Source: a virus. Taken from it: 64,000 nt of DNA. Where the stretch lies: positions 1 through 64,000 of IMG/VR virus record IMGVR_UViG_3300045738_002037; one strand, 5' to 3'. Both the position numbers and the translations under genes were made by a program. Under the pieces are notes generated by a model that worked only from the letters and a program-made list of their open reading frames with translations, ran no database searches and had not been told where the DNA came from. Numbering within the stretch: position 1 is the stretch's first letter; each line of letters begins with the position of its first letter. Of this stretch, positions 1 to 64,000 are shown piece by piece.

Positions 1-179
1 CAACAGCTAGAAACTACATCATCCCCAAGCCCGTATTCATCCTCAATGTTGTCCAGTGGATTCGTCGAAAGCGGTCGCCGATCTTTAGGGTAGAAAGTCC
101 GACCCGCAAAATTATGGCCAAATTCATGCGGATCTTCCGTAATGAATGCGGCAATATGTTTAATAGTTTTCTTATCCAT
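1..179 (-). CDS. ITEDP-leader protein (partial, runs off window); putative internal head protein
   Basis: Not in ORF track. ATG at 179 gives MDKKTIKHIAAFITEDPHEFGHNFAGRTFYPKDRRP..., open to the window edge. Confidence 0.8.
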   Translation of the reverse strand, partial: MDKKTIKHIAAFITEDPHEFGHNFAGRTFYPKDRRPLSTNPLDNIEDEYGLGDDVVSSC

Positions 180-192
180 TTTCTTGCCTATA

Positions 193-486
193 TTATTGTA
201 CAACCAACTTTTCCTGTTGATTCATCTGAAAACGCTTTCCAGAATCTTCGTCGACGATATACCAGTTGTGCATCTGGTTTGGATTCCATCGACGCATATA
301 CTCAACCGCATCTTTAAGCGATTTGAAATTAGCAAAGGCATCGTAAGAACCATTTGCGTGTTTATAAACTCGGAATTTATATCCACCAGGCTCCGGCATT
401 TTGCCCATTGCGGTTTTTTCAGGACCAAATTCATCCGGATCTTCCGTAATGAATGCAGCAATATATTTGATAGTTTTCTTATCCAC
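193..486 (-). CDS. ITEDP-leader protein, 97 aa
   Basis: Track ORF 193..765, but the leader (M)DKKTIKYIAAFITEDPDEF starts at GTG 486, which overlaps the upstream stop (GTGGATAA). Start reassigned on that basis. Confidence 0.75.
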   Translation of the reverse strand: MDKKTIKYIAAFITEDPDEFGPEKTAMGKMPEPGGYKFRVYKHANGSYDAFANFKSLKDAVEYMRRWNPNQMHNWYIVDEDSGKRFQMNQQEKLVVQ

Positions 487-1618
487 CGTGGGGACCCTCT
501 CTCCACGCCTCGCGGCCATAATATTCTCCTGCGTCCGGGCCAGCAGCACCGCCGCCTCTCGCCTGATGGTGCCAGGGTTCTGAGAGTGAGTCGTCTTCTC
601 TTGCCCCAAATTTTTTGTCTTGCCATGTGGCCCCGGTGCTTTGCGGCGGCCTGTCCAGTTGGCCTCTTCGCGGTACAGGCTTAACGGTAATCTGTTTAGC
701 GCCAGCTGATTTGGCAGAATCAATGGCGAATGATAGTTGACCAAGCAGCGGTGTGTCATTGACATTCAAATCTAAGTCCATCATATTTGCGCCTTTAAAC
801 AAAATCCACATGCCTTCGGGCTGCGCGTCAGATGTTAATAATTCTAAGGTATACTCTTCAGGAATATCAGAGCCACCCTGAAACTCATTAATGACTCCTG
901 CCCGCACTAGCCCCTCTCTCCACGCCTCGCGGCCATAATGTTCTCCTGCGTCCGGGCCAGCAGCACCGCCGCCGCCCGCCTGATTCTGCCAGGGTTCTGA
1001 GAGTGAGTCGTCACCGCCGCCCATCGCCTGATCCTGCCAGTGTTGATCGTGATCGTGCTGGGCGTCTTCTCTTGCCTGCAACTCGGTTGCTCCCCAATCG
1101 TTGGCACCTCCCCCTCCCTCATATATCCCCTCGGGTACCCCGGCATCCTGAAGCACCACCTCCAATGCTGGAGATGGCTTGGAGAGCGGTACGTCATCGC
1201 GATTATGCCAGCCGAGGCCAGCACGTTCCGATGCGGCGATAAACGGCTCTCCATCTTTAAGCACAAAATAAATTGGTTTGTACATTTCAGCAGTTCTCCG
1301 CGCATCTTCACTCCCGGTGTCATTGGGGTCATGTGGCGGATCGGGGTTAAAACACCACTTAGTTCCTTCCCCAAGTCTCATTATTTCCTCGACATCATCG
1401 ACGACTATTACTTCGTATGTAATATCTCTATTAGGCCCAACTTGCATAGTAGAAAGAACTTCACGTCCACCTTCCATACCAGGAAGAAGCCGTTGTCGTT
1501 CTTCTTGTTCCATAATATCTAACGGCCCGCCCGATACTTGTAGATCAGGACTAAATTCATTCGGATCTTCCGTAATGAATGCAGCAAGATGGTTAATAGT
1601 GTTCTTGTTCATTTCCAT
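479..1618 (-). CDS. ITEDP-leader protein, 379 aa, with GxGTxWC motif and internal duplication
   Basis: N-terminus MEMNKNTINHLAAFITEDPNEF; motif LGEGTKWCF; repeated DDSLSEPW...GREAWREG segment. Confidence 0.8.
   Translation of the reverse strand: MEMNKNTINHLAAFITEDPNEFSPDLQVSGGPLDIMEQEERQRLLPGMEGGREVLSTMQVGPNRDITYEVIVVDDVEEIMRLGEGTKWCFNPDPPHDPNDTGSEDARRTAEMYKPIYFVLKDGEPFIAASERAGLGWHNRDDVPLSKPSPALEVVLQDAGVPEGIYEGGGGANDWGATELQAREDAQHDHDQHWQDQAMGGGDDSLSEPWQNQAGGGGAAGPDAGEHYGREAWREGLVRAGVINEFQGGSDIPEEYTLELLTSDAQPEGMWILFKGANMMDLDLNVNDTPLLGQLSFAIDSAKSAGAKQITVKPVPRRGQLDRPPQSTGATWQDKKFGAREDDSLSEPWHHQARGGGAAGPDAGEYYGREAWREGPHGG
495..1012. repeat. ~101-bp direct repeat (495-595 and 912-1012)
   Basis: Near-identical copies encoding DDSLSEPW...AAGPDAGE.YGREAWREG. 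Confidence 0.9.
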
Positions 1619-1621
1619 TTG

Positions 1622-1933
1622 CTAATACTCCAAACCTGACTGAGACATATGTTCTATTGATTCAATATAAGATAAAAACTTTTGTGATTCCTCTCCCTGC
1701 CTTACGCTATCCGCTAACTCTCTTTTCTGGGCTTCTCTCTCTTGAGCATTTACCTTAATATCCGAATGGGAGAATGGCTGACCTGGAGTGACTCGTTTGT
1801 GCCCTGCTCGATCCACTCCACCCAGTTGGTCAAACGTCTCTTGGTCAAACGATCCAGTATTAAATTCATCCGGATCTTCCGTAATGAATGTGGCAAGATG
1901 GTCAATGGTGTTCTTATTCATTTTCTTATCCAT
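1622..1933 (-). CDS. ITEDP-leader protein, 103 aa
   Basis: MDKKMNKNTIDHLATFITEDPDEF; C-terminal half paralogous to 1968..2336. Confidence 0.8.
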   Translation of the reverse strand: MDKKMNKNTIDHLATFITEDPDEFNTGSFDQETFDQLGGVDRAGHKRVTPGQPFSHSDIKVNAQEREAQKRELADSVRQGEESQKFLSYIESIEHMSQSGLEY

Positions 1934-2116
1934 TTTTATTCTTCTTTCGCAAGAATGTTAGTCTAACCTAATACTCCAAACCTGACTGAGACATATGTTC
2001 TATTGACTCAATGTAAGATAAAAACTGTTGTGCGTGTTGGCCCTGCTTTACGATATCCGCTAACTCTCTTTTCTGGGCTTCCCTCTCTTGAGCATTTACC
2101 TTGATATCCGAATGGG
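1622..2116. repeat. ~149-bp direct repeat (1622-1770 and 1968-2116)
   Basis: Both copies encode HSDIKVNAQEREAQKRELAD...FLSYIESIEHMSQSGLEY*. Confidence 0.9.
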
Positions 2117-2336
2117 TGTGACCCGCTTCATCCTGCCTCTTCGCTTCCTCCGGGTCGTAGTAGTACTCTTTAATAGTGCCTTTAGGCGGTTGCAAGTTAA
2201 ATTCGCGCGGATCTTCCGTAATGAATGCGGCAAGCTGTTCGATGTCTTTCTTATTCATTTTCATTTTATTCTTCTTTATTTGATCTAGATCTTCATTAAG
2301 AACTTTATCAAGTTTTTGTTCAAATCGGCTGCTCAT
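1968..2336 (-). CDS. ITEDP-leader protein, 122 aa (first gene of the array)
   Basis: MSSRFEQKLDKVLNEDLD...MNKKDIEQLAAFITEDPREF. Confidence 0.8.
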   Translation of the reverse strand: MSSRFEQKLDKVLNEDLDQIKKNKMKMNKKDIEQLAAFITEDPREFNLQPPKGTIKEYYYDPEEAKRQDEAGHTHSDIKVNAQEREAQKRELADIVKQGQHAQQFLSYIESIEHMSQSGLEY

Positions 2337-2362
2337 GTCAGTCCCTATAGCGATATTTATAA

Positions 2363-2370
2363 TATATTTG
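2363..2370 (-). promoter_or_regulatory. Putative late promoter motif CAAATATA upstream of the ITEDP array
   Basis: Same motif recurs shortly upstream of many structural gene starts; resembles T4 late TATAAATA. Confidence 0.45.
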
Positions 2371-2473
2371 CATAATTATGCAAACACATAATGACATAGA
2401 TGTTGTTTTTTCACCATACCTATAACGCAATAAAAAGGGGATATTAATCGAACTTATACCGCATAGAGATCAG

Positions 2474-2499
2474 CTCCTTTGTTACTTTAAATAAAGGAG
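2474..2499 (+). promoter_or_regulatory. SD-sequestering hairpin
   Basis: CTCCTTTGTT pairs with AATAAAGGAG (10 bp, one G-U), covering the AAGGAG SD of the ORF at 2506. Confidence 0.55.
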
Positions 2500-2505
2500 A
2501 AAACA

Positions 2506-2685
2506 ATGCGTAAGATAATAAAGACAATTACATGGAACACGATAGCTTTTAGTATCACTTTTATAGTAGGCTGGATTATCACCGGGTCTATAGAAACCGG
2601 CGGAGCTATTGGAATTGTTTGCCGTCTATTAAAGGTTCCCAGCTATTGGGTACACGAATCCATCTGGGACAATTATACTATATAA
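2506..2685 (+). CDS. DUF2061-like small membrane protein, 59 aa
   Basis: Not in track. MRKIIKTITWNTIAFSITFIVGWIITGSIETGGAIGIVCRLLKVPSYWVHESIWDNYTI matches the K-x-I-T-W...TGS...HE-x-I-W pattern; AAGGAG SD. Confidence 0.75.
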   Translation: MRKIIKTITWNTIAFSITFIVGWIITGSIETGGAIGIVCRLLKVPSYWVHESIWDNYTI

Positions 2686-2701
2686 AACACAAACATATTG
2701 T

Positions 2702-2833
2702 ATGGAATTTACATGGTGGATATGGTTAATAATAGGCATAGTCATAGGATGGCTTAGCGGCATCTTAAGCGTAATTGGTTATGTATACTTTAAAGTTAAA
2801 AGATTTACAAATCGTATAAAAAAGAGAAAATAG
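2702..2833 (+). CDS. Small single-pass membrane protein, 43 aa
   Basis: Not in track. MEFTWWIWLIIGIVIGWLSGILSVIGYVYFKVKRFTNRIKKRK: hydrophobic helix plus basic tail; no clear SD. Confidence 0.6.
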   Translation: MEFTWWIWLIIGIVIGWLSGILSVIGYVYFKVKRFTNRIKKRK

Positions 2834-2856
2834 ATTAAATTCAGAAAAAATAAAAC

Positions 2857-3306
2857 ATGAAATTATCATTAATATCTGAATCTACGGGACGTGATAGGGT
2901 ATTTGCAGATCTATTGCATAAATTGCATGGCCAAGTACCCAATTCGTTGATATTATCGATCAAAAAACTTCACGATAAAAAGAAATCATATCATCCAAAC
3001 GCAGTAAACGTATCAAATCAAGAAATTTATCAACAGTTGTTGGGCGGCGAACGACTACTTGGAATATTAGAACCACATCTGGATGATGAAAACAATAGAT
3101 ACCCACCAAATGGTGTAAGTGATTGTGGCGTCGAGTCATTCCCATCCGAAGATGGGAATGAATATTTAGTAGGTCCTGTGGCCGCAAAGGGCCATGAACA
3201 ATTATGGCAAGATGTTAATGCTTTGCCAAGACCTTCGCATACGATGAATATCGCGTTAGGATTATTGTTTGGATATGATCCAATAGAAATTCAAAAATTT
3301 TTGTAG
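2857..3306 (+). CDS. Hypothetical protein with MKLSLISE leader
   Basis: 149-aa ORF; N-terminus nearly identical to that of 34662..35006 (MKLSLICE). Confidence 0.75.
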   Translation: MKLSLISESTGRDRVFADLLHKLHGQVPNSLILSIKKLHDKKKSYHPNAVNVSNQEIYQQLLGGERLLGILEPHLDDENNRYPPNGVSDCGVESFPSEDGNEYLVGPVAAKGHEQLWQDVNALPRPSHTMNIALGLLFGYDPIEIQKFL

Positions 3307-3327
3307 TGCGACATTCATCTAACCTAT

Positions 3328-3365
3328 AAAAAAAGCCCGGATCGGCGAACCAATCCGGGCTTCTT
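3328..3365. terminator. Intrinsic terminator, probably bidirectional, downstream of the capsid gene
   Basis: AAGCCCGGAT...ATCCGGGCTT stem flanked by an A7 tract and TTCTT, between convergent genes. Confidence 0.85.
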
Positions 3366-3388
3366 AATTTGCCTAATAACAGCGTTTC

Positions 3389-4978
3389 TTACAGATTCGA
3401 AACCGTAATAACACCATAGTAAAGGCCACCATCTTCGATCAACTTCTTGCCGTATCGGGTCATGATGCCCTTATTCGGCGTGAAGCTGTTCGGATCGAGG
3501 ACAGTCGGGGTCGACAACAGTGGAATATACGGAGCATAAAAGTAGCCCGCATCCAACACTGAATTACCCTTGAAGCCCATCAGAATCCGACAATTCGGGA
3601 AGAGTGGGTCCTTGTAGACCTTCATCTTACCCTGCAAGTTACCGACATTCATAATGCCGATGTCAACGCCTTCAGTCGTGAACGCGTCGCTTGCGCGGAA
3701 ATCATTGAGCTGCTCGAACTTGGAACAAACATCAGCGGATGTTACCATCCAGTTCGCAGGACCACGCAAGGTGGTTCTGTGGATGATGTTTGCGACTTCC
3801 AGAGTCTTGTAAAGCAACGCAATGTTACGATCAGTGAAGTTCACTGATGCGCCCGCTGCGGTGGCGAAGTTATGGTCAGCACGAATAGCTGCGGCGATAA
3901 TGAGATCATTAATGATTTCACGATCAATTTCCGCGACCATTTCATCGGCCATCAAGTCGGTTAACGTCGACTCGGCGTCGATGTTATGAACCGCCTTGAG
4001 GTCCTGTGCTGCTTCCAATGACCATGAAGTCTTCAGCTTACGAGTAACGGCAGCAACGCTGTCGCTATCGATGCTAAGAGTGACTTCCGGCTGGAAGGGG
4101 TTAGATTCCAAATCATACTCGTAATTAACGCGTGCAACGGAACCGGTCGGAAGACCGTCACCAGAAGCATCGAGTGTAATTTGAACAACGCCAGTAGCAT
4201 GATTAAATGTCGTAGCACCAGAAGTGGTGGTATCAACAGTAATAGCACTGGTAAAACCAGTCACGCTACCAATCAAAACCGTATCAGGATCGCCATCAGC
4301 ATCAAAGCTGACACGAAGCCCAGGAGTTACGTCAGCGCAAGCCGGATCAGCATTCTCGGCAGAGTCATAGACTTCAACCACTACCGTACCGGAAAGAACT
4401 GGACGATGAGCGAGTGTTGCCGAAACCAGCTTACCTTCAGTGCTGATCGTGGCGTCTTCGCCCTTAACTTCCTGAGAACTGTAGTACGGATCCAACGCCC
4501 AACCGTTCTGACGAGCAAAGCTCTGAGCGGTATTTTGACGCATGATCTGCGTACCAGCAGTCGTTTGGCCCTTAGTAAGAGCGTAACGATACCTGATGTA
4601 AAAAATTAAACTAGCAGGCTGACTCATGGGCTGAACGCCAACGAGATTGTCTGCAATCAACTTGGGATAGGACTTTCGGATCAGAGGGAGAGCAAACCGC
4701 GTAAAGTCGGCAATGTTTGCCGTAGTGGTTTGATCTTCCAAAATGACCGATCGGCCTTCGGGATTCCAAGCATTATACTGATTTTCAAGAAGAGCAGCCA
4801 TCATCCCGAACTTTTGCGTACTGATTTCTCGGCACTTGCTCAGAACTGGCGACCACTTCTTGACCAACTGGTTTCGCTTCGACTCATGTATAACTGCTGC
4901 CTTGTGGAGATCAGTTTGCTCCATGAGCGGGCGACCAGCTGTCCCTTCAGTCAGATGACGACGAGTAGGAAGAGTCAT
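3389..4978 (-). CDS. gp23: Major capsid protein (T4 gp23-like)
   Basis: LIADNLVGVQPMSQP, RKLKTSWSLEAAQDLKAVH, AEIDREII, GYFYAPYIPL, GIMTRYG motifs. Confidence 0.97.
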   Translation of the reverse strand: MTLPTRRHLTEGTAGRPLMEQTDLHKAAVIHESKRNQLVKKWSPVLSKCREISTQKFGMMAALLENQYNAWNPEGRSVILEDQTTTANIADFTRFALPLIRKSYPKLIADNLVGVQPMSQPASLIFYIRYRYALTKGQTTAGTQIMRQNTAQSFARQNGWALDPYYSSQEVKGEDATISTEGKLVSATLAHRPVLSGTVVVEVYDSAENADPACADVTPGLRVSFDADGDPDTVLIGSVTGFTSAITVDTTTSGATTFNHATGVVQITLDASGDGLPTGSVARVNYEYDLESNPFQPEVTLSIDSDSVAAVTRKLKTSWSLEAAQDLKAVHNIDAESTLTDLMADEMVAEIDREIINDLIIAAAIRADHNFATAAGASVNFTDRNIALLYKTLEVANIIHRTTLRGPANWMVTSADVCSKFEQLNDFRASDAFTTEGVDIGIMNVGNLQGKMKVYKDPLFPNCRILMGFKGNSVLDAGYFYAPYIPLLSTPTVLDPNSFTPNKGIMTRYGKKLIEDGGLYYGVITVSNL

Positions 4979-5014
4979 TAGTCACTCCAATAACAAACTT
5001 TAGTTAATAATTAA

Positions 5015-5740
5015 TTAAATAAGATCTTCATCCATGTCTTTGGCTATGTCGGGAATCCCAAAACCGTCACCGGACGTGCCAGTAACATGGGATTCTTCAC
5101 GTTGCTTCGTAGGATTAGGATCTTGATTTTCCAAAATCGTGGGTCTGGTAGTTACCGGCTTACCAGAACGCCGTTTCGCATCAATTCGACGCGATCTTTT
5201 AGAAGGAGCGCTCTCTTCAACTGTCGATTCAACTTGCACCTGCAGATTCTTATGAATTGTAGACTCTAAGGATCTATTTTTCTTAAGAATCTTTTCTGCC
5301 AGCGCAGTCTGTCGATTAGCAGTTTCAACAGCTAACTTCCTCTCCTCATTTACTGCCTTAACTTGCCGCTTCAACTTCTTTAATTCGGCTTCAATTTCTC
5401 CATCGGGTCGACCATTTGGCTCAATTCCTTCCACAAGGGAAACAATGTCCTTGAGCTTGGCCAGCGCCTGGGATTCTTTAATTGCCGATTGACGAGTTAA
5501 AACAGCCTCCACAGCAGCGGATTTGGTTTCACAGAAAATCTGCACGCGACGAGCCAGTTCTTGCTTATGAGTCTCTGTCTCTTCGACGCAAATCTTTTTG
5601 GCTTCTTCGATTTTTGCTGAGTACTCAGACTCGAACTGCTCTCGGAGCGTTTTCTTGTAGCTTTCTAAAGATTCGCAGATCTGTTGGGACATTTCAGGCT
5701 TTACACCAGATTTTTCCAACAATGCTTTAATCTTTTTCAT
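5015..5740 (-). CDS. Prohead scaffold/core protein (gp22-like)
   Basis: Coiled-coil, Glu/Lys-rich; lies between protease and capsid genes as T4 gene 22 does. Confidence 0.7.
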   Translation of the reverse strand: MKKIKALLEKSGVKPEMSQQICESLESYKKTLREQFESEYSAKIEEAKKICVEETETHKQELARRVQIFCETKSAAVEAVLTRQSAIKESQALAKLKDIVSLVEGIEPNGRPDGEIEAELKKLKRQVKAVNEERKLAVETANRQTALAEKILKKNRSLESTIHKNLQVQVESTVEESAPSKRSRRIDAKRRSGKPVTTRPTILENQDPNPTKQREESHVTGTSGDGFGIPDIAKDMDEDLI

Positions 5741-5833
5741 TTTATGGCTCCAATAAAAACCGTTAGTTTAATAATATATTTGATCGAAACAATTATAAAG
5801 AATTATAATTACCTATTAAGCAATAATAATCCC

Positions 5834-6571
5834 CTATTTAAGATCAAAATAATTGTTTATCTCCTTAACTAACATTCGTTCGTAGGTAACCCTATCGAAC
5901 TTACCGCGAGCCTTCCGAATCGGGCGTAACCTATTATTCAAACCCTCTTGAATATTAAGTATTGCTCCATCAACCGAAGGTTCTGCGACAGCATCCCAAG
6001 TTACAAATGAATAACCAGGCATTACTTTGTATTTTTCTTGACCGCCGGATTCAACAACTTCCATGTCGCCAACACCGCGAGAAGAGATCCCAACGCGAAT
6101 TTTGTGCTCAAATAATCCTCGAAGACAAGCACCACACGGTAATCGATGAAGAATTTCAGCTTCACCGTAGACTTTGCGGCCTTCCATCCAAATCTTCGTA
6201 ATCAGATGGCTAACCCTGTCTAAATGAATTTTAGCATCGGCGGGGTGATCGTATTCACCCATAACGCCACGCTTGCCAATATCTTCTTGAATATTTTCAA
6301 CGGCTGGCGCTAAGACATCTTTGGTACTATAAACTCGGCCATTGGCGTTTTCTCTATCGCCTTCCTGGAACAGTCCAGTAACTCTTAGCGACGGCTCTTC
6401 ATTACCGTTTATACCTTCTACCACCACATTTTTAATATCTAGCACATTAAAGGCATATGTGTCACGAATCAACTGCATTCCTGCAGGAATTTCACCTGTT
6501 TCAGCGATTATTTGGCGGTTGATTGGGGTAATCCCCGCCATTGTCACTTTACCACGTCTTGTAGGCAGCAT
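5834..6571 (-). CDS. gp21: Prohead maturation protease (gp21-like)
   Basis: NANGRVY, GEYDHP (catalytic His), GISSRGVG (catalytic Ser), WDAVAEPS. Confidence 0.95.
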   Translation of the reverse strand: MLPTRRGKVTMAGITPINRQIIAETGEIPAGMQLIRDTYAFNVLDIKNVVVEGINGNEEPSLRVTGLFQEGDRENANGRVYSTKDVLAPAVENIQEDIGKRGVMGEYDHPADAKIHLDRVSHLITKIWMEGRKVYGEAEILHRLPCGACLRGLFEHKIRVGISSRGVGDMEVVESGGQEKYKVMPGYSFVTWDAVAEPSVDGAILNIQEGLNNRLRPIRKARGKFDRVTYERMLVKEINNYFDLK

Positions 6572-6582
6572 GTTTTATTACC

Positions 6583-9500
6583 TTATCCAGCTTTCGGAGG
6601 TTTAGTACCTGTGCCATCGTCTTTCTTGACTTTCGGCCCAATGCTGTCCAGCTTGTCAAGCTCACCTTTAGACATTTTTACTTTAGGCACTTCTCGCTTG
6701 TCACCGCTAACAAGCTTGGTATACTTGCTACTTTTAGGATCTGTGATGTCTTTATCTTCTGCGACACCTTCCTCCTCCTCTTCTTCCTCTTCTGCTGGCT
6801 CTACTGGCCCTACTGGCTCCACTGGTTCTTCACCACTAACTTCTTCAACACCTTCAACACCTTCAACGCCTTCAACGCCTTCAACGCCTTCAATTTCTCC
6901 ACCTTCCATGTTTTCAAAATCAGGCATTTCATCGGCAACGTCCGCCATCGGCTCTGCTTCTATGTCTGGAGGAACCACAGTATCTACCGGACTCATGTCC
7001 GGAACTTCCGGGACTTCCGGAAGAGCCTCGACGTCACCGGCAATCATGTCATCTCCAACTTCACTAACTTCCACATCCGAATCCACCTCTACCGAGATCG
7101 ACCCATCAGCATTAGCCGTAATAGTTGCTATGGCTTCTTTCAATGCATCATCTTCTTCTTCACTAATTGGCCGCAACTGTTCAATATTAGCAGAAAGCCA
7201 TTCAATGAAAGCGTCTGCATGGCCATCGGATAACCCAGCCGCAGCAAATGCGCTTTCCTGAACTTCTTCTGGCAATGGAACTTCAACACTGCCATCTTCA
7301 CTTAAAATCACTGGGGGAAGCTGAGAATCATTCCCACCATGGTCGAAAATGAAATTAACACCGTTAAATTGACCTGATTTACCGTCAACTTGCTCTTCAA
7401 CCCATTGCAATTCGTTTTCTGCACTCTCTGTTGCGTTAACGCTAGATCTCCTTAGACCCATTCTGCGTCGACGTGTGCCATCCTTGTATTGGTCTTCGCC
7501 CAGATCTTCAACATCTAAACCCTCTTCGCTATCGTTAGTGGGGTCGTCATCCATCTGCTTGTCGGTTAGTTCAGAAATCGGCGGTTGCAAGTTAAAATAA
7601 CTATCGCCCACTTCACTAAAACTACGAACTGCTTCGTCAATAGCCGGACCAATTTTATTATCCGGAATTCTTAAACCGATCGCTTCGATGCTAGCCTTTG
7701 CCAAATCTTCAAGGTTTTCCGCTAATGCTCCGCCCTTGAGATTATTCTCTTCGGCAAGCCTATTCATAATTTCGACAATTTTCGAAAGATCTGAGGAATC
7801 TTCCAAGACTGTGGAACCGTAATCACTCATGTCAATTGATGCGTTATCATTAAAAGCATATGGGTCATGGCTTTCTTCCCATGGTTTACCACTGGTTCTC
7901 TCTTCTTTTTCTTTTTTCAAATTGTCGTAACGCTTACTTCCAACTGCTTTCCCATCATCATCAGAATCATCGGAATCATCATCATCATCATCGGAATCAG
8001 CCCCAAATTGATACTGTTTAAGATGGTCGGCACTTTTTTGCTCGATGAAATACTCGTCGCCACTCCCCGCCACGGGAGCTTCTAGGGAATCGCCGGTTGC
8101 ATCCTTGTACGCTTGAAAGATTTGATCTGCGGTTGCCTTATCAATTCTTGTGCCTTTGGGATATTTGGCGTATATTTTTTTATCCATACTGGCAACCTGG
8201 CGCTCGACGTCTTCACTTAAAGCTTTCTTAGCCCGCTTACTCTCAAACGGAGATTCATCGTCGAACTCTTCTTCCTCCTCTTCTCCAAATTCTTCTTCCT
8301 CTTCTCCACCTAAAAGATCAGCAAGGCTTTCTTCGCCTTCTTCTTCCTCTTCTCCAAGATCTTCTTCACCAAAATCACCAAGATCGCCAAGATCGCCAAG
8401 ATCTTCTCCGCCTTCGCCTTCACCACCAGAAACATTGCTGCCGCCAATTTGAATCAACGGAGCATTAATATTAATAATTGGCGCTCCGCCGCCCTCAACA
8501 TCGAGATCCCCAAGACCCCCTCCAAGATCATCAAGGCCTTCGGATTCCTCATCAGGCATTTCATCGTCGCCGGGCATTATATCAAAATCACTTAGACCTT
8601 CATTGGCCGTAAGTTCTTCTTGAACTGTGGCAATCAAATCTTCAGCTTCATAAATAGCACTATCATCAAACTCAGGATCTTTTAAACGTTCAATAAGATC
8701 ATTAAGTTTAGAAGACATGCCGTGAGATTCTTTAATCTTCGGAGTTTTTTCCTTTAAAACTTGAAGAGTGGTAGCTAGAGCTTCTGCTGTCACTTCTCTA
8801 TTTGAAATGGCTTCGAAAATAAGCTCTAAAAACTTATCATAGGCAGCTTCAAAATTCTTAGTCTCGGCAAGAATGTGAACATTTTCCATAAGGACCGGAT
8901 GTTCTACTTTCTGCGCAATGTTAGTCCATTCTTTAATGATCGTGTCTTTATTAATCTTCAAATTAGTACGGTAGAATAAAGTAGACACATCATTGCACAA
9001 TTGTTGATTAAAACAAGCTTTAGAAGCCAAAACATTTTCAATCAATGTCTGAACTTGAATACGATTCAGAAGCGTAAATTCTTCATTCTCATCTAAAAAT
9101 GGAGAAATGACCTTTACCGCTTCTTCAATTTTATCAGCATAAACTAATTTGGATATACTATAAATGCGATTTTGAAATCCTGGGGACCAATATGCTTCCC
9201 CAGCAGCTTCGCGCATTTGCTTGCCAATTAATTTACGGGCGGCCCATTTAGTAACCGGAAGTTTTACTTCTTCACCATCATTAAATTGGCCCTTAATTGC
9301 GGAACCACCTTCCACAACCACTTTATCACGCAAAGCTTCTACAATAGCAGCAATAATCTTAGGCCGAACATCTTCGTCAATAGAACTACCGCTGGCAATC
9401 TTAACATGCCGCGTAATACCATCTTTAGTTCTCACCATGCCTGAATATGGAATGGCTCTTCCGCTAAATCGCTGCGAAGACATTTTATTAAACGCCGTGC

Positions 9501-9891
9501 CCATGCCCTTTTGATCATTGGCCTCAATAGATTCAACAAGTTTGAGGCAATTTTGCTCAAACAATTGCTGCTTTTCTTCTTCTACAACTAACAAAGGACG
9601 GATATTTTCAATAGTGATCTTTCCGCCTTTTTCACGTTTACAATCAGCAAGAAAATAATCATGGGTATCAGTATCTTCAATAAACAATTCACCAACATAT
9701 TGCTGATTGCGGTTAATTTGCTTAATTTTAAAAGACGCAAGTTGCCAATTTTTACCGGCTGCCTTGCCCATTTCCATTACTTTGTTTTCATAGAAAGTTA
9801 TCTTGGACTGCACTGAATCGTTAAGTGCTCCCAGAAACTTTCGGCTGTCCATTTTAACTGGACTAGCCACTGTTTCTTGATTTTGAGCCAT
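6583..9891 (-). CDS. Large acidic protein, probable prohead core/internal scaffold
   Basis: 1102 aa; helical N-half, D/E/G low-complexity C-half with EGV repeats; sits between portal and protease (T4 gp67/gp68 position). Confidence 0.6.
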   Translation of the reverse strand: MAQNQETVASPVKMDSRKFLGALNDSVQSKITFYENKVMEMGKAAGKNWQLASFKIKQINRNQQYVGELFIEDTDTHDYFLADCKREKGGKITIENIRPLLVVEEEKQQLFEQNCLKLVESIEANDQKGMGTAFNKMSSQRFSGRAIPYSGMVRTKDGITRHVKIASGSSIDEDVRPKIIAAIVEALRDKVVVEGGSAIKGQFNDGEEVKLPVTKWAARKLIGKQMREAAGEAYWSPGFQNRIYSISKLVYADKIEEAVKVISPFLDENEEFTLLNRIQVQTLIENVLASKACFNQQLCNDVSTLFYRTNLKINKDTIIKEWTNIAQKVEHPVLMENVHILAETKNFEAAYDKFLELIFEAISNREVTAEALATTLQVLKEKTPKIKESHGMSSKLNDLIERLKDPEFDDSAIYEAEDLIATVQEELTANEGLSDFDIMPGDDEMPDEESEGLDDLGGGLGDLDVEGGGAPIININAPLIQIGGSNVSGGEGEGGEDLGDLGDLGDFGEEDLGEEEEEGEESLADLLGGEEEEEFGEEEEEEFDDESPFESKRAKKALSEDVERQVASMDKKIYAKYPKGTRIDKATADQIFQAYKDATGDSLEAPVAGSGDEYFIEQKSADHLKQYQFGADSDDDDDDSDDSDDDGKAVGSKRYDNLKKEKEERTSGKPWEESHDPYAFNDNASIDMSDYGSTVLEDSSDLSKIVEIMNRLAEENNLKGGALAENLEDLAKASIEAIGLRIPDNKIGPAIDEAVRSFSEVGDSYFNLQPPISELTDKQMDDDPTNDSEEGLDVEDLGEDQYKDGTRRRRMGLRRSSVNATESAENELQWVEEQVDGKSGQFNGVNFIFDHGGNDSQLPPVILSEDGSVEVPLPEEVQESAFAAAGLSDGHADAFIEWLSANIEQLRPISEEEDDALKEAIATITANADGSISVEVDSDVEVSEVGDDMIAGDVEALPEVPEVPDMSPVDTVVPPDIEAEPMADVADEMPDFENMEGGEIEGVEGVEGVEGVEGVEEVSGEEPVEPVGPVEPAEEEEEEEEGVAEDKDITDPKSSKYTKLVSGDKREVPKVKMSKGELDKLDSIGPKVKKDDGTGTKPPKAG

Positions 9892-9970
9892 TCTATTCTT
9901 CTCCTATCGATAATGTAGGCTTCCGCATCTGCTATAATAATTTTGAACGAAAGTGCAATTGATTATTTAA

Positions 9971-11923
9971 TTATGAAGATGTTTTGTCTACAGGCAAATC
10001 ATCTTCAGTAATAATAGAAGATTGAACAATGGGTACCGACCCACCCATTAGAACTCTTTTTATTTCTTTAATTACACTATCACGCTCTTCTTCATCAACA
10101 GACCATTCCACAAGAAGGCCCGGATCATTCGGGTCATATGCACTGTCTTCAGAAATCGTTTTAGTAAGACCATCTAATTCTTTTATTTCCATTAAATGGT
10201 CATAACCGTTTACTATTTCAGGTTTTTCATTATCACCATTGCCAAATCTATCAGCCCATTTCTCAAGTATCTTTTTAACTTCTTTCCTTTGTCCTTGGCG
10301 GGCAAGTTCCATTATTATACGTTTTTCAGCCTTAATATCTAAACCTTCTTCGGCTTCTTCACCACCACCACCGCCGCCCATCAAAGCCTCCAAACCACCT
10401 GTGTCTCCACCCTCTTCTCCACCCTCTTCTCCACCTTCCATGCCTTCTTCTCCACCTTCCATGCCTTCTTCTCCACCTTCCATGCCTTCTTCTCCACCTA
10501 TTCCCATTGCTCCTGCAGGGCCGCCGCCGCCGGGACCACCATTTTTGGCCATATCTTCCATATCTTTTAATTCTTCAATTTCATCTGGCGACAGATCAGT
10601 GAATCTTGTCACAATCCACTCTTTCGGAAACCACCCAAGGTCTTTAAGATCGGCCATAACTCCAACGCGAGTTTGCCATGTTTCTATTCTATACAATTCT
10701 TCCATCGCAGAAGTAGCTGTCAACGCAAGGCTAAACTTTTTAATATCTTCAGCAGGATATCCACGCAATGCCAAATGAACAATGGCTACTTTAGTTAAAC
10801 CAGAAGACACTTCCCTTTGGATCCACTGAACAGATTTGGCAAATTCTGCATGTGATTGAGACAATGATTTTTCATTGGCTTCGCCAGACCCATCGCCAAT
10901 TCCAACCCTAGAAAATGGGATCTTCATTGGGGCAATCATTTTCTTCTTAAAATATTCGATATCTGCTATTTGATCTAAATTTTCAGCACCCGGAAGAACA
11001 TCAATATCTGGGCCAGTGCCGTCTGGTCTACGTGGCAAGAAGAAATCATCTTCTTGAATTAATGGAGAATATCGTTCATCAAATGTGCCGGTTGCTGGAT
11101 TATAAAATCGTTGCCGTTTAAATTGCCTCGCAATCATTTGCATGTATTCAGGCACTTCTTTTGGTGGGATCAAGCCAACCGGTATAATAAACTTCCTCTT
11201 TTCTGGAGCACGCGTAATTCTATAAATTAATGCGGCATCTTCCATCAATCGTAATTGTTTAAATGCTTTTCGGCCACCATCCATAATACTGCGGCCATAT
11301 GGATGATAAATATTCTCAAAACTAGTCAACCGCAAATGCATAACTTGCCATGGATGCATAAAAGTTGGTTCTTGCGTAAATTCATCTTGATAAAAGAACC
11401 CAACTAAATCACCATATCGCGTTTCTACACGTGTAAAATTATAAACATTTATAAATTTTACAGAACCAATGCCATCTCTGTTTTTATCCGGTATTATCTC
11501 AGCCGGAAAGTCACCATACTTACATAAATATCTTATAGCCGGACGACAATAATTGTCCCACTGCAATATGTTAAAAAATAAATCTTCCAATTCTTTCTTA
11601 ATTCTTGAACTTCCCGCTCGAATCACTAATGTGTGCTTTCGTTCAGGGTCAACTAACGAAGTTTCGTCAGCATAAAGATCCAAAGCGAGTGATATCTCGC
11701 CCATTTGATCCATTTGTTCATAATCTTTATAGCGTTCTAACCTATTAATTTGTAGGTTAGTTTGATCAAGAATTGCCGCTTGCTGATTAAAATCTAAAAA
11801 TTCTGCGCCAGCGGTTAGCCTATCCAAAGACGTTTGATCTTGGAATATTCTATCTGCTTGATATATTTTATGCTGACGCGTAAACGCGCGCAGTCTGTCA
11901 AATAACAGCCAATTGCTGGGCAT
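9971..11923 (-). CDS. gp20: Portal protein (gp20-like)
   Basis: PYGRSI, QLRLMEDAALIYRITRAPEKR, EDDFFLPRR, LPGAENL, DIEYF motifs. Confidence 0.96.
   Translation of the reverse strand: MPSNWLLFDRLRAFTRQHKIYQADRIFQDQTSLDRLTAGAEFLDFNQQAAILDQTNLQINRLERYKDYEQMDQMGEISLALDLYADETSLVDPERKHTLVIRAGSSRIKKELEDLFFNILQWDNYCRPAIRYLCKYGDFPAEIIPDKNRDGIGSVKFINVYNFTRVETRYGDLVGFFYQDEFTQEPTFMHPWQVMHLRLTSFENIYHPYGRSIMDGGRKAFKQLRLMEDAALIYRITRAPEKRKFIIPVGLIPPKEVPEYMQMIARQFKRQRFYNPATGTFDERYSPLIQEDDFFLPRRPDGTGPDIDVLPGAENLDQIADIEYFKKKMIAPMKIPFSRVGIGDGSGEANEKSLSQSHAEFAKSVQWIQREVSSGLTKVAIVHLALRGYPAEDIKKFSLALTATSAMEELYRIETWQTRVGVMADLKDLGWFPKEWIVTRFTDLSPDEIEELKDMEDMAKNGGPGGGGPAGAMGIGGEEGMEGGEEGMEGGEEGMEGGEEGGEEGGDTGGLEALMGGGGGGEEAEEGLDIKAEKRIIMELARQGQRKEVKKILEKWADRFGNGDNEKPEIVNGYDHLMEIKELDGLTKTISEDSAYDPNDPGLLVEWSVDEEERDSVIKEIKRVLMGGSVPIVQSSIITEDDLPVDKTSS
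10404..10498. repeat. Coding tandem repeats (GGEEGME, 21 bp x3, plus GGEE 12-bp units) in the portal C-terminal region
   Basis: TTCTCCACCTTCCATGCCTTC repeated. Confidence 0.85.
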
Positions 11924-11976
11924 AAGATTCTACCATATTATAGACTTTAATAGTATATTTACCAAAGACATATCGT

Positions 11977-13923
11977 TTACTGTCTTTTGTCAAAATATTT
12001 TCTAGGATCAACAACAGGATTTCCATCGCTTATTGGTATACCACCCAATTGCATCATATATTTCTCCAATTCTCTTTGAGCACTAACATCCGGCAAATCA
12101 TCAATTTCAGCAGCCATAGGCATCAATAATGATGGGCCGCCTTTATCAACAAACTCTTTTTGCATTTCAATAGTAGCAGGTTGGACAAAAAAATCGTCAT
12201 TGTCATTGCTAGTGGCATGTGGCACTAAACTACTAGCATCAACTGAAAATGCGTCCCTAGTACCTATAAACGCAAGTGCTAAGGCCATTACCAAGTCATC
12301 ATGGTTACTAGTGCCTTCTTCAGCTTCAGTTCTGCCAGTATCACGTCCCATCCTGTCTTTTTTGCGAACATAAATTTGCAGTTGTTTTAATAGTCGGCGG
12401 CTTTTAATATCATACCCTTCACCGTCATCTCTAATATTGTCCAACAGCAATTTGTTCAATGTGGCTTTGCTAGACTGACTAGTGAAAAACCCATAATTTG
12501 CGACTTGCAGCGCACGTTGGTGGCTTGATTGACGTGGTTTATCGTTAATGCTTTTTTTACGCCATATTCTGGGATACATCACGTTATAACGTAATTCATC
12601 GATGAGAATGTCGCCGCCATTATTACGCTCAACCACACACAAAGCACAATTATACCAACGCCCGATTCTATCAATATATTTCACCAAATCACGAGGTAAA
12701 CATCTAGTCATAAATTCAGCAACTTGTTCCATAGTATCAATGTCCAACACCTGTATGGCATGGTAATCTTTACCTTTGCCAGTGGCAGTGTCAACACCCA
12801 TAACATAAGAATGAGATGCCGATGGCGATTCTATTATTTTATCATTAAGTCTCTTTTCAGGCGTCGCAACAACTGGCCTTTTCCAAACCCACAATCCTTC
12901 TCCAGGCTCGTTAAATGTGAAATTGAGTTCTTCTGCATCACCACTAACAGGATGCACATAAGTTTGCGAACCAGTTATTTTTTCAAACTCATCGTCAGTT
13001 GTTGTAGACACATGCGCCAATGCTCCCTTAGGTAACACAGTATTACCTGACCCAACAAATGACGCTAAAATTTCTTGCTCAAATTTCCAAGCTTCGCCCT
13101 TATCCTGCAGTGCTTTATATTGTTCTTCTAACCACGGTGACCACCATGGCCCATATTTTTCTATATCAGCTTTAGATTCGCATTTACGTATATCGTCAGT
13201 CGGCGCAATCCTTATGTTCTGGTTAGACAATGGATCTGTGTATTCAATTGACCAGTCCATATCCCACCAATTAATGACAAGAGAATGGAAATTGTTTACA
13301 CCAGCTTCCGCGTCAGTATAAGTGCTCCAATACCAATTGCCTATACCATTAGTTGTAGAAATAACGATAACATTGCCGCCATGCTGTAATGTTGACCAAC
13401 CACCAGCCCATAGTACATCCATATTTTGAATAAATGCGGCTTCGTCGATGATGTTTAATGATGAAGCATTAGACCGAAGTACGTCTGGGTGCGAAGTAAG
13501 CGATCTTATGCTAGAACCATTGGGAAACACTATTTCATGGTCATTTTGTTTAATTGGCTGCCAAAGTCTTTTCATCCACTCTGGCAAATGCTCATACATA
13601 AAAGTTACATTGTTTCTTAAAAAATTCATCGCGTCTAAATCAGTTCTAGATACGATAAGAATTGTCTTATTAGACTGAAACATTGCGAACCATGTCGCAA
13701 ATGCTCCGGCAATTTTAGACGCGCCGGATTGCCGACATTTTCTAAAAATATTAAATCTATGCGTTCTAAAGTGTTTTATAGCAGTCTTTTGATATTTAAA
13801 CGGGCGAAAATCAATAATGCCAGCGCTTGGGTGTTTAACTTTGCCAAAATTACTCAAAAACCAAATTACTGATTGCTGGCACCTTTTTATAATTTGTGCT
13901 TGTTTATTATTAATACTCATCAT
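11977..13923 (-). CDS. gp17: Terminase large subunit (gp17-like)
   Basis: RPFKYQ, RKCRQSG, IIDEAAF (Walker B), ISTTNG, GVDTATG, VERNN, HDDLVMALALA. Confidence 0.96.
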   Translation of the reverse strand: MMSINNKQAQIIKRCQQSVIWFLSNFGKVKHPSAGIIDFRPFKYQKTAIKHFRTHRFNIFRKCRQSGASKIAGAFATWFAMFQSNKTILIVSRTDLDAMNFLRNNVTFMYEHLPEWMKRLWQPIKQNDHEIVFPNGSSIRSLTSHPDVLRSNASSLNIIDEAAFIQNMDVLWAGGWSTLQHGGNVIVISTTNGIGNWYWSTYTDAEAGVNNFHSLVINWWDMDWSIEYTDPLSNQNIRIAPTDDIRKCESKADIEKYGPWWSPWLEEQYKALQDKGEAWKFEQEILASFVGSGNTVLPKGALAHVSTTTDDEFEKITGSQTYVHPVSGDAEELNFTFNEPGEGLWVWKRPVVATPEKRLNDKIIESPSASHSYVMGVDTATGKGKDYHAIQVLDIDTMEQVAEFMTRCLPRDLVKYIDRIGRWYNCALCVVERNNGGDILIDELRYNVMYPRIWRKKSINDKPRQSSHQRALQVANYGFFTSQSSKATLNKLLLDNIRDDGEGYDIKSRRLLKQLQIYVRKKDRMGRDTGRTEAEEGTSNHDDLVMALALAFIGTRDAFSVDASSLVPHATSNDNDDFFVQPATIEMQKEFVDKGGPSLLMPMAAEIDDLPDVSAQRELEKYMMQLGGIPISDGNPVVDPRKYFDKRQ

Positions 13924-14512
13924 TCATTGGCCTATTTAGAATATCATCTAAGTCATCGCCAATGCTCACATTGTTCTGCTGAATATTAATTTGATTTTTA
14001 GCAGCCGCCAATAATTTAGCACCCGCGTCAATCATTTTTACAGCCGTATCATTAACATTAGCTTTAACTTCTACAGCTTTAACTAATGAATCAACGTACA
14101 TTCTAGCAGGTGCTCGATCATTATCTATGGCTTCCCCAATCTGCTCTCTACACAAAACTATAACTTCTTGAGCTTCTTGTCTATCATTGCGGCAAGCAGC
14201 AAATATTTCTTCAGCCATCGTGTCATAACGTTCAAAATATTGAACAATATCTACATCATATTCAGGAACCAATTCGTTCTGCGTATCTTGGGGCTGCAAT
14301 AATATTTGTTTGTCTTTGGGCTTTAAAACATGAGGCTCTAAATCAGAAGATTCGACAGTTGATTCAGATTCAACCGTTTCTTTAGGGATATTGTCAACTT
14401 CATCCAATTGGCCAAGAAGATCCGTTAATTCAGGATCAATATTTTGACCGTCAACGCCTTGGATTCCCCTTTGGCCAACATCGCCATTTTTGTGCTCATT
14501 ATTCATGATCAT
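13910..14512 (-). CDS. Possible terminase small subunit
   Basis: Directly upstream of and overlapping TerL; helical core and C-terminal NINIQQNNV...LDDIL tail. Positional inference only. Confidence 0.45.
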   Translation of the reverse strand: MIMNNEHKNGDVGQRGIQGVDGQNIDPELTDLLGQLDEVDNIPKETVESESTVESSDLEPHVLKPKDKQILLQPQDTQNELVPEYDVDIVQYFERYDTMAEEIFAACRNDRQEAQEVIVLCREQIGEAIDNDRAPARMYVDSLVKAVEVKANVNDTAVKMIDAGAKLLAAAKNQINIQQNNVSIGDDLDDILNRPMNDEY

Positions 14513-15120
14513 GCCTTTATTAAACCACGAATATCATATACCCAATCCACGTTGATACTATTTCCACACCAGCTATTATCACTCAACATGCGGGTTAATA
14601 AATCATGTAAAGATTTTTTATCATTAACATTGCTTAAATCGCATTCCTCTATCGACTTATCAATATTATCATTTACAAACTGTACTGCTTCATCATATTT
14701 ACCGACCTGTTCTACAACTTGTTCTGTAACTTTTTGCCTTTCAGTACGAGCACTCCTACGTCTGGCTTGCCTACCACGACCGTTAGATTTAGATCTATTA
14801 GATGGCCGTCTTTTAGGCGTTGGAACTTCTGGTTCAGGGTCTAATGGTTGACGCCCAGTTTTATCAATATGCGAAGCAGTAGGGTCAATTCTAGTGCGTT
14901 CTCTAACTCTATTGATCACAGACAAAGATTCATTGATAAATTCATCAAATTCAGCAGCAGTTACATTCCCCGCTTTAATCTTTTTTAAAATTGACTCATG
15001 CATTTTTGTAGATTTCTTTGCTATTTCTGGAAAATAATGATGCGGTGCTAATTCGCCATTAACATATTCTATTGTTGTCCATTCCCCAGGCGCATGTTCC
15101 CATATAAAATCATGATCCAT
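14509..15120 (-). CDS. Hypothetical protein with Arg-rich central segment
   Basis: Track ORF 14509..15180; ATG 15120 just after the upstream stop (TAAGATG) is the likelier start. Confidence 0.65.
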   Translation of the reverse strand: MDHDFIWEHAPGEWTTIEYVNGELAPHHYFPEIAKKSTKMHESILKKIKAGNVTAAEFDEFINESLSVINRVRERTRIDPTASHIDKTGRQPLDPEPEVPTPKRRPSNRSKSNGRGRQARRRSARTERQKVTEQVVEQVGKYDEAVQFVNDNIDKSIEECDLSNVNDKKSLHDLLTRMLSDNSWCGNSINVDWVYDIRGLIKA

Positions 15121-15121
15121 C

Positions 15122-16108
15122 TTAATCTTCTTCGAATTCCATATTAGATCTTCGCTTTTGCTCATTTCTAATAGGATCAACTATCTTGTTCAATGGAGAA
15201 TCTGTAAATTCAAAACTTCTTAACTTAATAAGACGAATAAACCCAGTAATAATAGATCTAGACAAACCAGATTTTTCCACTAATTTACCGATTATGCCGT
15301 CATGCGGTCTAGCATCATTATGAATTAGCCACTCCAATGATTCTAAAACTAAAAGGTGGTCATCGTTATATTTGCAAAGTTGCCGGGCTTCATTTAAAAA
15401 ACGATCTATTACATCGCTAATCGGTTTAGATTTATTCTCTAAATGAGAAACATATGACCCAGAATTTTTCTTATCACGACCCTCTTTTTTAATGTAAGCC
15501 AATATCACAGTTCTAGCAATTTGCGACCACATATTAAACACTTTAGACATACCGCGATATAATATCGTTTCAGAGCCGCCGTATAAACCTTGAACAGGTT
15601 CAACAATCGGGTCGTTATATAATTCATGTTGACAATGAGGGCATTTACCATTGACCAATTTTATTGTTTCATCCATTGTCTTGATTCCATACTCATATTC
15701 AGCTGGATGGTAAAGTATAGAATCAGATGGACGGTCGGGATTAAAACACACACGGCAATGTGGCCTACCGCGATATTTATAGAGGGTTCTTTCTATTTGA
15801 ACCCAAGCTGTCTGTAATAAATCTCCGAACGCAGAATCGTCATGTCCGGGATAAATAGTATGCAAGCCTTGCTTGCGTATAATTTGCCTAATAAGTTCTG
15901 TGGCATTGGACATTATTTGATCGCGCAATCTTACTCTTGTGCAACCTGTCCACAAATACTGCGTTAAATGCCATTCAACGATTTCATTTATAAAATATAA
16001 TTTACGGGCTAATTCTTCTGGTGTCGCAGAAGGTCTAATTACTACCGGTGACCTTTTTGGGAATTCGGAATCTTGATTTGATGAGTTTTGGGCCATCAAC
16101 ACTGCCAT
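15122..16108 (-). CDS. gp55-like late sigma factor with zinc-ribbon insertion
   Basis: DLLQTAWVQI...YKY (region 2.2) and KVFNMWSQIARTVILAYIKKE (cf. gp55 AFAYFTQI...I.KE); CRVC/CPHC insert between them; no region 4 evident. Confidence 0.6.
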   Translation of the reverse strand: MAVLMAQNSSNQDSEFPKRSPVVIRPSATPEELARKLYFINEIVEWHLTQYLWTGCTRVRLRDQIMSNATELIRQIIRKQGLHTIYPGHDDSAFGDLLQTAWVQIERTLYKYRGRPHCRVCFNPDRPSDSILYHPAEYEYGIKTMDETIKLVNGKCPHCQHELYNDPIVEPVQGLYGGSETILYRGMSKVFNMWSQIARTVILAYIKKEGRDKKNSGSYVSHLENKSKPISDVIDRFLNEARQLCKYNDDHLLVLESLEWLIHNDARPHDGIIGKLVEKSGLSRSIITGFIRLIKLRSFEFTDSPLNKIVDPIRNEQKRRSNMEFEED

Positions 16109-17636
16109 TCTTAAAAACTATGGTGGATTTATAACCCGCATCCACCATTGTTTTTAGTCTTGCTTTTGAATGTCTATAAAGATATTTATTACAACGAAAA
16201 TAAAAATCATAAACCTTACTTCTGCCGCGTTTGTTGTGGCGTAAAGCTCGGCCCACTTTTTGCATGAAATCAGAACGTAATTTACCGCCAGTAGCAATTA
16301 TTAAATTTTCGCATCCACCATCTAAGTCAAGCCCACGGTTAATAATTTTGCCACCAATAAGCACATTAAACTCGCGGCGTTCAAAAGCACGCAACACTTC
16401 ATCACGACGACGTTTTGGCGTTTTACCATAAATGAAATGAGATTCAATTCCAATTTCATTTAGCACATTAACCAAAGCAAGGCCAAGCACCTCTCTATCT
16501 ACCAAAATTAATGTTCCATCGTCACTATGAAATTCGCATAATTTTGCGATAAGATTGTGAAATTTATTGTTATTAATCATCCATTCGTCATATGCAATGT
16601 CAAAGGCTGTGTGATCACGGATATCACCGTCAACACCGAAAGCCATCATAATATACTCAGTGGGAATAATTCTGCCAATTTTTTCTAGATTCCTTCTAGA
16701 TTCCTTCATTATAACAGAACCCAGGTGCTCCTGCATCACCATTCCTTCTACAGGCTTATCAAGATCAAATGGTGTGCCAGAAAAACCATAACGACGCCGC
16801 CCGTTAAACCAATGCCTAAATAGTTGTTTATAAGGACCAGATGTTGCTTTGTCACATTCATCGATTAAAATCATATGTGCGTCTTTCACATATTGCTGCA
16901 ATTCTCTTGCATTTTTCCGCCGTGTTTTGTACCCCTGCATTGACGATTCAAACCGGTCTAACCGTCGTCTCCATGCTTTATCAGATTCATTTTCCTTTCT
17001 TGTAGGCGGCACGGGAGGGGTTTTAGGCGGGGTCAGGGACTGTATAGACCCAACTACTATTGTCTCGCCATTTGGCCTTTGCCCAGCATAAAACAAACCT
17101 ATCTTGTCAGATATATTTCGAAGTTCAAGTCTCTCTTTAAGCTGATCTATAACGATTTTTTGGTCAGCGACTATAACTGTCGGACAATCTATCGCTTTGC
17201 ATATCCCAGCTATTATTTCTCCTTTTCCACCACCAGTTGGAACATCTACAATTCCACATTCAATCTTACATGCGACTTGTATAGACTTAACTTGATGATC
17301 ATCTAGTGTTATATTAGGAAGAAAACCAGAATCTATCTGTTCTGGTTTTAACGGTTTATATTCAACAGACACACGATCATCAACCACCTCCAGCGGCAAT
17401 TCGTGCTTATTACACACGCCACGCAACATGCTCAAAAATGGCCGGGCCATGCGTTGCTTGGCTCGATTATACTTACGGAATACGCCATCCCATATGCCAA
17501 GCTGTGATGGGTCAATATAATCTCTCCCCGGAGAAACTACACTAAATTCTTTCCACAGAATATTCTCTTCATAATCAGTGATATTATCAAAATATATCCA
17601 CTTATTATCTTTTATAATGGCTCTCATGCCATTCAA
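16035..17636 (-). CDS. uvsW: UvsW-like SF2 DNA helicase
   Basis: LDDHQ, PTGGGKG (Walker A), LIDECD, GFSGTP, RGLD, QKVGRALR. Confidence 0.88.
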   Translation of the reverse strand: MNGMRAIIKDNKWIYFDNITDYEENILWKEFSVVSPGRDYIDPSQLGIWDGVFRKYNRAKQRMARPFLSMLRGVCNKHELPLEVVDDRVSVEYKPLKPEQIDSGFLPNITLDDHQVKSIQVACKIECGIVDVPTGGGKGEIIAGICKAIDCPTVIVADQKIVIDQLKERLELRNISDKIGLFYAGQRPNGETIVVGSIQSLTPPKTPPVPPTRKENESDKAWRRRLDRFESSMQGYKTRRKNARELQQYVKDAHMILIDECDKATSGPYKQLFRHWFNGRRRYGFSGTPFDLDKPVEGMVMQEHLGSVIMKESRRNLEKIGRIIPTEYIMMAFGVDGDIRDHTAFDIAYDEWMINNNKFHNLIAKLCEFHSDDGTLILVDREVLGLALVNVLNEIGIESHFIYGKTPKRRRDEVLRAFERREFNVLIGGKIINRGLDLDGGCENLIIATGGKLRSDFMQKVGRALRHNKRGRSKVYDFYFRCNKYLYRHSKARLKTMVDAGYKSTIVFKNGSVDGPKLIKSRFRIPKKVTGSN

Positions 17637-17651
17637 ATACAGCGCAAGTTA

Positions 17652-19814
17652 TCAAATTTCACATTTATCGCCGTCACAGAACTTACTGCCGACAGCTTCC
17701 TCAATATAAGGCGTAAAATCCACAGGCTTAACCTTTGAATTATATTCAATAACTTCTTCAACTGTGCATGGTTCATATGGTGGCTGCACATAACCATGAT
17801 TATTATGAGGCAAAAAACTAATGCCCTTTAATTGGTCTTCATATGTAGTCAATATTCTAGAAATGTCATTCGCTTCATCATCTTTAAATTTAACAGTACA
17901 TGATACTTGATTGTCGGCCCAATATCTCTGATAATCAACAACATTGGCAATTTGTTCCCAAATGCTAACATCTTCCACCGGCCTTACACTTTCGTCAGTA
18001 ATAGCAAATTTAAACACTGTAGTTCTATCCGGATCAGACATAGCTGGTTCGTGTTCATATCCCGCATCTGCCAAAATTTTAACTAATATACTGTCGCTAG
18101 ACACTCTGATTCTACGCCAATAAGTGCTGGCTTCTGGATGATGAATTCCGGGAGTTGCACCTGCTAACAACGACACAGTGCCACTTGGTTTAACCGATGT
18201 TTTCTTAATAGAATTCTGAACACAAAGCCATTCTGAATAAACATCGTCCCACCTATCAACTTCATTATAACCAGCATCACAAAAATCCCGCAAAACAGCG
18301 CGCCTACCAAATTTTGCAAATGCTTGAACAATACCACTTTGCGACAATCCGATTCTACGATTACGCAACATAACTTGGTTAGTTCTTGGATTATGGGTCG
18401 GCAACAAAGTGACAGTCTTAGCATATAAATATGCAAACTTCAATGTGCGTATGTAATCAGCAGCATTGTCGTGATTAGCCGGAAATGTTTCTACTAAACA
18501 ACACAATTCATATGATTCCAAGCTTTGTTCCAAACATGGATTGCCGCCCATAACACGGCCATCAATGCCGGGTTTGCAGCCGTCTAACATGCGGCCATAA
18601 TCACGCATGTTATCTAACCACGCTAAGCCAGGCTCACCATTTACAGCAATTTGTTTCCCAATATCGTCATAATCCATACCAACATGGGCAAATATCGAAT
18701 TATTAGAAGCCCAACGATGATTATTTAGTGCATTCCACGTTTTTATTGCAGGAAGTAATCTTTCTTCCGGTATATCACAATTTTTAAAATCATCAATAAC
18801 GGCGCTGCACTTATTAATAGAATATAACTTATCGGTCACTTCATGAAATTTTTCAATGTCATCACAGTCCAATGTTGCCGTTACATTTTTCATGCCATAA
18901 TATTCAACATCATCATATTCGCCAAACGCAATTTCTGCAGTCCTACGAACATTGCCAGCGACCACGCATCTGCCAATATAATTCATAATATCAACAATAT
19001 CAACGCTACTTAAAACCTGATTAATCCTATTGTCTAATAACGCGCGAGTTAAATCATGTAGCTCTTCTAAAATTGCCGGACCTGATGCTGTTCCGCCAAA
19101 TCCATGAATAATTGAACCCGCCGGTCTAACCGCAGAATAATCAAAATCAACCCATCCCTCATCAGATTTTAAAGTATATGATTCAATCAACGCTTTTAAA
19201 GATTGACCCCATCCTTCACGAGTATCATCTACCAAATGCGTTGTTTTGTTTTCCGATGGTTGTGATATCTTTAATTTTCCAGCACCTTTGGTGTCAAACC
19301 CAACACCGACGCCAAGCATGGCCATGTCCATCATAAAATTGAATGGTTCCGCTGGGTCAGTTTCAATATCATTGGTAGAAACAAATCCACAATTATTTAA
19401 AGCAGCACTGCCGCGTTCCCACATAAATTCAGTGCCCATCATCCAAAGCCCCCTGCCAGGCGGCAAGAACTTCATATCCCACATTCTTTGAAACATTTCT
19501 TGAGCGGATTTTTGCGCTTTTACATAATCCCACGGAATGTGGATGCGCTTACAATGCCTACGTTGAATTTCATAGCATCCTTCTACAACTCTCACCAGCG
19601 TGTCTAAAAAAGACTCTTTAAACCCATTTTCTTTAATTCGCGAATAAGTTCGATAAAACGTAAACTCTCCCAACCCATTAAAACCAAAATTGGGTCGTTT
19701 ACTTTCATATATCTTAATAAATTTCGGCTCTAATTTAAAATGATCACCTTGGTCGCTAGACGCAAAAAATTGTAATTCCACAATATTCTTTTTCTTATCA
19801 ATTGTTACTGACAC
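17652..19814 (-). CDS. nrdJ: Adenosylcobalamin-dependent (class II) ribonucleotide reductase
   Basis: RTYSR, PPGRGLW, ALNNC, GNPCLEQ, NRRIG, KPSGTVS, WADNQVSCT, C-terminal CDGDKC. Confidence 0.94.
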   Translation of the reverse strand: MSVTIDKKKNIVELQFFASSDQGDHFKLEPKFIKIYESKRPNFGFNGLGEFTFYRTYSRIKENGFKESFLDTLVRVVEGCYEIQRRHCKRIHIPWDYVKAQKSAQEMFQRMWDMKFLPPGRGLWMMGTEFMWERGSAALNNCGFVSTNDIETDPAEPFNFMMDMAMLGVGVGFDTKGAGKLKISQPSENKTTHLVDDTREGWGQSLKALIESYTLKSDEGWVDFDYSAVRPAGSIIHGFGGTASGPAILEELHDLTRALLDNRINQVLSSVDIVDIMNYIGRCVVAGNVRRTAEIAFGEYDDVEYYGMKNVTATLDCDDIEKFHEVTDKLYSINKCSAVIDDFKNCDIPEERLLPAIKTWNALNNHRWASNNSIFAHVGMDYDDIGKQIAVNGEPGLAWLDNMRDYGRMLDGCKPGIDGRVMGGNPCLEQSLESYELCCLVETFPANHDNAADYIRTLKFAYLYAKTVTLLPTHNPRTNQVMLRNRRIGLSQSGIVQAFAKFGRRAVLRDFCDAGYNEVDRWDDVYSEWLCVQNSIKKTSVKPSGTVSLLAGATPGIHHPEASTYWRRIRVSSDSILVKILADAGYEHEPAMSDPDRTTVFKFAITDESVRPVEDVSIWEQIANVVDYQRYWADNQVSCTVKFKDDEANDISRILTTYEDQLKGISFLPHNNHGYVQPPYEPCTVEEVIEYNSKVKPVDFTPYIEEAVGSKFCDGDKCEI

Positions 19815-20467
19815 GATACTTTACAGTCCCTTCCTAAAATTTCCTTAGATCGTTTCTGGTTAGAAACGTCCTGATAAAAATTATCCCTAATCTTGTATAA
19901 TCTTGTTGCGCTAGGCAACAGTCTTCTCTCATCTGTATTTTCTAATTTTTTAATAGTCCGGCCACACGATTTTGACAATGACAAATATAATTCCGACAAT
20001 TTCGAAGCTTGATACCATTTAACTAAATTGCAAAAAGCATCAGGGTTTGATTTATCAAGCAATATTTCAATTGTGTCATTATTATTAACACGATCCATGA
20101 CCCATTTTTTAGAATCAAGCAAAGAATCGATTGATTGATCATTACTAGATGATTCTTCCTGTAGTATTTTATAACATATGTCAAGCAGATTACCCTGATG
20201 TAACGCCGCGAGACCTTTATGCATAATACCCAACATTTTAGATCGTTCAATAGCTATATTAATAAATCTACGAGCTGTTGGTTCATCAAATTCCCATTCA
20301 TCAAATTTCTTGGAAATAGATTTAACATATCGCCATTGATAAGTCTTTATTGGATCAGTATTTACAGGAAAAGTCAATTTGCGCCCATAGCGTATATAAG
20401 CTTCAGAACACCATTCCCAAACTTTCCAAATAGTTTCAACTTCAACAATATCTGTCGATACATCCAT
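19805..20467 (-). CDS. Hypothetical protein
   Basis: Track ORF to 20575; ATG 20467 (MDVSTDIVE) avoids overlap with the divergent gene. Confidence 0.65.
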   Translation of the reverse strand: MDVSTDIVEVETIWKVWEWCSEAYIRYGRKLTFPVNTDPIKTYQWRYVKSISKKFDEWEFDEPTARRFINIAIERSKMLGIMHKGLAALHQGNLLDICYKILQEESSSNDQSIDSLLDSKKWVMDRVNNNDTIEILLDKSNPDAFCNLVKWYQASKLSELYLSLSKSCGRTIKKLENTDERRLLPSATRLYKIRDNFYQDVSNQKRSKEILGRDCKVSCQ

Positions 20468-20492
20468 AACATTACAAATACAAGGAGAAATC

Positions 20493-20795
20493 ATGGAAGA
20501 ACAATCTAAATTATACGGTGCAGATCCTAATGAAAATTCTTCCAATGACATAGAAGAAAAAAGTACACAAAGCATTTTTGACGAACGATTCCAACTTTTT
20601 ATGAATCAATTTGGCGAAATTTGCGAAAATGAGGACGTGCCCATTGCAGTGGCAATTGTGATTGATCCTAAAATAGAGAACCAGCCCCTCATTTTTACCA
20701 GAGGAGGAACATATGAAACAGCATCGCTGACAGCCCATGTTTTGCGCAATATGAAGCAAATGATAAACAGCGAATTAAACACAGACATGCAATAA
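20493..20795 (+). CDS. Hypothetical protein, 100 aa
   Basis: AAGGAG SD, with CAAATACA motif just upstream. Confidence 0.7.
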   Translation: MEEQSKLYGADPNENSSNDIEEKSTQSIFDERFQLFMNQFGEICENEDVPIAVAIVIDPKIENQPLIFTRGGTYETASLTAHVLRNMKQMINSELNTDMQ

Positions 20796-20808
20796 ACAAA
20801 CTATAATA

Positions 20809-21189
20809 TCAACTAGCGACTAAATCTGTTGAAATAAACAAAGAATCTACTTTATTCTTAACATGAAAATCGTCAAGATTATTATAACAATCTGATAAAA
20901 CGCCATGCAATTGGCTATGTCTGTCTAAATTTAAACAATAAATCGTCACATGCAAATTATTGAACTGAACTGGTATCACCATGCCGCCCCATTTTCTCTT
21001 AAGTTCTTCCATAAATTTGTCACATACAAATTCAGTGATCGACGATGAATCTCCAATATATGTTCTAATAGATCCTTCAACAGACGCCAATGCTTTATCT
21101 GAATCGGTATAGCAATATGCCTTGTTCAAATCATTGTCATAAACAATAATCCAAATCGGTATTACTTTATCATAAAATTTAGTGGTCAA
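20809..21189 (-). CDS. Hypothetical protein
   Basis: 126-aa ORF overlapping the gp6 stop by 4 nt. Confidence 0.55.
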   Translation of the reverse strand: MTTKFYDKVIPIWIIVYDNDLNKAYCYTDSDKALASVEGSIRTYIGDSSSITEFVCDKFMEELKRKWGGMVIPVQFNNLHVTIYCLNLDRHSQLHGVLSDCYNNLDDFHVKNKVDSLFISTDLVAS

Positions 21190-22781
21190 AATTGATCTTT
21201 CTGATAGAAATAATTCATAGTTCTTTGGCCTTCTATTATTAATTCATTGGGCGATATTTTATCGTCGCCAGTAACATCGGAAATATTTTCTGTAGTTAAT
21301 ATATTGTCAATTGGAGAAAACAAATCAATATAAGCAACACCATCAACATTATTAACCGCATCGATTAAATTGGACACATAAAGCGCTTGGCCCATGTCCC
21401 ATGATTCTGGGTCAAAAAACTTATCTATAGCTGACTCTACTCTTTCTTTAACTACAGCCGCATCCGCATTTCTATCAATCACAACAGTCATATCTATATC
21501 TACAGGATGCAAAATACCATCGAATATTTCAACATAATCTGTAAGAACATTCAAATTTTCATAAAATGTTTTAAGACCGGATTTTAAACCTGCACTTGGT
21601 AATACCGGTTTAAAATCTAAATCTTCCGCTAGAACATATATTTCTACTTTGTTTGCATTCAATGAAGTCTTAATTGCCGCAATTGCTTTGCTAACTGACC
21701 CAAAAGCTGGATGTGCAAACGAACTAGCCACCTGCGCATAATCTTGTGCAGTTATAATAGAATTATGTAACGCAAAATCTCTAGGTGCTCTTTTTTTAGC
21801 GTCATTTAGTGATTCTTTATCGGTGCCGCCACTGGAAGATGCTACGTTTCTAAATCTCACAGTTACCGCAGCGTCATATGGCGGCAATGGTGCCATGGCT
21901 CTTGTTTCATCTATTTGCCCAACGCCTATTCTGCCTCTAACACCGCCGCCGGTCCTATATTTAATATCAACAGTCTGGCCCGCTATTGGAGCGGCACCCG
22001 TAATGTCATCGCCAAATCTAAATATTGCAACATTTTCAATAAAACTAATTTCGACTACTTTATCATTTGGCCCAAATCTTTCAATAGGATCAAATAAAAC
22101 ATTCCACTCTTCCTCGCTAGACCCAGTTTTTACAGTTACAAATATCGGGCTACTCAAAAAATTTTCTTTTTCTACAACTATTTCTTGATTTGGCCCGCCA
22201 GCACTTGTATGCGACACAACAGTTTCAAATGATCCTTCTACACCATGAGCTATTACACCTCTTTTACCAGCAGGTATAACAATAGAACTTATAAAATCAC
22301 CGGGCGCACGGAACACTTCATAAGTTAATGATTTACCGTCTGGCCCAGTTAATGAGAATGTCGTTCCAGCTGCTATTTCAACATCACTAAGAACTTCTTG
22401 CCCCACACTGACTTCAATATCAACCACCGCAGGAGTTTGTCGTTTTAATTTCTGATTTATCAATGCTAAGTGATTAATTATTGCTTCTTCAGTTTTAGCA
22501 GTAGTAAGAAACGCTTCATTGGCCAGCATGTCAGAACGTAGGGATAATTTTCCGGTAATAGCTGATAAAATTTCCATTATCATTATAATGCCGTTACTGG
22601 CAACGAAATCATTAAACTCAGTTGGAAAATAAGTTTTAATATATTCTAATATTGCCCTACGCGCAGTTGTGTATTCTAGCCCACTAAAATCCAATCTTCT
22701 CAAATTAGCGGGAGGCAACAATACACCGAATTCATCCGGTTCTGTAGGTAGGTCAAACAATGTTTCTCTTTGATCAGCCAT
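21186..22781 (-). CDS. gp6: Baseplate wedge subunit (gp6-like)
   Basis: LDFSGLEY, FNDF..S..GI, NEAFLTTA, FGDDITG..P, GG.DKES, TAQDY. Confidence 0.9.
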   Translation of the reverse strand: MADQRETLFDLPTEPDEFGVLLPPANLRRLDFSGLEYTTARRAILEYIKTYFPTEFNDFVASNGIIMIMEILSAITGKLSLRSDMLANEAFLTTAKTEEAIINHLALINQKLKRQTPAVVDIEVSVGQEVLSDVEIAAGTTFSLTGPDGKSLTYEVFRAPGDFISSIVIPAGKRGVIAHGVEGSFETVVSHTSAGGPNQEIVVEKENFLSSPIFVTVKTGSSEEEWNVLFDPIERFGPNDKVVEISFIENVAIFRFGDDITGAAPIAGQTVDIKYRTGGGVRGRIGVGQIDETRAMAPLPPYDAAVTVRFRNVASSSGGTDKESLNDAKKRAPRDFALHNSIITAQDYAQVASSFAHPAFGSVSKAIAAIKTSLNANKVEIYVLAEDLDFKPVLPSAGLKSGLKTFYENLNVLTDYVEIFDGILHPVDIDMTVVIDRNADAAVVKERVESAIDKFFDPESWDMGQALYVSNLIDAVNNVDGVAYIDLFSPIDNILTTENISDVTGDDKISPNELIIEGQRTMNYFYQKDQF

Positions 22782-22783
22782 TG

Positions 22784-23161
22784 TTAATCACTCTCAGTTC
22801 CTATAAATGTTTCTATTGAAAATTTAGTATTTTCATCATCAGCCAAAGAGCACTCTATAATTATTTGTATTCTATTGTTATCACTTTCGTCTATAACTGA
22901 AACATCGTTCACACTTACTCTTGGTTCATGTGCGCTTACAGCCAATGCTATGCTTCTCTTTAAATCGTCAACAGCAAATTCGTCATGGGGATCAAATAAT
23001 TGCGTTTTTATAACAGTACCGAACGACGGCCTCATCACTCTTTGCCCAGGCACAGTTAATAACAATTGTAATATATCATTTTGAATAAGACGTACGTCTT
23101 CTTGTCTTTGCAATATTCCACCAGATATAAATGGTGGATTAAACCCAAAAAATTTTGCCAT
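22784..23161 (-). CDS. gp25: Baseplate wedge/sheath initiator (gp25-like)
   Basis: LLLTVPGQRVMRPSFG, HEPRV. Confidence 0.92.
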   Translation of the reverse strand: MAKFFGFNPPFISGGILQRQEDVRLIQNDILQLLLTVPGQRVMRPSFGTVIKTQLFDPHDEFAVDDLKRSIALAVSAHEPRVSVNDVSVIDESDNNRIQIIIECSLADDENTKFSIETFIGTESD

Positions 23162-23892
23162 TATCTCATCACCAATGATATTTTACGTAGTTCATCAGAA
23201 ATCAACTTAGCATCAGCTGCATATTTATTTGCGTTGTCTACAGCTAAATCTCTGTTAACAGTAACTTCAATTAATTTACTATTTAATTGCGTTATTAGTT
23301 CATTTATCTCACTGTCATATTCATCCGATTGATCAACAATAACTTTCAACGCACCCATAGTTCGATTTGTTTCGTTGATTATTTTTTGATTATCACTAAT
23401 TGATATTTCAGAATTGGCCCTCAGTTCTTTAAGATCATTCAATTTTTCACTCAATTTTTTATGAATAACAAATGAAGCTTTGTCAACAGTTAAGCGGTCA
23501 GTCACATTTATCCCTAATTTATCATAATCAATGACTGTTACATCATGCTTAAATTCTGTTTTATCATTAACTAACATCGGCTCTACAGTACGAATATTAA
23601 CATTGCCAAATTCTAATACTTGCCCTATTTCAAATTGTCTAATGTTATTTCTAATAATAGTCGCAGATGCTTTAGATGTTGTAAACGCTAATTTACCGAC
23701 TGATTTTCTCGGTGTAGTAGTAATAGTTTTTAAAGATTTCTGCCTAATGGCCATACCTTTTGGAATTCTAGGATATAATTCAGATATTCTAGGGGGATCT
23801 GCCATGCTTATAGTATAAGTAATATTCCCGCTGTCACTTGGAACAATGGGAATAATACTTTTGTATAACCCTGTTGGCGAATTAATAATCAT
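23161..23892 (-). CDS. Hypothetical protein with C-terminal coiled coil
   Basis: 243-aa ORF within the baseplate operon. Confidence 0.7.
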   Translation of the reverse strand: MIINSPTGLYKSIIPIVPSDSGNITYTISMADPPRISELYPRIPKGMAIRQKSLKTITTTPRKSVGKLAFTTSKASATIIRNNIRQFEIGQVLEFGNVNIRTVEPMLVNDKTEFKHDVTVIDYDKLGINVTDRLTVDKASFVIHKKLSEKLNDLKELRANSEISISDNQKIINETNRTMGALKVIVDQSDEYDSEINELITQLNSKLIEVTVNRDLAVDNANKYAADAKLISDELRKISLVMR

Positions 23893-23894
23893 TA

Positions 23895-26174
23895 TTAACT
23901 TTCAAGTTTATGTTCTACTTCTTTTTTAGGGCATTCTTTAAATGGTTCATTATAAACAGCAGCCCTATCTGTAGGTTCGACTTGAGGTACCTGCGGCTTT
24001 AATAACGGAGATGCTGGCTGCGGTGGAATAGGTGTTCCGGGGCTTCCCCTTTGAATACCAGCGCCTGGGCCTGGAAAACACAAAGGAAAGAATGCGTCGA
24101 CAACTTTAGCATTAATGCGCGTGCCAAATTCAGCAGTTGTCGCCATTACCCCAAATATGCCGCCTGCTTGATTATTAATCGGCCCGCCGCTAATAGTGTC
24201 TATTCCAGCTACTGATAAATTACGAATATGGCCTTCAGAAAACACGCCGTATTCTGCAACACATTGCATGTTGATACTATTGCCAGCTTTCATTGTTATA
24301 TTATTAGCAGCATCAAAGTGAATATTAGAATCAGATTTAATTTCTATATCACCACGCGAATATATTTTGATTTTCCCGTCGCCATTATACAAGACTATTT
24401 CTTTACGCGTATCATGAAACCATTCATACATATTGTTTCCTTCTTTACCACGCCATACGCCAACTTTATATCGCTTACTCCACCACATACCGCGATGTTC
24501 ACTGTCAACTATTTCAGTCCAAGGACCATCACCCTTGGCACCATCGCGCATTTCCACACCCTGATTAAGATCGCCAGCTTGCGACGGATTAGCAGGACGC
24601 TTAGGTTTAGGGCCATTCTTAGCCCTAGTCTTTAATCGAATATACTCATTGTCATGGTCAATTTTAAGATGATGTGATTTACGCTCTGGATCTTTCATCA
24701 TCGTAGGTTTACGAATAAATTCGTTTTCTTTTACACCTCTCCATTTTGGCGACCATCCTTTTCCCATACTAGCCGAAAGCATTACATACTGATACCTATC
24801 ATTCATCTCCATTGTAAGGCCCATGGGCGTGCCCCACATGGTATGATTAGCCTCATTATTTTCATTAAATTCCCAATAAAACCCTCTAGGATTTCCTTTA
24901 GCATTATCGGCTTTTACCCCTGGACTCCGGCGGCCTTTTATAAGAATACCATTAGCTCTTGGGGATTCTTTTTTATCAGCCTTTTTATTATGCGACCCAC
25001 GATCGTCAAGGACGATTTTTAAACCATAGCGAGTTAATATTCTGATCCAACGAGCATCTTTATCTTTCCAATGCTTATCTTCACGTTCACTTTTATGACC
25101 CGCTTCATCCAACAAACTTCGCTTCACAAATTTGTCATCGTTCGGATGTGAACCTTTATCATAAAGTTGTATAAGCATTCCTGCTTTTGTTCTAAGTTTA
25201 ATCCACCTAAAATCATGCTCGCCAGACCCAATAGTTTTAGGCTCGCCATACTCGTCTTGCCTTGTTTTTGACGCTACTGGTTTTTCTTGTGCCCATCCAA
25301 CATCTCTACATTCTATTCGATGGCCATAACGCGTTTTAATTTCAGCACGTCGCTGATCGCCAAATTCTTTACTCGAATCCGGCTGACCTTCATTTAGTAA
25401 TTTCTGAAGATGCAGCCATCGTTTAGTTTCAAATTTCTCATCTTTATCAAAATCACCCTCAAACTCTCCCACATCACCTTCGCCAGATTTCCATTTGTAT
25501 CCTTGATCACCCAATATAATCATGTTTCCATATTTGGTAACACGAGCCATATATTTCTTGTCAGGATTATTAACTTCCGGCGAATCGCTCTTAGCTTCAA
25601 ATTCTTGCCCCTGAATAGCATCATGATCCGCTGGCGGAGGAGGTTCTTTATGCTCATTAGGAAAAAATCCTACTGACGAATGTATGTCTAAATTTCCATA
25701 TCTGTCTTGCCAACCATGAGACATCGGCCTGCCATCTTTAGGCAAGTAATCTTCATCATAATCTTCAGGTTTATCATCGGGTTCCCCATCTTCGGCTAAA
25801 CTTAATGGAGTAACGCTAAAAATAGACGGATACGAATAAAATTTTCGCCTTGTAGGGTCAGCAAATCCCACCCATATTGGGCCATACGGATGTTGTTTTT
25901 CAAATGTTATCCAGACCCAATCGCCTATACATGGATGCGACCATCTTCCATGTCTCTTTGTTCCAAGATCAAACGACGGAACTGCCCACGGACAATCTTC
26001 GTCTTTCAAATCCCAATCATGCATGTCAGGGCATTTAAATCTTACCCGATATACATTTAAAGGATCATTAGTTTCTATAACCAATGCCCTATAATATCCT
26101 GGAAATCTGTCCCAAAGCGTTCGGGTTCTATGTTTGAAAAATTTATTCCAAATAACCCCTATGTTGTCAGCCAT
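23895..26174 (-). CDS. Baseplate hub/central spike (gp5/VgrG-like OB-fold and beta-helix)
   Basis: YRALVIETNDP...RVRF.CP...WA.P...P.IGDWVWITFE...P.W.G OB-fold; repeated TRYGH-type beta strands; C-terminal beta-helix. Confidence 0.8.
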   Translation of the reverse strand: MADNIGVIWNKFFKHRTRTLWDRFPGYYRALVIETNDPLNVYRVRFKCPDMHDWDLKDEDCPWAVPSFDLGTKRHGRWSHPCIGDWVWITFEKQHPYGPIWVGFADPTRRKFYSYPSIFSVTPLSLAEDGEPDDKPEDYDEDYLPKDGRPMSHGWQDRYGNLDIHSSVGFFPNEHKEPPPPADHDAIQGQEFEAKSDSPEVNNPDKKYMARVTKYGNMIILGDQGYKWKSGEGDVGEFEGDFDKDEKFETKRWLHLQKLLNEGQPDSSKEFGDQRRAEIKTRYGHRIECRDVGWAQEKPVASKTRQDEYGEPKTIGSGEHDFRWIKLRTKAGMLIQLYDKGSHPNDDKFVKRSLLDEAGHKSEREDKHWKDKDARWIRILTRYGLKIVLDDRGSHNKKADKKESPRANGILIKGRRSPGVKADNAKGNPRGFYWEFNENNEANHTMWGTPMGLTMEMNDRYQYVMLSASMGKGWSPKWRGVKENEFIRKPTMMKDPERKSHHLKIDHDNEYIRLKTRAKNGPKPKRPANPSQAGDLNQGVEMRDGAKGDGPWTEIVDSEHRGMWWSKRYKVGVWRGKEGNNMYEWFHDTRKEIVLYNGDGKIKIYSRGDIEIKSDSNIHFDAANNITMKAGNSINMQCVAEYGVFSEGHIRNLSVAGIDTISGGPINNQAGGIFGVMATTAEFGTRINAKVVDAFFPLCFPGPGAGIQRGSPGTPIPPQPASPLLKPQVPQVEPTDRAAVYNEPFKECPKKEVEHKLES

Positions 26175-26175
26175 A

Positions 26176-26490
26176 TCACAGTAGCTCCGACATTACTATT
26201 GTATCAGTGGGATATTCTATAGTATCCCCTGCTTTTGGCCAATTTAACGCGACATGGGCATCATTAAAAGCAATAATAACCCAATCGAGAAACGTCGTAC
26301 CGTATACATTATATGAAATTAAATCAGGGCGACCTTCCGTTTTAGACGTAACTTTATATGTTCTAATATTTTTGGGATCTGGCTTTACCTTTAAAAATGT
26401 TGGTTGAGACCACACTCCCAAGGTTTCTTTACCATCAATTATCTGAATCGGCGTTTCTTGAAATCTAGAAAAATAATCATTACTTAGCAT
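26176..26490 (-). CDS. Baseplate wedge protein (gp53-like, LysM-like)
   Basis: EGRPDLISYNVYG...WVII.FN...P.AGD.I.YP. Confidence 0.8.
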   Translation of the reverse strand: MLSNDYFSRFQETPIQIIDGKETLGVWSQPTFLKVKPDPKNIRTYKVTSKTEGRPDLISYNVYGTTFLDWVIIAFNDAHVALNWPKAGDTIEYPTDTIVMSELL

Positions 26491-26499
26491 GCTATCACC

Positions 26500-27165
26500 T
26501 TAATACCATAATGGAGGAGCAACAGGTTTTAAACCAGGAAGATCTTGATGCGCCTTGGCGTCTTCAGACTCATCCGCAAACGCACCTGACGACCATAATT
26601 TAAAATCAACAGTAATATCAGATTTTAAGGGAAATATATGGCCGCTGCCGCCGCAAGGCTTGATGACACCCAAGTTAAAAAAATTATAATCAACATCATC
26701 GCAAACAATAGTTTCTCCATGTTTCACATCAATTGATTTGATTCTTGCCGACATTGGTTCAGAAGGATCCCCATGTCTCCACATTTTAAATTGAATCACC
26801 AATGCTGACCTATCAGTACGCGTAGGCGCACCGTCTACACCTTTTAATTGCGCAAAATAACCACGCAGTTTCTTAATATTATTAGAAACTCTTTGTGCGG
26901 TCCACACTCCTCCATCAACTATATACGTCCATTTTAACGATATATCGCGGGCACCTGAAGTTGAAAAAACAGCAACAGGTTCAACACCTCTCAATTCACC
27001 TTCTTCCCAGTTACCTTTACGATTGTCGCTGGTTATTTTAGGCGGAAATTGAAATTCCATATATGCACTATTGCCAGGCCCAGGTAACTTATCTATTTTA
27101 GCTGAAAATTGAAATAAAACACCCTTAATAAAACTGGTGTCCTGATTAGTGTAATTCATCACCAT
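26500..27165 (-). CDS. Tail tube initiator/baseplate-tube junction protein
   Basis: FQFPP.ITSD...W......G.EP...F..SG.R.I.L tube-fold pattern; follows the tape measure gene. Confidence 0.6.
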   Translation of the reverse strand: MVMNYTNQDTSFIKGVLFQFSAKIDKLPGPGNSAYMEFQFPPKITSDNRKGNWEEGELRGVEPVAVFSTSGARDISLKWTYIVDGGVWTAQRVSNNIKKLRGYFAQLKGVDGAPTRTDRSALVIQFKMWRHGDPSEPMSARIKSIDVKHGETIVCDDVDYNFFNLGVIKPCGGSGHIFPLKSDITVDFKLWSSGAFADESEDAKAHQDLPGLKPVAPPLWY

Positions 27166-27177
27166 TGGTCAAATTTC

Positions 27178-30100
27178 CTATGACATGTACTCATTTAATT
27201 CAGATGAGAGTCCCTCTTTCTTACCAGCCATACTCGGCAGATATCTCGCACAAAGTTCATAAATATCGTCGGCAGCAGAAGACTCACTAATTTTTCTTAC
27301 ATTGTCGTTAAGATCTACAAGCTGATCTCTCATTATGGCCAATAAAGCAACTTGGCCATCTGCAATTCCAGGTTCTTCGCCTTCAGTTGTAACTGCAACT
27401 TGAACTTGTTGTATTGTTTCTGCACGAACGACATCGTTTATACCAATTCGTTCTGCTTCCGACATTGCTGGCGCAACTTTAGCACCAACCGCCACATTAA
27501 CTCTTTCAGCAGCATTCTCCATCAAGTCAGCATGGTTTTCAACAGCTGTAGTTAACTTATCAATATCACTGCCAATATTTTGCACATTTTTATGAAAACC
27601 ATCTAATACAGAATTTAATTTGCTAAATATCGCCACAATTGCATTAACAGGACCTTTTAACGTATTGGCGGCAGTTTTAAATTTGGCCGCCACAGATTGT
27701 AATTTATCTGCTAAATCACCTAATTTGCTAATGCCCGACAATGCATCTGCAATTTCTGACCCAATACTTTTCATTTCTAATTTGGAGAGCATGGTCATCG
27801 CTTTGGCTAAAGTGTAAACACCTTTAGACATCTTTAATATATTATCGCTTTGTTTTACAAAGTCTTTTATAGCCCACGACAACAACTTCACACCAGCGTA
27901 CATTCCATATGCGGCGATTATTAAGAAAAAACTAGCAACAAACAATATAACACTAGCAACAAATAAAAACACCGAACCAACAATTAATGCCAAAGAACCA
28001 AGAAGTATTGCCGGTCCAGCTACTATTAAATTCTGACCAGCTTTTAGCAAATGCACACTGGCCTTTGCTAAATTATCGGCTCCCGCTACCATTTTTTCGC
28101 CTATACCGCCAATAAACATAGCAGTTATCCACAACAATAATGCGGCTGGCAACAAGACAATACCAGCGAGGAGCAAGGGAATCGCAGCCAGCAATAATGG
28201 TCCTGATGCGATAAGCAATTTCTCGGCTACCGGCAATAAATCAACACCTTCCATAGCCTTAGCACCACCAGCAAGCAATTTTAAACCAAACCCCAAGAAT
28301 ATAGCGCCAATACCTATGGCTAAAGCAGCAGGAGCAAAGGCCCAAGCAGCGACCCATAACATCCCAGCCGAACCCAACAACTGCTCTGCAACAGCTATTA
28401 AATCAACGCCCTTCATAGCCTTAACACCTGTGGCCAGCAATTTTAAACCAAACCCCAAGAATATAGCGCCAATGCCTATAGCTATAGCAGCAGGAGCAAA
28501 GGCCCAAGCGGCGAGCCATAACATCCCAGCCGAACCCAACAATTGGAGTGCAACAGCTATTAAATCAACGTCCTCCATGGCTTTGGCACCTTCGGCAAGC
28601 AACTTTAAACCATACCCAAGCAACATAGCGCCAATGCCTATAGCTATAGCAGCAGGAGCAAAAAATACTGCGGCGATAAGTAGCATTATACCGGCCAACA
28701 ATATCATCGGGGCCGCCGTAATAATTGCTACAGCAAAATCGATAAGTACCCCGCCAGACAATTGTACCAAAACATCAACGAATTTCTGCATTGCATCGGC
28801 TGCCATATTAATAGCCGATGCTATCAACCACACCGACACGGCAACCATTAACAATGTAACACCGAGAACTAACATCCCGACAGCTACTGGTCCTTGACAC
28901 AATGAACCCAAGAATATTAATATTCCGCCCAACACAAGTATCGCAACGGCAATTCCAGCAATTGCTGGCACAGCGGCCCAACCGACCTCAGCTATTATTT
29001 TTACTGCTTGCGCGAAAATCCACGCTGCTGCCGCAACCATCAATAGCGCAAGGGCCATCTGCATAATTACAATTATGTTAGGTGCTACAGCAGCTGCCAT
29101 TGTGTTTAACGAAGTTGCAATCGCAGTGCCCATTGTAGTGAATGTGGTCATGACTTTAGTGCCAAAACCAGTTAGGGCTGTTCCCACAGTCGCCATGGCT
29201 GTAGACGCAGTAGTGCTCAGCCACGCAAACGCCGTACCTATCCACGTAAGACCTGTCGCAACGGCAGTGCTGGTGGCCAACATATAAATGCCAAACGCTA
29301 TTAACCCAGCAACCACAGCATTTATAGCATCACCGGCAGTGCCCAACCCGCTCGTCAAATTAAACAACCCGCTCATAAGGCTGGCAATTTTCTGAATAAC
29401 CCAGGCAATCGGCTGAATAACCGCAAGGACGACTTTCATAAATGGTATTAATGCCTGCCCAACGAAAATCATTACAGTGCTGAAAACTTTCTGAAATGAA
29501 TCTTTCAACAGTTTCATCTGCCTATTAAAAGAATCAGAGGCAGATTCATTGGACATGGCTTGAGCCTGCGTTGCTTCCATCACTTTATTTAGATCTTCTT
29601 GGGTCTTTATAGTTATGCCCATTTCTTTGGCTTGTTCATTTAATTTATGCGACAAAAACATCGCATCCGCACTAACATATCCATACCCCTTCGCCAAAGC
29701 TTTTGCTGCTACCAGAGCCTGAGCTTTACCTGGACCACCCGCTGCTATCGTAGCATTTAAACCAGCTATTTGAGGCCCTATTTTTTGGGCTGATCTAGCA
29801 AAAGCAAGGCCCATATCCTCAACAGAATCAATAAGTACGCCGGAAGTACCTTGCATCTTCATCATAGCTACTTCATTGTTCATCATTTCATTGAACATCT
29901 GACTTCCGGAGTCGGCTGCCAGGCCCATTGACTTAGCCACACCATCAAACTGCGCTTTTAAGCTTGTAAAATCGGCAGCTGATCCTTCGCCAAACACCAT
30001 ATTAAGCAGGCCAGCACTTACTGCTGTGTCGCCCATTACCCTGTTCATGTCTTCAGTAGTCAAACCATTTTTACGCATAGCCTCAGTCATTTTTTCAAGA

Positions 30101-30756
30101 TGCGCTGTGGCTTCGTCCCCAGTCGTGCCAGTAGCCCGCAGTCTTCTCACATATGTGGCTAATACCTGAGCGCCAACGCCAGTTTCCCTTGAAGTTCTAG
30201 CAACAGCACCAGCAAGTTTATCTATTTCATCTCTGGGAGTTCTTACATCGGCCAAGGCTTTATATGCAGCCCTAGCTTCGGACCCCAGCACACCATATCC
30301 GCTAGATAACGTATTGGCGTTTATCGTTAATTGTTCAATGCCGCCATATGCACGATAGTTTGCGTCCTTAAAATCTTCTGTAATCTCAGTTGCTGATTCA
30401 ACAGCTTCTATGAAAGACCACATGCGCGAAGTAGCACTCATGATCTCCTTCGTGGTTTTTTTCACCGCTTTCGGCATTTTATCAAATTGATCATTACTCG
30501 CTTCACCTAGAACAACATCCTCGTCCAACAACTTATTTTGATCTTCATGCAGAAGATTTTTATCTTTTAAAGATTTCTGGATCTTGGCAAATAGCCCTAC
30601 TTGTTCATCGATCGTTTTAGTACCAGCAGCACCAGCTTTAGCAAAAGCTTCCTCTAAAGACACAGCTTCCCGCCCAAACTCTTGCATACTTGCAAAAGCA
30701 CTAGCTGAGTCCAGACTTAACTGGACGCTCAATGCATAAACGTTTGGGTCAGCCAT
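27178..30756 (-). CDS. Tape measure protein
   Basis: 1192 aa, Ala-rich helical with long hydrophobic repeats; in the tail operon. Confidence 0.88.
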   Translation of the reverse strand: MADPNVYALSVQLSLDSASAFASMQEFGREAVSLEEAFAKAGAAGTKTIDEQVGLFAKIQKSLKDKNLLHEDQNKLLDEDVVLGEASNDQFDKMPKAVKKTTKEIMSATSRMWSFIEAVESATEITEDFKDANYRAYGGIEQLTINANTLSSGYGVLGSEARAAYKALADVRTPRDEIDKLAGAVARTSRETGVGAQVLATYVRRLRATGTTGDEATAHLEKMTEAMRKNGLTTEDMNRVMGDTAVSAGLLNMVFGEGSAADFTSLKAQFDGVAKSMGLAADSGSQMFNEMMNNEVAMMKMQGTSGVLIDSVEDMGLAFARSAQKIGPQIAGLNATIAAGGPGKAQALVAAKALAKGYGYVSADAMFLSHKLNEQAKEMGITIKTQEDLNKVMEATQAQAMSNESASDSFNRQMKLLKDSFQKVFSTVMIFVGQALIPFMKVVLAVIQPIAWVIQKIASLMSGLFNLTSGLGTAGDAINAVVAGLIAFGIYMLATSTAVATGLTWIGTAFAWLSTTASTAMATVGTALTGFGTKVMTTFTTMGTAIATSLNTMAAAVAPNIIVIMQMALALLMVAAAAWIFAQAVKIIAEVGWAAVPAIAGIAVAILVLGGILIFLGSLCQGPVAVGMLVLGVTLLMVAVSVWLIASAINMAADAMQKFVDVLVQLSGGVLIDFAVAIITAAPMILLAGIMLLIAAVFFAPAAIAIGIGAMLLGYGLKLLAEGAKAMEDVDLIAVALQLLGSAGMLWLAAWAFAPAAIAIGIGAIFLGFGLKLLATGVKAMKGVDLIAVAEQLLGSAGMLWVAAWAFAPAALAIGIGAIFLGFGLKLLAGGAKAMEGVDLLPVAEKLLIASGPLLLAAIPLLLAGIVLLPAALLLWITAMFIGGIGEKMVAGADNLAKASVHLLKAGQNLIVAGPAILLGSLALIVGSVFLFVASVILFVASFFLIIAAYGMYAGVKLLSWAIKDFVKQSDNILKMSKGVYTLAKAMTMLSKLEMKSIGSEIADALSGISKLGDLADKLQSVAAKFKTAANTLKGPVNAIVAIFSKLNSVLDGFHKNVQNIGSDIDKLTTAVENHADLMENAAERVNVAVGAKVAPAMSEAERIGINDVVRAETIQQVQVAVTTEGEEPGIADGQVALLAIMRDQLVDLNDNVRKISESSAADDIYELCARYLPSMAGKKEGLSSELNEYMS
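28240..28665. repeat. 162-bp (54-aa) tandem repeat, about 2.6 copies, in the tape measure gene
   Basis: ATAGCGCCAAT recurs at 28301, 28463 and 28625; APAAIAIGIGA..LG.GLKLLA.GAKAM..VDL unit. Confidence 0.85.
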
Positions 30757-30762
30757 TATTCA

Positions 30763-32193
30763 CTAATTTCCACTGCCAGCGCCGTTGCTGGTTTCTCCAA
30801 GAGTAGGAAGTACAAATCCGCCAACAGGCACAGCTTTCGAAGGTCTTTCTGGGCCTTGCGTTTGATCATACCTAGCAATATAAACATCGGTTTCCCAAGT
30901 CCGCCGTTTTACTCGATGATGGAACCCATAAACCAGCCAATTGCCAGACATAAACCAAGGCTCATTATTGGCACCCCACCATTTCAAAAACACCGTATCA
31001 ACACCCAATCCCAGCGTATTGTCCCAAATACCATGGCCAATTACAGTAATCTTAGCTCTCATTAGCGCATTGGTCAAATTAAGGAACATACCACGGGGTC
31101 GCCCGTCGATATATTCCTCATATTTCATACCAATATCGCCAGCCGAATAAAGCTCTGGAATGCTAGTAATTGATGTCCAGCCCACACCACTGGACGGTGA
31201 TTTTGGATCTGGGTTCGGATCTGGCCCTTTTCCAACGTCGTCGTCCGGTTTGGTGAAAGCTTGAATTGATTTTGTCTTCGCAATTTTCTTTTTGTCCGTT
31301 GTTATATCTTTGGCAAATAATTTATCTTCTTTTTCATCTTTAATTTTATCGAGATAAGCTCCGGTGGTTGCCGAAATACCTGATGTTACAAGCTTAGTAT
31401 TAGTAATCGCCAGAGCATTGTCAGTTAATAATTCCCAACTACCTATGCTATCATGGCCTTTACTATGCCATACTGTGTAAAACGCACGTTGTTGAGACTG
31501 CAACTCATTTTGTTCTTTAATAATTAATTGTGGGCCTCCGTCCACAGGCTTGCCATCCATGCCTATGATCCAATTTGTTTTATTCGGCGTAACAGACGAA
31601 GACCAATCAACCAATGAACTTAAAAAAGTCTTAGGATCTTGCCGCATCATCCAAAATTTATTATCGTCAGAATCTTTTGTCTTGCTGACTTCATATTTTA
31701 CAGGACAATATTCGTCCAGCATTTGTTCCATTACTTTACTGACTCGCCCCTTATACATTTTGCCAGAGGCGTCTCCGGTATTTAAAAACCACGACGGAGG
31801 ATCAATCGCTATAAATTCTAAACGCCCCATATCTGCTGCTGCGCCGTCAGCACTTAATGACACAACATATGCATGTTGCGTTCTTGTTGATTTATCAGGA
31901 TAATTTATTTCTTTTTCATTATGCCAACGAATTTGAAATTCCATTAAAATTGGCAATTCATTTCTTGCATTTCGTAAATATTGTTGGTCTTCAGTGCCAG
32001 TGCCACCCATTAATTTGGTTAAAAGATTAAAATGAGAATCAAATAATGTTGCGCGAACAGTATACCCACCATTCGCCATGCCTTTAAATTCAAACTCAGA
32101 AAATGAATCACCCCAATCCAATGCCCCAGTTATATTAGGGAATCGAACAGTAACGTAAGGATTAGCTTCGGGGCTAGGAGTTTTTTCCGACAT
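30763..32193 (-). CDS. Baseplate hub protein (gp27-like)
   Basis: 476 aa; YKGRVS.V...ML; C-terminal SGNWLVYGFHH..W.T hub motif. Confidence 0.65.
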   Translation of the reverse strand: MSEKTPSPEANPYVTVRFPNITGALDWGDSFSEFEFKGMANGGYTVRATLFDSHFNLLTKLMGGTGTEDQQYLRNARNELPILMEFQIRWHNEKEINYPDKSTRTQHAYVVSLSADGAAADMGRLEFIAIDPPSWFLNTGDASGKMYKGRVSKVMEQMLDEYCPVKYEVSKTKDSDDNKFWMMRQDPKTFLSSLVDWSSSVTPNKTNWIIGMDGKPVDGGPQLIIKEQNELQSQQRAFYTVWHSKGHDSIGSWELLTDNALAITNTKLVTSGISATTGAYLDKIKDEKEDKLFAKDITTDKKKIAKTKSIQAFTKPDDDVGKGPDPNPDPKSPSSGVGWTSITSIPELYSAGDIGMKYEEYIDGRPRGMFLNLTNALMRAKITVIGHGIWDNTLGLGVDTVFLKWWGANNEPWFMSGNWLVYGFHHRVKRRTWETDVYIARYDQTQGPERPSKAVPVGGFVLPTLGETSNGAGSGN

Positions 32194-32479
32194 GAAACTA
32201 TTTTGGATTTATTATCAAGGTAATAAAGGTTCCAAATATATACTATTATTATATCTGGGTGACAAAGAAACTAAGTATTGTGGTTTGGAAACGCAGTTCA
32301 TCGTTGAGGTAGACAACAAAACCATACGTTCCTCCATCGATGAATTACATAAATTATCTTTGGATAAAAAGCTATTATGGATTAAAGAAAAATGTCCAGA
32401 ATCTTATAAAAATGCATATAGAGAATTAAAAAAAGATAATTCTACAATTATCGAAAAGTATTCAATAATTAACAAATAA
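32192..32479 (+). CDS. Hypothetical protein, 95 aa
   Basis: AGGAG upstream; TAATG-coupled to the next ORF. Confidence 0.65.
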   Translation: MKLFWIYYQGNKGSKYILLLYLGDKETKYCGLETQFIVEVDNKTIRSSIDELHKLSLDKKLLWIKEKCPESYKNAYRELKKDNSTIIEKYSIINK

Positions 32480-32979
32480 TGGTCCCCTTGCCACATATTT
32501 ATAAAGGAGATATTATGTTTGACAAATTCAAAAAATGGTGGAAAGATTTAGCCGAAGAAGTTAAATCAAAAACCAAGAAAATCGAAGAAAAATGGGAAGG
32601 CCCGTATACTCATAAAGATTTGAATATAGAAGTTAACACAGAAGACGAACACAAAACTGTCGCAAATATTTTGCGGATGAATGTAAAAAATGTTAATATA
32701 ACATTGGATAAGTTTAAAAATGATACAAAGCTTACGCCCGAACTATGGTCACCAAGAAAATACCAGCTAATAGGGCGAGCTTTACAGAAACGAATAAATG
32801 AATTAAATGAAGAAACCTTACGAAGAAAAAAAGCTTGGGACACTGTAGATGAAGTAGTAGAAGCAATGGCTTGGATGCGCGAACAGAGAGCCTACTCTAA
32901 CATCAATAAAGAAGCCAAGCGGCGCGAAATGGAAAGACTTATGAAAGGTGAATCATATAATGACCATTTATATCAATGA
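32479..32979 (+). CDS. Hypothetical protein
   Basis: Likely start at ATG 32515 (MFDKFKKWW) after AAGGAG. Confidence 0.7.
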   Translation: MVPLPHIYKGDIMFDKFKKWWKDLAEEVKSKTKKIEEKWEGPYTHKDLNIEVNTEDEHKTVANILRMNVKNVNITLDKFKNDTKLTPELWSPRKYQLIGRALQKRINELNEETLRRKKAWDTVDEVVEAMAWMREQRAYSNINKEAKRREMERLMKGESYNDHLYQ

Positions 32980-33631
32980 TAATTTCCATCATAATAAACA
33001 TTGGTCAATTGAAATCAATGAAAAAGAAAGAAAAATCACGATTGCAAATGGAAGAATCGGCACTAAAGGATATGCGCGGGAAAAACAGTTTACAACCACA
33101 GGAGCATTAATTAAACATGTGCAAAGAAAGATCCATGAAAAACTCGGTAAAGGATACCGCAAAATACCCAAAGACGAATTCGACAGACTAACACTGAGCG
33201 CGCAATTGCTCGGAACTAGAAATAAACTAGACAAGCATCATTGGATCAATTTAACACTGGTTCCGTCCCCAAGAAACGGCACCTTCACTGATAGTGGCCA
33301 CTATATTGCAACATGGGACGAAGTTGAAGACACACAAATTGCCAACCCCAATTATAGCCCAGCACTATTAATCTATTTTGTTACGCCGCATTCACATAAT
33401 GTAATCATTGCGACTGAAAACAATTCTTATGAGATAGCAAATAGGCCAACCGCCGTTGATGCAATCGGCGAATTAACATATTTAGAAGTTCCGACGCATA
33501 ATTTCAAAGGGCTAACGGCTGTTGAAATCACAAAAAATAATACGTACGGAGAGCCAAATACGTACGGAAAGCCACACGAATTATATGAAATGAGCCAAAA
33601 GATAAAATTGGCTTTATCTGCGATTCTTTAA
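32948..33631 (+). CDS. WGR-domain protein
   Basis: HHNKHWSIEI...ITIANGRIGTKG...F.....K...K..KGY fits the WGR domain pattern (W replaced by N). Confidence 0.75.
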   Translation: MNHIMTIYINDNFHHNKHWSIEINEKERKITIANGRIGTKGYAREKQFTTTGALIKHVQRKIHEKLGKGYRKIPKDEFDRLTLSAQLLGTRNKLDKHHWINLTLVPSPRNGTFTDSGHYIATWDEVEDTQIANPNYSPALLIYFVTPHSHNVIIATENNSYEIANRPTAVDAIGELTYLEVPTHNFKGLTAVEITKNNTYGEPNTYGKPHELYEMSQKIKLALSAIL

Positions 33632-34648
33632 TTGCGACATTCTTCTACGCAATCGCACCATCTCTCTATTATTTAGTCTATTAATATTAGATTCCATAAT
33701 CTCTTTAACATTGGCAAAATCGGTCTTTTCGCCAATTTCATTCCAATCTTTGCAGCCATATTCTTGTGGCGGCAGTGAATAATAAACCTTAAATCCATTA
33801 CTGTCTAACAATCGATAATTATGTATTACACTTTGCATTCCAGCTTTGTCATTGTCCGGCGCTAATATCACCCCGTCGCTAGGACCCAGTAATTTCAATT
33901 TCTTTATTTGGTTCGTAGTAAGTACCGCGCCTCCCGACGCCATAGTTTGATCTTTAAGCATATGCGCATCAAATATTGCTTCAGTGATTATGGCATAGGT
34001 GGCTGGCTCTACCATATCAAACCCATATAAAAAATCACCTTTAGATACGCCAATATCTGAGGAAGGAAATCTAAATATTTTATTAAGTCTTGACCGACTT
34101 TGCCAATAAACTAATTCCCCATATTCATAGTAAGGCCATACAACTTCCATTCCTCTATGGTGTAAATTATATAGTTTTATGTCATCTTTGAATACTCCTC
34201 GGCTGGCCAGCCATTTCTTTAATATATTCGCAACTTTATCTGAAGCATCAACCAGCCTTTCAGAACCATCGGGGAGAGCCACGGGAAACTCTTCCTCGGA
34301 CTTTAAGCCCTCTTGTGGGGTCTGAAGCCCCTCCAAATTCTTAAGGTTCACAAAGGCCCCAAGAACGGCCTTTGCTGCATCTTGAAAAGAACAATTTAAA
34401 TATTTCTGCACAAATCGCAAAAACGAACACTTATTCCTTTGTCCTGTTCTTTGATTTATACCGGCCCATTCATTGCCTCTCCAATCATGGCAGGTTCCCT
34501 TTTCGGGGTTAATATTAAAATGATATCCCGTGTCCCCATTAAAAGGATTATTTATAATATATTCCTCGCCGTCCTTGCGAGTTTTATAATCAAAATTATC
34601 TTCAATCCAAGAACGGATTTTAGAGGGCGGTATCTTTATATAAGCCAT
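33614..34648 (-). CDS. DNA primase (gp61/DnaG-like TOPRIM)
   Basis: YWQSR, LYGFD, ITEAIFDA, APDNDKAG, KDWNE. Confidence 0.88.
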   Translation of the reverse strand: MAYIKIPPSKIRSWIEDNFDYKTRKDGEEYIINNPFNGDTGYHFNINPEKGTCHDWRGNEWAGINQRTGQRNKCSFLRFVQKYLNCSFQDAAKAVLGAFVNLKNLEGLQTPQEGLKSEEEFPVALPDGSERLVDASDKVANILKKWLASRGVFKDDIKLYNLHHRGMEVVWPYYEYGELVYWQSRSRLNKIFRFPSSDIGVSKGDFLYGFDMVEPATYAIITEAIFDAHMLKDQTMASGGAVLTTNQIKKLKLLGPSDGVILAPDNDKAGMQSVIHNYRLLDSNGFKVYYSLPPQEYGCKDWNEIGEKTDFANVKEIMESNINRLNNREMVRLRRRMSQLKNRR

Positions 34649-34661
34649 GTATTATAAAATA

Positions 34662-35006
34662 CTATTTGCCCCAAATTGCGGTTTTGAATTCACTCCAACC
34701 GCCTGCGTTGCCCATTAGACTGTTAAGAATCCGCCCTCCCACTTGGTCGTCTGTTCCCGCTAACTTAAACGCTTTATCAGACAATTTATAGTGCCCTTCT
34801 TTAACGCCAACCAAAAGTTCCGCTTTATAAGCCGCCTCGAGGTCTTTTTCTTCTATTCCGGCACGATCACGTAAAAACTCACCCGTAAATACTTGCCCTT
34901 TAAGCTGCTTAAGATCTTTTGTGCCATGAGCATCGGCTATTGATTTAATGATCTTTTTTGCTAAATCAGTTTCATAGTGGGCTTCACATATTAGTGATAA
35001 TTTCAT
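34662..35006 (-). CDS. Hypothetical protein with MKLSLICE leader, possible winged helix
   Basis: Leader shared with 2857..3306; C-terminal LLVGVKEGHYKLSDKA resembles a wing. Confidence 0.65.
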   Translation of the reverse strand: MKLSLICEAHYETDLAKKIIKSIADAHGTKDLKQLKGQVFTGEFLRDRAGIEEKDLEAAYKAELLVGVKEGHYKLSDKAFKLAGTDDQVGGRILNSLMGNAGGWSEFKTAIWGK

Positions 35007-35016
35007 TATGTCTCTT

Positions 35017-35883
35017 TCAATTTACAGTAAAAATGAAACTTTTGCTTACTCTAGTGGAACCATCGGGCATTGTTATGGTAGCGCGATACTTATATGTTCC
35101 CTTATAAAACGAACTCGTATTAAGGTCATACCGCATAACATAAGGATTAGACCTGTATGACCCATGCCGCATGGCTATCACCATCGCTGCTTCCTCAACT
35201 ATCAATTCTTCGCTCATATTCCATATTGAAATAGTTGGTTTCAAGAATGGAATGATCGGGTTTACAAGATTAAAATTATAATCATACAATGGAAGAGGCA
35301 TAATGCCAACTTCCAGTGGCCTAGATTCAGGCTTATTGAACTTTTGATCTAAAGGTTCAAAACCAAACCTTATCGATTGTAAACCATCATCTATAAACCA
35401 TTCGTCAGGATAAATCCAAAATCTATGACAAGATGAAAGCAATAATGAGTCATAAGTAGCATTATCTAAATCGCACTCTACACCGTCGCCCGTAGGATCT
35501 GCAGTTCCTAAATCACCACAAGGATTATCAGCAAAATAATACCAAACGTCAAAATAAACATCTGGCACCGAGTATGTATCTGGCACACTAAACAATAAGT
35601 GATATTCACCTACCACAGCACCAGTTGAAACGCCAGCGGCCAAGGCTACGCCAGCTGAATCTACTCTTTTTAACGGAGATGGATAATAAGCATTAGCTGG
35701 GTCCACAACCGGCACCGTTGCAACTAAATTATGCGGTAAAACTTGCGACTTATAAATCTCAACATATCTTATAGCATATGGGTCCTTAGTGACACCATTA
35801 TTGCGAAATGTCACATTAAGATCTGCTATCTTCCCGCGTCTTGCAGAAATACGTGGGAAAGCGTTGCTATCTATTTTAGTCAT
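35017..35883 (-). CDS. Hypothetical beta-rich protein, probably virion
   Basis: 288 aa; GAGGAG SD; Ig-like C-terminus GTYKYRATITMPDG. Confidence 0.7.
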   Translation of the reverse strand: MTKIDSNAFPRISARRGKIADLNVTFRNNGVTKDPYAIRYVEIYKSQVLPHNLVATVPVVDPANAYYPSPLKRVDSAGVALAAGVSTGAVVGEYHLLFSVPDTYSVPDVYFDVWYYFADNPCGDLGTADPTGDGVECDLDNATYDSLLLSSCHRFWIYPDEWFIDDGLQSIRFGFEPLDQKFNKPESRPLEVGIMPLPLYDYNFNLVNPIIPFLKPTISIWNMSEELIVEEAAMVIAMRHGSYRSNPYVMRYDLNTSSFYKGTYKYRATITMPDGSTRVSKSFIFTVN

Positions 35884-35889
35884 TAATTT

Positions 35890-35912
35890 CTCCTCAATTT
35901 ATTTTTGAGGAG
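35890..35912 (-). promoter_or_regulatory. SD-sequestering hairpin overlapping late-promoter-like CAAAAATA
   Basis: Minus strand CTCCTCAA-AAATAAA-TTGAGGAG, 8-bp perfect stem covering the SD of the gene starting at 35883. Confidence 0.6.
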
Positions 35913-35924
35913 TTATATTATTAA

Positions 35925-36227
35925 TTATCGCCGTGCCCTAGACATGGACGGCATAGATGGCATAGACGGCATAGATGGTTTAGATATAGACGGTTTTGAT
36001 ATGGACGGCATAGAGCCGCGTTCTTTTTCCTGTTGTTTCTTAAATTCTTGTTCAAGACGCTTAATATACCAATTACGGTCTTCAGACGTCATTTGATTTT
36101 GCTCAAATAATGACAATTTGCCATAATGTTTAAGCTGAAACTGTTGTTCCATTATATTAAAATATTCACGTTCACACTCGTCCGGCGTTCGACGGGCGAA
36201 AAAAGGATTCTGAGATCGGTAATTCAA
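35925..36227 (-). CDS. gp51-like baseplate hub/tail assembly chaperone (start uncertain)
   Basis: F.L..Y...S..E...M...DR.WY..RL pattern; overlaps the 3' end of the gp26-like gene; annotated start is TTG; SMP/SKP repeat tail. Confidence 0.7.
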   Translation of the reverse strand: MNYRSQNPFFARRTPDECEREYFNIMEQQFQLKHYGKLSLFEQNQMTSEDRNWYIKRLEQEFKKQQEKERGSMPSISKPSISKPSMPSMPSMPSMSRARR

Positions 36228-37320
36228 CCGTAAACTCAGCCTCGCAGTCTGGGCATCCCAGCGTTACAGTAGTGTCAATACCCGGCGTATGATTACGCAG
36301 CCATTCGCGGATTGAAGACGTATCAGTAGCATGGAGTTTATCTATGAAACTTCTAATAGTAAACGGATTATCAGTGCCCATCACATCGATTATAATCTTT
36401 TCAAGATTGTCAGTAATTGCGTCATCTAATTCTTCATTCTGACCTCTTTGCGCTTGAACATCTAATGATTTTGCGGTTCCCGGACGAGCATACGACCTTT
36501 TTTTAGTACGCCGCTTTGAAATCATGCTGTTAGCATCTTTAGCTCGTAACAATCTAACCGAAACCCAAACTTCACGGCCAGTGGCTTCAGTCAGATATGG
36601 CAACACAATCCTAAAAGGTTCAGAACCAGAAGCGGGATCAGCCCAAGTTATGGTGCCAGCTAACAAGTTTAAATCATATACGTGGGTTGACGTAGCTTCA
36701 CATGTAGGACATTGCACTGCAAACTCGTACATATTGCCATGAGTAATACCGCGAATATAATAAAGTAAAAATATTCTATCACCGAGAATCAATTCAACAG
36801 GGTCAAAACCTTCAGGAAATTGGCAACATTCTCTAAACAAATAATCGATAGATTGCCCAGATTGCGCCAATCTTTGCGTCGCTAAAATTTTCTCGGCAGT
36901 TTGGCCCATGGCTCTGACTTTAACTAAACCATCGGGCCAATCATAATAAAATCCTTTACTCGGCAATTCACAATTTTCCCATGGAATTAGTTGATCTTGC
37001 GGAATTTTTAATAATTCATTTAAAAATTCTTCAGAAGAAGCATCAGGACCTGCTAAAGATTCTAAATTTGCAATAGACGATTTTATTTCATTATGATTAC
37101 CACTGCTGTCAGAAGCAGATACTGATTTTATTGGTTCTGAACCAGATATATTTAATTCTTCTTCAACTGGTTCTTCAACTGGTTCTTCAACTGGTTCTTC
37201 AACTGGTTCTTCAACTGGTTCTGTTGATTCATTAGACTCTTGTTGTGAAGAATCCTGATTTTTAGGATCATTTTCTTCAGGTATTTCCGGGTAATCTACG
37301 TCAGCCATAATATTCTCCAA
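36172..37320 (-). CDS. gp26-like baseplate hub assembly protein
   Basis: LPSKG.YY, GDR.FLL..IR....G, CPTC and CPDC zinc pairs, terminal SFF; (EEPV)x5 repeat at about 37160-37221. Confidence 0.85.
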   Translation of the reverse strand: MENIMADVDYPEIPEENDPKNQDSSQQESNESTEPVEEPVEEPVEEPVEEPVEEELNISGSEPIKSVSASDSSGNHNEIKSSIANLESLAGPDASSEEFLNELLKIPQDQLIPWENCELPSKGFYYDWPDGLVKVRAMGQTAEKILATQRLAQSGQSIDYLFRECCQFPEGFDPVELILGDRIFLLYYIRGITHGNMYEFAVQCPTCEATSTHVYDLNLLAGTITWADPASGSEPFRIVLPYLTEATGREVWVSVRLLRAKDANSMISKRRTKKRSYARPGTAKSLDVQAQRGQNEELDDAITDNLEKIIIDVMGTDNPFTIRSFIDKLHATDTSSIREWLRNHTPGIDTTVTLGCPDCEAEFTVELPISESFFRPSNAGRV

Positions 37321-37344
37321 CCATAATGATTTTCTACGATGTAT

Positions 37345-37971
37345 TTACTCTCCTCCACTATTTCCCTTATCTGGCGGCGCTGGGGGCCGTGGAGGTAACG
37401 GTCTATCAATATTATCGCCCATCTGCCCAAACGACGTTTCGTCCGGACTATTCTGAGTTATTTCTTCGGCCCAATCATAAGTAAGAGTAACTTCTACTTT
37501 CTTTATATCACTACTAGTATATGTAAGTTCGCCATATTTTATAACAGACGGCCAACTATTTATTAACCTATATTCTTGTACTCCAGTGCCGTCAGGTAAA
37601 AACGTCCTGAGTCTGGATTCTTTTTTATATTTAGCAACTGCAGCAAAACCATACATAGGACTCCATACAGTTTTTCTCCATTGCTTAACAGTATCAAGAA
37701 AACCAGCTGTATCGTACCAAGCCACTTTAACATCGGCCCAATTAACAGATTTAGCAAATTTATATTCTAATGATGCGCCCATTACAGTTTCTTGCGCAAC
37801 GTTAAATGAAGGCAATGTAATTGTTTTGCAATGAATTATGCCTATATTAGCATATGCTTGATTTTCATAAAAATTTTCAATCTCCCAAGTATATGTATAA
37901 TAATAATCAGTAGTATCCTTCACCGCAGCCGAACCGACACCGCCTTGACCATTTATTATAAATCCCGGCAT
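37345..37971 (-). CDS. Tail tube-like protein (gp19 paralog 3)
   Basis: MPGF start; WP....GEL.Y.SSD...EVTL.YD.A motif. Confidence 0.8.
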   Translation of the reverse strand: MPGFIINGQGGVGSAAVKDTTDYYYTYTWEIENFYENQAYANIGIIHCKTITLPSFNVAQETVMGASLEYKFAKSVNWADVKVAWYDTAGFLDTVKQWRKTVWSPMYGFAAVAKYKKESRLRTFLPDGTGVQEYRLINSWPSVIKYGELTYTSSDIKKVEVTLTYDWAEEITQNSPDETSFGQMGDNIDRPLPPRPPAPPDKGNSGGE

Positions 37972-37974
37972 TAT

Positions 37975-38154
37975 TTAATCCTCCATGGCCTCATTGTCTA
38001 GCGTATCCAGCTGATGCCGCCTCTCGTCATAAGGCATAGTTGTCCATTTGTTGTCTATAATTTCGTCCTCTGGGTCAAAAGAAATTGATACAAAAGAAGG
38101 AATAACCATTGCTGTTACAGTGGAAGTAATGAATTCTCTTTTGTCCATTTCCAT
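37975..38154 (-). CDS. Small hypothetical protein, 59 aa, Tat-signal-like N-terminus
   Basis: Not in track. MEMDKREFITSTVTAMVIPSFVSISFDPEDEIIDNKWTTMPYDERRHQLDTLDNEAMED fills the gap exactly. Confidence 0.55.
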   Translation of the reverse strand: MEMDKREFITSTVTAMVIPSFVSISFDPEDEIIDNKWTTMPYDERRHQLDTLDNEAMED

Positions 38155-38165
38155 TTTTAAATTTC

Positions 38166-38714
38166 CTAATTGCGAGATTCCACGGCCCTGTCAATTTGAA
38201 GTGTTATAGCTATTTCTGACAAATCAGTGTCTTTATAACTCAAATCAGACGGAAGAACCTTAGATGGCCAACATCCATATAAACTATATTTCCATATAGT
38301 AACGCCGTCGCCGTCCAACATTTCAAGCTGGCATTCTTTTCTATAATCATTAGGTTTATATTGCCTCGAACCGAGTGTGTCGATCATGGTCCCTTGCCAC
38401 CACTCATATATAACATCTGCCGCATTACTAAACGGAATATTCGGAGCAGCTGACCCATAATGGCCAATCACTACTTCGTAAAAAGTAATTTCAAGTGGCT
38501 TCCAGAAATGCTGGCCGGGTCGATATATTCTATCTTGACCACTATGAATTTTTATAACATCAGCTTCAAACGATGGCCTTGATGCTTTATGCGCATAAAT
38601 CAAAATATCTTTCAATGGGTCTAAAATACTAAAAACATACCTATGACTCCTGGCAGTTTCTACAGTGTTTGGCGGTTGCCCTGCTGAAGTCCCCGCTATG
38701 TTAAACCCTGGCAT
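38166..38714 (-). CDS. Tail tube-like protein (gp19 paralog 2)
   Basis: MPGF start; ASRPSF, GCWPS....DLSY...D..EI.ITL..DRA. Confidence 0.85.
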   Translation of the reverse strand: MPGFNIAGTSAGQPPNTVETARSHRYVFSILDPLKDILIYAHKASRPSFEADVIKIHSGQDRIYRPGQHFWKPLEITFYEVVIGHYGSAAPNIPFSNAADVIYEWWQGTMIDTLGSRQYKPNDYRKECQLEMLDGDGVTIWKYSLYGCWPSKVLPSDLSYKDTDLSEIAITLQIDRAVESRN

Positions 38715-38727
38715 AATTTCCTCTTAA

Positions 38728-38759
38728 TAAAATTGCGGGGGGCATTATTTATGCCCCCC
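38728..38759 (-). terminator. Intrinsic terminator/attenuator after the main tube gene
   Basis: GGGGGGCAT-(5 nt)-ATGCCCCCC stem followed on the minus strand by GCAATTTTATT. Confidence 0.7.
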
Positions 38760-38793
38760 ACAAGCTATTTATCAATTCTAATGCCGTAAAACA

Positions 38794-39318
38794 TTAAAAT
38801 CTTCTTGCTCTATCATACCTCATTGTTGCTTCAACAGTCATGAGGTCAGTAGAGGTATAATTCAATTCTTGATAATTCACAGCTTGCGGCCACACCCCGT
38901 ACATTTCCCATCGCTCATTAGATGCGCCTTGCCCATCTTGCACCTGCAGATTGGCCTCAGCTTTATAAACATTAACGGGCGCAACATTGGCCGAAGGAAT
39001 ATCAATAACAGAATTCAACCAATTATAAACTGCCTCAGAAACATCCGGAGATTGTTCACCATCATACCATACCAGTGAAATCGGCTCCCACGATTGCTTG
39101 CCAGCAAAGTAGACCTTTTCCTGATTATGGTGCATTTCAGGTTCTTCGAACGAGAAACTAGGGCGCTGGGCCGATTGTAATAACAATAAAACATTAGGGG
39201 CGACGGGACCAAGCGTCTCGAATACCCAACGATGCGCACGGCGAACTTCGATGGTATTAGACGGACCACCGCCTCCGCCAGCATTAACTACATTAAATCC
39301 AGGCATTTTTATCTCCAA
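38794..39318 (-). CDS. gp19: Major tail tube protein (gp19-like)
   Basis: SAQRPSF, YFAGK..W.PI, GVWP.......L.Y...D....E.T.RYDRA; directly after the sheath gene; likely start at MPGF. Confidence 0.9.
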   Translation of the reverse strand: MEIKMPGFNVVNAGGGGGPSNTIEVRRAHRWVFETLGPVAPNVLLLLQSAQRPSFSFEEPEMHHNQEKVYFAGKQSWEPISLVWYDGEQSPDVSEAVYNWLNSVIDIPSANVAPVNVYKAEANLQVQDGQGASNERWEMYGVWPQAVNYQELNYTSTDLMTVEATMRYDRARRF

Positions 39319-39330
39319 TTAAATCCAGCA

Positions 39331-42264
39331 CTATCTTAATCGACCTTCTGTTGTAACAACACCACCTGCGGCCAAAACTTCCTCAGCCGAAAAACTTGCG
39401 CCAGTTCTTAACACAACAAGGTTTAATACGATAAATTCAACAGCTCTCGTGGGCTTCAAGAAAACTGATACCCACAATTCATTTCTGTCAATTCTCTCGG
39501 GGGTATTATTGGTTTCATCACAAACTACTTTAAATGCTTGTAACCCCCGTCGTGCTTGAACATCAGCAAGGAATGGGTTAACAGTAGATCTGACTTGCGC
39601 CCATAGAGCCGAATCATTAGGCTCGAAAACAAAATTTCTAAGCGATCTCACCAAATTCTTCTTAAGGTGAATCAACAACATCCTAACATTAACACGATCT
39701 AATGCTGAAAACGAACGCTGTAAAGTTCTTTGGCCCCAAACAGTAATTCCGTCTTGCGGAAATTTAACAATGGGATTAACAGCATTGCCAGAACCATAAA
39801 GCAAATCACGTTCACCTTGAGTTGGCGAGTACTCAACATCGAGTGCCGTCAACAGATGCCCTCTTTGTAAACCAGCTGGCGCAAACCATTGTTCACGCTC
39901 TCTGGCAGTTCTAGAAAATACAGAAGCAACATGGCCAGACGGCGGAACCCAAATCTCATCAGCAGCAAACTGATCAAAAATTTTAACCCAGCCCCAATAC
40001 AAAGCGCCATAGCTACTGTTAATCGCTGCTGAAACGTCGGATAACAACATTCCATTGTGCCAATCTACAGCCTGTTGTGGTCGAAGGCCAAACGGCGGAT
40101 CAACTATGAACAATGTGTCACCACGACTTTCACACATTTGTAGTGCTGTGCCAATAACAGCGCCACTTGAGAAACCAGGAATCAACAATAAATTGATGTC
40201 AATTGATTCTGGATTCTGGAATGCATAAATGCCGCTATTAATGGCGGGATTGCCAATAACAACTGCGTCTAATTCACTAGAATAAGCCGGGTCAGTCGGA
40301 ATACCATTGGCCATTCCACGAAATGCTTTATTAGTAAATTGCGACGGCAATCTAACAGTGTAAGCATTACCGCCGGTTAACACGTTTACATTGTTATTAA
40401 GGAAAGCCGGGCGTTGCTCCCAATGAACAAATGCATTTCCATTTGTTCCGCCATACTTGGTGCCGGGATTAAGAACATTGCCGATATAACGATCGTCTCT
40501 TTGGTCAAATGTTACATCGCTAATAGTTTCAGCCGCAACGCCTGCTTTATCAGTAATAGTCAATGCATAGCGTCCAGCAGTTTCACCGACTCCCTCAGTG
40601 TAAGAATCAAGCGTAGCCTCGTAAGCATTTACGCCGTCAACATCGCCAAGCCACGTTCCAGGAGAAGGTGCCACAAAGAACCCAACAATATTCTGGAAGT
40701 ATGCCGTTTCAGAAGTACATGTTGCACTCGTTGAATCGGTTTCACATGACAATGGAGTTGACGCAGTGCTTTCGCCAGAAGCCGGAAGAATTAATGTATT
40801 GTCAGAAAATCCTCGATATGACTTCTTATATGGAAAATCAATGTCCAGTTCTTCTGAGAATCTAAGGGTTCTAATGTTTGAATGATCTGCTCTCATGCGC
40901 AGGGTGTCAAATTGCCTTCCTACAGTAGCAACAATAACAACTTTAGTTTCACCGCCAGGAACTGACAATGAGAAACTATCAAACAATGTTTCTCCAGCAA
41001 CGACGCCCGCCACATCAATTGCGGCAGCGATGGTTGCCACAGACTGATCATTGCCGATTGGAACATTAAATTCAACAGTCGCTGTTGACAAACCAGAAAG
41101 AGCCGCTGAAGCTGAAGTAGGAGCTATGGATGAAGCACTTTGTGACCCAACAAGATCAATAACTACTCTATTATTCTGAGTAGAAATGTCAAAAGGACCA
41201 CTAAATTGACCAAGAAGATAACTACGCGGAATATCCCATGCCCATAATTGCTGCCCTAATTCTATAGCCCATGCTTCCCCAGCCACAATTTGAACTCTTT
41301 CACCAGCAGTTGACGATCTGATTTGTGGAATGACAACCGCGTCAGTCCTAGTATCAGACACCATTGACCAATTTTCGCCACTCAACAAAGCATTAGCTGC
41401 TGAAACAAAAGCAGCTACGGTAGTGTAAGTCGCAGCTGGCATTGTGTAACTAGAGCCATCAGTGCCATCAACTGCAATTTTAAATGCTCTATTGTCAGGT
41501 ATTACCCGCCAAGTAAATGTATCATTAACTTGAAGGACACCGGTAGTCACTTCTACTCTTACTGACACCCCATCGCCAACACTAATGTATGTTGAGTCAC
41601 CATCAGGAGCGCCGCCCTCTGACAAAGTACCATTGGCGACAACCACACCATCACTATTTCTAATAATTTCAAAAGTCGCACCCGCAACCTTTGCGTCATC
41701 TGAAATATTGGGCGATCCGGTGATGATCATAACAAACGTATCATCAATCGCGCCAGTGTAAGTTCCAGAAGTTCCAATAGTGGCCGATGTAACGCCAAAT
41801 GTTCCAGCGTCAGTAGCATCATTATAACTAATATCAACTATAGACGCAGCATGAAAAACAATCGAATTATCAGAATCAATTAATCTTAAATCAATTTGAC
41901 CGTAATCAATACCGGAAAATACTGGAATTCGACCCCAACCTTTTTCACGATTGCCAGCAACATCAATAGCAATGTCCTGTAACACAGTCGCTTGGTTAGA
42001 ATCATATTCAACACCGGCTCTCATAATATAAGCAGAATTACCTTCTTCCATATAGGAAAGAACTGCATACATCAAATAGCTGTCAGAAAATGGTTCCCCA
42101 AAAATATTTATTGCTTGCGTAGCATTAGTAACTAAAGTTGGTTCATTCATCGGACCCTTCTGGGCCGTGCCAACAAAAGCAGGCCGCAGTGGGCCAACCG
42201 CTGTTGGTATAACGCTAAGATCAATCTCGCGTGGGAAAACACCTGGACTTAAATAAACTGCCAT
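39331..42264 (-). CDS. gp18: Tail sheath protein (gp18-like)
   Basis: YLSPGVF.REID.S, GTAQKGP, WVPPSG, WFAPAG..RG, WGQRTLQ...SALDRVNVR, FEPND, KPTRAVEFI. Confidence 0.97.
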   Translation of the reverse strand: MAVYLSPGVFPREIDLSVIPTAVGPLRPAFVGTAQKGPMNEPTLVTNATQAINIFGEPFSDSYLMYAVLSYMEEGNSAYIMRAGVEYDSNQATVLQDIAIDVAGNREKGWGRIPVFSGIDYGQIDLRLIDSDNSIVFHAASIVDISYNDATDAGTFGVTSATIGTSGTYTGAIDDTFVMIITGSPNISDDAKVAGATFEIIRNSDGVVVANGTLSEGGAPDGDSTYISVGDGVSVRVEVTTGVLQVNDTFTWRVIPDNRAFKIAVDGTDGSSYTMPAATYTTVAAFVSAANALLSGENWSMVSDTRTDAVVIPQIRSSTAGERVQIVAGEAWAIELGQQLWAWDIPRSYLLGQFSGPFDISTQNNRVVIDLVGSQSASSIAPTSASAALSGLSTATVEFNVPIGNDQSVATIAAAIDVAGVVAGETLFDSFSLSVPGGETKVVIVATVGRQFDTLRMRADHSNIRTLRFSEELDIDFPYKKSYRGFSDNTLILPASGESTASTPLSCETDSTSATCTSETAYFQNIVGFFVAPSPGTWLGDVDGVNAYEATLDSYTEGVGETAGRYALTITDKAGVAAETISDVTFDQRDDRYIGNVLNPGTKYGGTNGNAFVHWEQRPAFLNNNVNVLTGGNAYTVRLPSQFTNKAFRGMANGIPTDPAYSSELDAVVIGNPAINSGIYAFQNPESIDINLLLIPGFSSGAVIGTALQMCESRGDTLFIVDPPFGLRPQQAVDWHNGMLLSDVSAAINSSYGALYWGWVKIFDQFAADEIWVPPSGHVASVFSRTAREREQWFAPAGLQRGHLLTALDVEYSPTQGERDLLYGSGNAVNPIVKFPQDGITVWGQRTLQRSFSALDRVNVRMLLIHLKKNLVRSLRNFVFEPNDSALWAQVRSTVNPFLADVQARRGLQAFKVVCDETNNTPERIDRNELWVSVFLKPTRAVEFIVLNLVVLRTGASFSAEEVLAAGGVVTTEGRLR

Positions 42265-42319
42265 TGGTCACTCCTAACGGCTTATAACTAAGTAACTATA
42301 AATATTTTTGCCGAAAAGA

Positions 42320-42574
42320 CTAGGAATTTATTGTTTCTTCACGTTGTTCCTGCACTTCACTATCATATGTGACCTGCAACATCCCTCTGGCAACCAAATT
42401 TTTCACCTGATCATTTATCAAAAAGCTTTTGGGCAACAATGCATCCTGTCCTGGAGTTAGTCTAACCTGTTGCTCATTCTTGTAAAAATCGCTTCCCGGC
42501 GCTCGCACCTGAAGAGCAATCATTTGTTTGCTAGTATTGTAAATTCTGATTACATGTGTTTTTTGCTTAGCCAT
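42320..42574 (-). CDS. Small protein, paralog of 63657..63890
   Basis: Start reassigned to ATG 42574 (MAKQK) after AGGAG. Confidence 0.7.
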   Translation of the reverse strand: MAKQKTHVIRIYNTSKQMIALQVRAPGSDFYKNEQQVRLTPGQDALLPKSFLINDQVKNLVARGMLQVTYDSEVQEQREETINS

Positions 42575-42588
42575 AATTGTTGGTTCTC

Positions 42589-43500
42589 CTATGATCCAGT
42601 TGACTGACCCCACACACCAGATGGAGTTCTATCTTTAGTTATATCCTCTATTGTTTGAGTTGGCTCAAACCAATAAGAATCGCCACTTGAAGATGTACCC
42701 TTTGATGCTAACAAAATAGACCCAATTTTCTCGTTGAAAGTAGTGACTCTGCCAAGCACAACAGGGGTAATAGTTTCTGGCAATGGCAGCCATGCCTCAG
42801 CAGTAAACGAAAGTTCATACCTTACATTTGCGTGCTGATCAAATCCCGTTTCTTTTTCGCTAGCATCTGTTGAACCACCGAATTTCATTTGTATATTTCC
42901 CTGAATTCTGCCATCAGACATTTTAAATTCAGCGAGAGGGTTGAATCTAGTTAACGCTTGATATTGAATATATTCAGCGTCCCTTTTATGTTCTGCCCAA
43001 ATAGTTATAGTATAATCAACATTATATGGCACAGGACGTTTATATTGAGCAACTAAACTTTTGCCAGTATTAAGATATCTGTGCCCCAAATGCCTATATG
43101 GTGGGCTGAATTTCTCAGCATTAAATTCATGCCGTTCTCTACTTATAGTTGCAAGAGGTAGCCTGACACGTCCTTCTTTTAAATCATCCGCCCAAATAAG
43201 TAAACTTTTATCACCGCCAGCAATTTTTACTCTCATAAACCTATAGGAATCTTTAGTAGGAACTCTGATTCCAGACCAATATTGTTTCATAGCATCATCA
43301 AGAGATCTAAATCCCGGAATTAAAAATTCTTCTATATCATAGGGATAAGATAAAAAATCATTGCCGTCTAAAGGATTTCTGCCTCCCTCAACATGACTCA
43401 ACTGTTTGATTCCTGGTATATCACGAACCTCATTTGGCACTTGCGACGCCAAATTAGCTTGTTTAACCGTAAAATCAGTATTAAAGTCGTATAGGGGCAC
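42589..43500 (-). CDS. Tail sheath stabiliser/terminator (gp15-like)
   Basis: LPLATISR, PVPYNVDYTITIW, RYELSFTAEAWLP; lies between neck and sheath genes. Confidence 0.75.
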   Translation of the reverse strand: MPLYDFNTDFTVKQANLASQVPNEVRDIPGIKQLSHVEGGRNPLDGNDFLSYPYDIEEFLIPGFRSLDDAMKQYWSGIRVPTKDSYRFMRVKIAGGDKSLLIWADDLKEGRVRLPLATISRERHEFNAEKFSPPYRHLGHRYLNTGKSLVAQYKRPVPYNVDYTITIWAEHKRDAEYIQYQALTRFNPLAEFKMSDGRIQGNIQMKFGGSTDASEKETGFDQHANVRYELSFTAEAWLPLPETITPVVLGRVTTFNEKIGSILLASKGTSSSGDSYWFEPTQTIEDITKDRTPSGVWGQSTGS

Positions 43501-43512
43501 TAAAAATTTCCT

Positions 43513-43827
43513 TTATCTAACCCCGTTATCATTTATTAAAGAAATAATATTGGTCGGATTTTTCAAATTTTGAATCATAGCGTCCATTCTATCTTTAGTT
43601 CTATCATATTGTTCTTGATCCATTGAAGATTGAGTACTCAAAAAAAACGTAATTTCCATGCCATTAACTTTCTTACCCATTGGCTCGCCCATGTCTAATT
43701 CTATAGCATTTTTGACATTTTCTGATATACCTTTAGCAAGAGCATTTAATATAGCATGACTTTGCACTTTCATATCTGAGCTTATTTGCCCTTTAATGTA
43801 ATCAGATGCTTTCGAAATATTTGCCAT
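43513..43827 (-). CDS. Hypothetical protein
   Basis: 104-aa ORF in the neck operon. Confidence 0.6.
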   Translation of the reverse strand: MANISKASDYIKGQISSDMKVQSHAILNALAKGISENVKNAIELDMGEPMGKKVNGMEITFFLSTQSSMDQEQYDRTKDRMDAMIQNLKNPTNIISLINDNGVR

Positions 43828-44425
43828 TCGTTTGTATCCTTTCTTCCGTTGGCATATCTTGCTCTGGCCTAACAGTAATGTCAGCGGTAAGAGTCTCTAC
43901 TGCACATGTTAAATAAAGCCAATGATAGCGAAAATTGCCACTTGGAGTAGCATTGACTATTCTAAAATTTTTAGGCGCAATAGCAGCAGCATTGTATGGC
44001 AATTGAACCACGTCGCCTATCCGCAACATTCTATCGCCAAACTGTTCATATAATTGATGATGGCTAAAAATGACTTCGCTTCTGTTTCTTGCGTCAGCAC
44101 CCCATTTTTGTAATTCAACTTCCAACGGCATGGGTTTAAAATAAGCCTTCATATGTACAGGATTCCAATAAGTAGGATCAGCATCTTCGTCCCATACAGC
44201 ATCGTAATCGGCATTGTCAGTTCGAATAAAAACTTTGATTTCTGCACCGGCTACGTGAATCTGCTCATTAGCCATGAGCCTAACTAATCTTAAATCAGCA
44301 CTTGCCGGGTCATGAATCTGAATAGGCGTATGACGCTGCTCTGTTTCTGACCTATAACTGGTCAGAATCGTATTAAATTTGTCGGCGTCTACCCCGCCTG
44401 TGTCTTGCGAGAACCTATGTAACAT
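43802..44425 (-). CDS. Neck/head-closure protein (gp14-like)
   Basis: E.I...G, D.VWDED, L.KWG.D, RIGDVV.LPY. Confidence 0.75.
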   Translation of the reverse strand: MLHRFSQDTGGVDADKFNTILTSYRSETEQRHTPIQIHDPASADLRLVRLMANEQIHVAGAEIKVFIRTDNADYDAVWDEDADPTYWNPVHMKAYFKPMPLEVELQKWGADARNRSEVIFSHHQLYEQFGDRMLRIGDVVQLPYNAAAIAPKNFRIVNATPSGNFRYHWLYLTCAVETLTADITVRPEQDMPTEERIQTNGKYFESI

Positions 44426-44504
44426 TTAATCCTCCGAGTTATATTTGGATAGAGCAAAATAGCACGCACGACGGATTATACTCAAACAGCATCATATATA
44501 GGAA

Positions 44505-44972
44505 CTATCGCAATTCCCGAATCGTGCCCTCAGGCACATATGGGTCCGTAAGCGGTTTAGGCGTAGCAGCAAAATCTGGCGATGGGCAATATCCTTGCCC
44601 AACAACATCACAATGATCATATGACGTGGTTACAGTCTCATCGCTAGACGCATTCAATCTCAATATTTCATAAAAATCGTCATATGGATTGCAAAGATTC
44701 GCACCTTTATCATTACACCCAAGTTTTATATCCGGTAAAACTAACCATTTTTGGCGTCTATTACCTTCACCCCAATTATGGCCTAAAACTACGTAAGACC
44801 CCGGCAAAGCAATCAGGGCATCTGCTAGTGCGATAAAAACATCAGAGCAACGCTTATAGCGCGCCAATGTATCAGAAGTTATAGCAGACGACGGTTCACA
44901 CCCCGGCACCATTATTTTGTTATTGGGCAGGATTTCTAATTTAAAATTGATTACAATATCACTTAAACTCAT
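44505..44972 (-). CDS. Hypothetical Cys-rich protein
   Basis: 155-aa ORF starting 1 nt after the gp13 stop. Confidence 0.6.
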   Translation of the reverse strand: MSLSDIVINFKLEILPNNKIMVPGCEPSSAITSDTLARYKRCSDVFIALADALIALPGSYVVLGHNWGEGNRRQKWLVLPDIKLGCNDKGANLCNPYDDFYEILRLNASSDETVTTSYDHCDVVGQGYCPSPDFAATPKPLTDPYVPEGTIRELR

Positions 44973-44973
44973 A

Positions 44974-45735
44974 TTACCACTTCACAATCCCCAATGGTTC
45001 GCCTAATTGGAAAGCTTTCTCAATTATTTCTTCTTTTTCTTTAATGCCTTCGGCCACTAAATCCCCGCCATCATAACTAATTGAACCACCGTCAGGCGTT
45101 GGGACTCCCGTTATTTTTCTTCTAGCACTGCCAAGCATAACTTTAGCTTCGGCCAACATCATATCACTGGCAAGCTGTTTGGCTTGTGGGCTTCTAAAAT
45201 AATTAATCACAGGAGTGTACATTACTACTACTGGATATGAACCTTTAGGTGTTGGATACAATCTTATCAATTGATCTTTGGATGCTCCGTCTACTTCCCC
45301 AAGAACTTCCCAGTGCCCTTCTGTTCCTAAAACTTTTTGCGAAAACGCTCTATAAGATTGCAAAAGATGATAATCAACTAAAATATTCTGAATTCCAGAA
45401 ATATTACCAATATTAAATAAGAAAGATTCAGCGCCAAACACATCGTCGATTCTAGTAGTTACCGGATCCCAAGAAACTTCTTGTATCCAATACGCATCTG
45501 CAGGCATTGGGTAAGTTGATTTTAATGGCTCGGTGTAAAACACGGCCATTTTTTGTTCTCTAGGAAAATAACCAGCTATAAAATCGCCAGCCGTTGATAA
45601 AATGGAATTCCACTGATCCTCCATAATTTCCACTTCAACTACAGGATGCCCCAATTTGCTAAGCACATATTTTTTCATTGGGTCAGGATTTACCTTCAAA
45701 ATAGCAGGTAAATCTGCAGGAGCTATTATGGCCAT
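44974..45735 (-). CDS. Neck/head-tail adaptor (gp13-like)
   Basis: YVLSKLGHPVVEVE, A.AK..LG..R.K....P.P.GG....G..L..EG..E. Confidence 0.85.
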   Translation of the reverse strand: MAIIAPADLPAILKVNPDPMKKYVLSKLGHPVVEVEIMEDQWNSILSTAGDFIAGYFPREQKMAVFYTEPLKSTYPMPADAYWIQEVSWDPVTTRIDDVFGAESFLFNIGNISGIQNILVDYHLLQSYRAFSQKVLGTEGHWEVLGEVDGASKDQLIRLYPTPKGSYPVVVMYTPVINYFRSPQAKQLASDMMLAEAKVMLGSARRKITGVPTPDGGSISYDGGDLVAEGIKEKEEIIEKAFQLGEPLGIVKW

Positions 45736-45914
45736 TATTCTTCTATCTCCTCTGAATCACCAACATGACCCAGAAATCTACCACTCATATAACATTCACT
45801 TGGTAACCGTTCTTCAAAAATGTTTCTTGATCCAGCTTCGGCTCTTCTTTTATATTCTTCAATACGAGCATCCATCATGCGCTTAAAATCATTTTCAAAA
45901 TCAGATTGAGACAT
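45735..45914 (-). CDS. Small hypothetical protein, 59 aa
   Basis: Not in track. MSQSDFENDFKRMMDARIEEYKRRAEAGSRNIFEERLPSECYMSGRFLGHVGDSEEIEE; TAATG-coupled to gp13. Confidence 0.65.
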   Translation of the reverse strand: MSQSDFENDFKRMMDARIEEYKRRAEAGSRNIFEERLPSECYMSGRFLGHVGDSEEIEE

Positions 45915-45932
45915 AGGATTTCCAAAACTAAT

Positions 45933-46484
45933 TTACCTAGGAAAATGATATCCACGATTTCCCCAAATCACGCCAGCATAACGAATTCTAAAAACACTGT
46001 AAGTGATACCGCCGGGAAGACCAGCCGTCAAATTAGACTCAATTAAAGCTTTTAAAGTTTTAACTTCATCAGCAATAGCCGTATTCGGATTAGATTCAAA
46101 ACTATGAGAGCCACCTGCTCTTGTTAAAGTTTCACCCGCATGAATTAATGTCTTGTCAGGATGCACTTGCGCATTAGCAGTTGAAGAAGTATAAAAACCA
46201 GTTATTTGCACATACGGAGGTGAATTACCAAACTGCGGCACTGCACCGCCACCATAAGATAAACTGCTATATTTATTACCAGTTTTCCTATTGTATAATT
46301 GTTGGCCGCCGCCAGGCTCAGCCATATTCATCGCAGAACTTTCATCAGTATACAGCGATGCGTCTGTCAATGCATCATAGACTAATGAAGATATCCTTTG
46401 AATTTCTCTAATATATTCATGTCTTTTCCCCGTTCTTTGCGGGAAGATTTTAATATACACATCAAAAGGAACTTGTTTCGCCAT
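45933..46484 (-). CDS. Hypothetical protein, probably virion
   Basis: 183 aa; GAGG SD and CAAAACTA motif upstream. Confidence 0.7.
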   Translation of the reverse strand: MAKQVPFDVYIKIFPQRTGKRHEYIREIQRISSLVYDALTDASLYTDESSAMNMAEPGGGQQLYNRKTGNKYSSLSYGGGAVPQFGNSPPYVQITGFYTSSTANAQVHPDKTLIHAGETLTRAGGSHSFESNPNTAIADEVKTLKALIESNLTAGLPGGITYSVFRIRYAGVIWGNRGYHFPR

Positions 46485-46558
46485 TATACACCTCTCAGGA
46501 TTAATGTTCTACAATAGTTTTGACACAGAAGATGCTGCTATTTTTTAAAATATTTCAA

Positions 46559-47020
46559 TTACGAATTCGCTTTGCCAACATGCCGCCGCTGCTGTTGTTT
46601 TCGCGCCCTTTGCCGTTGTATCCTCTGAGCCGAAGAGCTATTACCTTTAGTAACTTTAAACTCGATGGAATCTAAAGCTTCAACTAAAGCAGCAGTTATA
46701 TTACCGATTACGACTGGCCTAGAAGCTTCTTCCCCATTAAGAACATAAACTTGACCAGAAGCTACAGAAATATTATTGTCGTCAAGATCATGTATTCTAA
46801 CTAATAAATCACCTATTCCAAGATTTCCATTGTTTGCGCCAGCATAAGTTCCAATATTTTCATTAGAACCTTCAACCATCGTTATTTTTTTATCAGAAAA
46901 TAAAACAGAAAACTCAAATGTGCCTAATGTGTTATTCCAAAAATAATTGTCGGATAACCTTTCAATAGAAGCGGCCACACTTTGCCCAGTTACGTCAGTA
47001 TAACTAATTTTAACACCCAT
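46559..47020 (-). CDS. Hypothetical protein with basic C-terminal tail
   Basis: 153-aa ORF. Confidence 0.65.
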   Translation of the reverse strand: MGVKISYTDVTGQSVAASIERLSDNYFWNNTLGTFEFSVLFSDKKITMVEGSNENIGTYAGANNGNLGIGDLLVRIHDLDDNNISVASGQVYVLNGEEASRPVVIGNITAALVEALDSIEFKVTKGNSSSAQRIQRQRARKQQQRRHVGKANS

Positions 47021-47052
47021 AATATTTTCCCATAGTAAATCTTACTTTATTT

Positions 47053-47724
47053 TTATCTCATGGGATAACCAAATAATTCGCAATCTTCTTTTGCCCAATT
47101 GTCGTTCACATATTTTAATAGTTTAGGATCATGATACCATTCTTTGAAATTAATAAGCTCATGGTATTTCGACGGTAATGATACCTCATATCCTAATATT
47201 TTTGAAAGATTTTCTTCTAAATTTTCATATCTTATAATTTTATAATCTTCTAATCCGCTAGCTTTTATAAACTCTGCTATAGTCTTGTTAAACATCCAAT
47301 TTAGTTTATCTTTATTATAAACAAATTCTTCCCAACAAATGTATTTTTCTGCCAATCCTTTATCTTGCGCCCATTCATAGTGTAAAAATAATCCTACAAG
47401 ACGAGTGTAAGGATCTCGACATATGATATAAATCTTAAGTGCCTCATCGACGATTCCTCGTCTATGCCATCCTTTATGTATTTTTGTGCAATGGTGATTT
47501 ATGCTTTCCTCGTCAAATGGATCTGGGCCTATTACCCAATAAGCATCCCTGCATAACGCCGTACATATGTTTCTACCAGCTGTGCGCGGCGTGGTTATTA
47601 TATCCCCTTCAGCGTCCAAAACCGTTCTGGAATAAGCATTCATGCATAATGCCCTATGTAAATTTCTGCTAGCTGTATGCGGCGGGGTTATTATCACAAT
47701 ATTGCAGTCTTCAATAAAAATCAT
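47053..47724 (-). CDS. Sulfotransferase-family protein (Sulfotransfer_2-like)
   Basis: PPHTASRN and TPRTAGRN (5'-PSB-like), CRDPYTRLVG (3'-PB), IIRYENL, ED..LFGY. Confidence 0.75.
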   Translation of the reverse strand: MIFIEDCNIVIITPPHTASRNLHRALCMNAYSRTVLDAEGDIITTPRTAGRNICTALCRDAYWVIGPDPFDEESINHHCTKIHKGWHRRGIVDEALKIYIICRDPYTRLVGLFLHYEWAQDKGLAEKYICWEEFVYNKDKLNWMFNKTIAEFIKASGLEDYKIIRYENLEENLSKILGYEVSLPSKYHELINFKEWYHDPKLLKYVNDNWAKEDCELFGYPMR

Positions 47725-48308
47725 AGAACCCTCGTCATATAACTAGGCCACTGCTCATTTGTAATTGCTTCCATTTGTATGTCTCTATTCTTTATCCTTT
47801 CGTTAACAGCCCGAATTACCGAAGTGCCCCAGCCCTTTGGGTTAGTTGCGTAATCATGCCCCATTATTAATCCTCCAGTTTTTACCTTTTTAACAGATAA
47901 GGCTATCTCTCGACTAACACACTGATAATGATGATTGGAATCTATATAAACCCAGTCTAAAGAATTATCGGGCAAAGAAGCTAAAAATGAAGAAGAGTGC
48001 TGTTTATGAAGTACGACTTTTCCTTCTTTTATTTGTTCTTTGAATATATCTGCCACTGAAAGATAATGGTCGTCATACCACAGATCCGACAATTCATGTG
48101 ATTTTTGTAAATATTCGGCTTTTTCCCACTTGTCAACCAAAAACAACAAGGAAGGTTTAGTTCTAAACAGCAGTTGTACCGCATTGGTTCCTCGACACAC
48201 ACCAAGTTCTGCCCCAATTCCCTTTTTGGGTATCATTTCATACATTAGTTCTCTAGTATCAATTTCCTCGATAGAAGCTTCGCTATTTAGTGGATTAATT
48301 AAATCCAT
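47721..48308 (-). CDS. Class I SAM-dependent methyltransferase (Methyltransf_24-like)
   Basis: GAELGVCRG, VDKW, LDWVYIDSNH.Y, GGLIMGHDY. Confidence 0.88.
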   Translation of the reverse strand: MDLINPLNSEASIEEIDTRELMYEMIPKKGIGAELGVCRGTNAVQLLFRTKPSLLFLVDKWEKAEYLQKSHELSDLWYDDHYLSVADIFKEQIKEGKVVLHKQHSSSFLASLPDNSLDWVYIDSNHHYQCVSREIALSVKKVKTGGLIMGHDYATNPKGWGTSVIRAVNERIKNRDIQMEAITNEQWPSYMTRVL

Positions 48309-49336
48309 TATCCAAACCTTCCTTCATCAGGACATATAACCAATCTGCGGACCTGGCTTCTCATTAACGCGGCTTCTGCTGGTTCGCTCTCTATAAAATA
48401 AGCTGCATCTGAATCTGCGAATGCTTTTGATTTAAATTTAGCAGCTTCAACGATATGATTAGAATTTCTAATTTTTTCTTTTTCTGTCGGGTACATTTTT
48501 AAAAAACCATATTTTATCTTATACTTTTTTAACCAAGCTTCTGTTATATCTCTATATTTTTCAAGTCTTGCTGTTATTATCCCTTTACATGTATAAGTTC
48601 GAGGAATTCTATGATACAATGGTTTTACATTTGTTATATAATCTACATAATCAACTTCATTTTGACATTTTTTATATGGGACATTTGGCGACAATATTCC
48701 ATCAAAATCCAACACTGCATTTTCAATATATGCGCTATTGAAAAAGTTCCATTCTAAGAGATGAGGTGGAGGTAGCTCTTTTCCATAAACATCCACTACA
48801 TGCAATGTTGCTGGGTGGACATATAGGCTTCCATATAATACTTGTTTATGATTTTTAAAAACTTCTTTTATCTTTTTTATGGATATTCCGCCATACACGG
48901 TATCATCCAAAATCAGTATTTTCCCTTTTTTCTGCTCATAATCTTTCATTCTTTGGCCGCCAAACTGTGATCGGCCAGATAATAAGTGGAATTCTCCTGA
49001 ATTATTAAAAGAATATAAAGGGATGTTTAACCACAAAGCACACATACTGGCTGGCAGATACCCTGATCTAGGCACTCCCGCAATCCCTTTTAATTTAAGT
49101 TCTCCTAATTTTGGAAGCAAATGATTTTTACAATCTTCAATTAAATCATTAATCGTTAAAAATTTACCCTTAACTATAAAATTCTTTCTATCGTGTTTTT
49201 TATCACAAGCTATTTTGTATTCTTCTCTTTCTGCCGAAGTAGCATTTTGACACCATTGCCAATTTGGCGGATCATATGTCATCTCCTGTCTAAAAAATTC
49301 ACAGAATCCTGACTGTAGGCATTGACATTTTTCCAT
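48308..49336 (-). CDS. Phosphoribosyltransferase + HAD-like phosphatase fusion
   Basis: GVPRSG and ILILDDTVYGG (PRPP loop); VLDFDGIL (HAD motif I), IITAR, FIESE. Confidence 0.75.
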   Translation of the reverse strand: MEKCQCLQSGFCEFFRQEMTYDPPNWQWCQNATSAEREEYKIACDKKHDRKNFIVKGKFLTINDLIEDCKNHLLPKLGELKLKGIAGVPRSGYLPASMCALWLNIPLYSFNNSGEFHLLSGRSQFGGQRMKDYEQKKGKILILDDTVYGGISIKKIKEVFKNHKQVLYGSLYVHPATLHVVDVYGKELPPPHLLEWNFFNSAYIENAVLDFDGILSPNVPYKKCQNEVDYVDYITNVKPLYHRIPRTYTCKGIITARLEKYRDITEAWLKKYKIKYGFLKMYPTEKEKIRNSNHIVEAAKFKSKAFADSDAAYFIESEPAEAALMRSQVRRLVICPDEGRFG

Positions 49337-49342
49337 ATATCA

Positions 49343-49717
49343 CTATTCCACAAATATTTCAAATGCTGCCCCTAAATCTCTCGTAAATGTATGTGGAGAG
49401 TTTTCGGGCGAACCTGAACTTCCTTCTCCTGAATTTAAATCACACGGAGAATCATCTCCATAGCCCTCAGGAGGACCACCAACATCGGTAATATATTTAA
49501 CAGTCAATGTGTCGCTGTCTGTAATTCCAGTTACTTGATAAGTGTAAGTTGACAGGGTGTCGTCTGGATCCCCCGCTGTATGATGTACTGCTGTGATCCA
49601 ATCCCCAACTTGCGCATTTACCACTGAAGATCCGTAGTTTACCGTATAAAATGGTCCGGATCCTGAACAACTACTTACCGCAATATTACTATATATTGTT
49701 ATTGTATTTCTTGCCAT
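49343..49717 (-). CDS. Hypothetical beta-rich protein downstream of the fibre gene
   Basis: 124 aa; GAGTAGG SD. Confidence 0.65.
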   Translation of the reverse strand: MARNTITIYSNIAVSSCSGSGPFYTVNYGSSVVNAQVGDWITAVHHTAGDPDDTLSTYTYQVTGITDSDTLTVKYITDVGGPPEGYGDDSPCDLNSGEGSSGSPENSPHTFTRDLGAAFEIFVE

Positions 49718-49731
49718 TATCCTACTCTAGC

Positions 49732-52700
49732 TTAGGGGGCAGTATTAGCTAAGTTTTGCCCTATTATAAACCCATCAAATTTTGTTGCTGTCCTACAAAT
49801 AAATCCATAAACATCAGCCACATCTGTATCCGCAGTCGCTACTGGAGTAATGCCTCCAGCCCAATTAACTACCGCAGCGGCGGGGCTAGTGCCTGTGCCT
49901 GAAGTTACAGTCCAAGCAACAGTCCTTTCTTCAGAATCATCATTTTGAATTCTCACAATAATCCTTTGTCCAACGGTAACATTATGGAATATAACCGCAT
50001 CAATGTCGTCGTCTTCTAAAGTGACTTCATGGTAATTTCCTGTAGCCCAATCTATTGTTATATCTGTATCATCTTCCGATATCGTTCCAGAACCAACGGA
50101 ACCAATTATGGCCTTGCTAAAGATGACCCCGCCGTCAGCATCAATAGCAATGGCATCAGTGTCAGAAGCAGATCCAATATTCCCTCCGTCAGAAATGACC
50201 ACACTAGCCAGAGTTCCTACTGATGTAATATTAGGCTGGGCGGCAGTCGTAACCGTAGCCGCCGTTCCAGTGGTATTTTGATTTAACGTTGCTACCCTGG
50301 CAGCAGCAACAGTGCCAGAAGATATATTGGAGCCATTCAAACTGGCCAAGCTGGCACCGCTTCCTGAAAATATTGTTGCCGCTAAAATTCCCGTGCTAGA
50401 ATTGAAAGTTAAATTACTTCCAGTTTTTGGTTCTTGATCGCCAGTCGCAGTGGTAACAAAGAGCGGAAAACATGTCGTATCGGAAGATTCATCGGCCACA
50501 GTGATATCCGTGGGAGTACCGCCTCCGCCACTAGCTGTAAGCTGCGAACTTGACACTGAAATTCCCGAACCCGCAATGGCAGTAAGGAAATTATCGATAC
50601 TCTCTATAATCACATCGCCGGTAGCACCGCCATCCAAAAAGACCATATGATCAGCAGTTTGTAAAACATCCCCGGCAGAAGCCAGTCCCAACAATTTTGT
50701 TGCAAGAGTGTCGATGCCAACTCTTTTTAGAGTCCCTCCATCAGAATATAAGACTTCATCGGCAGCAACTAATCCACTAGTGATCTCATCAAACCCAGAA
50801 ATACAGTCATCGTTAAGCATTGAATAGTGTACTGCATCAGCTTGAATAGTTGCTGTTCCTGTTACATTACCAGAGCCATCAAATGCCGCAGATGTCCATA
50901 CAACATCTCCAGTCATACCGATTGTTCTAGTAGCAGCCAAAGCTGTGGCAGTATCAGCATTCCCAGTCGTATCTTGATTCAATGTCGCTACTCTAGCAGC
51001 AGCGACAGTCCCCGTAGAAATGTTACTTCCATTCAGGGCGGTCAGGCTGGCCCCGCTGCCTGAGAACAGGGTGGCTGTAACTGTTCCTGTACTAGGATTA
51101 TATGTTAATCCTGTGTCAGTCTCAGCACCTTGTGAACCAGTTGCTCCATCCACAAAAACCGGATATACAGTTTCGTCAGCAGTATTGTTGGCACTTACTG
51201 TAAAATTATCAGCAGTTCCTGTCGTGTCCTGATTTAAAGTTCCAACAGTAAAATCAAGAGTATTATCGTCATCTTGATAGGCGACGGTTATACCGCTTTC
51301 AGTATTACTACCAACCATCGCGCCAACGGTGTCAGCAATATATTCACTAGAAACAGACAAAACACTATTACTAGCAGTAAGGCCAGTGCTTGATTCTGTC
51401 CCAGCAAATAATGTTGCTAAAGAAGCTATCGTAGTTAACTGTTCAGTAGAACCATCAGAATCTAAAGTCGCTAATTTATCGCCATTAGCAGGCGTTACAT
51501 CGCTAAACTCAGAAAAATCTGTTGTAATAGTTATTGTTGTAGAAGAACCACTTGTGTCAATGCCCGCACCGCCTGCAATAGTAAACCCAGCATCGCCAGA
51601 ACCAACTGACAATGCTCCGCCAGTATCGCCAGTTAAAGACACGGCGGTTATATCGCCACCACCGCCGCCGCCGCTAACTTCTTCCCAAGCTGGCGCTGAA
51701 CCAGCGCCTGTAGCAGTTAATACGTGGCCATCAGTTCCTGCTGCTAATTTAGTAAGCACGCCGCCAGAATTACGATAATAAATATCTCCCTCTGCATCGC
51801 TGCCCAGTGTTACAGTAACGCCAGCCAACACAGCCCCAGTCGATAGCGTCCCGGACGTAACAGTGCCAATCGTGGCTAAATTCGCTGCCGATGTAACAGC
51901 AGCCTGAGTAGCTCCTGTCACAGTAGCAGCAGTTCCAGTAGTATTTTGGTTCAATGTCGCCACCCTTGCGGCGGCCACTGTGCCGGAGGAAATATTGCTA
52001 CCATTTAGACTGGTTAGGCTCGCTCCGCTACCAGAAAATACTGTGGCTGTGACGGTCCCCGTGGAGGGGTTGTAGTGCAAGTCTCCATCAGACTGTATAC
52101 CGATACTCGCAGAACCGTCTAAATCGTCCACAAATGTTATTGCGTGATTGGAGTCGTCTGATTCACTATCTGAGACGATGACATTGGTAGCAATAGTAGC
52201 TGTAGCAGCATTGCCAGAAACCGACGTTTGGTCACCAGTATTGTTTCCCGAAATACTGGCGTCAGAAAGTGCTGTACTTAACTGGGCTACGGTAAACGAA
52301 CCCAAAACAGCAGCATTGCCGGTAGATGTAATATGTCCCGTTAGATCGGCATTTGTTGTTACTGTGTCAGCATTGCCGGCGACATCGCCGGTTAAATCGC
52401 CTACAAAAGACGTTGCGGTTAATGCTCCGCTGCTAGAATCAAATGCTAGATTGCTTCCAGATTTTGGTCCTAAATTTCCCGTTGCGGCAGTAACAAATAG
52501 CGGAAAACATGTCGTATCAGAAGACTCATCAGCCACAGTTACAGTAGTCGCAATAGCCGCAACACCAGTCGTATTTTGGTTAAGAGTTGGGAACGTGCAG
52601 TTTGTTAGAGTTCCAGATGCGGGTGTTCCCAATACTGGAGTAACTAAAGTAGGGCTAGTGGCAAAGACTAATGTCCCACTTCCTGTTTCGTCCGATATTA

Positions 52701-54510
52701 CTCCTGCTAGTTGCGCAGAAGTTGTAGCAGCCATAACTGACAAGTTATTAGTAGTATAAACGCCGTTTGTCACAGTATCTGCGTTACCAGTCAAGGCTCC
52801 TTCTATGTCCGCAACTAAAGTAGCTTTTGCATAACCTGCTCCAGAAATGTTTACTGTGGTAGTGGGGGCAGCCTGTAAGTCTTTAAATAGCTTAAACTTG
52901 CCAGAGTCATTGGCATCTCTAAACAATCCCGCATAAAGATCCTGACTTCCAGAGGTGTCATAGAGACCATAAAAACCTATGTCCACAGCATCGCTGCCGT
53001 TGTTGCCACTAGCTAAAATTATTAAGGGATCTTCAACACTAAGAGTGGCCGTATTAACTGTAGTGGTGTCCCCGCTAACAGTTAAATCCCCTAAAATTGT
53101 TACATCGTCTGGAAGCCCAATAGTTACTGTCCCAGCCGCTTCAACGACAGTAACCTCATTGGCCGTTCCAGAAAAAGTCATGGTTCCCCCCAAAGCAACT
53201 GGGGAGGTATTTGAACCATCGCTAACGGTAATAGAAGAATTAGCCAACATTGTGTTGCTAACAGTTCCGCTATCTGTAGTATAAACACCGTTTGTTACTG
53301 CGCCTGCTGTTAAGCTTGCCGCAGTTCCGCTTATGTTGGTTCCTACTAATGCAGAGGGAGTTCCTAGTGCTGGAGTAACCAAAGTAGGATTAGTTCCAAA
53401 GACTAATGCCCCGCTTCCTGTTTCGTCCGATATTACTCCTTTTAATTGAAGAGACGTTGTAGCAGCCATGACTGAAAGGTTGTTGCTAGTATAAACGCCG
53501 TTTGTCACTGTATCAGCGTTCCCTGTGACATCGCCAGTTACATCACCCACAAAAGATGTTGCGGTTAACGCTCCGCTACTAGAATCAAATGCTAGATTGC
53601 TACCAGATTTTGGGCCTAAATCGCCAGTCGCGGCGGTGACAAATAATGGAAAACATGCCGTGTCGGAAGATTCATCGGCCACAGTGACAGCCGTCGCAGT
53701 GCCACCGCCAACAGAAGCCCAAGCTGGATTAGCACTAGTGCCTTGCGTTTTTAAAAAATGACCATTTGTTCCAGCCCCAAGTCTCACATAATTAGTGCCA
53801 TCATAATACATGATGTCACCCTGAGCGTCTGAACCAAGAGCAATCATTGTTCCATCAACAGAGTTGGTTTGAATATTGGCCACAGCGGTTACATTGCCAG
53901 AACCGTCAAAACCTGCAGATGTCCATACAACATCTCCAGTCATACCGATTGTTCTAGTAGCAGCCAAAGCTGTGGCAGTATCAGCATTGCCGGTAAGTGA
54001 TCCTATAAAAACAACGCTAGTTATTGATGTAGCCTCAGTTACCACACCAGCATCAACGTTTATAGTTCCATCTAATACAATGGCACTACCGGCTGCAGGA
54101 GTAATATTAACCGCACCAGCGGTGGTTGAAATAGTAATAGCAGCATCTCCAGCCGTTATATCATCAGCAGCAACACTGCCGCCGCCGCCGCCACTGGCCG
54201 CTATAGTTGTATCCGTAATAGTTAAATTATCACCAATCGACAACCATTTAAAAGTATCAGCGGTTTCATCCCAGAATAAAACCCTATCACCGCCAGGATC
54301 AGATAATGATTCTAAACCAAGATGACTTAATGATAATGTGTTGCCAGATGCAGACAATCCAGATCCAGCAATAATAACATCCGAAAGGGCCATCGTATGG
54401 CCCTCGAATTTTTTAGTAGTAGAATTATATTTTAATATCTGCCCACTTGTGACAGACCCGATATCCTTGGCGTCGACTATTTGTCGAACACCGACTGGTC
54501 TGATATCCAT
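49732..54510 (-). CDS. Long tail fibre / fibre-like virion protein
   Basis: 1592 aa, T/A/G/S-rich; repeated GNADTATAL, FDGSGNV and LSVEDPLI.L modules; C-terminal IDW..GN...L...IQ...R...W...WAGG..P domain. Confidence 0.85.
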   Translation of the reverse strand: MDIRPVGVRQIVDAKDIGSVTSGQILKYNSTTKKFEGHTMALSDVIIAGSGLSASGNTLSLSHLGLESLSDPGGDRVLFWDETADTFKWLSIGDNLTITDTTIAASGGGGGSVAADDITAGDAAITISTTAGAVNITPAAGSAIVLDGTINVDAGVVTEATSITSVVFIGSLTGNADTATALAATRTIGMTGDVVWTSAGFDGSGNVTAVANIQTNSVDGTMIALGSDAQGDIMYYDGTNYVRLGAGTNGHFLKTQGTSANPAWASVGGGTATAVTVADESSDTACFPLFVTAATGDLGPKSGSNLAFDSSSGALTATSFVGDVTGDVTGNADTVTNGVYTSNNLSVMAATTSLQLKGVISDETGSGALVFGTNPTLVTPALGTPSALVGTNISGTAASLTAGAVTNGVYTTDSGTVSNTMLANSSITVSDGSNTSPVALGGTMTFSGTANEVTVVEAAGTVTIGLPDDVTILGDLTVSGDTTTVNTATLSVEDPLIILASGNNGSDAVDIGFYGLYDTSGSQDLYAGLFRDANDSGKFKLFKDLQAAPTTTVNISGAGYAKATLVADIEGALTGNADTVTNGVYTTNNLSVMAATTSAQLAGVISDETGSGTLVFATSPTLVTPVLGTPASGTLTNCTFPTLNQNTTGVAAIATTVTVADESSDTTCFPLFVTAATGNLGPKSGSNLAFDSSSGALTATSFVGDLTGDVAGNADTVTTNADLTGHITSTGNAAVLGSFTVAQLSTALSDASISGNNTGDQTSVSGNAATATIATNVIVSDSESDDSNHAITFVDDLDGSASIGIQSDGDLHYNPSTGTVTATVFSGSGASLTSLNGSNISSGTVAAARVATLNQNTTGTAATVTGATQAAVTSAANLATIGTVTSGTLSTGAVLAGVTVTLGSDAEGDIYYRNSGGVLTKLAAGTDGHVLTATGAGSAPAWEEVSGGGGGGDITAVSLTGDTGGALSVGSGDAGFTIAGGAGIDTSGSSTTITITTDFSEFSDVTPANGDKLATLDSDGSTEQLTTIASLATLFAGTESSTGLTASNSVLSVSSEYIADTVGAMVGSNTESGITVAYQDDDNTLDFTVGTLNQDTTGTADNFTVSANNTADETVYPVFVDGATGSQGAETDTGLTYNPSTGTVTATLFSGSGASLTALNGSNISTGTVAAARVATLNQDTTGNADTATALAATRTIGMTGDVVWTSAAFDGSGNVTGTATIQADAVHYSMLNDDCISGFDEITSGLVAADEVLYSDGGTLKRVGIDTLATKLLGLASAGDVLQTADHMVFLDGGATGDVIIESIDNFLTAIAGSGISVSSSQLTASGGGGTPTDITVADESSDTTCFPLFVTTATGDQEPKTGSNLTFNSSTGILAATIFSGSGASLASLNGSNISSGTVAAARVATLNQNTTGTAATVTTAAQPNITSVGTLASVVISDGGNIGSASDTDAIAIDADGGVIFSKAIIGSVGSGTISEDDTDITIDWATGNYHEVTLEDDDIDAVIFHNVTVGQRIIVRIQNDDSEERTVAWTVTSGTGTSPAAAVVNWAGGITPVATADTDVADVYGFICRTATKFDGFIIGQNLANTAP

Positions 54511-54528
54511 TTGTCACTCCGCAGAACA

Positions 54529-54786
54529 TTATTCAGGCTGCTCCGAAGTTTCAGTGGCAGACACAATTGTGGATTCGGAAACAACACTGCTAGTATTTTG
54601 AGATGTTTTTTCTGCCTCTTCTATTTTAGATTTGGTCTGGAGCATATGTAATCGCGCTTGTTCAAATTGTTCAGAACTTAAAGCCGTCAACTTTATTGTG
54701 GTGGGAATAGACTCCAACACATTCCCGTCGTCATCTATCCGGATAAATTTTGTTTGCACCACAGTCTCAAGATGACCTATCATCAC
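54529..54786 (-). CDS. Hypothetical protein, 85 aa
   Basis: AAGGAG SD; directly upstream of the fibre gene. Confidence 0.65.
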   Translation of the reverse strand: MMIGHLETVVQTKFIRIDDDGNVLESIPTTIKLTALSSEQFEQARLHMLQTKSKIEEAEKTSQNTSSVVSESTIVSATETSEQPE

Positions 54787-54834
54787 ATTCTCCTTTAGAA
54801 TAGATTATAATATTATATACTACATATAAATACA

Positions 54835-54868
54835 CGAAAAGCCCGGTCCATAAGGACCAGGCTTTTCG
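54835..54868. terminator. Intrinsic terminator
   Basis: CGAAAAGCC.GGTCC-ATAA-GGACC.GGCTTTTCG hairpin after 54900..55310. Confidence 0.8.
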
Positions 54869-54899
54869 CTTGATCTAAAACAAGTTTAGATGTGCACGT

Positions 54900-55310
54900 T
54901 TACGCGCCAGCAACTGCCCGAACACTTGCGTGCAGGTCAGCATTAGTGGCGTGAGTAAGACCAGCAGTCGTAAGTCTGAGGAACATATCCTGCCCGATCT
55001 GAATCGGGAAGTCTAAGCTCTTACCGGACGTTCCGGCAACAGAAGCAAAGGTACGCACTGCTCGCAGGCCTACCACTCTGGGCATACCGCGTGTAGCATT
55101 AGCCCTTGCTTCACCCATGTACGGACTCATGTCTGTAGCACTTGTATCACGATTTTGATACGTGACCAAAATTTCCTCGGCAGGGACACTCACGATCAAC
55201 GGGCGCAATCGCTTAATAAGCGCGCCAACTGATTCATGACGATGTGCCTGACGAAAGCCTCGCACTTTGCGAAAAACATTAATGTCAGTATTGGCTGGTT
55301 GAGTAGCCAT
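54900..55310 (-). CDS. Hypothetical protein, possibly an abundant virion protein
   Basis: 136 aa; AGGAG SD, own upstream motif and downstream terminator. Confidence 0.7.
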   Translation of the reverse strand: MATQPANTDINVFRKVRGFRQAHRHESVGALIKRLRPLIVSVPAEEILVTYQNRDTSATDMSPYMGEARANATRGMPRVVGLRAVRTFASVAGTSGKSLDFPIQIGQDMFLRLTTAGLTHATNADLHASVRAVAGA

Positions 55311-55340
55311 AACACATTCTCCTAAAAAAATAAACCTCTG

Positions 55341-55393
55341 AAACTAGATCTAGTTTAGCCGTAACGACTAATTTAGCCGCAACAACTAATTTA
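55341..55393. repeat. 16-bp perfect palindrome plus 18-bp direct repeats in a 5' leader
   Basis: AAACTAGATCTAGTTT (55341-55356); CTAGTTTAGCCGTAACGA / CTAATTTAGCCGCAACAA / CTAATTTA. Confidence 0.8.
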
Positions 55394-55407
55394 TCTTTGC
55401 ACAAATA

Positions 55408-56418
<1,011 letters not shown>

Positions 56419-56425
56419 AAATCAA

Positions 56426-56791
56426 TTATTTTTGCGTTTTTAGCTGAGAGGGCAATTTATCATCTGGTATGCCCGTATATTTAAAATCTTGCAATTTATA
56501 ATTTTTATAAAACAAATTAATAAGATTTACTAAAATATCAAAATTACATGAAAATGGCTTTGTTATAACCATAGCCACAGACGATTCGGGATTGACATAA
56601 TGAACAAAATGTTCAACATTAAACAATACTTTGTCTGCCACACTTGAACTAATATCCGTGAAGATAATCATGTCGCCATTTTTAGGAGATTCGTCAAATA
56701 GTACGTCTCCCACAGTGAAACTGCATGACGGCCCGTCATCTGCATGGCCAGTAATTAAATCAATCCTGACTGGTAACGTAATCGTTATCAT
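56426..56791 (-). CDS. Hypothetical protein
   Basis: 121 aa; ATGA overlap with the upstream gene. Confidence 0.65.
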   Translation of the reverse strand: MITITLPVRIDLITGHADDGPSCSFTVGDVLFDESPKNGDMIIFTDISSSVADKVLFNVEHFVHYVNPESSVAMVITKPFSCNFDILVNLINLFYKNYKLQDFKYTGIPDDKLPSQLKTQK

Positions 56792-57423
56792 TTCTTGTTT
56801 TTTACTGTTGACCTATTATCAGAATTCTCTACAGTAGACCTATTTCCAGAATTTTCCGTAGTAGATGATCTATTATCAGAATTCTCTACAGTAGACCTAT
56901 TTCCAGAATTTTCCGTAGTAGATGATCTATTATCAGAATTCTCTACAGTAGACCTATTTTCTGTTGTTGATCTGTTTCCAGAATTAACATTGCTGTCTCT
57001 AATAATAGTAATATTACTGTCCCTAATATTATAATTTACGACAGTAGTTGGCGAACTAACCGATGGCCTAGCTGTATTTCTTTGGCCCGATGTATTTCTA
57101 GCACGTTGAATATGAGCGCCGATGATATGTGATTGCATGCGCGACAATCCCATACGATAATCATACCCATAGCTAATACCACCACTATTATATGGATTGC
57201 GCCAAATTGGGTCGGGAAACATCGTAGGAACACCATATCGTTGCGCAAAATTGCGCTCTTGAAATTGATACTGCCCTATAGCACGCGCGCCTGGAATAGA
57301 ATAAATACCCCCATCCGGGCCAATATAATGCATTCTTGGGTTAAATCCGGGCGGATACTGAGCAAAAACAGTGCCAGTACACAAAAGAACAAACAGCACA
57401 GACAGCACAGACAAAATTTTCAT
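56788..57423 (-). CDS. Secreted low-complexity protein with Sec signal peptide
   Basis: MKILSVLSVLFVLLCTGTVFA|QYPPG; Y/G/P-rich middle; S/T/N/E/R repeat tail. Confidence 0.7.
   Translation of the reverse strand: MKILSVLSVLFVLLCTGTVFAQYPPGFNPRMHYIGPDGGIYSIPGARAIGQYQFQERNFAQRYGVPTMFPDPIWRNPYNSGGISYGYDYRMGLSRMQSHIIGAHIQRARNTSGQRNTARPSVSSPTTVVNYNIRDSNITIIRDSNVNSGNRSTTENRSTVENSDNRSSTTENSGNRSTVENSDNRSSTTENSGNRSTVENSDNRSTVKNKK
56810..56960. repeat. 60-bp tandem repeat, about 2.5 copies (NRSTVENSDNRSSTTENSG-type unit)
   Basis: Lines 56821-56880 repeat with a fixed offset through 56959. Confidence 0.8.
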
Positions 57424-57511
57424 AACAATACTCCAGGGTAGAAATGGCTCTACATTAATGTGGCATTGTTATAAATACGTGTTAATATTTTTTGAAAGAC
57501 AAATCTATAAT

Positions 57512-58147
57512 ATGGAAATTGACCCTAAACAAATAGCTAAGATGATAACGGAAGATCCGGATGAATATGCGGATTTCGAAGATGCTGATGAGTTCGAAAG
57601 CGGCGATCCAGACGGATATACACATTTCCACCCGGCGACCAAAACACTTTTTGAGTTGGGCGAATGCGAAAATTGCGGCAGAGATGTACAAGAAGCAAAT
57701 TCAGTAGGATATGTCAACCCGGACGACGAAATGATGATGATGGGGTACCATGAATATGAAGGTTCGTTACCTCCAGAAATCGCATGGGACGATGCTCTTA
57801 GTAGTGCCACTTGTGGAGAGTGCGGCCATGATCCCACAAGAATATTGGGGGATTTCAAAATAGAGACAAGCAGAATTCCTCCCAGGTCGTCCTGGCTTCA
57901 TGAAGAGAAACATCAGCTACGCCTACTCCGTCCCCGTCAAGGCCCAATTATTCGGAACATACAATGGTCGCCCGCAGCAATCACTATTCAATTTCCCAGC
58001 GGGGAAATCTGGGAATATGTCATTTATGAAAATCGATGGCTGCAAGATCTTTTAAAAAGCCATCGTCGAAATGTAGGGCGTCTCGTGGCTGCTATGAAAA
58101 GAATCCCAAATATTGAAGTTCAACGCGTGTTGGATCTTGAGTCTTAA
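57512..58147 (+). CDS. ITEDP-leader protein with zinc ribbon and KTSC-like C-terminus
   Basis: Start reassigned to ATG 57512 (MEIDPKQIAKMITEDPDEY); CENC...CGEC; WSPAAITIQFPSGEIWEYV. Confidence 0.7.
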   Translation: MEIDPKQIAKMITEDPDEYADFEDADEFESGDPDGYTHFHPATKTLFELGECENCGRDVQEANSVGYVNPDDEMMMMGYHEYEGSLPPEIAWDDALSSATCGECGHDPTRILGDFKIETSRIPPRSSWLHEEKHQLRLLRPRQGPIIRNIQWSPAAITIQFPSGEIWEYVIYENRWLQDLLKSHRRNVGRLVAAMKRIPNIEVQRVLDLES

Positions 58148-58152
58148 CTAAA

Positions 58153-59484
58153 TTATGTGTAAGTCTCTTCACCATATTCGTCACCATATTCGTCACCATA
58201 TTCGTCACCATATTCGTCAACTTCGAATTCTTCAGGATCTTCAATTAAGGCATTGAGCAAAGAACTCGCTTCTTCCGGATTTTCAATAACAGCAGCGACA
58301 ATCTTATGTAAATGATCGGGTTCTTGTAATGCCAAGGCGGTCACAAGGTCGGCTAAAGAAACGCCTTGAGGTTTCACCTTTAAGAATCGACGCCACAGTT
58401 CTGGCCCAACTTGAATTAAATAAGGTTCATGCCGTATGTCATCAGCATGTGAAAGAACCTGCTCAGTTTCTTCACCATTTAAGTTTCCAAGACCATGGTA
58501 ACTTAAAAGTTCAGCAACACCCTTGCTCATTTCTTGGGCCAACACTGGAAAAACCACACCACGCGCATCTATTTTATAATCATCACTATCTCCGTCTTGG
58601 TTTACATTAGCTGAACCCACAGCAGACATGCCTAGCATAGCAAACATAGCTGGAATATCAATTAGCCAATACATCTGAACCGACAACGATGAAATCCGAT
58701 TATATAAATCCAATAATTCTGGGTCTATTTTCTCTATTTCTTTATCCACCACGTGATGCATCGTCATCATAGCATGCACTGCAGATCCTTGCGTCATTGT
58801 GTTCATGGTCAAACGCTTGTTAATCTGCTTACGCATATTTTCATCGAGTTCTGGCTTCTCTTTTCCTTCTTCATCCTCTTCATTTTTTTCAACATCAGAA
58901 GTAAGACGACCTTCTAGCATCTCTTCCGGGATTCCCCAAATTTGAACTGTTATCTTTTTGGCCAACGCGATAAGTTCATCTTGGTGTTCTGATTCTTTCT
59001 GTACGATTTGGTGCATAATACGCATCATATTTGCGGGGTTGGCGTTTAGACTAGTCACTCTGTCAGTAACATGTTCCCAGGCTCCACGTGACAACTTATC
59101 GCCTAACAAAGCAAGAACCGGATGTTTGGCAAACAGATGCTCTCGATTACTGGGAAGATCCTGCCAAAAGCTTTGTATAGACGGATGCGTTTCATCTTCA
59201 TAGGCTTCGGCTAGAATTGAAACCATGATGTCATTCCCCGACTCCATACAATTCTTGGGCTGCACCTTGCGTTTTGGAACTGGGGGGTGAAAAGGATCTG
59301 GCTTAGAAGGCTTTTCTTGCGGTGGCCTAGATGGGGCTGGCGACGGATAATCCGTACGTCTAGATGGAGAAGGAGCTTCCCTTGCAGGAGCCGGTATAGC
59401 CGTAGCCTCTACATCTTCTACCTCTTGCATTTCTTTTGCAGCAAGAGCTTCATCCAGTTTTTGTTTTAAATTTTTTGATTTCAT
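58153..59484 (-). CDS. Hypothetical phage protein, 443 aa
   Basis: Pro-rich N-region, INKRLTMNTMTQGSA, C-terminal LIEDPEEF and DEYG repeats (12-bp unit at about 58168-58218). Confidence 0.8.
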   Translation of the reverse strand: MKSKNLKQKLDEALAAKEMQEVEDVEATAIPAPAREAPSPSRRTDYPSPAPSRPPQEKPSKPDPFHPPVPKRKVQPKNCMESGNDIMVSILAEAYEDETHPSIQSFWQDLPSNREHLFAKHPVLALLGDKLSRGAWEHVTDRVTSLNANPANMMRIMHQIVQKESEHQDELIALAKKITVQIWGIPEEMLEGRLTSDVEKNEEDEEGKEKPELDENMRKQINKRLTMNTMTQGSAVHAMMTMHHVVDKEIEKIDPELLDLYNRISSLSVQMYWLIDIPAMFAMLGMSAVGSANVNQDGDSDDYKIDARGVVFPVLAQEMSKGVAELLSYHGLGNLNGEETEQVLSHADDIRHEPYLIQVGPELWRRFLKVKPQGVSLADLVTALALQEPDHLHKIVAAVIENPEEASSLLNALIEDPEEFEVDEYGDEYGDEYGDEYGEETYT

Positions 59485-59488
59485 TTTA

Positions 59489-60556
59489 TTAATTTAATGG
59501 GGGCCTACCTTGATAATCTCCGGGCGTGTGGTCTTTCCGCATTCTATTAATTTCAACCAGCGGCCCTTCAGGATCTGATTCAGCCCATTTTCCAAGAGCG
59601 TAGTCCAAACCAATAGAAATTATGTGCAGGCCCTCATTTGAAATACCCATCACTTGCCCGAAACCGCCCGGTTTACCTGACTCAAATTGTATAATCTGTC
59701 CAGATCGCCCGATCTTAGTCGATTTATATTCTGAAGCATCAAATTCAGGGTCTTCTTTTTGATTTTCCATAAAAACAATGTAAAGAGGGCCTTTTTTCAT
59801 ATACTGAGCAGCCTGCCACGCATAGCCTTTTGTACGATCGTACCTGTCTGCTGGCCCTTCTAATAACTTAAAATCCCTAGTTTCCCCCGCTCTAGGATGC
59901 CAATCACCATAAGTAAATTTTGACTCACTATCTGCTATGCCTTCTTGATATCCAGGTTGCCCCGGTCTATTCCTAGCAAGTTCAGTAGTACACCATTGAG
60001 TGCCTCGCCCCATATAAATCGCAGCTTCCGGTTCTGTAATCTTATAAAATTTATAACGAGTTTTATAAATATTCGGAAGCGTTATCTCAAAAACTAATTC
60101 AGCGCCCTTTTTCATATCACGAGATTCTTGTCTTTTAGTAGTAAATTCTTCCTCGCCTAATTCAAGGAATATTTTTCCTAAATTTCGCCAATCTCTTATA
60201 GGTGAATTCTTTTCCCATAGATCAATCGGTAAATTCATACTTTTCCACTGCTGCGTATTTTTATTATTATGAAAAAATTCTAATGTTCTTCTTAGTCTTT
60301 CACCGTCTTCAGGAAGCACTATTGTAGCATTTTTAAGTTGATCAACAATATATCTCAAATATTGTCCTTGCTGATCAGTGGGGTCAAACTCGACTAAAGA
60401 TTCTATGTATTTAGCAACATCATCTCTATTGTCAGCAAATTTATCCTTGTCTACCCAACGGGATTTTTTACCCATTAAGGTATCAACCTGTTTAGCCGCT
60501 TTAACATCAAGCTGCTCTAATATGATGTTCAATTTATTGATAAAATAATCTGCCAT
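59489..60556 (-). CDS. Hypothetical protein with GxGTxWC motif
   Basis: AAIYMGRGTQWCTT...GPLYIVF; N-terminal KLNIILE. Confidence 0.75.
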   Translation of the reverse strand: MADYFINKLNIILEQLDVKAAKQVDTLMGKKSRWVDKDKFADNRDDVAKYIESLVEFDPTDQQGQYLRYIVDQLKNATIVLPEDGERLRRTLEFFHNNKNTQQWKSMNLPIDLWEKNSPIRDWRNLGKIFLELGEEEFTTKRQESRDMKKGAELVFEITLPNIYKTRYKFYKITEPEAAIYMGRGTQWCTTELARNRPGQPGYQEGIADSESKFTYGDWHPRAGETRDFKLLEGPADRYDRTKGYAWQAAQYMKKGPLYIVFMENQKEDPEFDASEYKSTKIGRSGQIIQFESGKPGGFGQVMGISNEGLHIISIGLDYALGKWAESDPEGPLVEINRMRKDHTPGDYQGRPPLN

Positions 60557-60595
60557 TGACCTAGCCTTATAATTACAAATTATTTTTGCACCTAT

Positions 60596-60627
60596 AAAAA
60601 GACCCGGATGCCTTACACATCCGGGTC
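60596..60627 (-). terminator. Intrinsic terminator
   Basis: GACCCGGATG-(7 nt)-CATCCGGGTC stem followed by TTTTT on the minus strand. Confidence 0.85.
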
Positions 60628-60740
60628 CAATATTGACCGGTGAGATTCAAACTCACAACCTATGGTCTTTCGACCATTGCTCTGACCCCATCAGTAAGGT
60701 GATGCGATGACCAAAGCCATTTGAGCTACAGCCAATATTG
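60628..60740 (-). ncRNA. tRNA-like RNA lacking a canonical anticodon loop
   Basis: TTGGCTG-TA-GCTC-[40-nt D loop]-GAGC-A-ATGGTC-GAAA-GACCAT-AGGTT-GTGAG-TTTGAAT-CTCAC-CGGTCAA; all four stems pair; no encoded CCA. Confidence 0.75.
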
Positions 60741-60741
60741 T

Positions 60742-61566
60742 TTATGCAACATTTTGATGTCCGTTTATGGTGGGAGCAATAACTCTTAATTTTTGCAAAG
60801 CCAATGTTTCTATTTGCCTTATTCTTTCTTTGGTTACCCCTATTTTATCTCCTACTTCCTGCAATGTTAATGGCTCACAGCCAAGACCAAATCGCATTTC
60901 AATTATTCTGCGCTGCCGATCATCTTTAAGCGTATTTACTAACTTTTCAATATATTTGGCGATACTATTGATTCTCAATTCTTCCTCGTATGGCTCAGAA
61001 CAATCAGGTACACTGTCTATAGAATAATCCTCAGATTCTCTAATCACATTGCCATTAGCAGAATTTATAGCCTTAATAATTGTGCCTAATCTTTTCTTGT
61101 TCCAACCCAATTTCTTCAACAATGCGTTTGTGTCAATAATACCATCGTCCATTCTAACAGCATTAACAGCTCTTTCATATTGACGCACATTACTATTGGC
61201 ATTCATAGCACGTGAAACAGTGTTGTTGCAATCATTCATACGCTGCACATTAGCTCTAATTCGCCAATATGCATATGTTCCAAATCTTACTGACTTGCTA
61301 AAATCAAAATTTCTTATGGCATCATATATACCACAAATTCCTTCTGATAACGCATCGTCAAAATCTATGTGACGCGCTTTAAATTGATTTACTACTTTAA
61401 CAACCCAAAGAATATTAGATAAAATAAGAATATGTTGGGCTTGTTTATCTCCATTTTTAGCTTTTCTGATATATTCTTTTTCTAATTCAGGATCTTCAAT
61501 AAAATCACACTGTGCTTTTCTAATAAAAGACTGAATGTAATCTGAATATATCACGCGGCACTCCAT
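60742..61566 (-). CDS. Sigma70-family RNA polymerase sigma factor (regions 1.2-4)
   Basis: LILSNILWV, DALSEG..G...AI.NFD.SK..RF.TYA.W.I, RFGL...LTLQEVG...GVTKERIRQIE..AL.KLR. Confidence 0.93.
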   Translation of the reverse strand: MECRVIYSDYIQSFIRKAQCDFIEDPELEKEYIRKAKNGDKQAQHILILSNILWVVKVVNQFKARHIDFDDALSEGICGIYDAIRNFDFSKSVRFGTYAYWRIRANVQRMNDCNNTVSRAMNANSNVRQYERAVNAVRMDDGIIDTNALLKKLGWNKKRLGTIIKAINSANGNVIRESEDYSIDSVPDCSEPYEEELRINSIAKYIEKLVNTLKDDRQRRIIEMRFGLGCEPLTLQEVGDKIGVTKERIRQIETLALQKLRVIAPTINGHQNVA

Positions 61567-61607
61567 TATGTTATGTTTATGCTAGTAAATAAACGGGACA
61601 ATTTGTT

Positions 61608-61976
61608 ATGAAATCCGAATCACTAATTTATGATAGACTACAAAAGAAAATAGACCAAGACGGAAGACCATTAAAAGGAATATACTTAACACGACGCGTA
61701 ACATCATCATTTTTACAAGCAATACCTCCTAACATACAACATTTCGATGCATATTTATATGCAGTGGTCAAAAGAAAACCAGAAAAAGAAACAAACAACA
61801 AATGGGGCAAAGATGCCCGCATAGATCCTTGTTTTTTAAATTGGGAGCAAAAAATCATAGAAATGGTAATACCTTTTAACATTAATGATGGAATAAAATC
61901 AATAGACGATTTAGATGAAGAATTTTTTGAAGCTATCCAAGCGTCATTCATAGCTATGATGTACGGTATGTTTTAA
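61608..61976 (+). CDS. Hypothetical protein
   Basis: 122-aa ORF divergent from the sigma gene. Confidence 0.6.
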   Translation: MKSESLIYDRLQKKIDQDGRPLKGIYLTRRVTSSFLQAIPPNIQHFDAYLYAVVKRKPEKETNNKWGKDARIDPCFLNWEQKIIEMVIPFNINDGIKSIDDLDEEFFEAIQASFIAMMYGMF

Positions 61977-62766
61977 TTTTATAATATTTCAATGGCCTAG
62001 GTCCATATAAACTATGCGCGCCTGGCCCATAAGCATCTGACGATCCATAATGCCAAAACGCTGTGGTCAAAATCGGCGTATTTTGTCTTGCAAGAAACAA
62101 CGCTATTAACCTTTCAAACATATGTGGCGTCCAAAAACCAACATCACTTAATTTTAAATTTTTGGCTATTTTGTGCAAATAATTTCCCAATAAATCAAAT
62201 ACTTTTCGACTACACGCAAATTGATGAGAATATAGCATACGTGGCTGTTTTTCTATCGCCCAATTATAAATATCAGGATCATACTTCCTAATATAATCCC
62301 ACACAAATATCCCATTGTCAAACGCATGAATATTCATAGGATCAGTTCGTGGAAACAAAGGAAAAGATTCAGGAACCTCCCATTCTTTCCATGCCCTAGA
62401 AAATGAAGAATGAACGGCCAAACCAACAGCACGTTCTAAATTATTTTCAAGATGTTTATGAATTTTTTTCCACGTTTCTCCAGCTTTAAAATGCATAACA
62501 TTATCCGAGTGCATGATGGCAACATGATTATCACCAATTAGCTGGTCGGCATGCTCCCAAATAGTTAAAATAACCGACGTTTCAAAAAGTGACGAATTCC
62601 AAGAAGCATACGTGGGGAAAAAATCATTTGCTTCTGATAAATCAACATCTTCTATTTTAGTAGTTCCGCAAGAAATCGTCTTGCATTCCACCATCTTAGA
62701 ATTAAACGCTTTTTTAGTTAACAACCTAGAAGATTGCGGGTGGCATAATTGGAATGCTTTTATCAT
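61954..62766 (-). CDS. Putative glycosyltransferase-like protein
   Basis: VAIMHSD and MFERL motifs reminiscent of GT-A/DUF4422-like proteins; ATGA-coupled to the GT gene. Confidence 0.45.
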   Translation of the reverse strand: MIKAFQLCHPQSSRLLTKKAFNSKMVECKTISCGTTKIEDVDLSEANDFFPTYASWNSSLFETSVILTIWEHADQLIGDNHVAIMHSDNVMHFKAGETWKKIHKHLENNLERAVGLAVHSSFSRAWKEWEVPESFPLFPRTDPMNIHAFDNGIFVWDYIRKYDPDIYNWAIEKQPRMLYSHQFACSRKVFDLLGNYLHKIAKNLKLSDVGFWTPHMFERLIALFLARQNTPILTTAFWHYGSSDAYGPGAHSLYGPRPLKYYKIKTYRTS

Positions 62767-63593
62767 GATTTATCCATGGCCAATTTAACATTAGATAAAC
62801 CCATAGATTTTAAAATAATCGACGAACCATCGTCGGCATTTAACGTTATTGGAATATAGCTTGTTAATTCATCTTTAGACCAATGCATATGCGTCCCCAA
62901 TAATTCCGGAAACCTCATATTCCATTTATGATGTAAAAGTCTCATGTAAGTCCAATATTTTTTATCACCAGAAAAACTTGCAGAATATTTTCCATAATGT
63001 ATTATCGGCAAATGAGAACCCCAAATTGCATACCCAGCAGCACGTGCTTGAAGACACATATCCATTCCGTAAAAATGAAATCCATTAAACATTGGATCAA
63101 ATTTCAAACCCGTTTTTTTATTTAAAACCATTAAACATTCATCTACGCAATGTACTTGCGTAATATTCTTTTCACCATCCCAATATGGGGCGCTGTCTAA
63201 TGATTTATCTGACCCATAAACTGTTCCCACAGCTATTGTGTCTATTTTTAAAGCACCACCCCAATTGCCAATATCATATCGCGTAAATTCCATGGATATG
63301 CCAGCACTCCCCAGCATTCCCCAATTTTCAGGCAATAGGTCTATCGTGCTCGACAATATATTAAACCAATCGTCTAGCAAACTAACATCTTGATGCACAA
63401 ACACCAAAATATCAGACTTAGCCACATCAATGCCAATATTCAAGGCATTACTTGCGGAATACCTATTATCATTATTAATGATTGGGATAATTTCTATATC
63501 ATATCCATTTCGCATTTTATTAATTGATTGTAATAAACATTGGTCATAAATGTCAGCATTAGATATGCATGTTATAATCGAAAAATCTGGCAT
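62763..63593 (-). CDS. GT-A fold glycosyltransferase (family 2-like)
   Basis: SAS.ALN.GI..AK.D.LVFVHQDV, G.AG, VDEC, FHFYGMDMCLQA; start set to ATG 63593 (MPDFSIITC). Confidence 0.85.
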   Translation of the reverse strand: MPDFSIITCISNADIYDQCLLQSINKMRNGYDIEIIPIINNDNRYSASNALNIGIDVAKSDILVFVHQDVSLLDDWFNILSSTIDLLPENWGMLGSAGISMEFTRYDIGNWGGALKIDTIAVGTVYGSDKSLDSAPYWDGEKNITQVHCVDECLMVLNKKTGLKFDPMFNGFHFYGMDMCLQARAAGYAIWGSHLPIIHYGKYSASFSGDKKYWTYMRLLHHKWNMRFPELLGTHMHWSKDELTSYIPITLNADDGSSIILKSMGLSNVKLAMDKS

Positions 63594-63656
63594 GATGTAA
63601 TATATAATCTCCCACAAATTTAAATTGGTTATTTAATACAATGTGGAGGTTTAACC

Positions 63657-63890
63657 ATGGCACAAAGAAAAATTACTTGCATTAGCAACGTTTCAAATCA
63701 AATGATCCCAGTGATACTCAGCAAAATCGCACTTGCTAAAAAAGAAACTAGCTCTAATGTAGACTATTATCGTGAAGGTATGTTACAAATCGCTCCCGGA
63801 GCCGCAGTAGACGTTGAATCAACAAGGTTGGATGACGGCCAATTGATCCAATTAAAAAATATGGGGCTTATTTCAACAGTCGTCCGATAA
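63657..63890 (+). CDS. Small protein, paralog of 42320..42574
   Basis: GGAGG SD; N.S.QMI...DYY.....I.PG......L...Q...L...GL. Confidence 0.7.
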   Translation: MAQRKITCISNVSNQMIPVILSKIALAKKETSSNVDYYREGMLQIAPGAAVDVESTRLDDGQLIQLKNMGLISTVVR

Positions 63891-63906
63891 CATATCTACA
63901 AACTTC

Positions 63907-63945
63907 GAGCGCCCGATAATATAACGTAAATATTGCCGGGCGCTC
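63907..63945. terminator. Stem-loop downstream of 63657..63890 (possible terminator)
   Basis: GAGCGCCCG..AATAT...ATATT..CGGGCGCTC; no clear U-tract. Confidence 0.45.
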
Positions 63946-64000
63946 ATGCATATCAATCAATGTTACATTGGTTCATAAAATTTCTGATATTACACCACTG

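What the first reader, a model, noticed from the sequence alone, without database searches (positions are those of the whole stretch)
1..2336. Tandem array of cargo proteins sharing an 'AAFITE-DPxEF' leader: candidate capsid-targeting cassette system
Seen: five consecutive minus-strand genes (starts 2336, 1933, 1618, 486, 179; the array continues off-window) carry M(D/N)K(K/N)xIxx(I/L)A(A/T)FITEDPxEF at or near the N-terminus, then mostly diverge. A sixth, distant gene (57512, plus strand) starts MEIDPKQIAKMITEDPDEY. The array lies just downstream of the capsid operon behind a late-promoter-like motif. Known: T4 internal proteins IPI-III share a short capsid-targeting sequence removed by gp21 after (I/L)-x-E, and the polymorphic IPI locus encodes an injected GmrSD inhibitor. 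Inference: I-T-E is the gp21 site and the leader is a new head-packaging signal that loads interchangeable payloads, possibly anti-defence or host-takeover proteins injected with the DNA.
Basis: partly seen in the sequence, partly recalled or inferred. Interest (0 to 1): 0.85.

Follow-up and report, generated by a model that had tools for sequence, protein, structure and literature searches.

The report
Shared head-loading-like tag on phage genes
Five neighbouring genes of an uncultured marine T4-like giant phage begin with the same roughly 20-residue peptide, which heads over 170 otherwise unrelated protein families in this phage group and most likely works like phage T4's capsid-loading tag, though no experiment shows this.

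Summary
Five tandem minus-strand genes share a 60-75-nt module that encodes M-x(2-8)-I/L-A-x-F-I-T-E-D-P-x-E-F. A 21-mer inside it occurs five times where none is expected. The wider contig (156.7 kb, uncultured, marine) holds at least 17 copies in two sub-types.

A profile of the leader finds 173 protein clusters among 1.84 billion. In 137 of 142 of them the Glu/Asp of the motif is residue 12-17 of the protein. The payloads are unrelated, mostly acidic and without known domains.

The leader is a separable add-on. It is not part of the predicted fold, and one payload domain also occurs leaderless or inside a single-leader polyprotein.

Circumstantial support for a T4-like capsid-targeting role:
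- an S77 prohead protease is encoded;
- I-T-E is a proven T4 gp21 site (Alt);
- the capsid protein has a conserved I-L-E|D at its expected maturation point;
- the array shares a promoter-like element with the portal and scaffold genes;
- the leader weakly resembles the scaffold's C-terminal tail.

Against: Asp often replaces the presumed P1 Glu, the payloads are acidic, and no virion data exist.

Verdict: a new variant of the T4 CTS idea, unproven. This scan has reported similar leader families before, in this genome and in other jumbo phages.

The parts
2354..2369 (-). Promoter-like element AAATATATTATAAATA, which contains TATAAATA. It lies 31 nt upstream of the ATG at 2336.
   Evidence: The same AAATATAYTATWAA element lies 35 and 39 nt upstream of the portal (11923) and scaffold (5740) starts. 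These are the only exact or near-exact occurrences with that geometry in the window.
1968..2336 (-). A1: leader-bearing gene. It is 122 aa from 2336, or about 98 aa if it starts at the ATG at 2264. Its C-terminal half is a paralog of A2.
   Evidence: Close homologs (P0069, P0092, P0177) start M-K-M-N-K, and in 137 of 142 family members the motif Glu/Asp is residue 12-17. Both points favour the internal start.
1622..1933 (-). A2: leader-bearing gene of 103 aa, 60% identical to A1.
   Evidence: The 149-nt direct repeat 1622-1770 / 1968-2116 is 91% identical.
479..1618 (-). A3: leader-bearing gene of 379 aa. Layout: leader, shared stretch ending D-I-M-E (residues 34-37), module X, repeat R, module Y, repeat R.
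   Evidence: AF2 gives low confidence for the leader and the R regions, and pLDDT 59-79 for module X at about residues 50-158. The R copies are at 495-595 and 912-1012, 95% identical.
193..486 (-). A4: leader-bearing gene of 97 aa with a GTG start that overlaps the A3 stop. Its payload is the roughly 65-aa module Z.
   Evidence: AF2 gives pLDDT below 50 for residues 1-34 and about 80 for the folded residues 35-97.
1..179 (-). A5: leader-bearing gene truncated by the end of the contig. The full form elsewhere is 117 aa.
   Evidence: P0023 is 100% identical over the 59 aa present here.
57512..58147 (+). Distant family member with the type-B leader (M-E-I-D-P-K-Q-I-A-K-M-I-T-E-D-P). TATAAATA lies 35 nt upstream.
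5834..6571 (-). Prohead protease of the T4 gp21 type, the presumed processing enzyme.
   Evidence: Pfam Peptidase_S77, E = 9.5e-17. It is conserved in 62 related loci.
5015..5740 (-). Scaffold-like protein. Its conserved C-terminal tail (I-A-x-x-M-D-E-D-L-I, encoded at 5018-5047) is the only head-protein segment that aligns with the leader profile.
   Evidence: hhalign of leader against scaffold gives P = 0.015 over 13-14 columns. Controls give P = 0.15-0.64.
4733..4744 (-). Candidate maturation site I-L-E|D in the gp23-type capsid protein (residues 79-82 of 3389..4978).
   Evidence: [I/L]-[L/F]-E followed by D/E/N is kept in all 80 related capsid proteins. It lies between the propeptide helix and the start of the mature fold in the alignment with T4 gp23.
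3334..3351 (-). Terminator-like hairpin after the capsid gene. It separates the capsid operon from the array.

Best explanation
The array is one late transcription unit of five genes. Each product starts with a short, unstructured or weakly helical N-terminal address peptide with core I-A-x-hydrophobic-I/L-T/S-E/D-D-P-D/N, in which the acidic residue is residue 12-17.

The peptide most likely docks otherwise unrelated small proteins into the assembling prohead, either on the scaffold core or on the inner face of the gp23-type shell, as the capsid targeting sequence does for the T4 internal proteins and Alt. In the window's copies, which all read I-T-E, the S77 prohead protease probably then cuts after the Glu. 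A3 has a second candidate site at the invariant I-M-E of residue 37.

The same 60-75-nt leader module also serves as a homology patch. Payload modules are swapped, split off or fused through it, which explains the mosaic genes.

Shown here: the tag is real, strictly N-terminal, under protein-level selection, separable from the payload folds, restricted to this phage clade, and placed behind a promoter-like element shared with head genes.

Inferred, not shown: binding to the prohead, cleavage, presence in virions, ejection, and any payload function.
For: 1. Position. A leader profile finds 173 clusters (E <= 1e-3) among 1.84e9 representatives. About 140 of the 150 listed match from residue 1-7, and the Glu/Asp is residue 12-17 in 137 of 142. 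T4 CTS propeptides are 10-19 residues long (PMC9026906).

2. Protein-level selection. Within one complete relative, 18 leaders use all synonymous codons for the invariant A, D and P. Relatives differ in codons.

3. Separable tag.
- AF2 leaves residues 1-34 of A4 and 1-49 of A3 unstructured, while the payload folds.
- Module Z occurs with a type-A leader, with a type-B-like leader, leaderless, or inside polyproteins.
- In relative P0177 one leader precedes X-Z-Y in a single ORF. In the window Z has become a separate gene and has gained its own leader.

4. Protease logic.
- The phage encodes an S77 protease, a scaffold-like protein and a gp23-type capsid protein.
- T4 gp21 cuts Alt at I-T-E and L-T-E (PMC5694885).
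- The capsid protein keeps [I/L]-[L/F]-E|D at its expected maturation point in 80 of 80 relatives.
- The 1102-aa head-operon protein keeps P-V-I-L-S-E-D-G.
- The polyprotein junctions read L-E-E|G and V-E-E|G.

5. Co-regulation. AAATATAYTATWAA lies 31-39 nt upstream of the array, portal and scaffold starts.

6. Neighbourhood. In relatives, leader genes sit inside or next to the head operon (L006 8050-8331, L008 8364-9143, L039 1822).

7. Resemblance to the scaffold. The leader profile aligns only with the scaffold C-terminal tail (P = 0.015; five controls 0.15-0.64). A loose pattern, [IV]A..[MILFV].[ED][ED], written after seeing both sequences and so partly circular, hits only leaders and that tail among the long ORFs of the contig.

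8. Clade restriction. No N-terminal copy was found in 185,579 prokaryotic species genomes. The 31 hits there are internal and close to the roughly 19 I estimate by chance.
Against: No virion, proteomic or expression data exist; all relatives are uncultured.

The presumed P1 Glu is not invariant. It is Asp in 13 of 142 representatives and in 10 of 18 leaders of one complete relative. T4 gp21 does not process Asp at that position (PMC9026906). The motif is therefore conserved for something other than, or in addition to, cleavage.

The strongest conservation (D-P-D/N, then acidic residues) lies on the side that would stay on the mature protein, unlike the T4 CTS.

The predicted mature payloads are acidic (pI 4.1-5.1 for 15 of 16), whereas the T4 internal proteins are basic.

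Copy number varies widely among complete relatives: 18, 2, 1 and 0.

The protease-scaffold gap in relatives is a general insertion hot spot that also holds unrelated genes, so synteny is weak evidence.

TATAAATA itself is not enriched. The only sigma factor I identified is a sigma-70-family protein, and I did not search for a T4 gp55 homolog.

The similarity to the scaffold is weak: HH probability 3%, and P about 0.075 after correcting for five comparisons.
Confidence: 0.55

Rival explanations
1. The leader is a short docking motif for a hub other than the prohead. Candidates are a host complex, a phage replication or transcription factory, a chaperone or a protease adaptor. It recruits many small effector domains there, and the resemblance to a gp21 site is coincidental.
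For: The family invariants are A, D and P rather than the Glu, and E/D interchange is frequent. Conservation extends into the part that would remain after cleavage (D-P-D-E-V-N-P-L-D in type B). The payloads are acidic, unlike the T4 internal proteins. Most copies on the contig lie far from the structural genes, on both strands. One complete relative has none.
Against: A binding motif for a cytoplasmic hub need not sit at residues 6-18 of every one of about 140 proteins. The array shares a promoter-like element with the portal and scaffold genes. The only head-protein segment that resembles the leader is the scaffold tail. All five window copies keep a perfect I-T-E, the site cut in T4 Alt (PMC5694885).
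Confidence: 0.22
2. The leader does target proteins to the prohead but is not removed at I-T-E. It is a permanent cargo-loading peptide, comparable to encapsulin targeting peptides or scaffold tails. Any cleavage happens elsewhere, for example at I-M-E in A3 or L-E-E|G in the polyproteins, or not at all.
For: Asp replaces Glu in 9% of the family and in 10 of 18 leaders in one genome. T4 CTS with Asp at position 10 still targets but is not processed (PMC9026906). The leader resembles the scaffold C-terminal tail, which is itself a terminal peptide. D-I-M-E is invariant at the end of the shared 37-residue region of the A3 subfamily.
Against: All window copies and 129 of 142 representatives do have Glu preceded by I/L-T/S, which matches the T4 rule. 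Nothing here distinguishes cleaved from uncleaved.
Confidence: 0.15
3. The shared module is mainly a DNA-level gene-start and recombination cassette (ribosome-binding region plus the first 20 codons). It captures and shuffles ORFs and has no sorting function for the peptide itself.
For: Within this contig the codons TTC ATT ACG GAA GAT CCG are frozen in all type-A copies, and ACG GAA GAT CCG in nearly all 17 copies, although ACG, CCG and TTC make up only 16-23% of synonymous usage. The repeat extends upstream of the start codon. Mosaic genes show exchange at the leader boundary.
Against: Across genomes, and within the 395-kb relative, synonymous sites are saturated while the peptide is conserved. 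A is 142/142, D 142/142 and P 142/142 over clusters that share less than 50% identity. The peptide is therefore under strong purifying selection. The nucleotide identity in this contig is better explained by recent expansion or gene conversion.
Confidence: 0.05

Closest known systems
Capsid targeting sequence (CTS) of phage T4 internal proteins IPI, IPII, IPIII and of Alt, removed by the gp21 prohead protease
   Same: - A short N-terminal peptide (T4: 10-19 residues; here the acidic residue is at 12-17) is shared by otherwise unrelated proteins.
- It ends in hydrophobic-x-Glu; I-T-E is the actual Alt site.
- The phage encodes an S77 protease, a scaffold core protein and a gp23-type shell protein.
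- Payload genes are polymorphic and shuffled between relatives.
(PMC3012670, PMC9026906, PMC5694885.)
   Different: - There is no sequence similarity to M-K-T-Y-Q-E-F-I-A-E.
- The invariant residues (D-P) lie after the presumed cut.
- Asp often replaces Glu.
- The payloads are acidic, not basic.
- Copy number is far higher: at least 17 on 157 kb and 173 clusters at 50% identity, against 4-5 in T4.
- Packaging and cleavage are unproven.
Conserved N-terminal propeptides of paralogous ejection and inner-body proteins in giant phages (SPN3US gp53/gp54, phiKZ gp93), cut at A/S-x-E by the S80 protease
   Same: Paralogs that have otherwise diverged keep an identical roughly 15-residue N-terminus containing protease motifs (PMC5694885). 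The setting is also a jumbo phage with many head-internal proteins.
   Different: The protease family (S80 against S77) and the motif (A/S-x-E against I-T-E) differ. Those proteins are shown to be in virions by mass spectrometry; these are not.
Cargo-loading peptides of encapsulins and C-terminal shell-binding tails of phage scaffolding proteins
   Same: A short terminal peptide suffices to place diverse cargo inside an HK97-fold shell. The leader here weakly resembles this phage's own scaffold C-terminal tail.
   Different: Those peptides are usually C-terminal and are not removed. No binding to the shell protein has been tested here.
Modular shuffling cassettes of T4-type genomes (PeSL promoter-stem-loop elements; hyperplastic regions)
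   Same: A short conserved DNA module at gene starts marks the boundaries at which unrelated ORFs are exchanged (titles and abstracts of PMC2839356 and PMC4122927).
   Different: PeSLs are non-coding regulatory cassettes. Here the conserved module is coding, and its peptide is under selection.

Membership tests
T4-type capsid targeting sequence / internal-protein system | A short N-terminal peptide shared by proteins that are otherwise unrelated | tested here: met
   A3, A4 and A5 share only residues 1-28. There are 173 clusters, and the acidic residue is at position 12-17 in 137 of 142.
T4-type capsid targeting sequence / internal-protein system | The peptide ends in the prohead-protease motif (I/L)-x-Glu | tested here: met
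   All five window copies read I-T-E. Family-wide: I/L 142/142, T/S 142/142, Glu 129/142 and Asp 13/142. In one relative 10 of 18 leaders have Asp.
T4-type capsid targeting sequence / internal-protein system | The phage encodes a gp21-type (S77) protease, a scaffold core and a gp23-type capsid protein with a cleaved propeptide | tested here: met
   Pfam Peptidase_S77 9.5e-17, Gp23 7e-81, Portal_T4 5.4e-69. The scaffold is assigned by position and coiled-coil character only. Capsid cleavage is inferred from the conserved I-L-E|D.
T4-type capsid targeting sequence / internal-protein system | Sequence homology of the leader to the T4 CTS (M-K-T-Y-Q-E-F-I-A-E) | tested here: not met
   By eye the two share only the terminal hydrophobic-x-Glu; no alignment against the T4 CTS was run. 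Pfam, PHROGs and the PDB fold search give nothing for the leader proteins.
T4-type capsid targeting sequence / internal-protein system | [quoted passage not shown] | not testable with these tools
T4-type capsid targeting sequence / internal-protein system | The leader is removed by the prohead protease in vivo | not testable with these tools
   No proteomic data are available. E/D variation argues that cleavage is not universal.
T4 internal proteins (IPI-III) in the narrow sense | Small basic DNA-associated mature proteins | tested here: not met
   Predicted mature pI is 4.1-5.1 for 15 of 16 family members on the contig; A4 is 6.9.
Polyvalent proteins of phages and conjugative elements (multi-domain injected anti-defence proteins; family recalled from my own knowledge) | Several recognisable effector domains (e.g. 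PBECR nucleases, ARTs, PcfJ) in one polypeptide | tested here: inconclusive
   A3/P0177 are multi-module, but no Pfam domain is found. The only leads are ESM-Atlas feature scores of 0.89-0.92 to PcfJ and PBECR4 clusters and weak GNAT-like fold matches with Z <= 5.5. One relative, P0116, has a sub-threshold PARP hit of 23.7 bits against a cut-off of 26.7.

The most novel reading that the evidence does not exclude
The leader is not primarily a protease site. It is an N-terminal mimic of the scaffold protein's C-terminal shell-binding tail (I-A-x-x-hydrophobic-x-E-D). By competing for the same pocket on the inner face of the gp23-type shell, it would let this clade of jumbo phages load dozens of unrelated, acidic, often zinc-ribbon proteins into the head. 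That would be an encapsulin-like cargo-loading system inside a T4-type virus. The leader DNA would double as the recombination patch that lets new cargo genes be captured.
Probability: 0.18. Interest if true: 0.8.

Novelty: new variant of a known kind. Interest (0 to 1): 0.55.

Why it matters
If the tag does load proteins into the head, this uncultured marine jumbo-phage clade ships a large and fast-evolving set of proteins with its DNA. That set is one gene in about ten on this contig and more than 170 protein families clade-wide, far beyond T4's handful. These proteins would be the first phage products to meet the host, and therefore prime candidates for counter-defence or takeover factors of unknown type.

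The tag would also give a simple sequence rule for predicting virion cargo from metagenomes, and a new portable loading peptide for protein delivery.

The natural experiment seen here links the tag to a need of each separately translated product: a payload domain gains its own leader when it is split from a single-leader polyprotein.

The idea itself (a CTS on diverse internal proteins) is established for T4. This scan has already flagged comparable leader families in this genome and in other jumbo phages. The surprise is therefore one of scale and sequence, not of principle.

Tried and rejected
- DNA- or RNA-level element as the main explanation. Rejected because synonymous sites are saturated in relatives and within the 395-kb relative, while the peptide is kept.
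- Codon bias as the cause of the frozen 21-mer. Rejected: ACG 16%, CCG 23%, TTC 20% of synonymous usage.
- Exact 18-mer search in viral contigs: no hit.
- Megablast of 1-6600 against GenBank phages: no hit. The best capsid-protein hit is only 39% identical.
- Pfam and PHROGs on the five proteins and on the 57512 gene: nothing meaningful.
- Pfam on 148 family representatives: a few zinc ribbons, single DnaJ and RNAP-alpha-CTD hits, and one sub-threshold PARP.
- Fold search of the A4 model: no PDB match at E <= 1e-3.
- A3 model: mean pLDDT 41; best structural matches have Z <= 5.5 (partial GNAT-like), below the noise level stated by the tool.
- Stand-alone homologs of A3 module X: none.
Replaced by a degenerate DNA pattern, which gave 31 internal hits, near my rough estimate of about 19 chance hits, and no N-terminal leader.
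- Synteny of leader genes inside the head operon as strong evidence. Downgraded, because the protease-scaffold gap of relatives also holds many unrelated inserts.
- A conserved I-A-E-T-G in the protease N-terminus as an autocleavage site. Not pursued, because the Glu is lost in more distant relatives.
- Literature search for the motif strings: only false hits.
- Circular closure of the contig at position 1: not supported. A5 continues differently in P0023.
No complex prediction, neighbourhood look-up or read mapping could be done.
Full report
SETTING

The window is the first 64 kb of a single 156,696-bp contig. The contig comes from an uncultured phage and its proteins occur only in JGI, ENA, Tara and Logan metagenomes.

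The phage is a distant T4 relative.
- Capsid protein 3389..4978(-): Pfam Gp23, E = 7e-81.
- Protease 5834..6571(-): Peptidase_S77, E = 9.5e-17.
- Portal 9971..11923(-): Portal_T4, E = 5.4e-69.
- Large terminase 11977..13923(-).
- Between protease and capsid gene lies a 241-aa coiled-coil, scaffold-like protein.
- Between portal and protease lies a 1102-aa, very acidic protein.

The best capsid-protein match among GenBank phages is 39% identical. IMG/VR holds at least 80 loci at 74-94% capsid identity, on contigs of up to 408 kb. The contig is therefore probably a fragment of a jumbo genome.

THE OBSERVATION

All five ORFs are present on the minus strand with the stated starts. The 21-mer GCATTCATTACGGAAGATCCG occurs five times at up to 1 mismatch, with 0.00 expected. 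The repeated unit is about 75 nt and runs from the ribosome-binding region through codon 20 or so.

A1 and A2 are 60% identical along their whole length. A3, A4 and A5 share only the first 20-28 residues.

A4 starts with GTG inside the A3 stop region (GTGGATAA), which suggests translational coupling.

A5 is cut by the contig end. A 117-aa protein that is 100% identical over the 59 residues present shows how it continues. The contig does not close on itself at that point.

For A1, homologs starting M-K-M-N-K and the family-wide position rule described below favour the ATG at 2264 over 2336.

THE WIDER FAMILY

- Type A (D-K-K-T-I-x-x-I/L-A-A-F-I-T-E-D-P-x-E-F): the five array genes plus one at about 94.95 kb. 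A degenerate neighbour lies at 95.69 kb.
- Type B (M-x-I-D-P-K-Q-I-A-K-M-I-T-E-D-P-D-E-V-N-P-L-D-N-I-E-D-x-Y): the gene at 57512 and ten more at 125-134 and 154.6 kb.

Related loci carry the same core at the N-termini of quite different ORFs.

A 34-column profile (A1) was searched against 1.84 billion cluster representatives. It gave 173 hits at E <= 1e-3, with lengths of 34-588 aa apart from one 1,098-aa internal match. About 140 of the 150 listed match from residue 1-7.

The logo from 142 N-terminal members is:
- I 126/142
- A 142/142
- K/R
- M/L/F
- I 124, L 18
- T 128, S 14
- E 129, D 13
- D 142/142
- P 142/142
- D 117, N 21

The E/D residue is residue 12-17 of the protein in 137 of 142.

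A degenerate DNA pattern for I-A-x-x-I-T-E-D-P-D was run against one genome for each of 185,579 prokaryotic species. It gave 31 hits, against roughly 19 I estimated by chance. All were internal to unrelated proteins. The tag is therefore specific to this phage clade.

PROTEIN-LEVEL OR NUCLEIC-ACID-LEVEL CONSTRAINT?

Within this contig the codons ACG GAA GAT CCG are nearly invariant in all 17 copies. TTC ATT is likewise fixed in all type-A copies. Yet ACG, CCG and TTC are minority codons, at 16%, 23% and 20% of synonymous usage.

Relatives use other codons. In one complete 395-kb relative, 18 leaders use every synonymous codon for the invariant residues.

The peptide is therefore under purifying selection. 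The nucleotide identity on this contig reflects recent expansion or gene conversion.

THE TAG IS A SEPARABLE ADD-ON

AF2 gives pLDDT below 50 for residues 1-34 of A4 and about 80 for a compact fold over residues 35-97. In A3 residues 1-49 are of low confidence, while module X (about 50-158) reaches pLDDT 59-79.

The A4 payload, module Z, has 14 homologs.
- One carries a type-B-like leader.
- Most carry no leader and have a poly-Asn N-terminus instead.
- In P0118 and P0177 module Z is internal.

P0177 reads leader - X - (G-L-E-E-G-L) - Z - (G-V-E-E-G-L) - Y - R in one ORF. P0092 reads leader - Y. The window has leader - X - R - Y - R (A3), followed by a new leader - Z (A4).

So when Z became a separately translated product it gained its own copy of the tag. 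That is what a sorting signal predicts.

The shared N-terminal region of the A3 subfamily ends at an invariant D-I-M-E, residues 34-37. The inter-module junctions read L-E-E|G and V-E-E|G. All of these fit the hydrophobic-x-Glu rule.

LINKS TO THE HEAD MACHINERY

1. T4 gp21 cuts after Glu in (I/L)-x-E, and Alt is cut at I-T-E-6 and L-T-E-619 (PMC5694885).

2. The capsid protein keeps [I/L]-[L/F]-E followed by D (rarely E or N) in all 80 relatives. The site lies between the propeptide helix, which aligns with T4 gp23 residues 7-42, and the start of the mature fold.

3. The poorly conserved 1102-aa head-operon protein keeps P-V-I-L-S-E-D-G-S-V-E-I-P-I-P. The portal C-terminal tail keeps I-T-E-x-D-L-P.

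4. The element AAATATAYTATWAA lies 31, 35 and 39 nt upstream of the array, portal and scaffold starts. A terminator-like hairpin follows the capsid gene. The array is therefore a separate unit, probably co-regulated with head genes.

5. Some relatives carry leader genes inside the head operon. That gap also takes unrelated inserts, so I give this little weight.

6. The scaffold C-terminus (I-A-x-x-M-D-E-D-L-I; the A is invariant in 45 unique tails) is the one place where hhalign aligns the leader profile: P = 0.015 over 13-14 columns. Capsid protein, portal, the 1102-aa protein, the protease and a reversed scaffold alignment give P = 0.15-0.64. This is weak evidence. It suggests a mechanism in which the leader uses the same docking site as the scaffold tail. 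In T4 the scaffold N-terminus (M-L-K-E-Q-L-I-A-E) likewise resembles the CTS (read from the T4 record).

WHAT ARGUES AGAINST, OR LIMITS, THE CLAIM

- The Glu is replaced by Asp in 9% of representatives and in 10 of 18 leaders of one genome. In T4, Asp at that position blocks processing but not targeting (PMC9026906). Targeting is therefore the better-supported half of the hypothesis and cleavage the weaker half.
- The invariant D-P and the acidic stretch after it would remain on the mature protein.
- Predicted mature payloads are acidic, with pI 4.1-5.1 in 15 of 16, unlike T4's basic internal proteins.
- Copy number in complete relatives is 18, 2, 1 and 0.
- Payload function is unknown. Pfam finds a few zinc ribbons and one sub-threshold PARP-like domain among 148 representatives. 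A3 module X has only weak leads: PcfJ/PBECR4 by language-model features, and partial GNAT-like folds at Z <= 5.5.

COMPARISON AND VERDICT

[quoted passage not shown] The conserved propeptides of giant-phage ejection-protein paralogs are a second comparator (PMC5694885).

The leader is not homologous to the T4 CTS and fails the basic-protein criterion. I therefore file it as a new variant of a known kind, not as a member of the T4 family. I put 0.55 on capsid targeting with probable cleavage, and a further 0.15 on targeting without cleavage at I-T-E.

The scan has already reported the type-B island and a fused polyprotein on this same contig. It has also reported analogous leader families in several other jumbo phages. 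Those notes are not independent evidence. They do show that the theme recurs.

Noticed in passing
window 6583-9891 (-): A 1102-aa, extremely acidic protein with no Pfam family lies between the portal and the prohead protease, in the slot where T4 has gp67 and gp68. It is poorly conserved (29-48% identity) except for the motif P-V-I-L-S-E-D-G-S-V-E-I-P-I-P near residue 861, which is kept in about 40 relatives.
   Followed up: partly
window 9971-10010 (-), portal C-terminus: The C-terminal tail of the T4-type portal keeps an I-T-E-x-D-L-P motif across relatives (I-I-T-E-D-D-L-P here). It resembles the leader core I-T-E-D-P. It could be a protease site or a shared docking motif.
   Followed up: partly
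window 5018-5047 (-), scaffold C-terminus: The scaffold tail D-I-A-K-D-M-D-E-D-L-I is conserved, with I-A invariant in 45 unique tails. It is the only head-protein segment that aligns with the leader profile (hhalign P = 0.015; controls 0.15-0.64).
   Followed up: yes
window 495-595 and 912-1012 (-), inside A3: A 101-nt direct repeat, 95% identical, encodes a Gly/Ala-rich low-complexity segment (D-D-S-L-S-E-P-W ... G-R-E-A-W-R-E-G). One copy occupies the place where relatives have the A4 payload domain.
   Followed up: partly
proteins P0165-P0176 (homologs of the A4 payload): Leaderless homologs of the roughly 65-aa A4 domain nearly all begin with a run of 5-8 Asn residues (M-T-N-N-N-N-N-N). 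This may be just AT-rich coding, or a different N-terminal signal in another phage lineage.
   Followed up: no
window 1-2000: The array is much more GC-rich (47%) than most of the window (34-43%). A3 in particular is GC-rich, which suggests recently acquired payload DNA.
   Followed up: no
G000 contig 132304-133980 (-), outside the window: A 552-aa ORF contains three leader copies, at residues 1, about 345 (degenerate) and 413, in one frame without stops. It is either a polyprotein or fused gene calls. An earlier scan note describes it.
   Followed up: partly
L071 7435-8694 and L073 7654-9057 (between protease and scaffold in relatives): Proteins of 420-468 aa combine an N-terminal DUF3008 domain and a lysine-rich stretch with an internal leader copy (M-D-I-T-K-I-A-D-M-I-S-E-D-P) at about residue 72-90. 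This may be two genes read as one.
   Followed up: no
window 60742-61566 (-): The phage encodes a sigma-70-family protein (regions 2 and 4). I did not search for a T4 gp55-type late sigma, so T4-style late-promoter logic should not be assumed.
   Followed up: no
window 2506-3306 (+): Three small plus-strand ORFs, two with clear transmembrane-like segments, sit between the capsid gene and the array, in opposite orientation to almost every other gene in the window.
   Followed up: no
protein P0116 (243 aa, relative; not in the window): A leader-bearing protein with a sub-threshold PARP/ADP-ribosyltransferase-like match directly after the tag (23.7 bits, cut-off 26.7). It is reminiscent of T4 Alt, a packaged ADP-ribosyltransferase.
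   Followed up: partly

Follow-up and report, generated by a model that had tools for sequence, protein, structure and literature searches.

Evidence for recombinational payload swapping behind a conserved I-T-E-D-P leader in an uncultured giant T4-like phage

The locus lies at the beginning of a stretch of 64,000 nucleotides (positions 1 to 64,000 of the IMG/VR record IMGVR_UViG_3300045738_002037; hereafter the window) from an uncultured giant T4-like phage, whose contig measures 156.7 kb, has a GC content of 38.5% and covers approximately 43% of the genome. The phage represents a deep-branching giant lineage, the best match of its capsid protein—39% identical—coming from a 595 kb uncultured phage. 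A T4-type head module, encoding terminase, portal, S77 protease, scaffold and Gp23, adjoins an array of genes with a common leader (Table 1), and matches to PF03420, PF07068 and PF07230 follow each other in the T4 gene order beside that array, with the scaffold assigned by position only. The array is counted as five genes, since a SpoVG-like gene comes after gene A. Searches of both the locus and the leader against deposited phages (megablast and tblastn) yielded no match, the tag being present in no cultured phage, and two pattern scans of IMG/VR returned, respectively, zero matches and nine chance matches within unrelated proteins.

Table 1. Features of the leader array, the adjoining head genes and the remote leader-tagged gene (arrows mark candidate cleavage sites)
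Feature	Position	Strand	Remarks
Gene A	1..179	-	cut by contig end; full-length form of 117 aa with Cys-rich payload in L017/P0028
20-mer core, gene A leader	129..148	-	exact match; codons F-I-T-E-D-P
Gene B, 97 aa	193..486	-	GTG start overlapping gene C stop
20-mer core, gene B leader	436..455	-	exact match; codons F-I-T-E-D-P
Gene C, 377-379 aa	479..1618	-	leader, domain 1, Gly-rich tail, domain 2, Gly-rich tail
101-nt GC-rich repeat, gene C end	495..595	-	95% identical to 912-1012
20-mer core, gene C leader	1562..1581	-	exact match; codons F-I-T-E-D-P
Gene D, 99-103 aa	1622..1933	-	leader, own middle segment, C-terminal block common to gene E
149-nt 3' block of gene D	1622..1770	-	91% identical to 1968-2116 in gene E
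20-mer core, gene D leader	1871..1890	-	exact match; codons F-I-T-E-D-P
Gene E, 96-122 aa	1968..2336	-	probable true start near 2258-2264; leader and C-terminal block as gene D
20-mer core, gene E leader	2208..2227	-	exact match; codons F-I-T-E-D-P
Major capsid protein, Gp23 family	3389..4978	-	candidate propeptide cut V-I-L-E↓D at residues 78-82
Scaffold-like protein	5015..5740	-	position between protease and capsid gene; several (L/I)-x-E sites, basic C-terminal patch
Prohead protease, Peptidase_S77 (T4 gp21 family)	5834..6571	-	family match
T4-type portal protein	9971..11923	-	I-I-T-E↓D-D nine residues before C-terminus
Remote leader-tagged gene, 211 aa, subfamily-2 leader	57512..58147	+	core 12-mer at 57548-57559

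The five genes of the array share a 20-mer that had been noticed in the preliminary description and was recovered here exactly five times, at the same coordinates (0 expected, 0 in 100 shuffles), no further sites appearing with up to three mismatches allowed. It is coding on the minus strand, where it comprises the last two bases of an Ala or Thr codon followed by the codons for F-I-T-E-D-P, located at approximately residues 13-19 of five tandem ORFs. The flanks, described earlier as diverging, do so only in part: the leader forms a 75-nt repeat retaining 77-84% identity within the array, and the block common to genes D and E as well as the repeat inside gene C are closely similar. The core repeats are not an assembly artefact, since L017, which was assembled independently, shows 100% identity to window positions 1-456, a segment that spans two cores. 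The 12-mer said to be kept in a remote copy was confirmed, and it encodes the N-terminus of a plus-strand ORF.

Over the whole contig, the 12-mer recurs exactly 13 times and 17 leaders are recognizable at the protein level, so that, besides the five genes of the array, at least 12 tagged genes are found elsewhere; the same core codons occur in two leader subfamilies spread over 155 kb. The leader consists of 14-25 N-terminal codons of the form hydrophobic-x-x-(F/M)-I-T-E-D-P-x-E, with I-x-E-D and I-(T/S)-E invariant, F, M or L at P4 and L or I at P7. Among 60 database representatives, the tag begins within the first three residues in 52, a few having it at residues 6-25 or internally. A second leader class, represented by six ORFs, likewise ends in I-x-E, both classes standing in tandem in P0059.

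Concerning the payloads, these are 60-540 aa long and often Cys-rich; compared with Pfam and PHROGs, none scored above a family threshold, with only sub-threshold zinc-finger hints, while the ESM Atlas offered no usable match for gene C and the AlphaFold model of a Cys-rich payload had a pLDDT of 58. The predicted mature payloads are acidic: of the 14 for which a pI was computed, 12 fall at 4.1-4.7, the median of the proteome being 5.9 (gene D 4.7, gene E 5.1, gene B 6.9). Acidic boxes of the forms N-P-L-D-N-I-E-D-x-Y and E-Y-x-D-L-E-D-A-D-E-F follow the predicted cut and are conserved as strongly as the segments before it. Replication and recombination genes rather than head genes surround most of the tagged genes, and the GGAG ribosome-binding site found on the head genes is absent from most tagged ones; no common upstream motif of the tagged genes was seen. 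A candidate T4 late promoter, TATAAATA, 25 nt upstream of gene E was rejected, since the motif shows no enrichment (33 sites against about 25 expected) and does not occur upstream of the head genes.

The arrangement brings to mind the internal proteins of T4. There, IPI, IPII, IPIII and Alt carry a capsid-targeting sequence that is removed by the gp21 prohead protease (PMC9026906, PMC5694885, PMC3012670, PMC12373910), residues 4 and 7 of this sequence acting in targeting and residues 8 and 10 in processing (PMC9026906); Alt is reported to be cut at I-T-E-6 and L-T-E-619 (PMC5694885). The propeptide of T4 IPI ends in I-T-E, and the T4 targeting and processing positions map to P7, P4, P3 and P1, occupied here by L/I, F/M, I and E. 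As in T4, unrelated proteins share an N-terminal tag ending in I-x-E with hydrophobic P7 and P4, the S77 protease, scaffold and Gp23 are encoded alongside the tagged genes, and the locus is polymorphic between close relatives. By analogy, it seems fairly probable that the tag acts like the T4 capsid-targeting sequence and is cut at I-T-E. In favour of this count the N-terminal position of the tag in nearly all the database representatives, the invariant I-x-E-D, the I-x-E end of the second leader class, the neighbourhood of protease, scaffold, Gp23 and portal in T4 order, and the V-I-L-E↓D of the phage's own capsid protein at the expected propeptide boundary. As a short amphipathic helix, the tag would attach the protein to the scaffolding core; cleavage after I-T-E by the S77 prohead protease would follow, separating fused modules as well, and the acidic mature proteins would travel into the host along with the DNA.

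The differences from T4 are nevertheless substantial. The tag has no sequence homology to the T4 targeting sequence or the internal proteins; its pre-cut segment is longer (13-19 residues), and conserved acidic boxes remain after the cut; at least 17 tagged genes are present on about 43% of the genome, as against three to four in T4; the payloads, acidic and frequently zinc-finger-like, contrast with the basic ones there; concatenated modules are joined in frame at the tag motifs; and cleavage and packaging are here predicted from sequence. Given the lack of family matches and a payload pI of 4.1-5.1 (6.9 for gene B), the system is therefore an analogue of the T4 internal proteins, not a member by descent. 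The ejection and inner-head proteins of the giant phages phiKZ and SPN3US also have propeptides cut by the prohead protease and proposed to act in targeting, and they too include many head-internal paralogs with conserved N-termini and multiple cleavage sites (PMC5694885); these, however, depend on an A/S/G-x-E motif, an S80-type protease and propeptides often exceeding 100 residues, whereas S77 and I-x-E are found here.

Several observations sit less easily with a capsid address. The motif (L/I)-x-E, with its three residues, is common by chance. The conserved acidic boxes past the predicted cut are unexplained by a simple removable propeptide. Acidic payloads, whereas the T4 internal proteins are basic, speak against capsid targeting, as does the location of most tagged genes among replication and recombination genes without the head-gene GGAG site.

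The tag might be a shared, recombining address label that does not serve the capsid: a modifying enzyme could recognise it, a host or phage factor could dock on it, or it could form part of a functional acidic N-terminal module, for instance one that mimics DNA. In each of these cases payloads would be swapped just the same. The retained acidic boxes, the acidic and often Cys-rich payloads and the clusters among replication genes would all suit such a label. Families of RiPP precursors, such as the prochlorosin-like ones, combine a conserved leader with a hypervariable core, and the likeness extends to the often Cys-rich payloads, the many scattered copies and the conservation of the leader in DNA. 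In contrast to them, no maturase is linked to the tagged genes, the payloads, as folded domains reaching 540 aa, far exceed RiPP cores in size, and the leader has a head-protease-type site beside head genes. Moreover, nothing on the contig, with its approximately 43% of the genome, matches the radical-SAM family PF04055, and the genes beside the tagged ones (Rad50-like, Mre11-like, helicase and glycosyltransferase) include no recurrent enzyme on the contig or in L018, L019 and L021. Since, in addition, the I-T-E tripeptide, the hydrophobic register and the array beside the head module fit the T4 system, a label unconnected with the capsid is regarded as rather unlikely.

Whatever the function of the tag, the array content proved not to be constant among relatives. 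The genome L015, whose head-gene backbone is 91.7% identical to the window, has a rearranged array, and with L035 as the third, three configurations are seen among close relatives at a backbone identity of about 92%—a comparison of three genomes, from which the direction and number of events are not inferable. Gene E has a different middle segment in each (window, L015 and L035), its leader and C-terminal block being unchanged; the two domains of gene C are two separate leader-tagged genes in L015. At the E and D slots, homology with L015 spans the leader and collapses 9-10 nt past the 20-mer. It should be pointed out that only informative-site mosaics and orthologous upstream context carry weight here, because differing payloads by themselves force breakpoints near a conserved leader. 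Such a mosaic is gene 2 of L015, where informative sites switch from D-type to C-type between positions -1 and +20 of the 20-mer, that junction being thus bracketed by the 20-mer, and the gene carries on with the gene C payload at 92% identity. Gene 3 of L015 is a three-way mosaic of A, B and C with a switch about 35-39 nt downstream of the 20-mer. The earlier suggestion of a crossover site for payload fusion is supported, although only the former junction is bracketed by the 20-mer and the other breakpoints lie 9-39 nt downstream.

Modules exist either as separate tagged genes or as in-frame fusions at leader motifs. A 552-aa ORF matches the free-standing tagged gene P0024 over its residues 333-399 (63% identity), the junction aligning with the P0024 leader. 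The payload of gene B, belonging to a widespread small family, is seen elsewhere leaderless, joined to the other leader subtype or following an unrelated N-terminus. In close relatives, orthologous leaders precede different payloads, and the chimeric junctions fall within the core or just 3' of it. The rearranged array of L015, the chimeric junctions in or near the 20-mer and the modules found both fused and free-standing support, at the level of sequence comparison, recombinational payload swapping.

Duplication does occur in the array, as the 149-nt block of genes D and E and the internal repeat of gene C demonstrate, and the previously suggested recent duplication or gene conversion is supported. 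That the array is nothing but a recent tandem duplication, with the 20-mer simply its undiverged part and without any role in recombination, appears nonetheless quite improbable: pairwise codon identity is 92% in the core and only about 60% at flanking leader sites, the core codons are common to the two leader subfamilies over 155 kb, and the chimeric leaders and payloads of the relatives already point to crossover junctions in leaders.

As had been proposed, synonymous identity exceeds what selection on the protein would need. Minor synonymous codons make up 3 of 79 in the core columns against 48 of 153 in the flanking conserved columns (Fisher 2e-7, the paralogs not being independent), so that synonymous divergence is unequal, variants being approximately 8-fold fewer in the core than in the rest of the leader. 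The core codons are, moreover, minority choices (ACG 16% of Thr, CCG 23% of Pro, TTC 19% of Phe); the core is homogenised at synonymous sites within the genome despite these rare codons. I-T-E-D-P-D persists in eight tagged genes of the distant relative L021, where its codons vary freely, the selected unit being therefore the peptide, and the nucleotide identity reflecting homogenisation within a lineage, not a nucleic-acid site. Across distant relatives, it is thus the peptide that is conserved; for L021 and L018, a shared split PolIII-alpha served as a weaker sign of kinship. The remaining suggestion, that of an RNA- or DNA-binding site, or more broadly a small hairpin or regulatory signal within the coding sequence, is largely refuted and highly improbable, for although rare codons are fixed at synonymous sites and a stem of 4 bp with a loop of 3 nt is possible within the core and, in some copies, lengthened by flanking bases, the three cores of the close relative L015 differ synonymously, L021 encodes the same peptide by many codon combinations, the stem is broken in two copies within this genome, folds differ between copies and are no better than shuffles (z-scores -1.8 to +0.9), Rfam has no match at threshold, and the contig has no tRNA for the rare codons, its only tRNA being tRNA-Arg(TCT).

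Based on the above results, the leader copies would exchange sequence among themselves, through gene conversion and unequal crossing-over within a homology block of about 30-75 nt, and this recombination would both hold the core identical and move payloads behind the tag. PeSL cassettes are similar in that short repeats at non-essential genes serve as crossover points, with insertions, deletions and replacements between close relatives; PeSLs are, however, intergenic and consist of a sigma-70-like promoter and a stem-loop terminator, whereas counts of promoter-like and terminator-like signals in the array equal those of shuffles. The repeat is here coding sequence, and each exchange therefore gives an in-frame tagged protein. 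In T4, the leaders of ipII and ipIII are identical over 30 nucleotides, beyond which the two genes diverge; the palette of internal proteins varies among related phages, and as far as the cited accounts describe it, shuffling was proposed without a mechanism (PMC4122927, PMC12373910, citing Repoila 1994).

As a tentative extension, less probable than not, the I-T-E-D-P tag might be more than a lengthened T4 targeting sequence, namely a two-part cargo address, made of a cleaved N-terminal helix and of retained acidic boxes pairing with the basic C-terminal patch of the scaffold, whose coding DNA is a dedicated in-frame recombination joint; the giant phage would thereby build, and constantly reshuffle, a library of injected effectors that are acidic and rich in zinc fingers, several dozen in number, among them polyproteins that are separated inside the head.

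The natural variants reveal, at base resolution, payload exchange and fusion at leader-coding DNA, whereas the palette shuffling proposed for T4 in 1994 had, in the accounts cited above, no mechanism. This suggests that a capsid address tag can double as a recombination joint, each swap giving a correctly tagged protein. Should cargo indeed be loaded by the tag, the proteins injected by this lineage would form a large and rapidly changing set, acidic and rich in zinc fingers. They would be candidates for anti-defence factors, and searching metagenomes for the tag would be a simple way to list them.

The preliminary description had reported five exact copies of the 20-nt core (20-mer), and these were borne out, with no further site at up to three mismatches and none in 100 shuffles. 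On the minus strand, the core comprises the end of an Ala or Thr codon and the codons for F-I-T-E-D-P, located 12-20 residues into each of five tandem ORFs, named E, D, C, B and A following the direction of transcription. The window is taken from the start of an IMG/VR viral contig of 156.7 kb (estimated completeness 43%), of which it makes up the initial 64 kb. An independent assembly (L017), 100% identical over window 1-456, completes gene A (117 aa) and continues with a SpoVG-like gene; the array thus consists of exactly five genes and an assembly artefact is excluded. The leader, i.e. the short N-terminal segment or tag, is a 75-nt repeat of 77-84% identity around the perfect core, genes D and E have a 149-nt 3' block in common (91% identity), and gene C contains a 101-nt internal repeat (95% identity). 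The statement that the flanks of the core diverge is therefore only partly true.

Payload swapping by recombination is supported by the relatives, since three array configurations were found instead of constant content, and synonymous divergence was not equal inside and outside the core. The close relative L015, with the backbone of the window (protease, scaffold, Gp23, DUF2061; 91.7% nucleotide identity), has three array genes and then a dehydrogenase, a configuration present also in L016 and, from another sample, in L013. In both the E and D slots, the window and L015 are homologous across the upstream context and the leader, the homology being lost 9-10 nt beyond the 20-mer; L015 gene 2 runs on into the beginning of the gene C payload (92% identity). 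Compared with L015, the window thus has one additional core-to-core unit, made up of the D payload, the intergenic region and the C leader. In L015 gene 2, the informative sites at -2 and -1 are D-type and those from +20 on are C-type, so that its junction is bracketed by the 20-mer, the leader upstream being a C/D patchwork. In gene 3 the type changes twice, A-type sites reaching to -7, B-type sites spanning -2 to +35 and C-type sites starting at +39. Some breakpoints thus fall outside the 20-mer, and other array repeats, namely the D/E 3' block and the gene C tail repeat, have been used as well. In the third configuration, that of L035, the E-type leader precedes yet another middle segment, unrelated to the other two, and the shared block at the C-terminus; a D-type gene and the dehydrogenase come next.

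The gene B payload belongs to a widespread small family, whose members have either no leader, a leader of the other subtype or an Asn-rich N-terminus of unrelated sequence. Its homologues from other metagenomic contigs (P0063-P0074) often begin with M-x-N-L-V-Y-N-T-D-M and an Asn-rich stretch, a start that may be the leader of another lineage. A 552-aa ORF carries three leader motifs in frame. Over residues 333-399 it matches, at 63% identity, a tagged gene of 77 aa that stands alone elsewhere, and its internal junction aligns with the leader of that gene; the second module of the ORF has a homologue in the first module of the protein P0043, where different modules follow.

The 12-bp part of the core was counted 13 times on the contig, and a protein-level search yielded 17 leaders, 15 of them at the ORF N-terminus. 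Two subfamilies can be distinguished: the array type, found also on a gene at 94.9 kb, and a second one (…I-A-K-M-I-T-E-D-P-D-E…) on 11 genes, including that at window 57512. Downstream of the first leader box, the acidic boxes N-P-L-D-N-I-E-D-x-Y and E-Y-x-D-L-E-D-A-D-E-F recur. When a profile built from 16 leaders was run against 1.8 billion representatives, 60 proteins with varied payloads and a conserved I-x-E-D were retrieved, the match beginning at residues 1-3 in 52 and at 6-25 or internally in a few. A second, shorter leader class, M-K-L-S-x-I-x-E (also given as M-K-L-(S/N)-x-(I/L)-x-x-E), also ending in I-x-E, is present on six ORFs; in P0059, from another genome, it directly precedes the I-T-E-D-P leader in tandem. 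Among the payloads, 8-Cys modules in the style of cross-brace zinc fingers are the commonest type, with FYVE and IBR hints below threshold and a poor model.

Features of the window and the contig
Feature	Position	Strand	Description
Second-class leader ORFs	contig 35006, 81598, 95837, 129941, 130588; window 2857		N-terminal start
149-aa ORF	window 2857-3306	+	begins M-K-L-S-L-I-S-E; between capsid gene and array, opposite strand; absent from L015 (~470-nt indel, surrounding region 87-92% identical)
Gene C repeat segments	window 479-1200	-	Gly/Ala/Pro-rich, 60-65% GC vs 38.5% for the genome; both domains end in one common tail unit
1592-aa protein	window 49732-54510	-	probably fibre; long internal repeats; four 'TVADESSDT(A/T)CFPLFVT.ATG'-like phrases
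211-aa ORF	window 56788-57423	-	signal-peptide-like N-terminus; C-terminal tandem Asn/Ser/Thr-rich repeats, ~19 aa each
443-aa protein	window 58153-59484	-	leader-like L-I-E-D-P-E-E-F near C-terminus, then four tandem D-E-Y-G repeats; recalls T4 Alt C-terminal processing
Sigma-70-family protein	window 60742-61566	-	phage-encoded; regions 2 and 4
PolIII-alpha ORFs (L038, L037)	contig ~86-88 kb and ~145 kb		two distant ORFs; replicase unusual for phage with T4-type head
552-aa ORF	contig 132301-133959		three leader motifs
tRNA-Arg(TCT)	contig 154558-154631		only tRNA on contig; 17 nt upstream of next feature
Cys-rich gene	contig 154648-155088		leader-tagged

The core codons are nearly fixed (ACG 15/15, GAA 17/17, GAT 15/17, CCG 16/17 and the next GAT 13/13), despite ACG, CCG and TTC supplying just 16% of the Thr, 23% of the Pro and 19% of the Phe codons in this genome of 38.5% GC. 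With minor synonymous codons at 3/79 core positions versus 48/153 at flanking conserved residues (Fisher 2e-7, the paralogs not being independent), the nucleotide identity does exceed, within this genome, what the peptide needs, as had been proposed. The three cores of L015, however, differ among themselves at synonymous sites, and in the distant relative L021, having an unusual split PolIII-alpha in common with this phage, eight tagged genes within 5 kb all encode I-T-E-D-P-D but vary in their Thr, Glu, Asp and Pro codons. The RNA folds vary among the five core copies and do not outperform shuffles, no Rfam family reached threshold, and the contig encodes no tRNA decoding the core codons. The selected unit is therefore the peptide, there is no universal nucleotide requirement for the core, and the nucleotide identity is within-lineage homogenisation.

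Next to the array, the genes of a head module follow the order known from T4, namely large terminase, portal, a protein of 1102 aa, S77 prohead protease, scaffold-like protein and Gp23. All T4 internal proteins reach the prohead core via a 10-19-residue N-terminal capsid-targeting sequence, later removed by the gp21 protease, positions 4 and 7 of the IPIII tag being important for targeting and 8 and 10 for processing (PMC9026906). The cuts in Alt fall at I-T-E-6 and L-T-E-619 (PMC5694885). According to the T4 record, the IPI propeptide ends in I-T-E, and ipII and ipIII have 30 identical leader nucleotides and the 5' UTR in common, diverging beyond. Numbered backwards from the cut, the four T4 tag residues become P7, P4, P3 and P1, occupied here by L/I, F/M, I and E, conserved family-wide. 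Similar candidate sites (arrow at the cut) are seen in the capsid protein (V-I-L-E↓D, between blocks aligned to T4 gp23 residues 42 and 82, the T4 cut being at residue 65), in the portal close to the C-terminus (I-I-T-E↓D-D) and in the scaffold-like protein (T-I-L-E↓N). No enrichment of the T4 late-promoter consensus was seen on the contig.

Several features do not fit the address-tag reading. The acidic boxes, located downstream of the predicted cut, show the same degree of conservation as the part before it; acidic pI values are predicted for the mature proteins (4.1-5.1, gene B 6.9; proteome median 5.9); and the majority of the tagged genes are found not among head genes, whose GGAG site they lack, but among Rad50-like, Mre11-like and helicase genes. 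A shared tag can instead be the recognition site of an enzyme, but no radical-SAM gene was found on the contig, covering 43% of the genome, and no enzyme recurs beside the tagged genes of this contig, L018, L019 or L021.

As to known systems, the mechanism resembles PeSL modular shuffling, that of intergenic promoter and stem-loop terminator cassettes (PMC2839356), although here the repeat is coding sequence. The tag has no homology to that of the T4 internal proteins, is longer and two-part, and occurs in far more copies, with in-frame concatenation, its cargo being predicted as acidic whereas the T4 proteins are basic; the tag system is thus not a member of the T4 system by descent. Taken as an address tag of the T4 style, which it probably is, the leader would carry a protease site that may also cut the fused modules apart.
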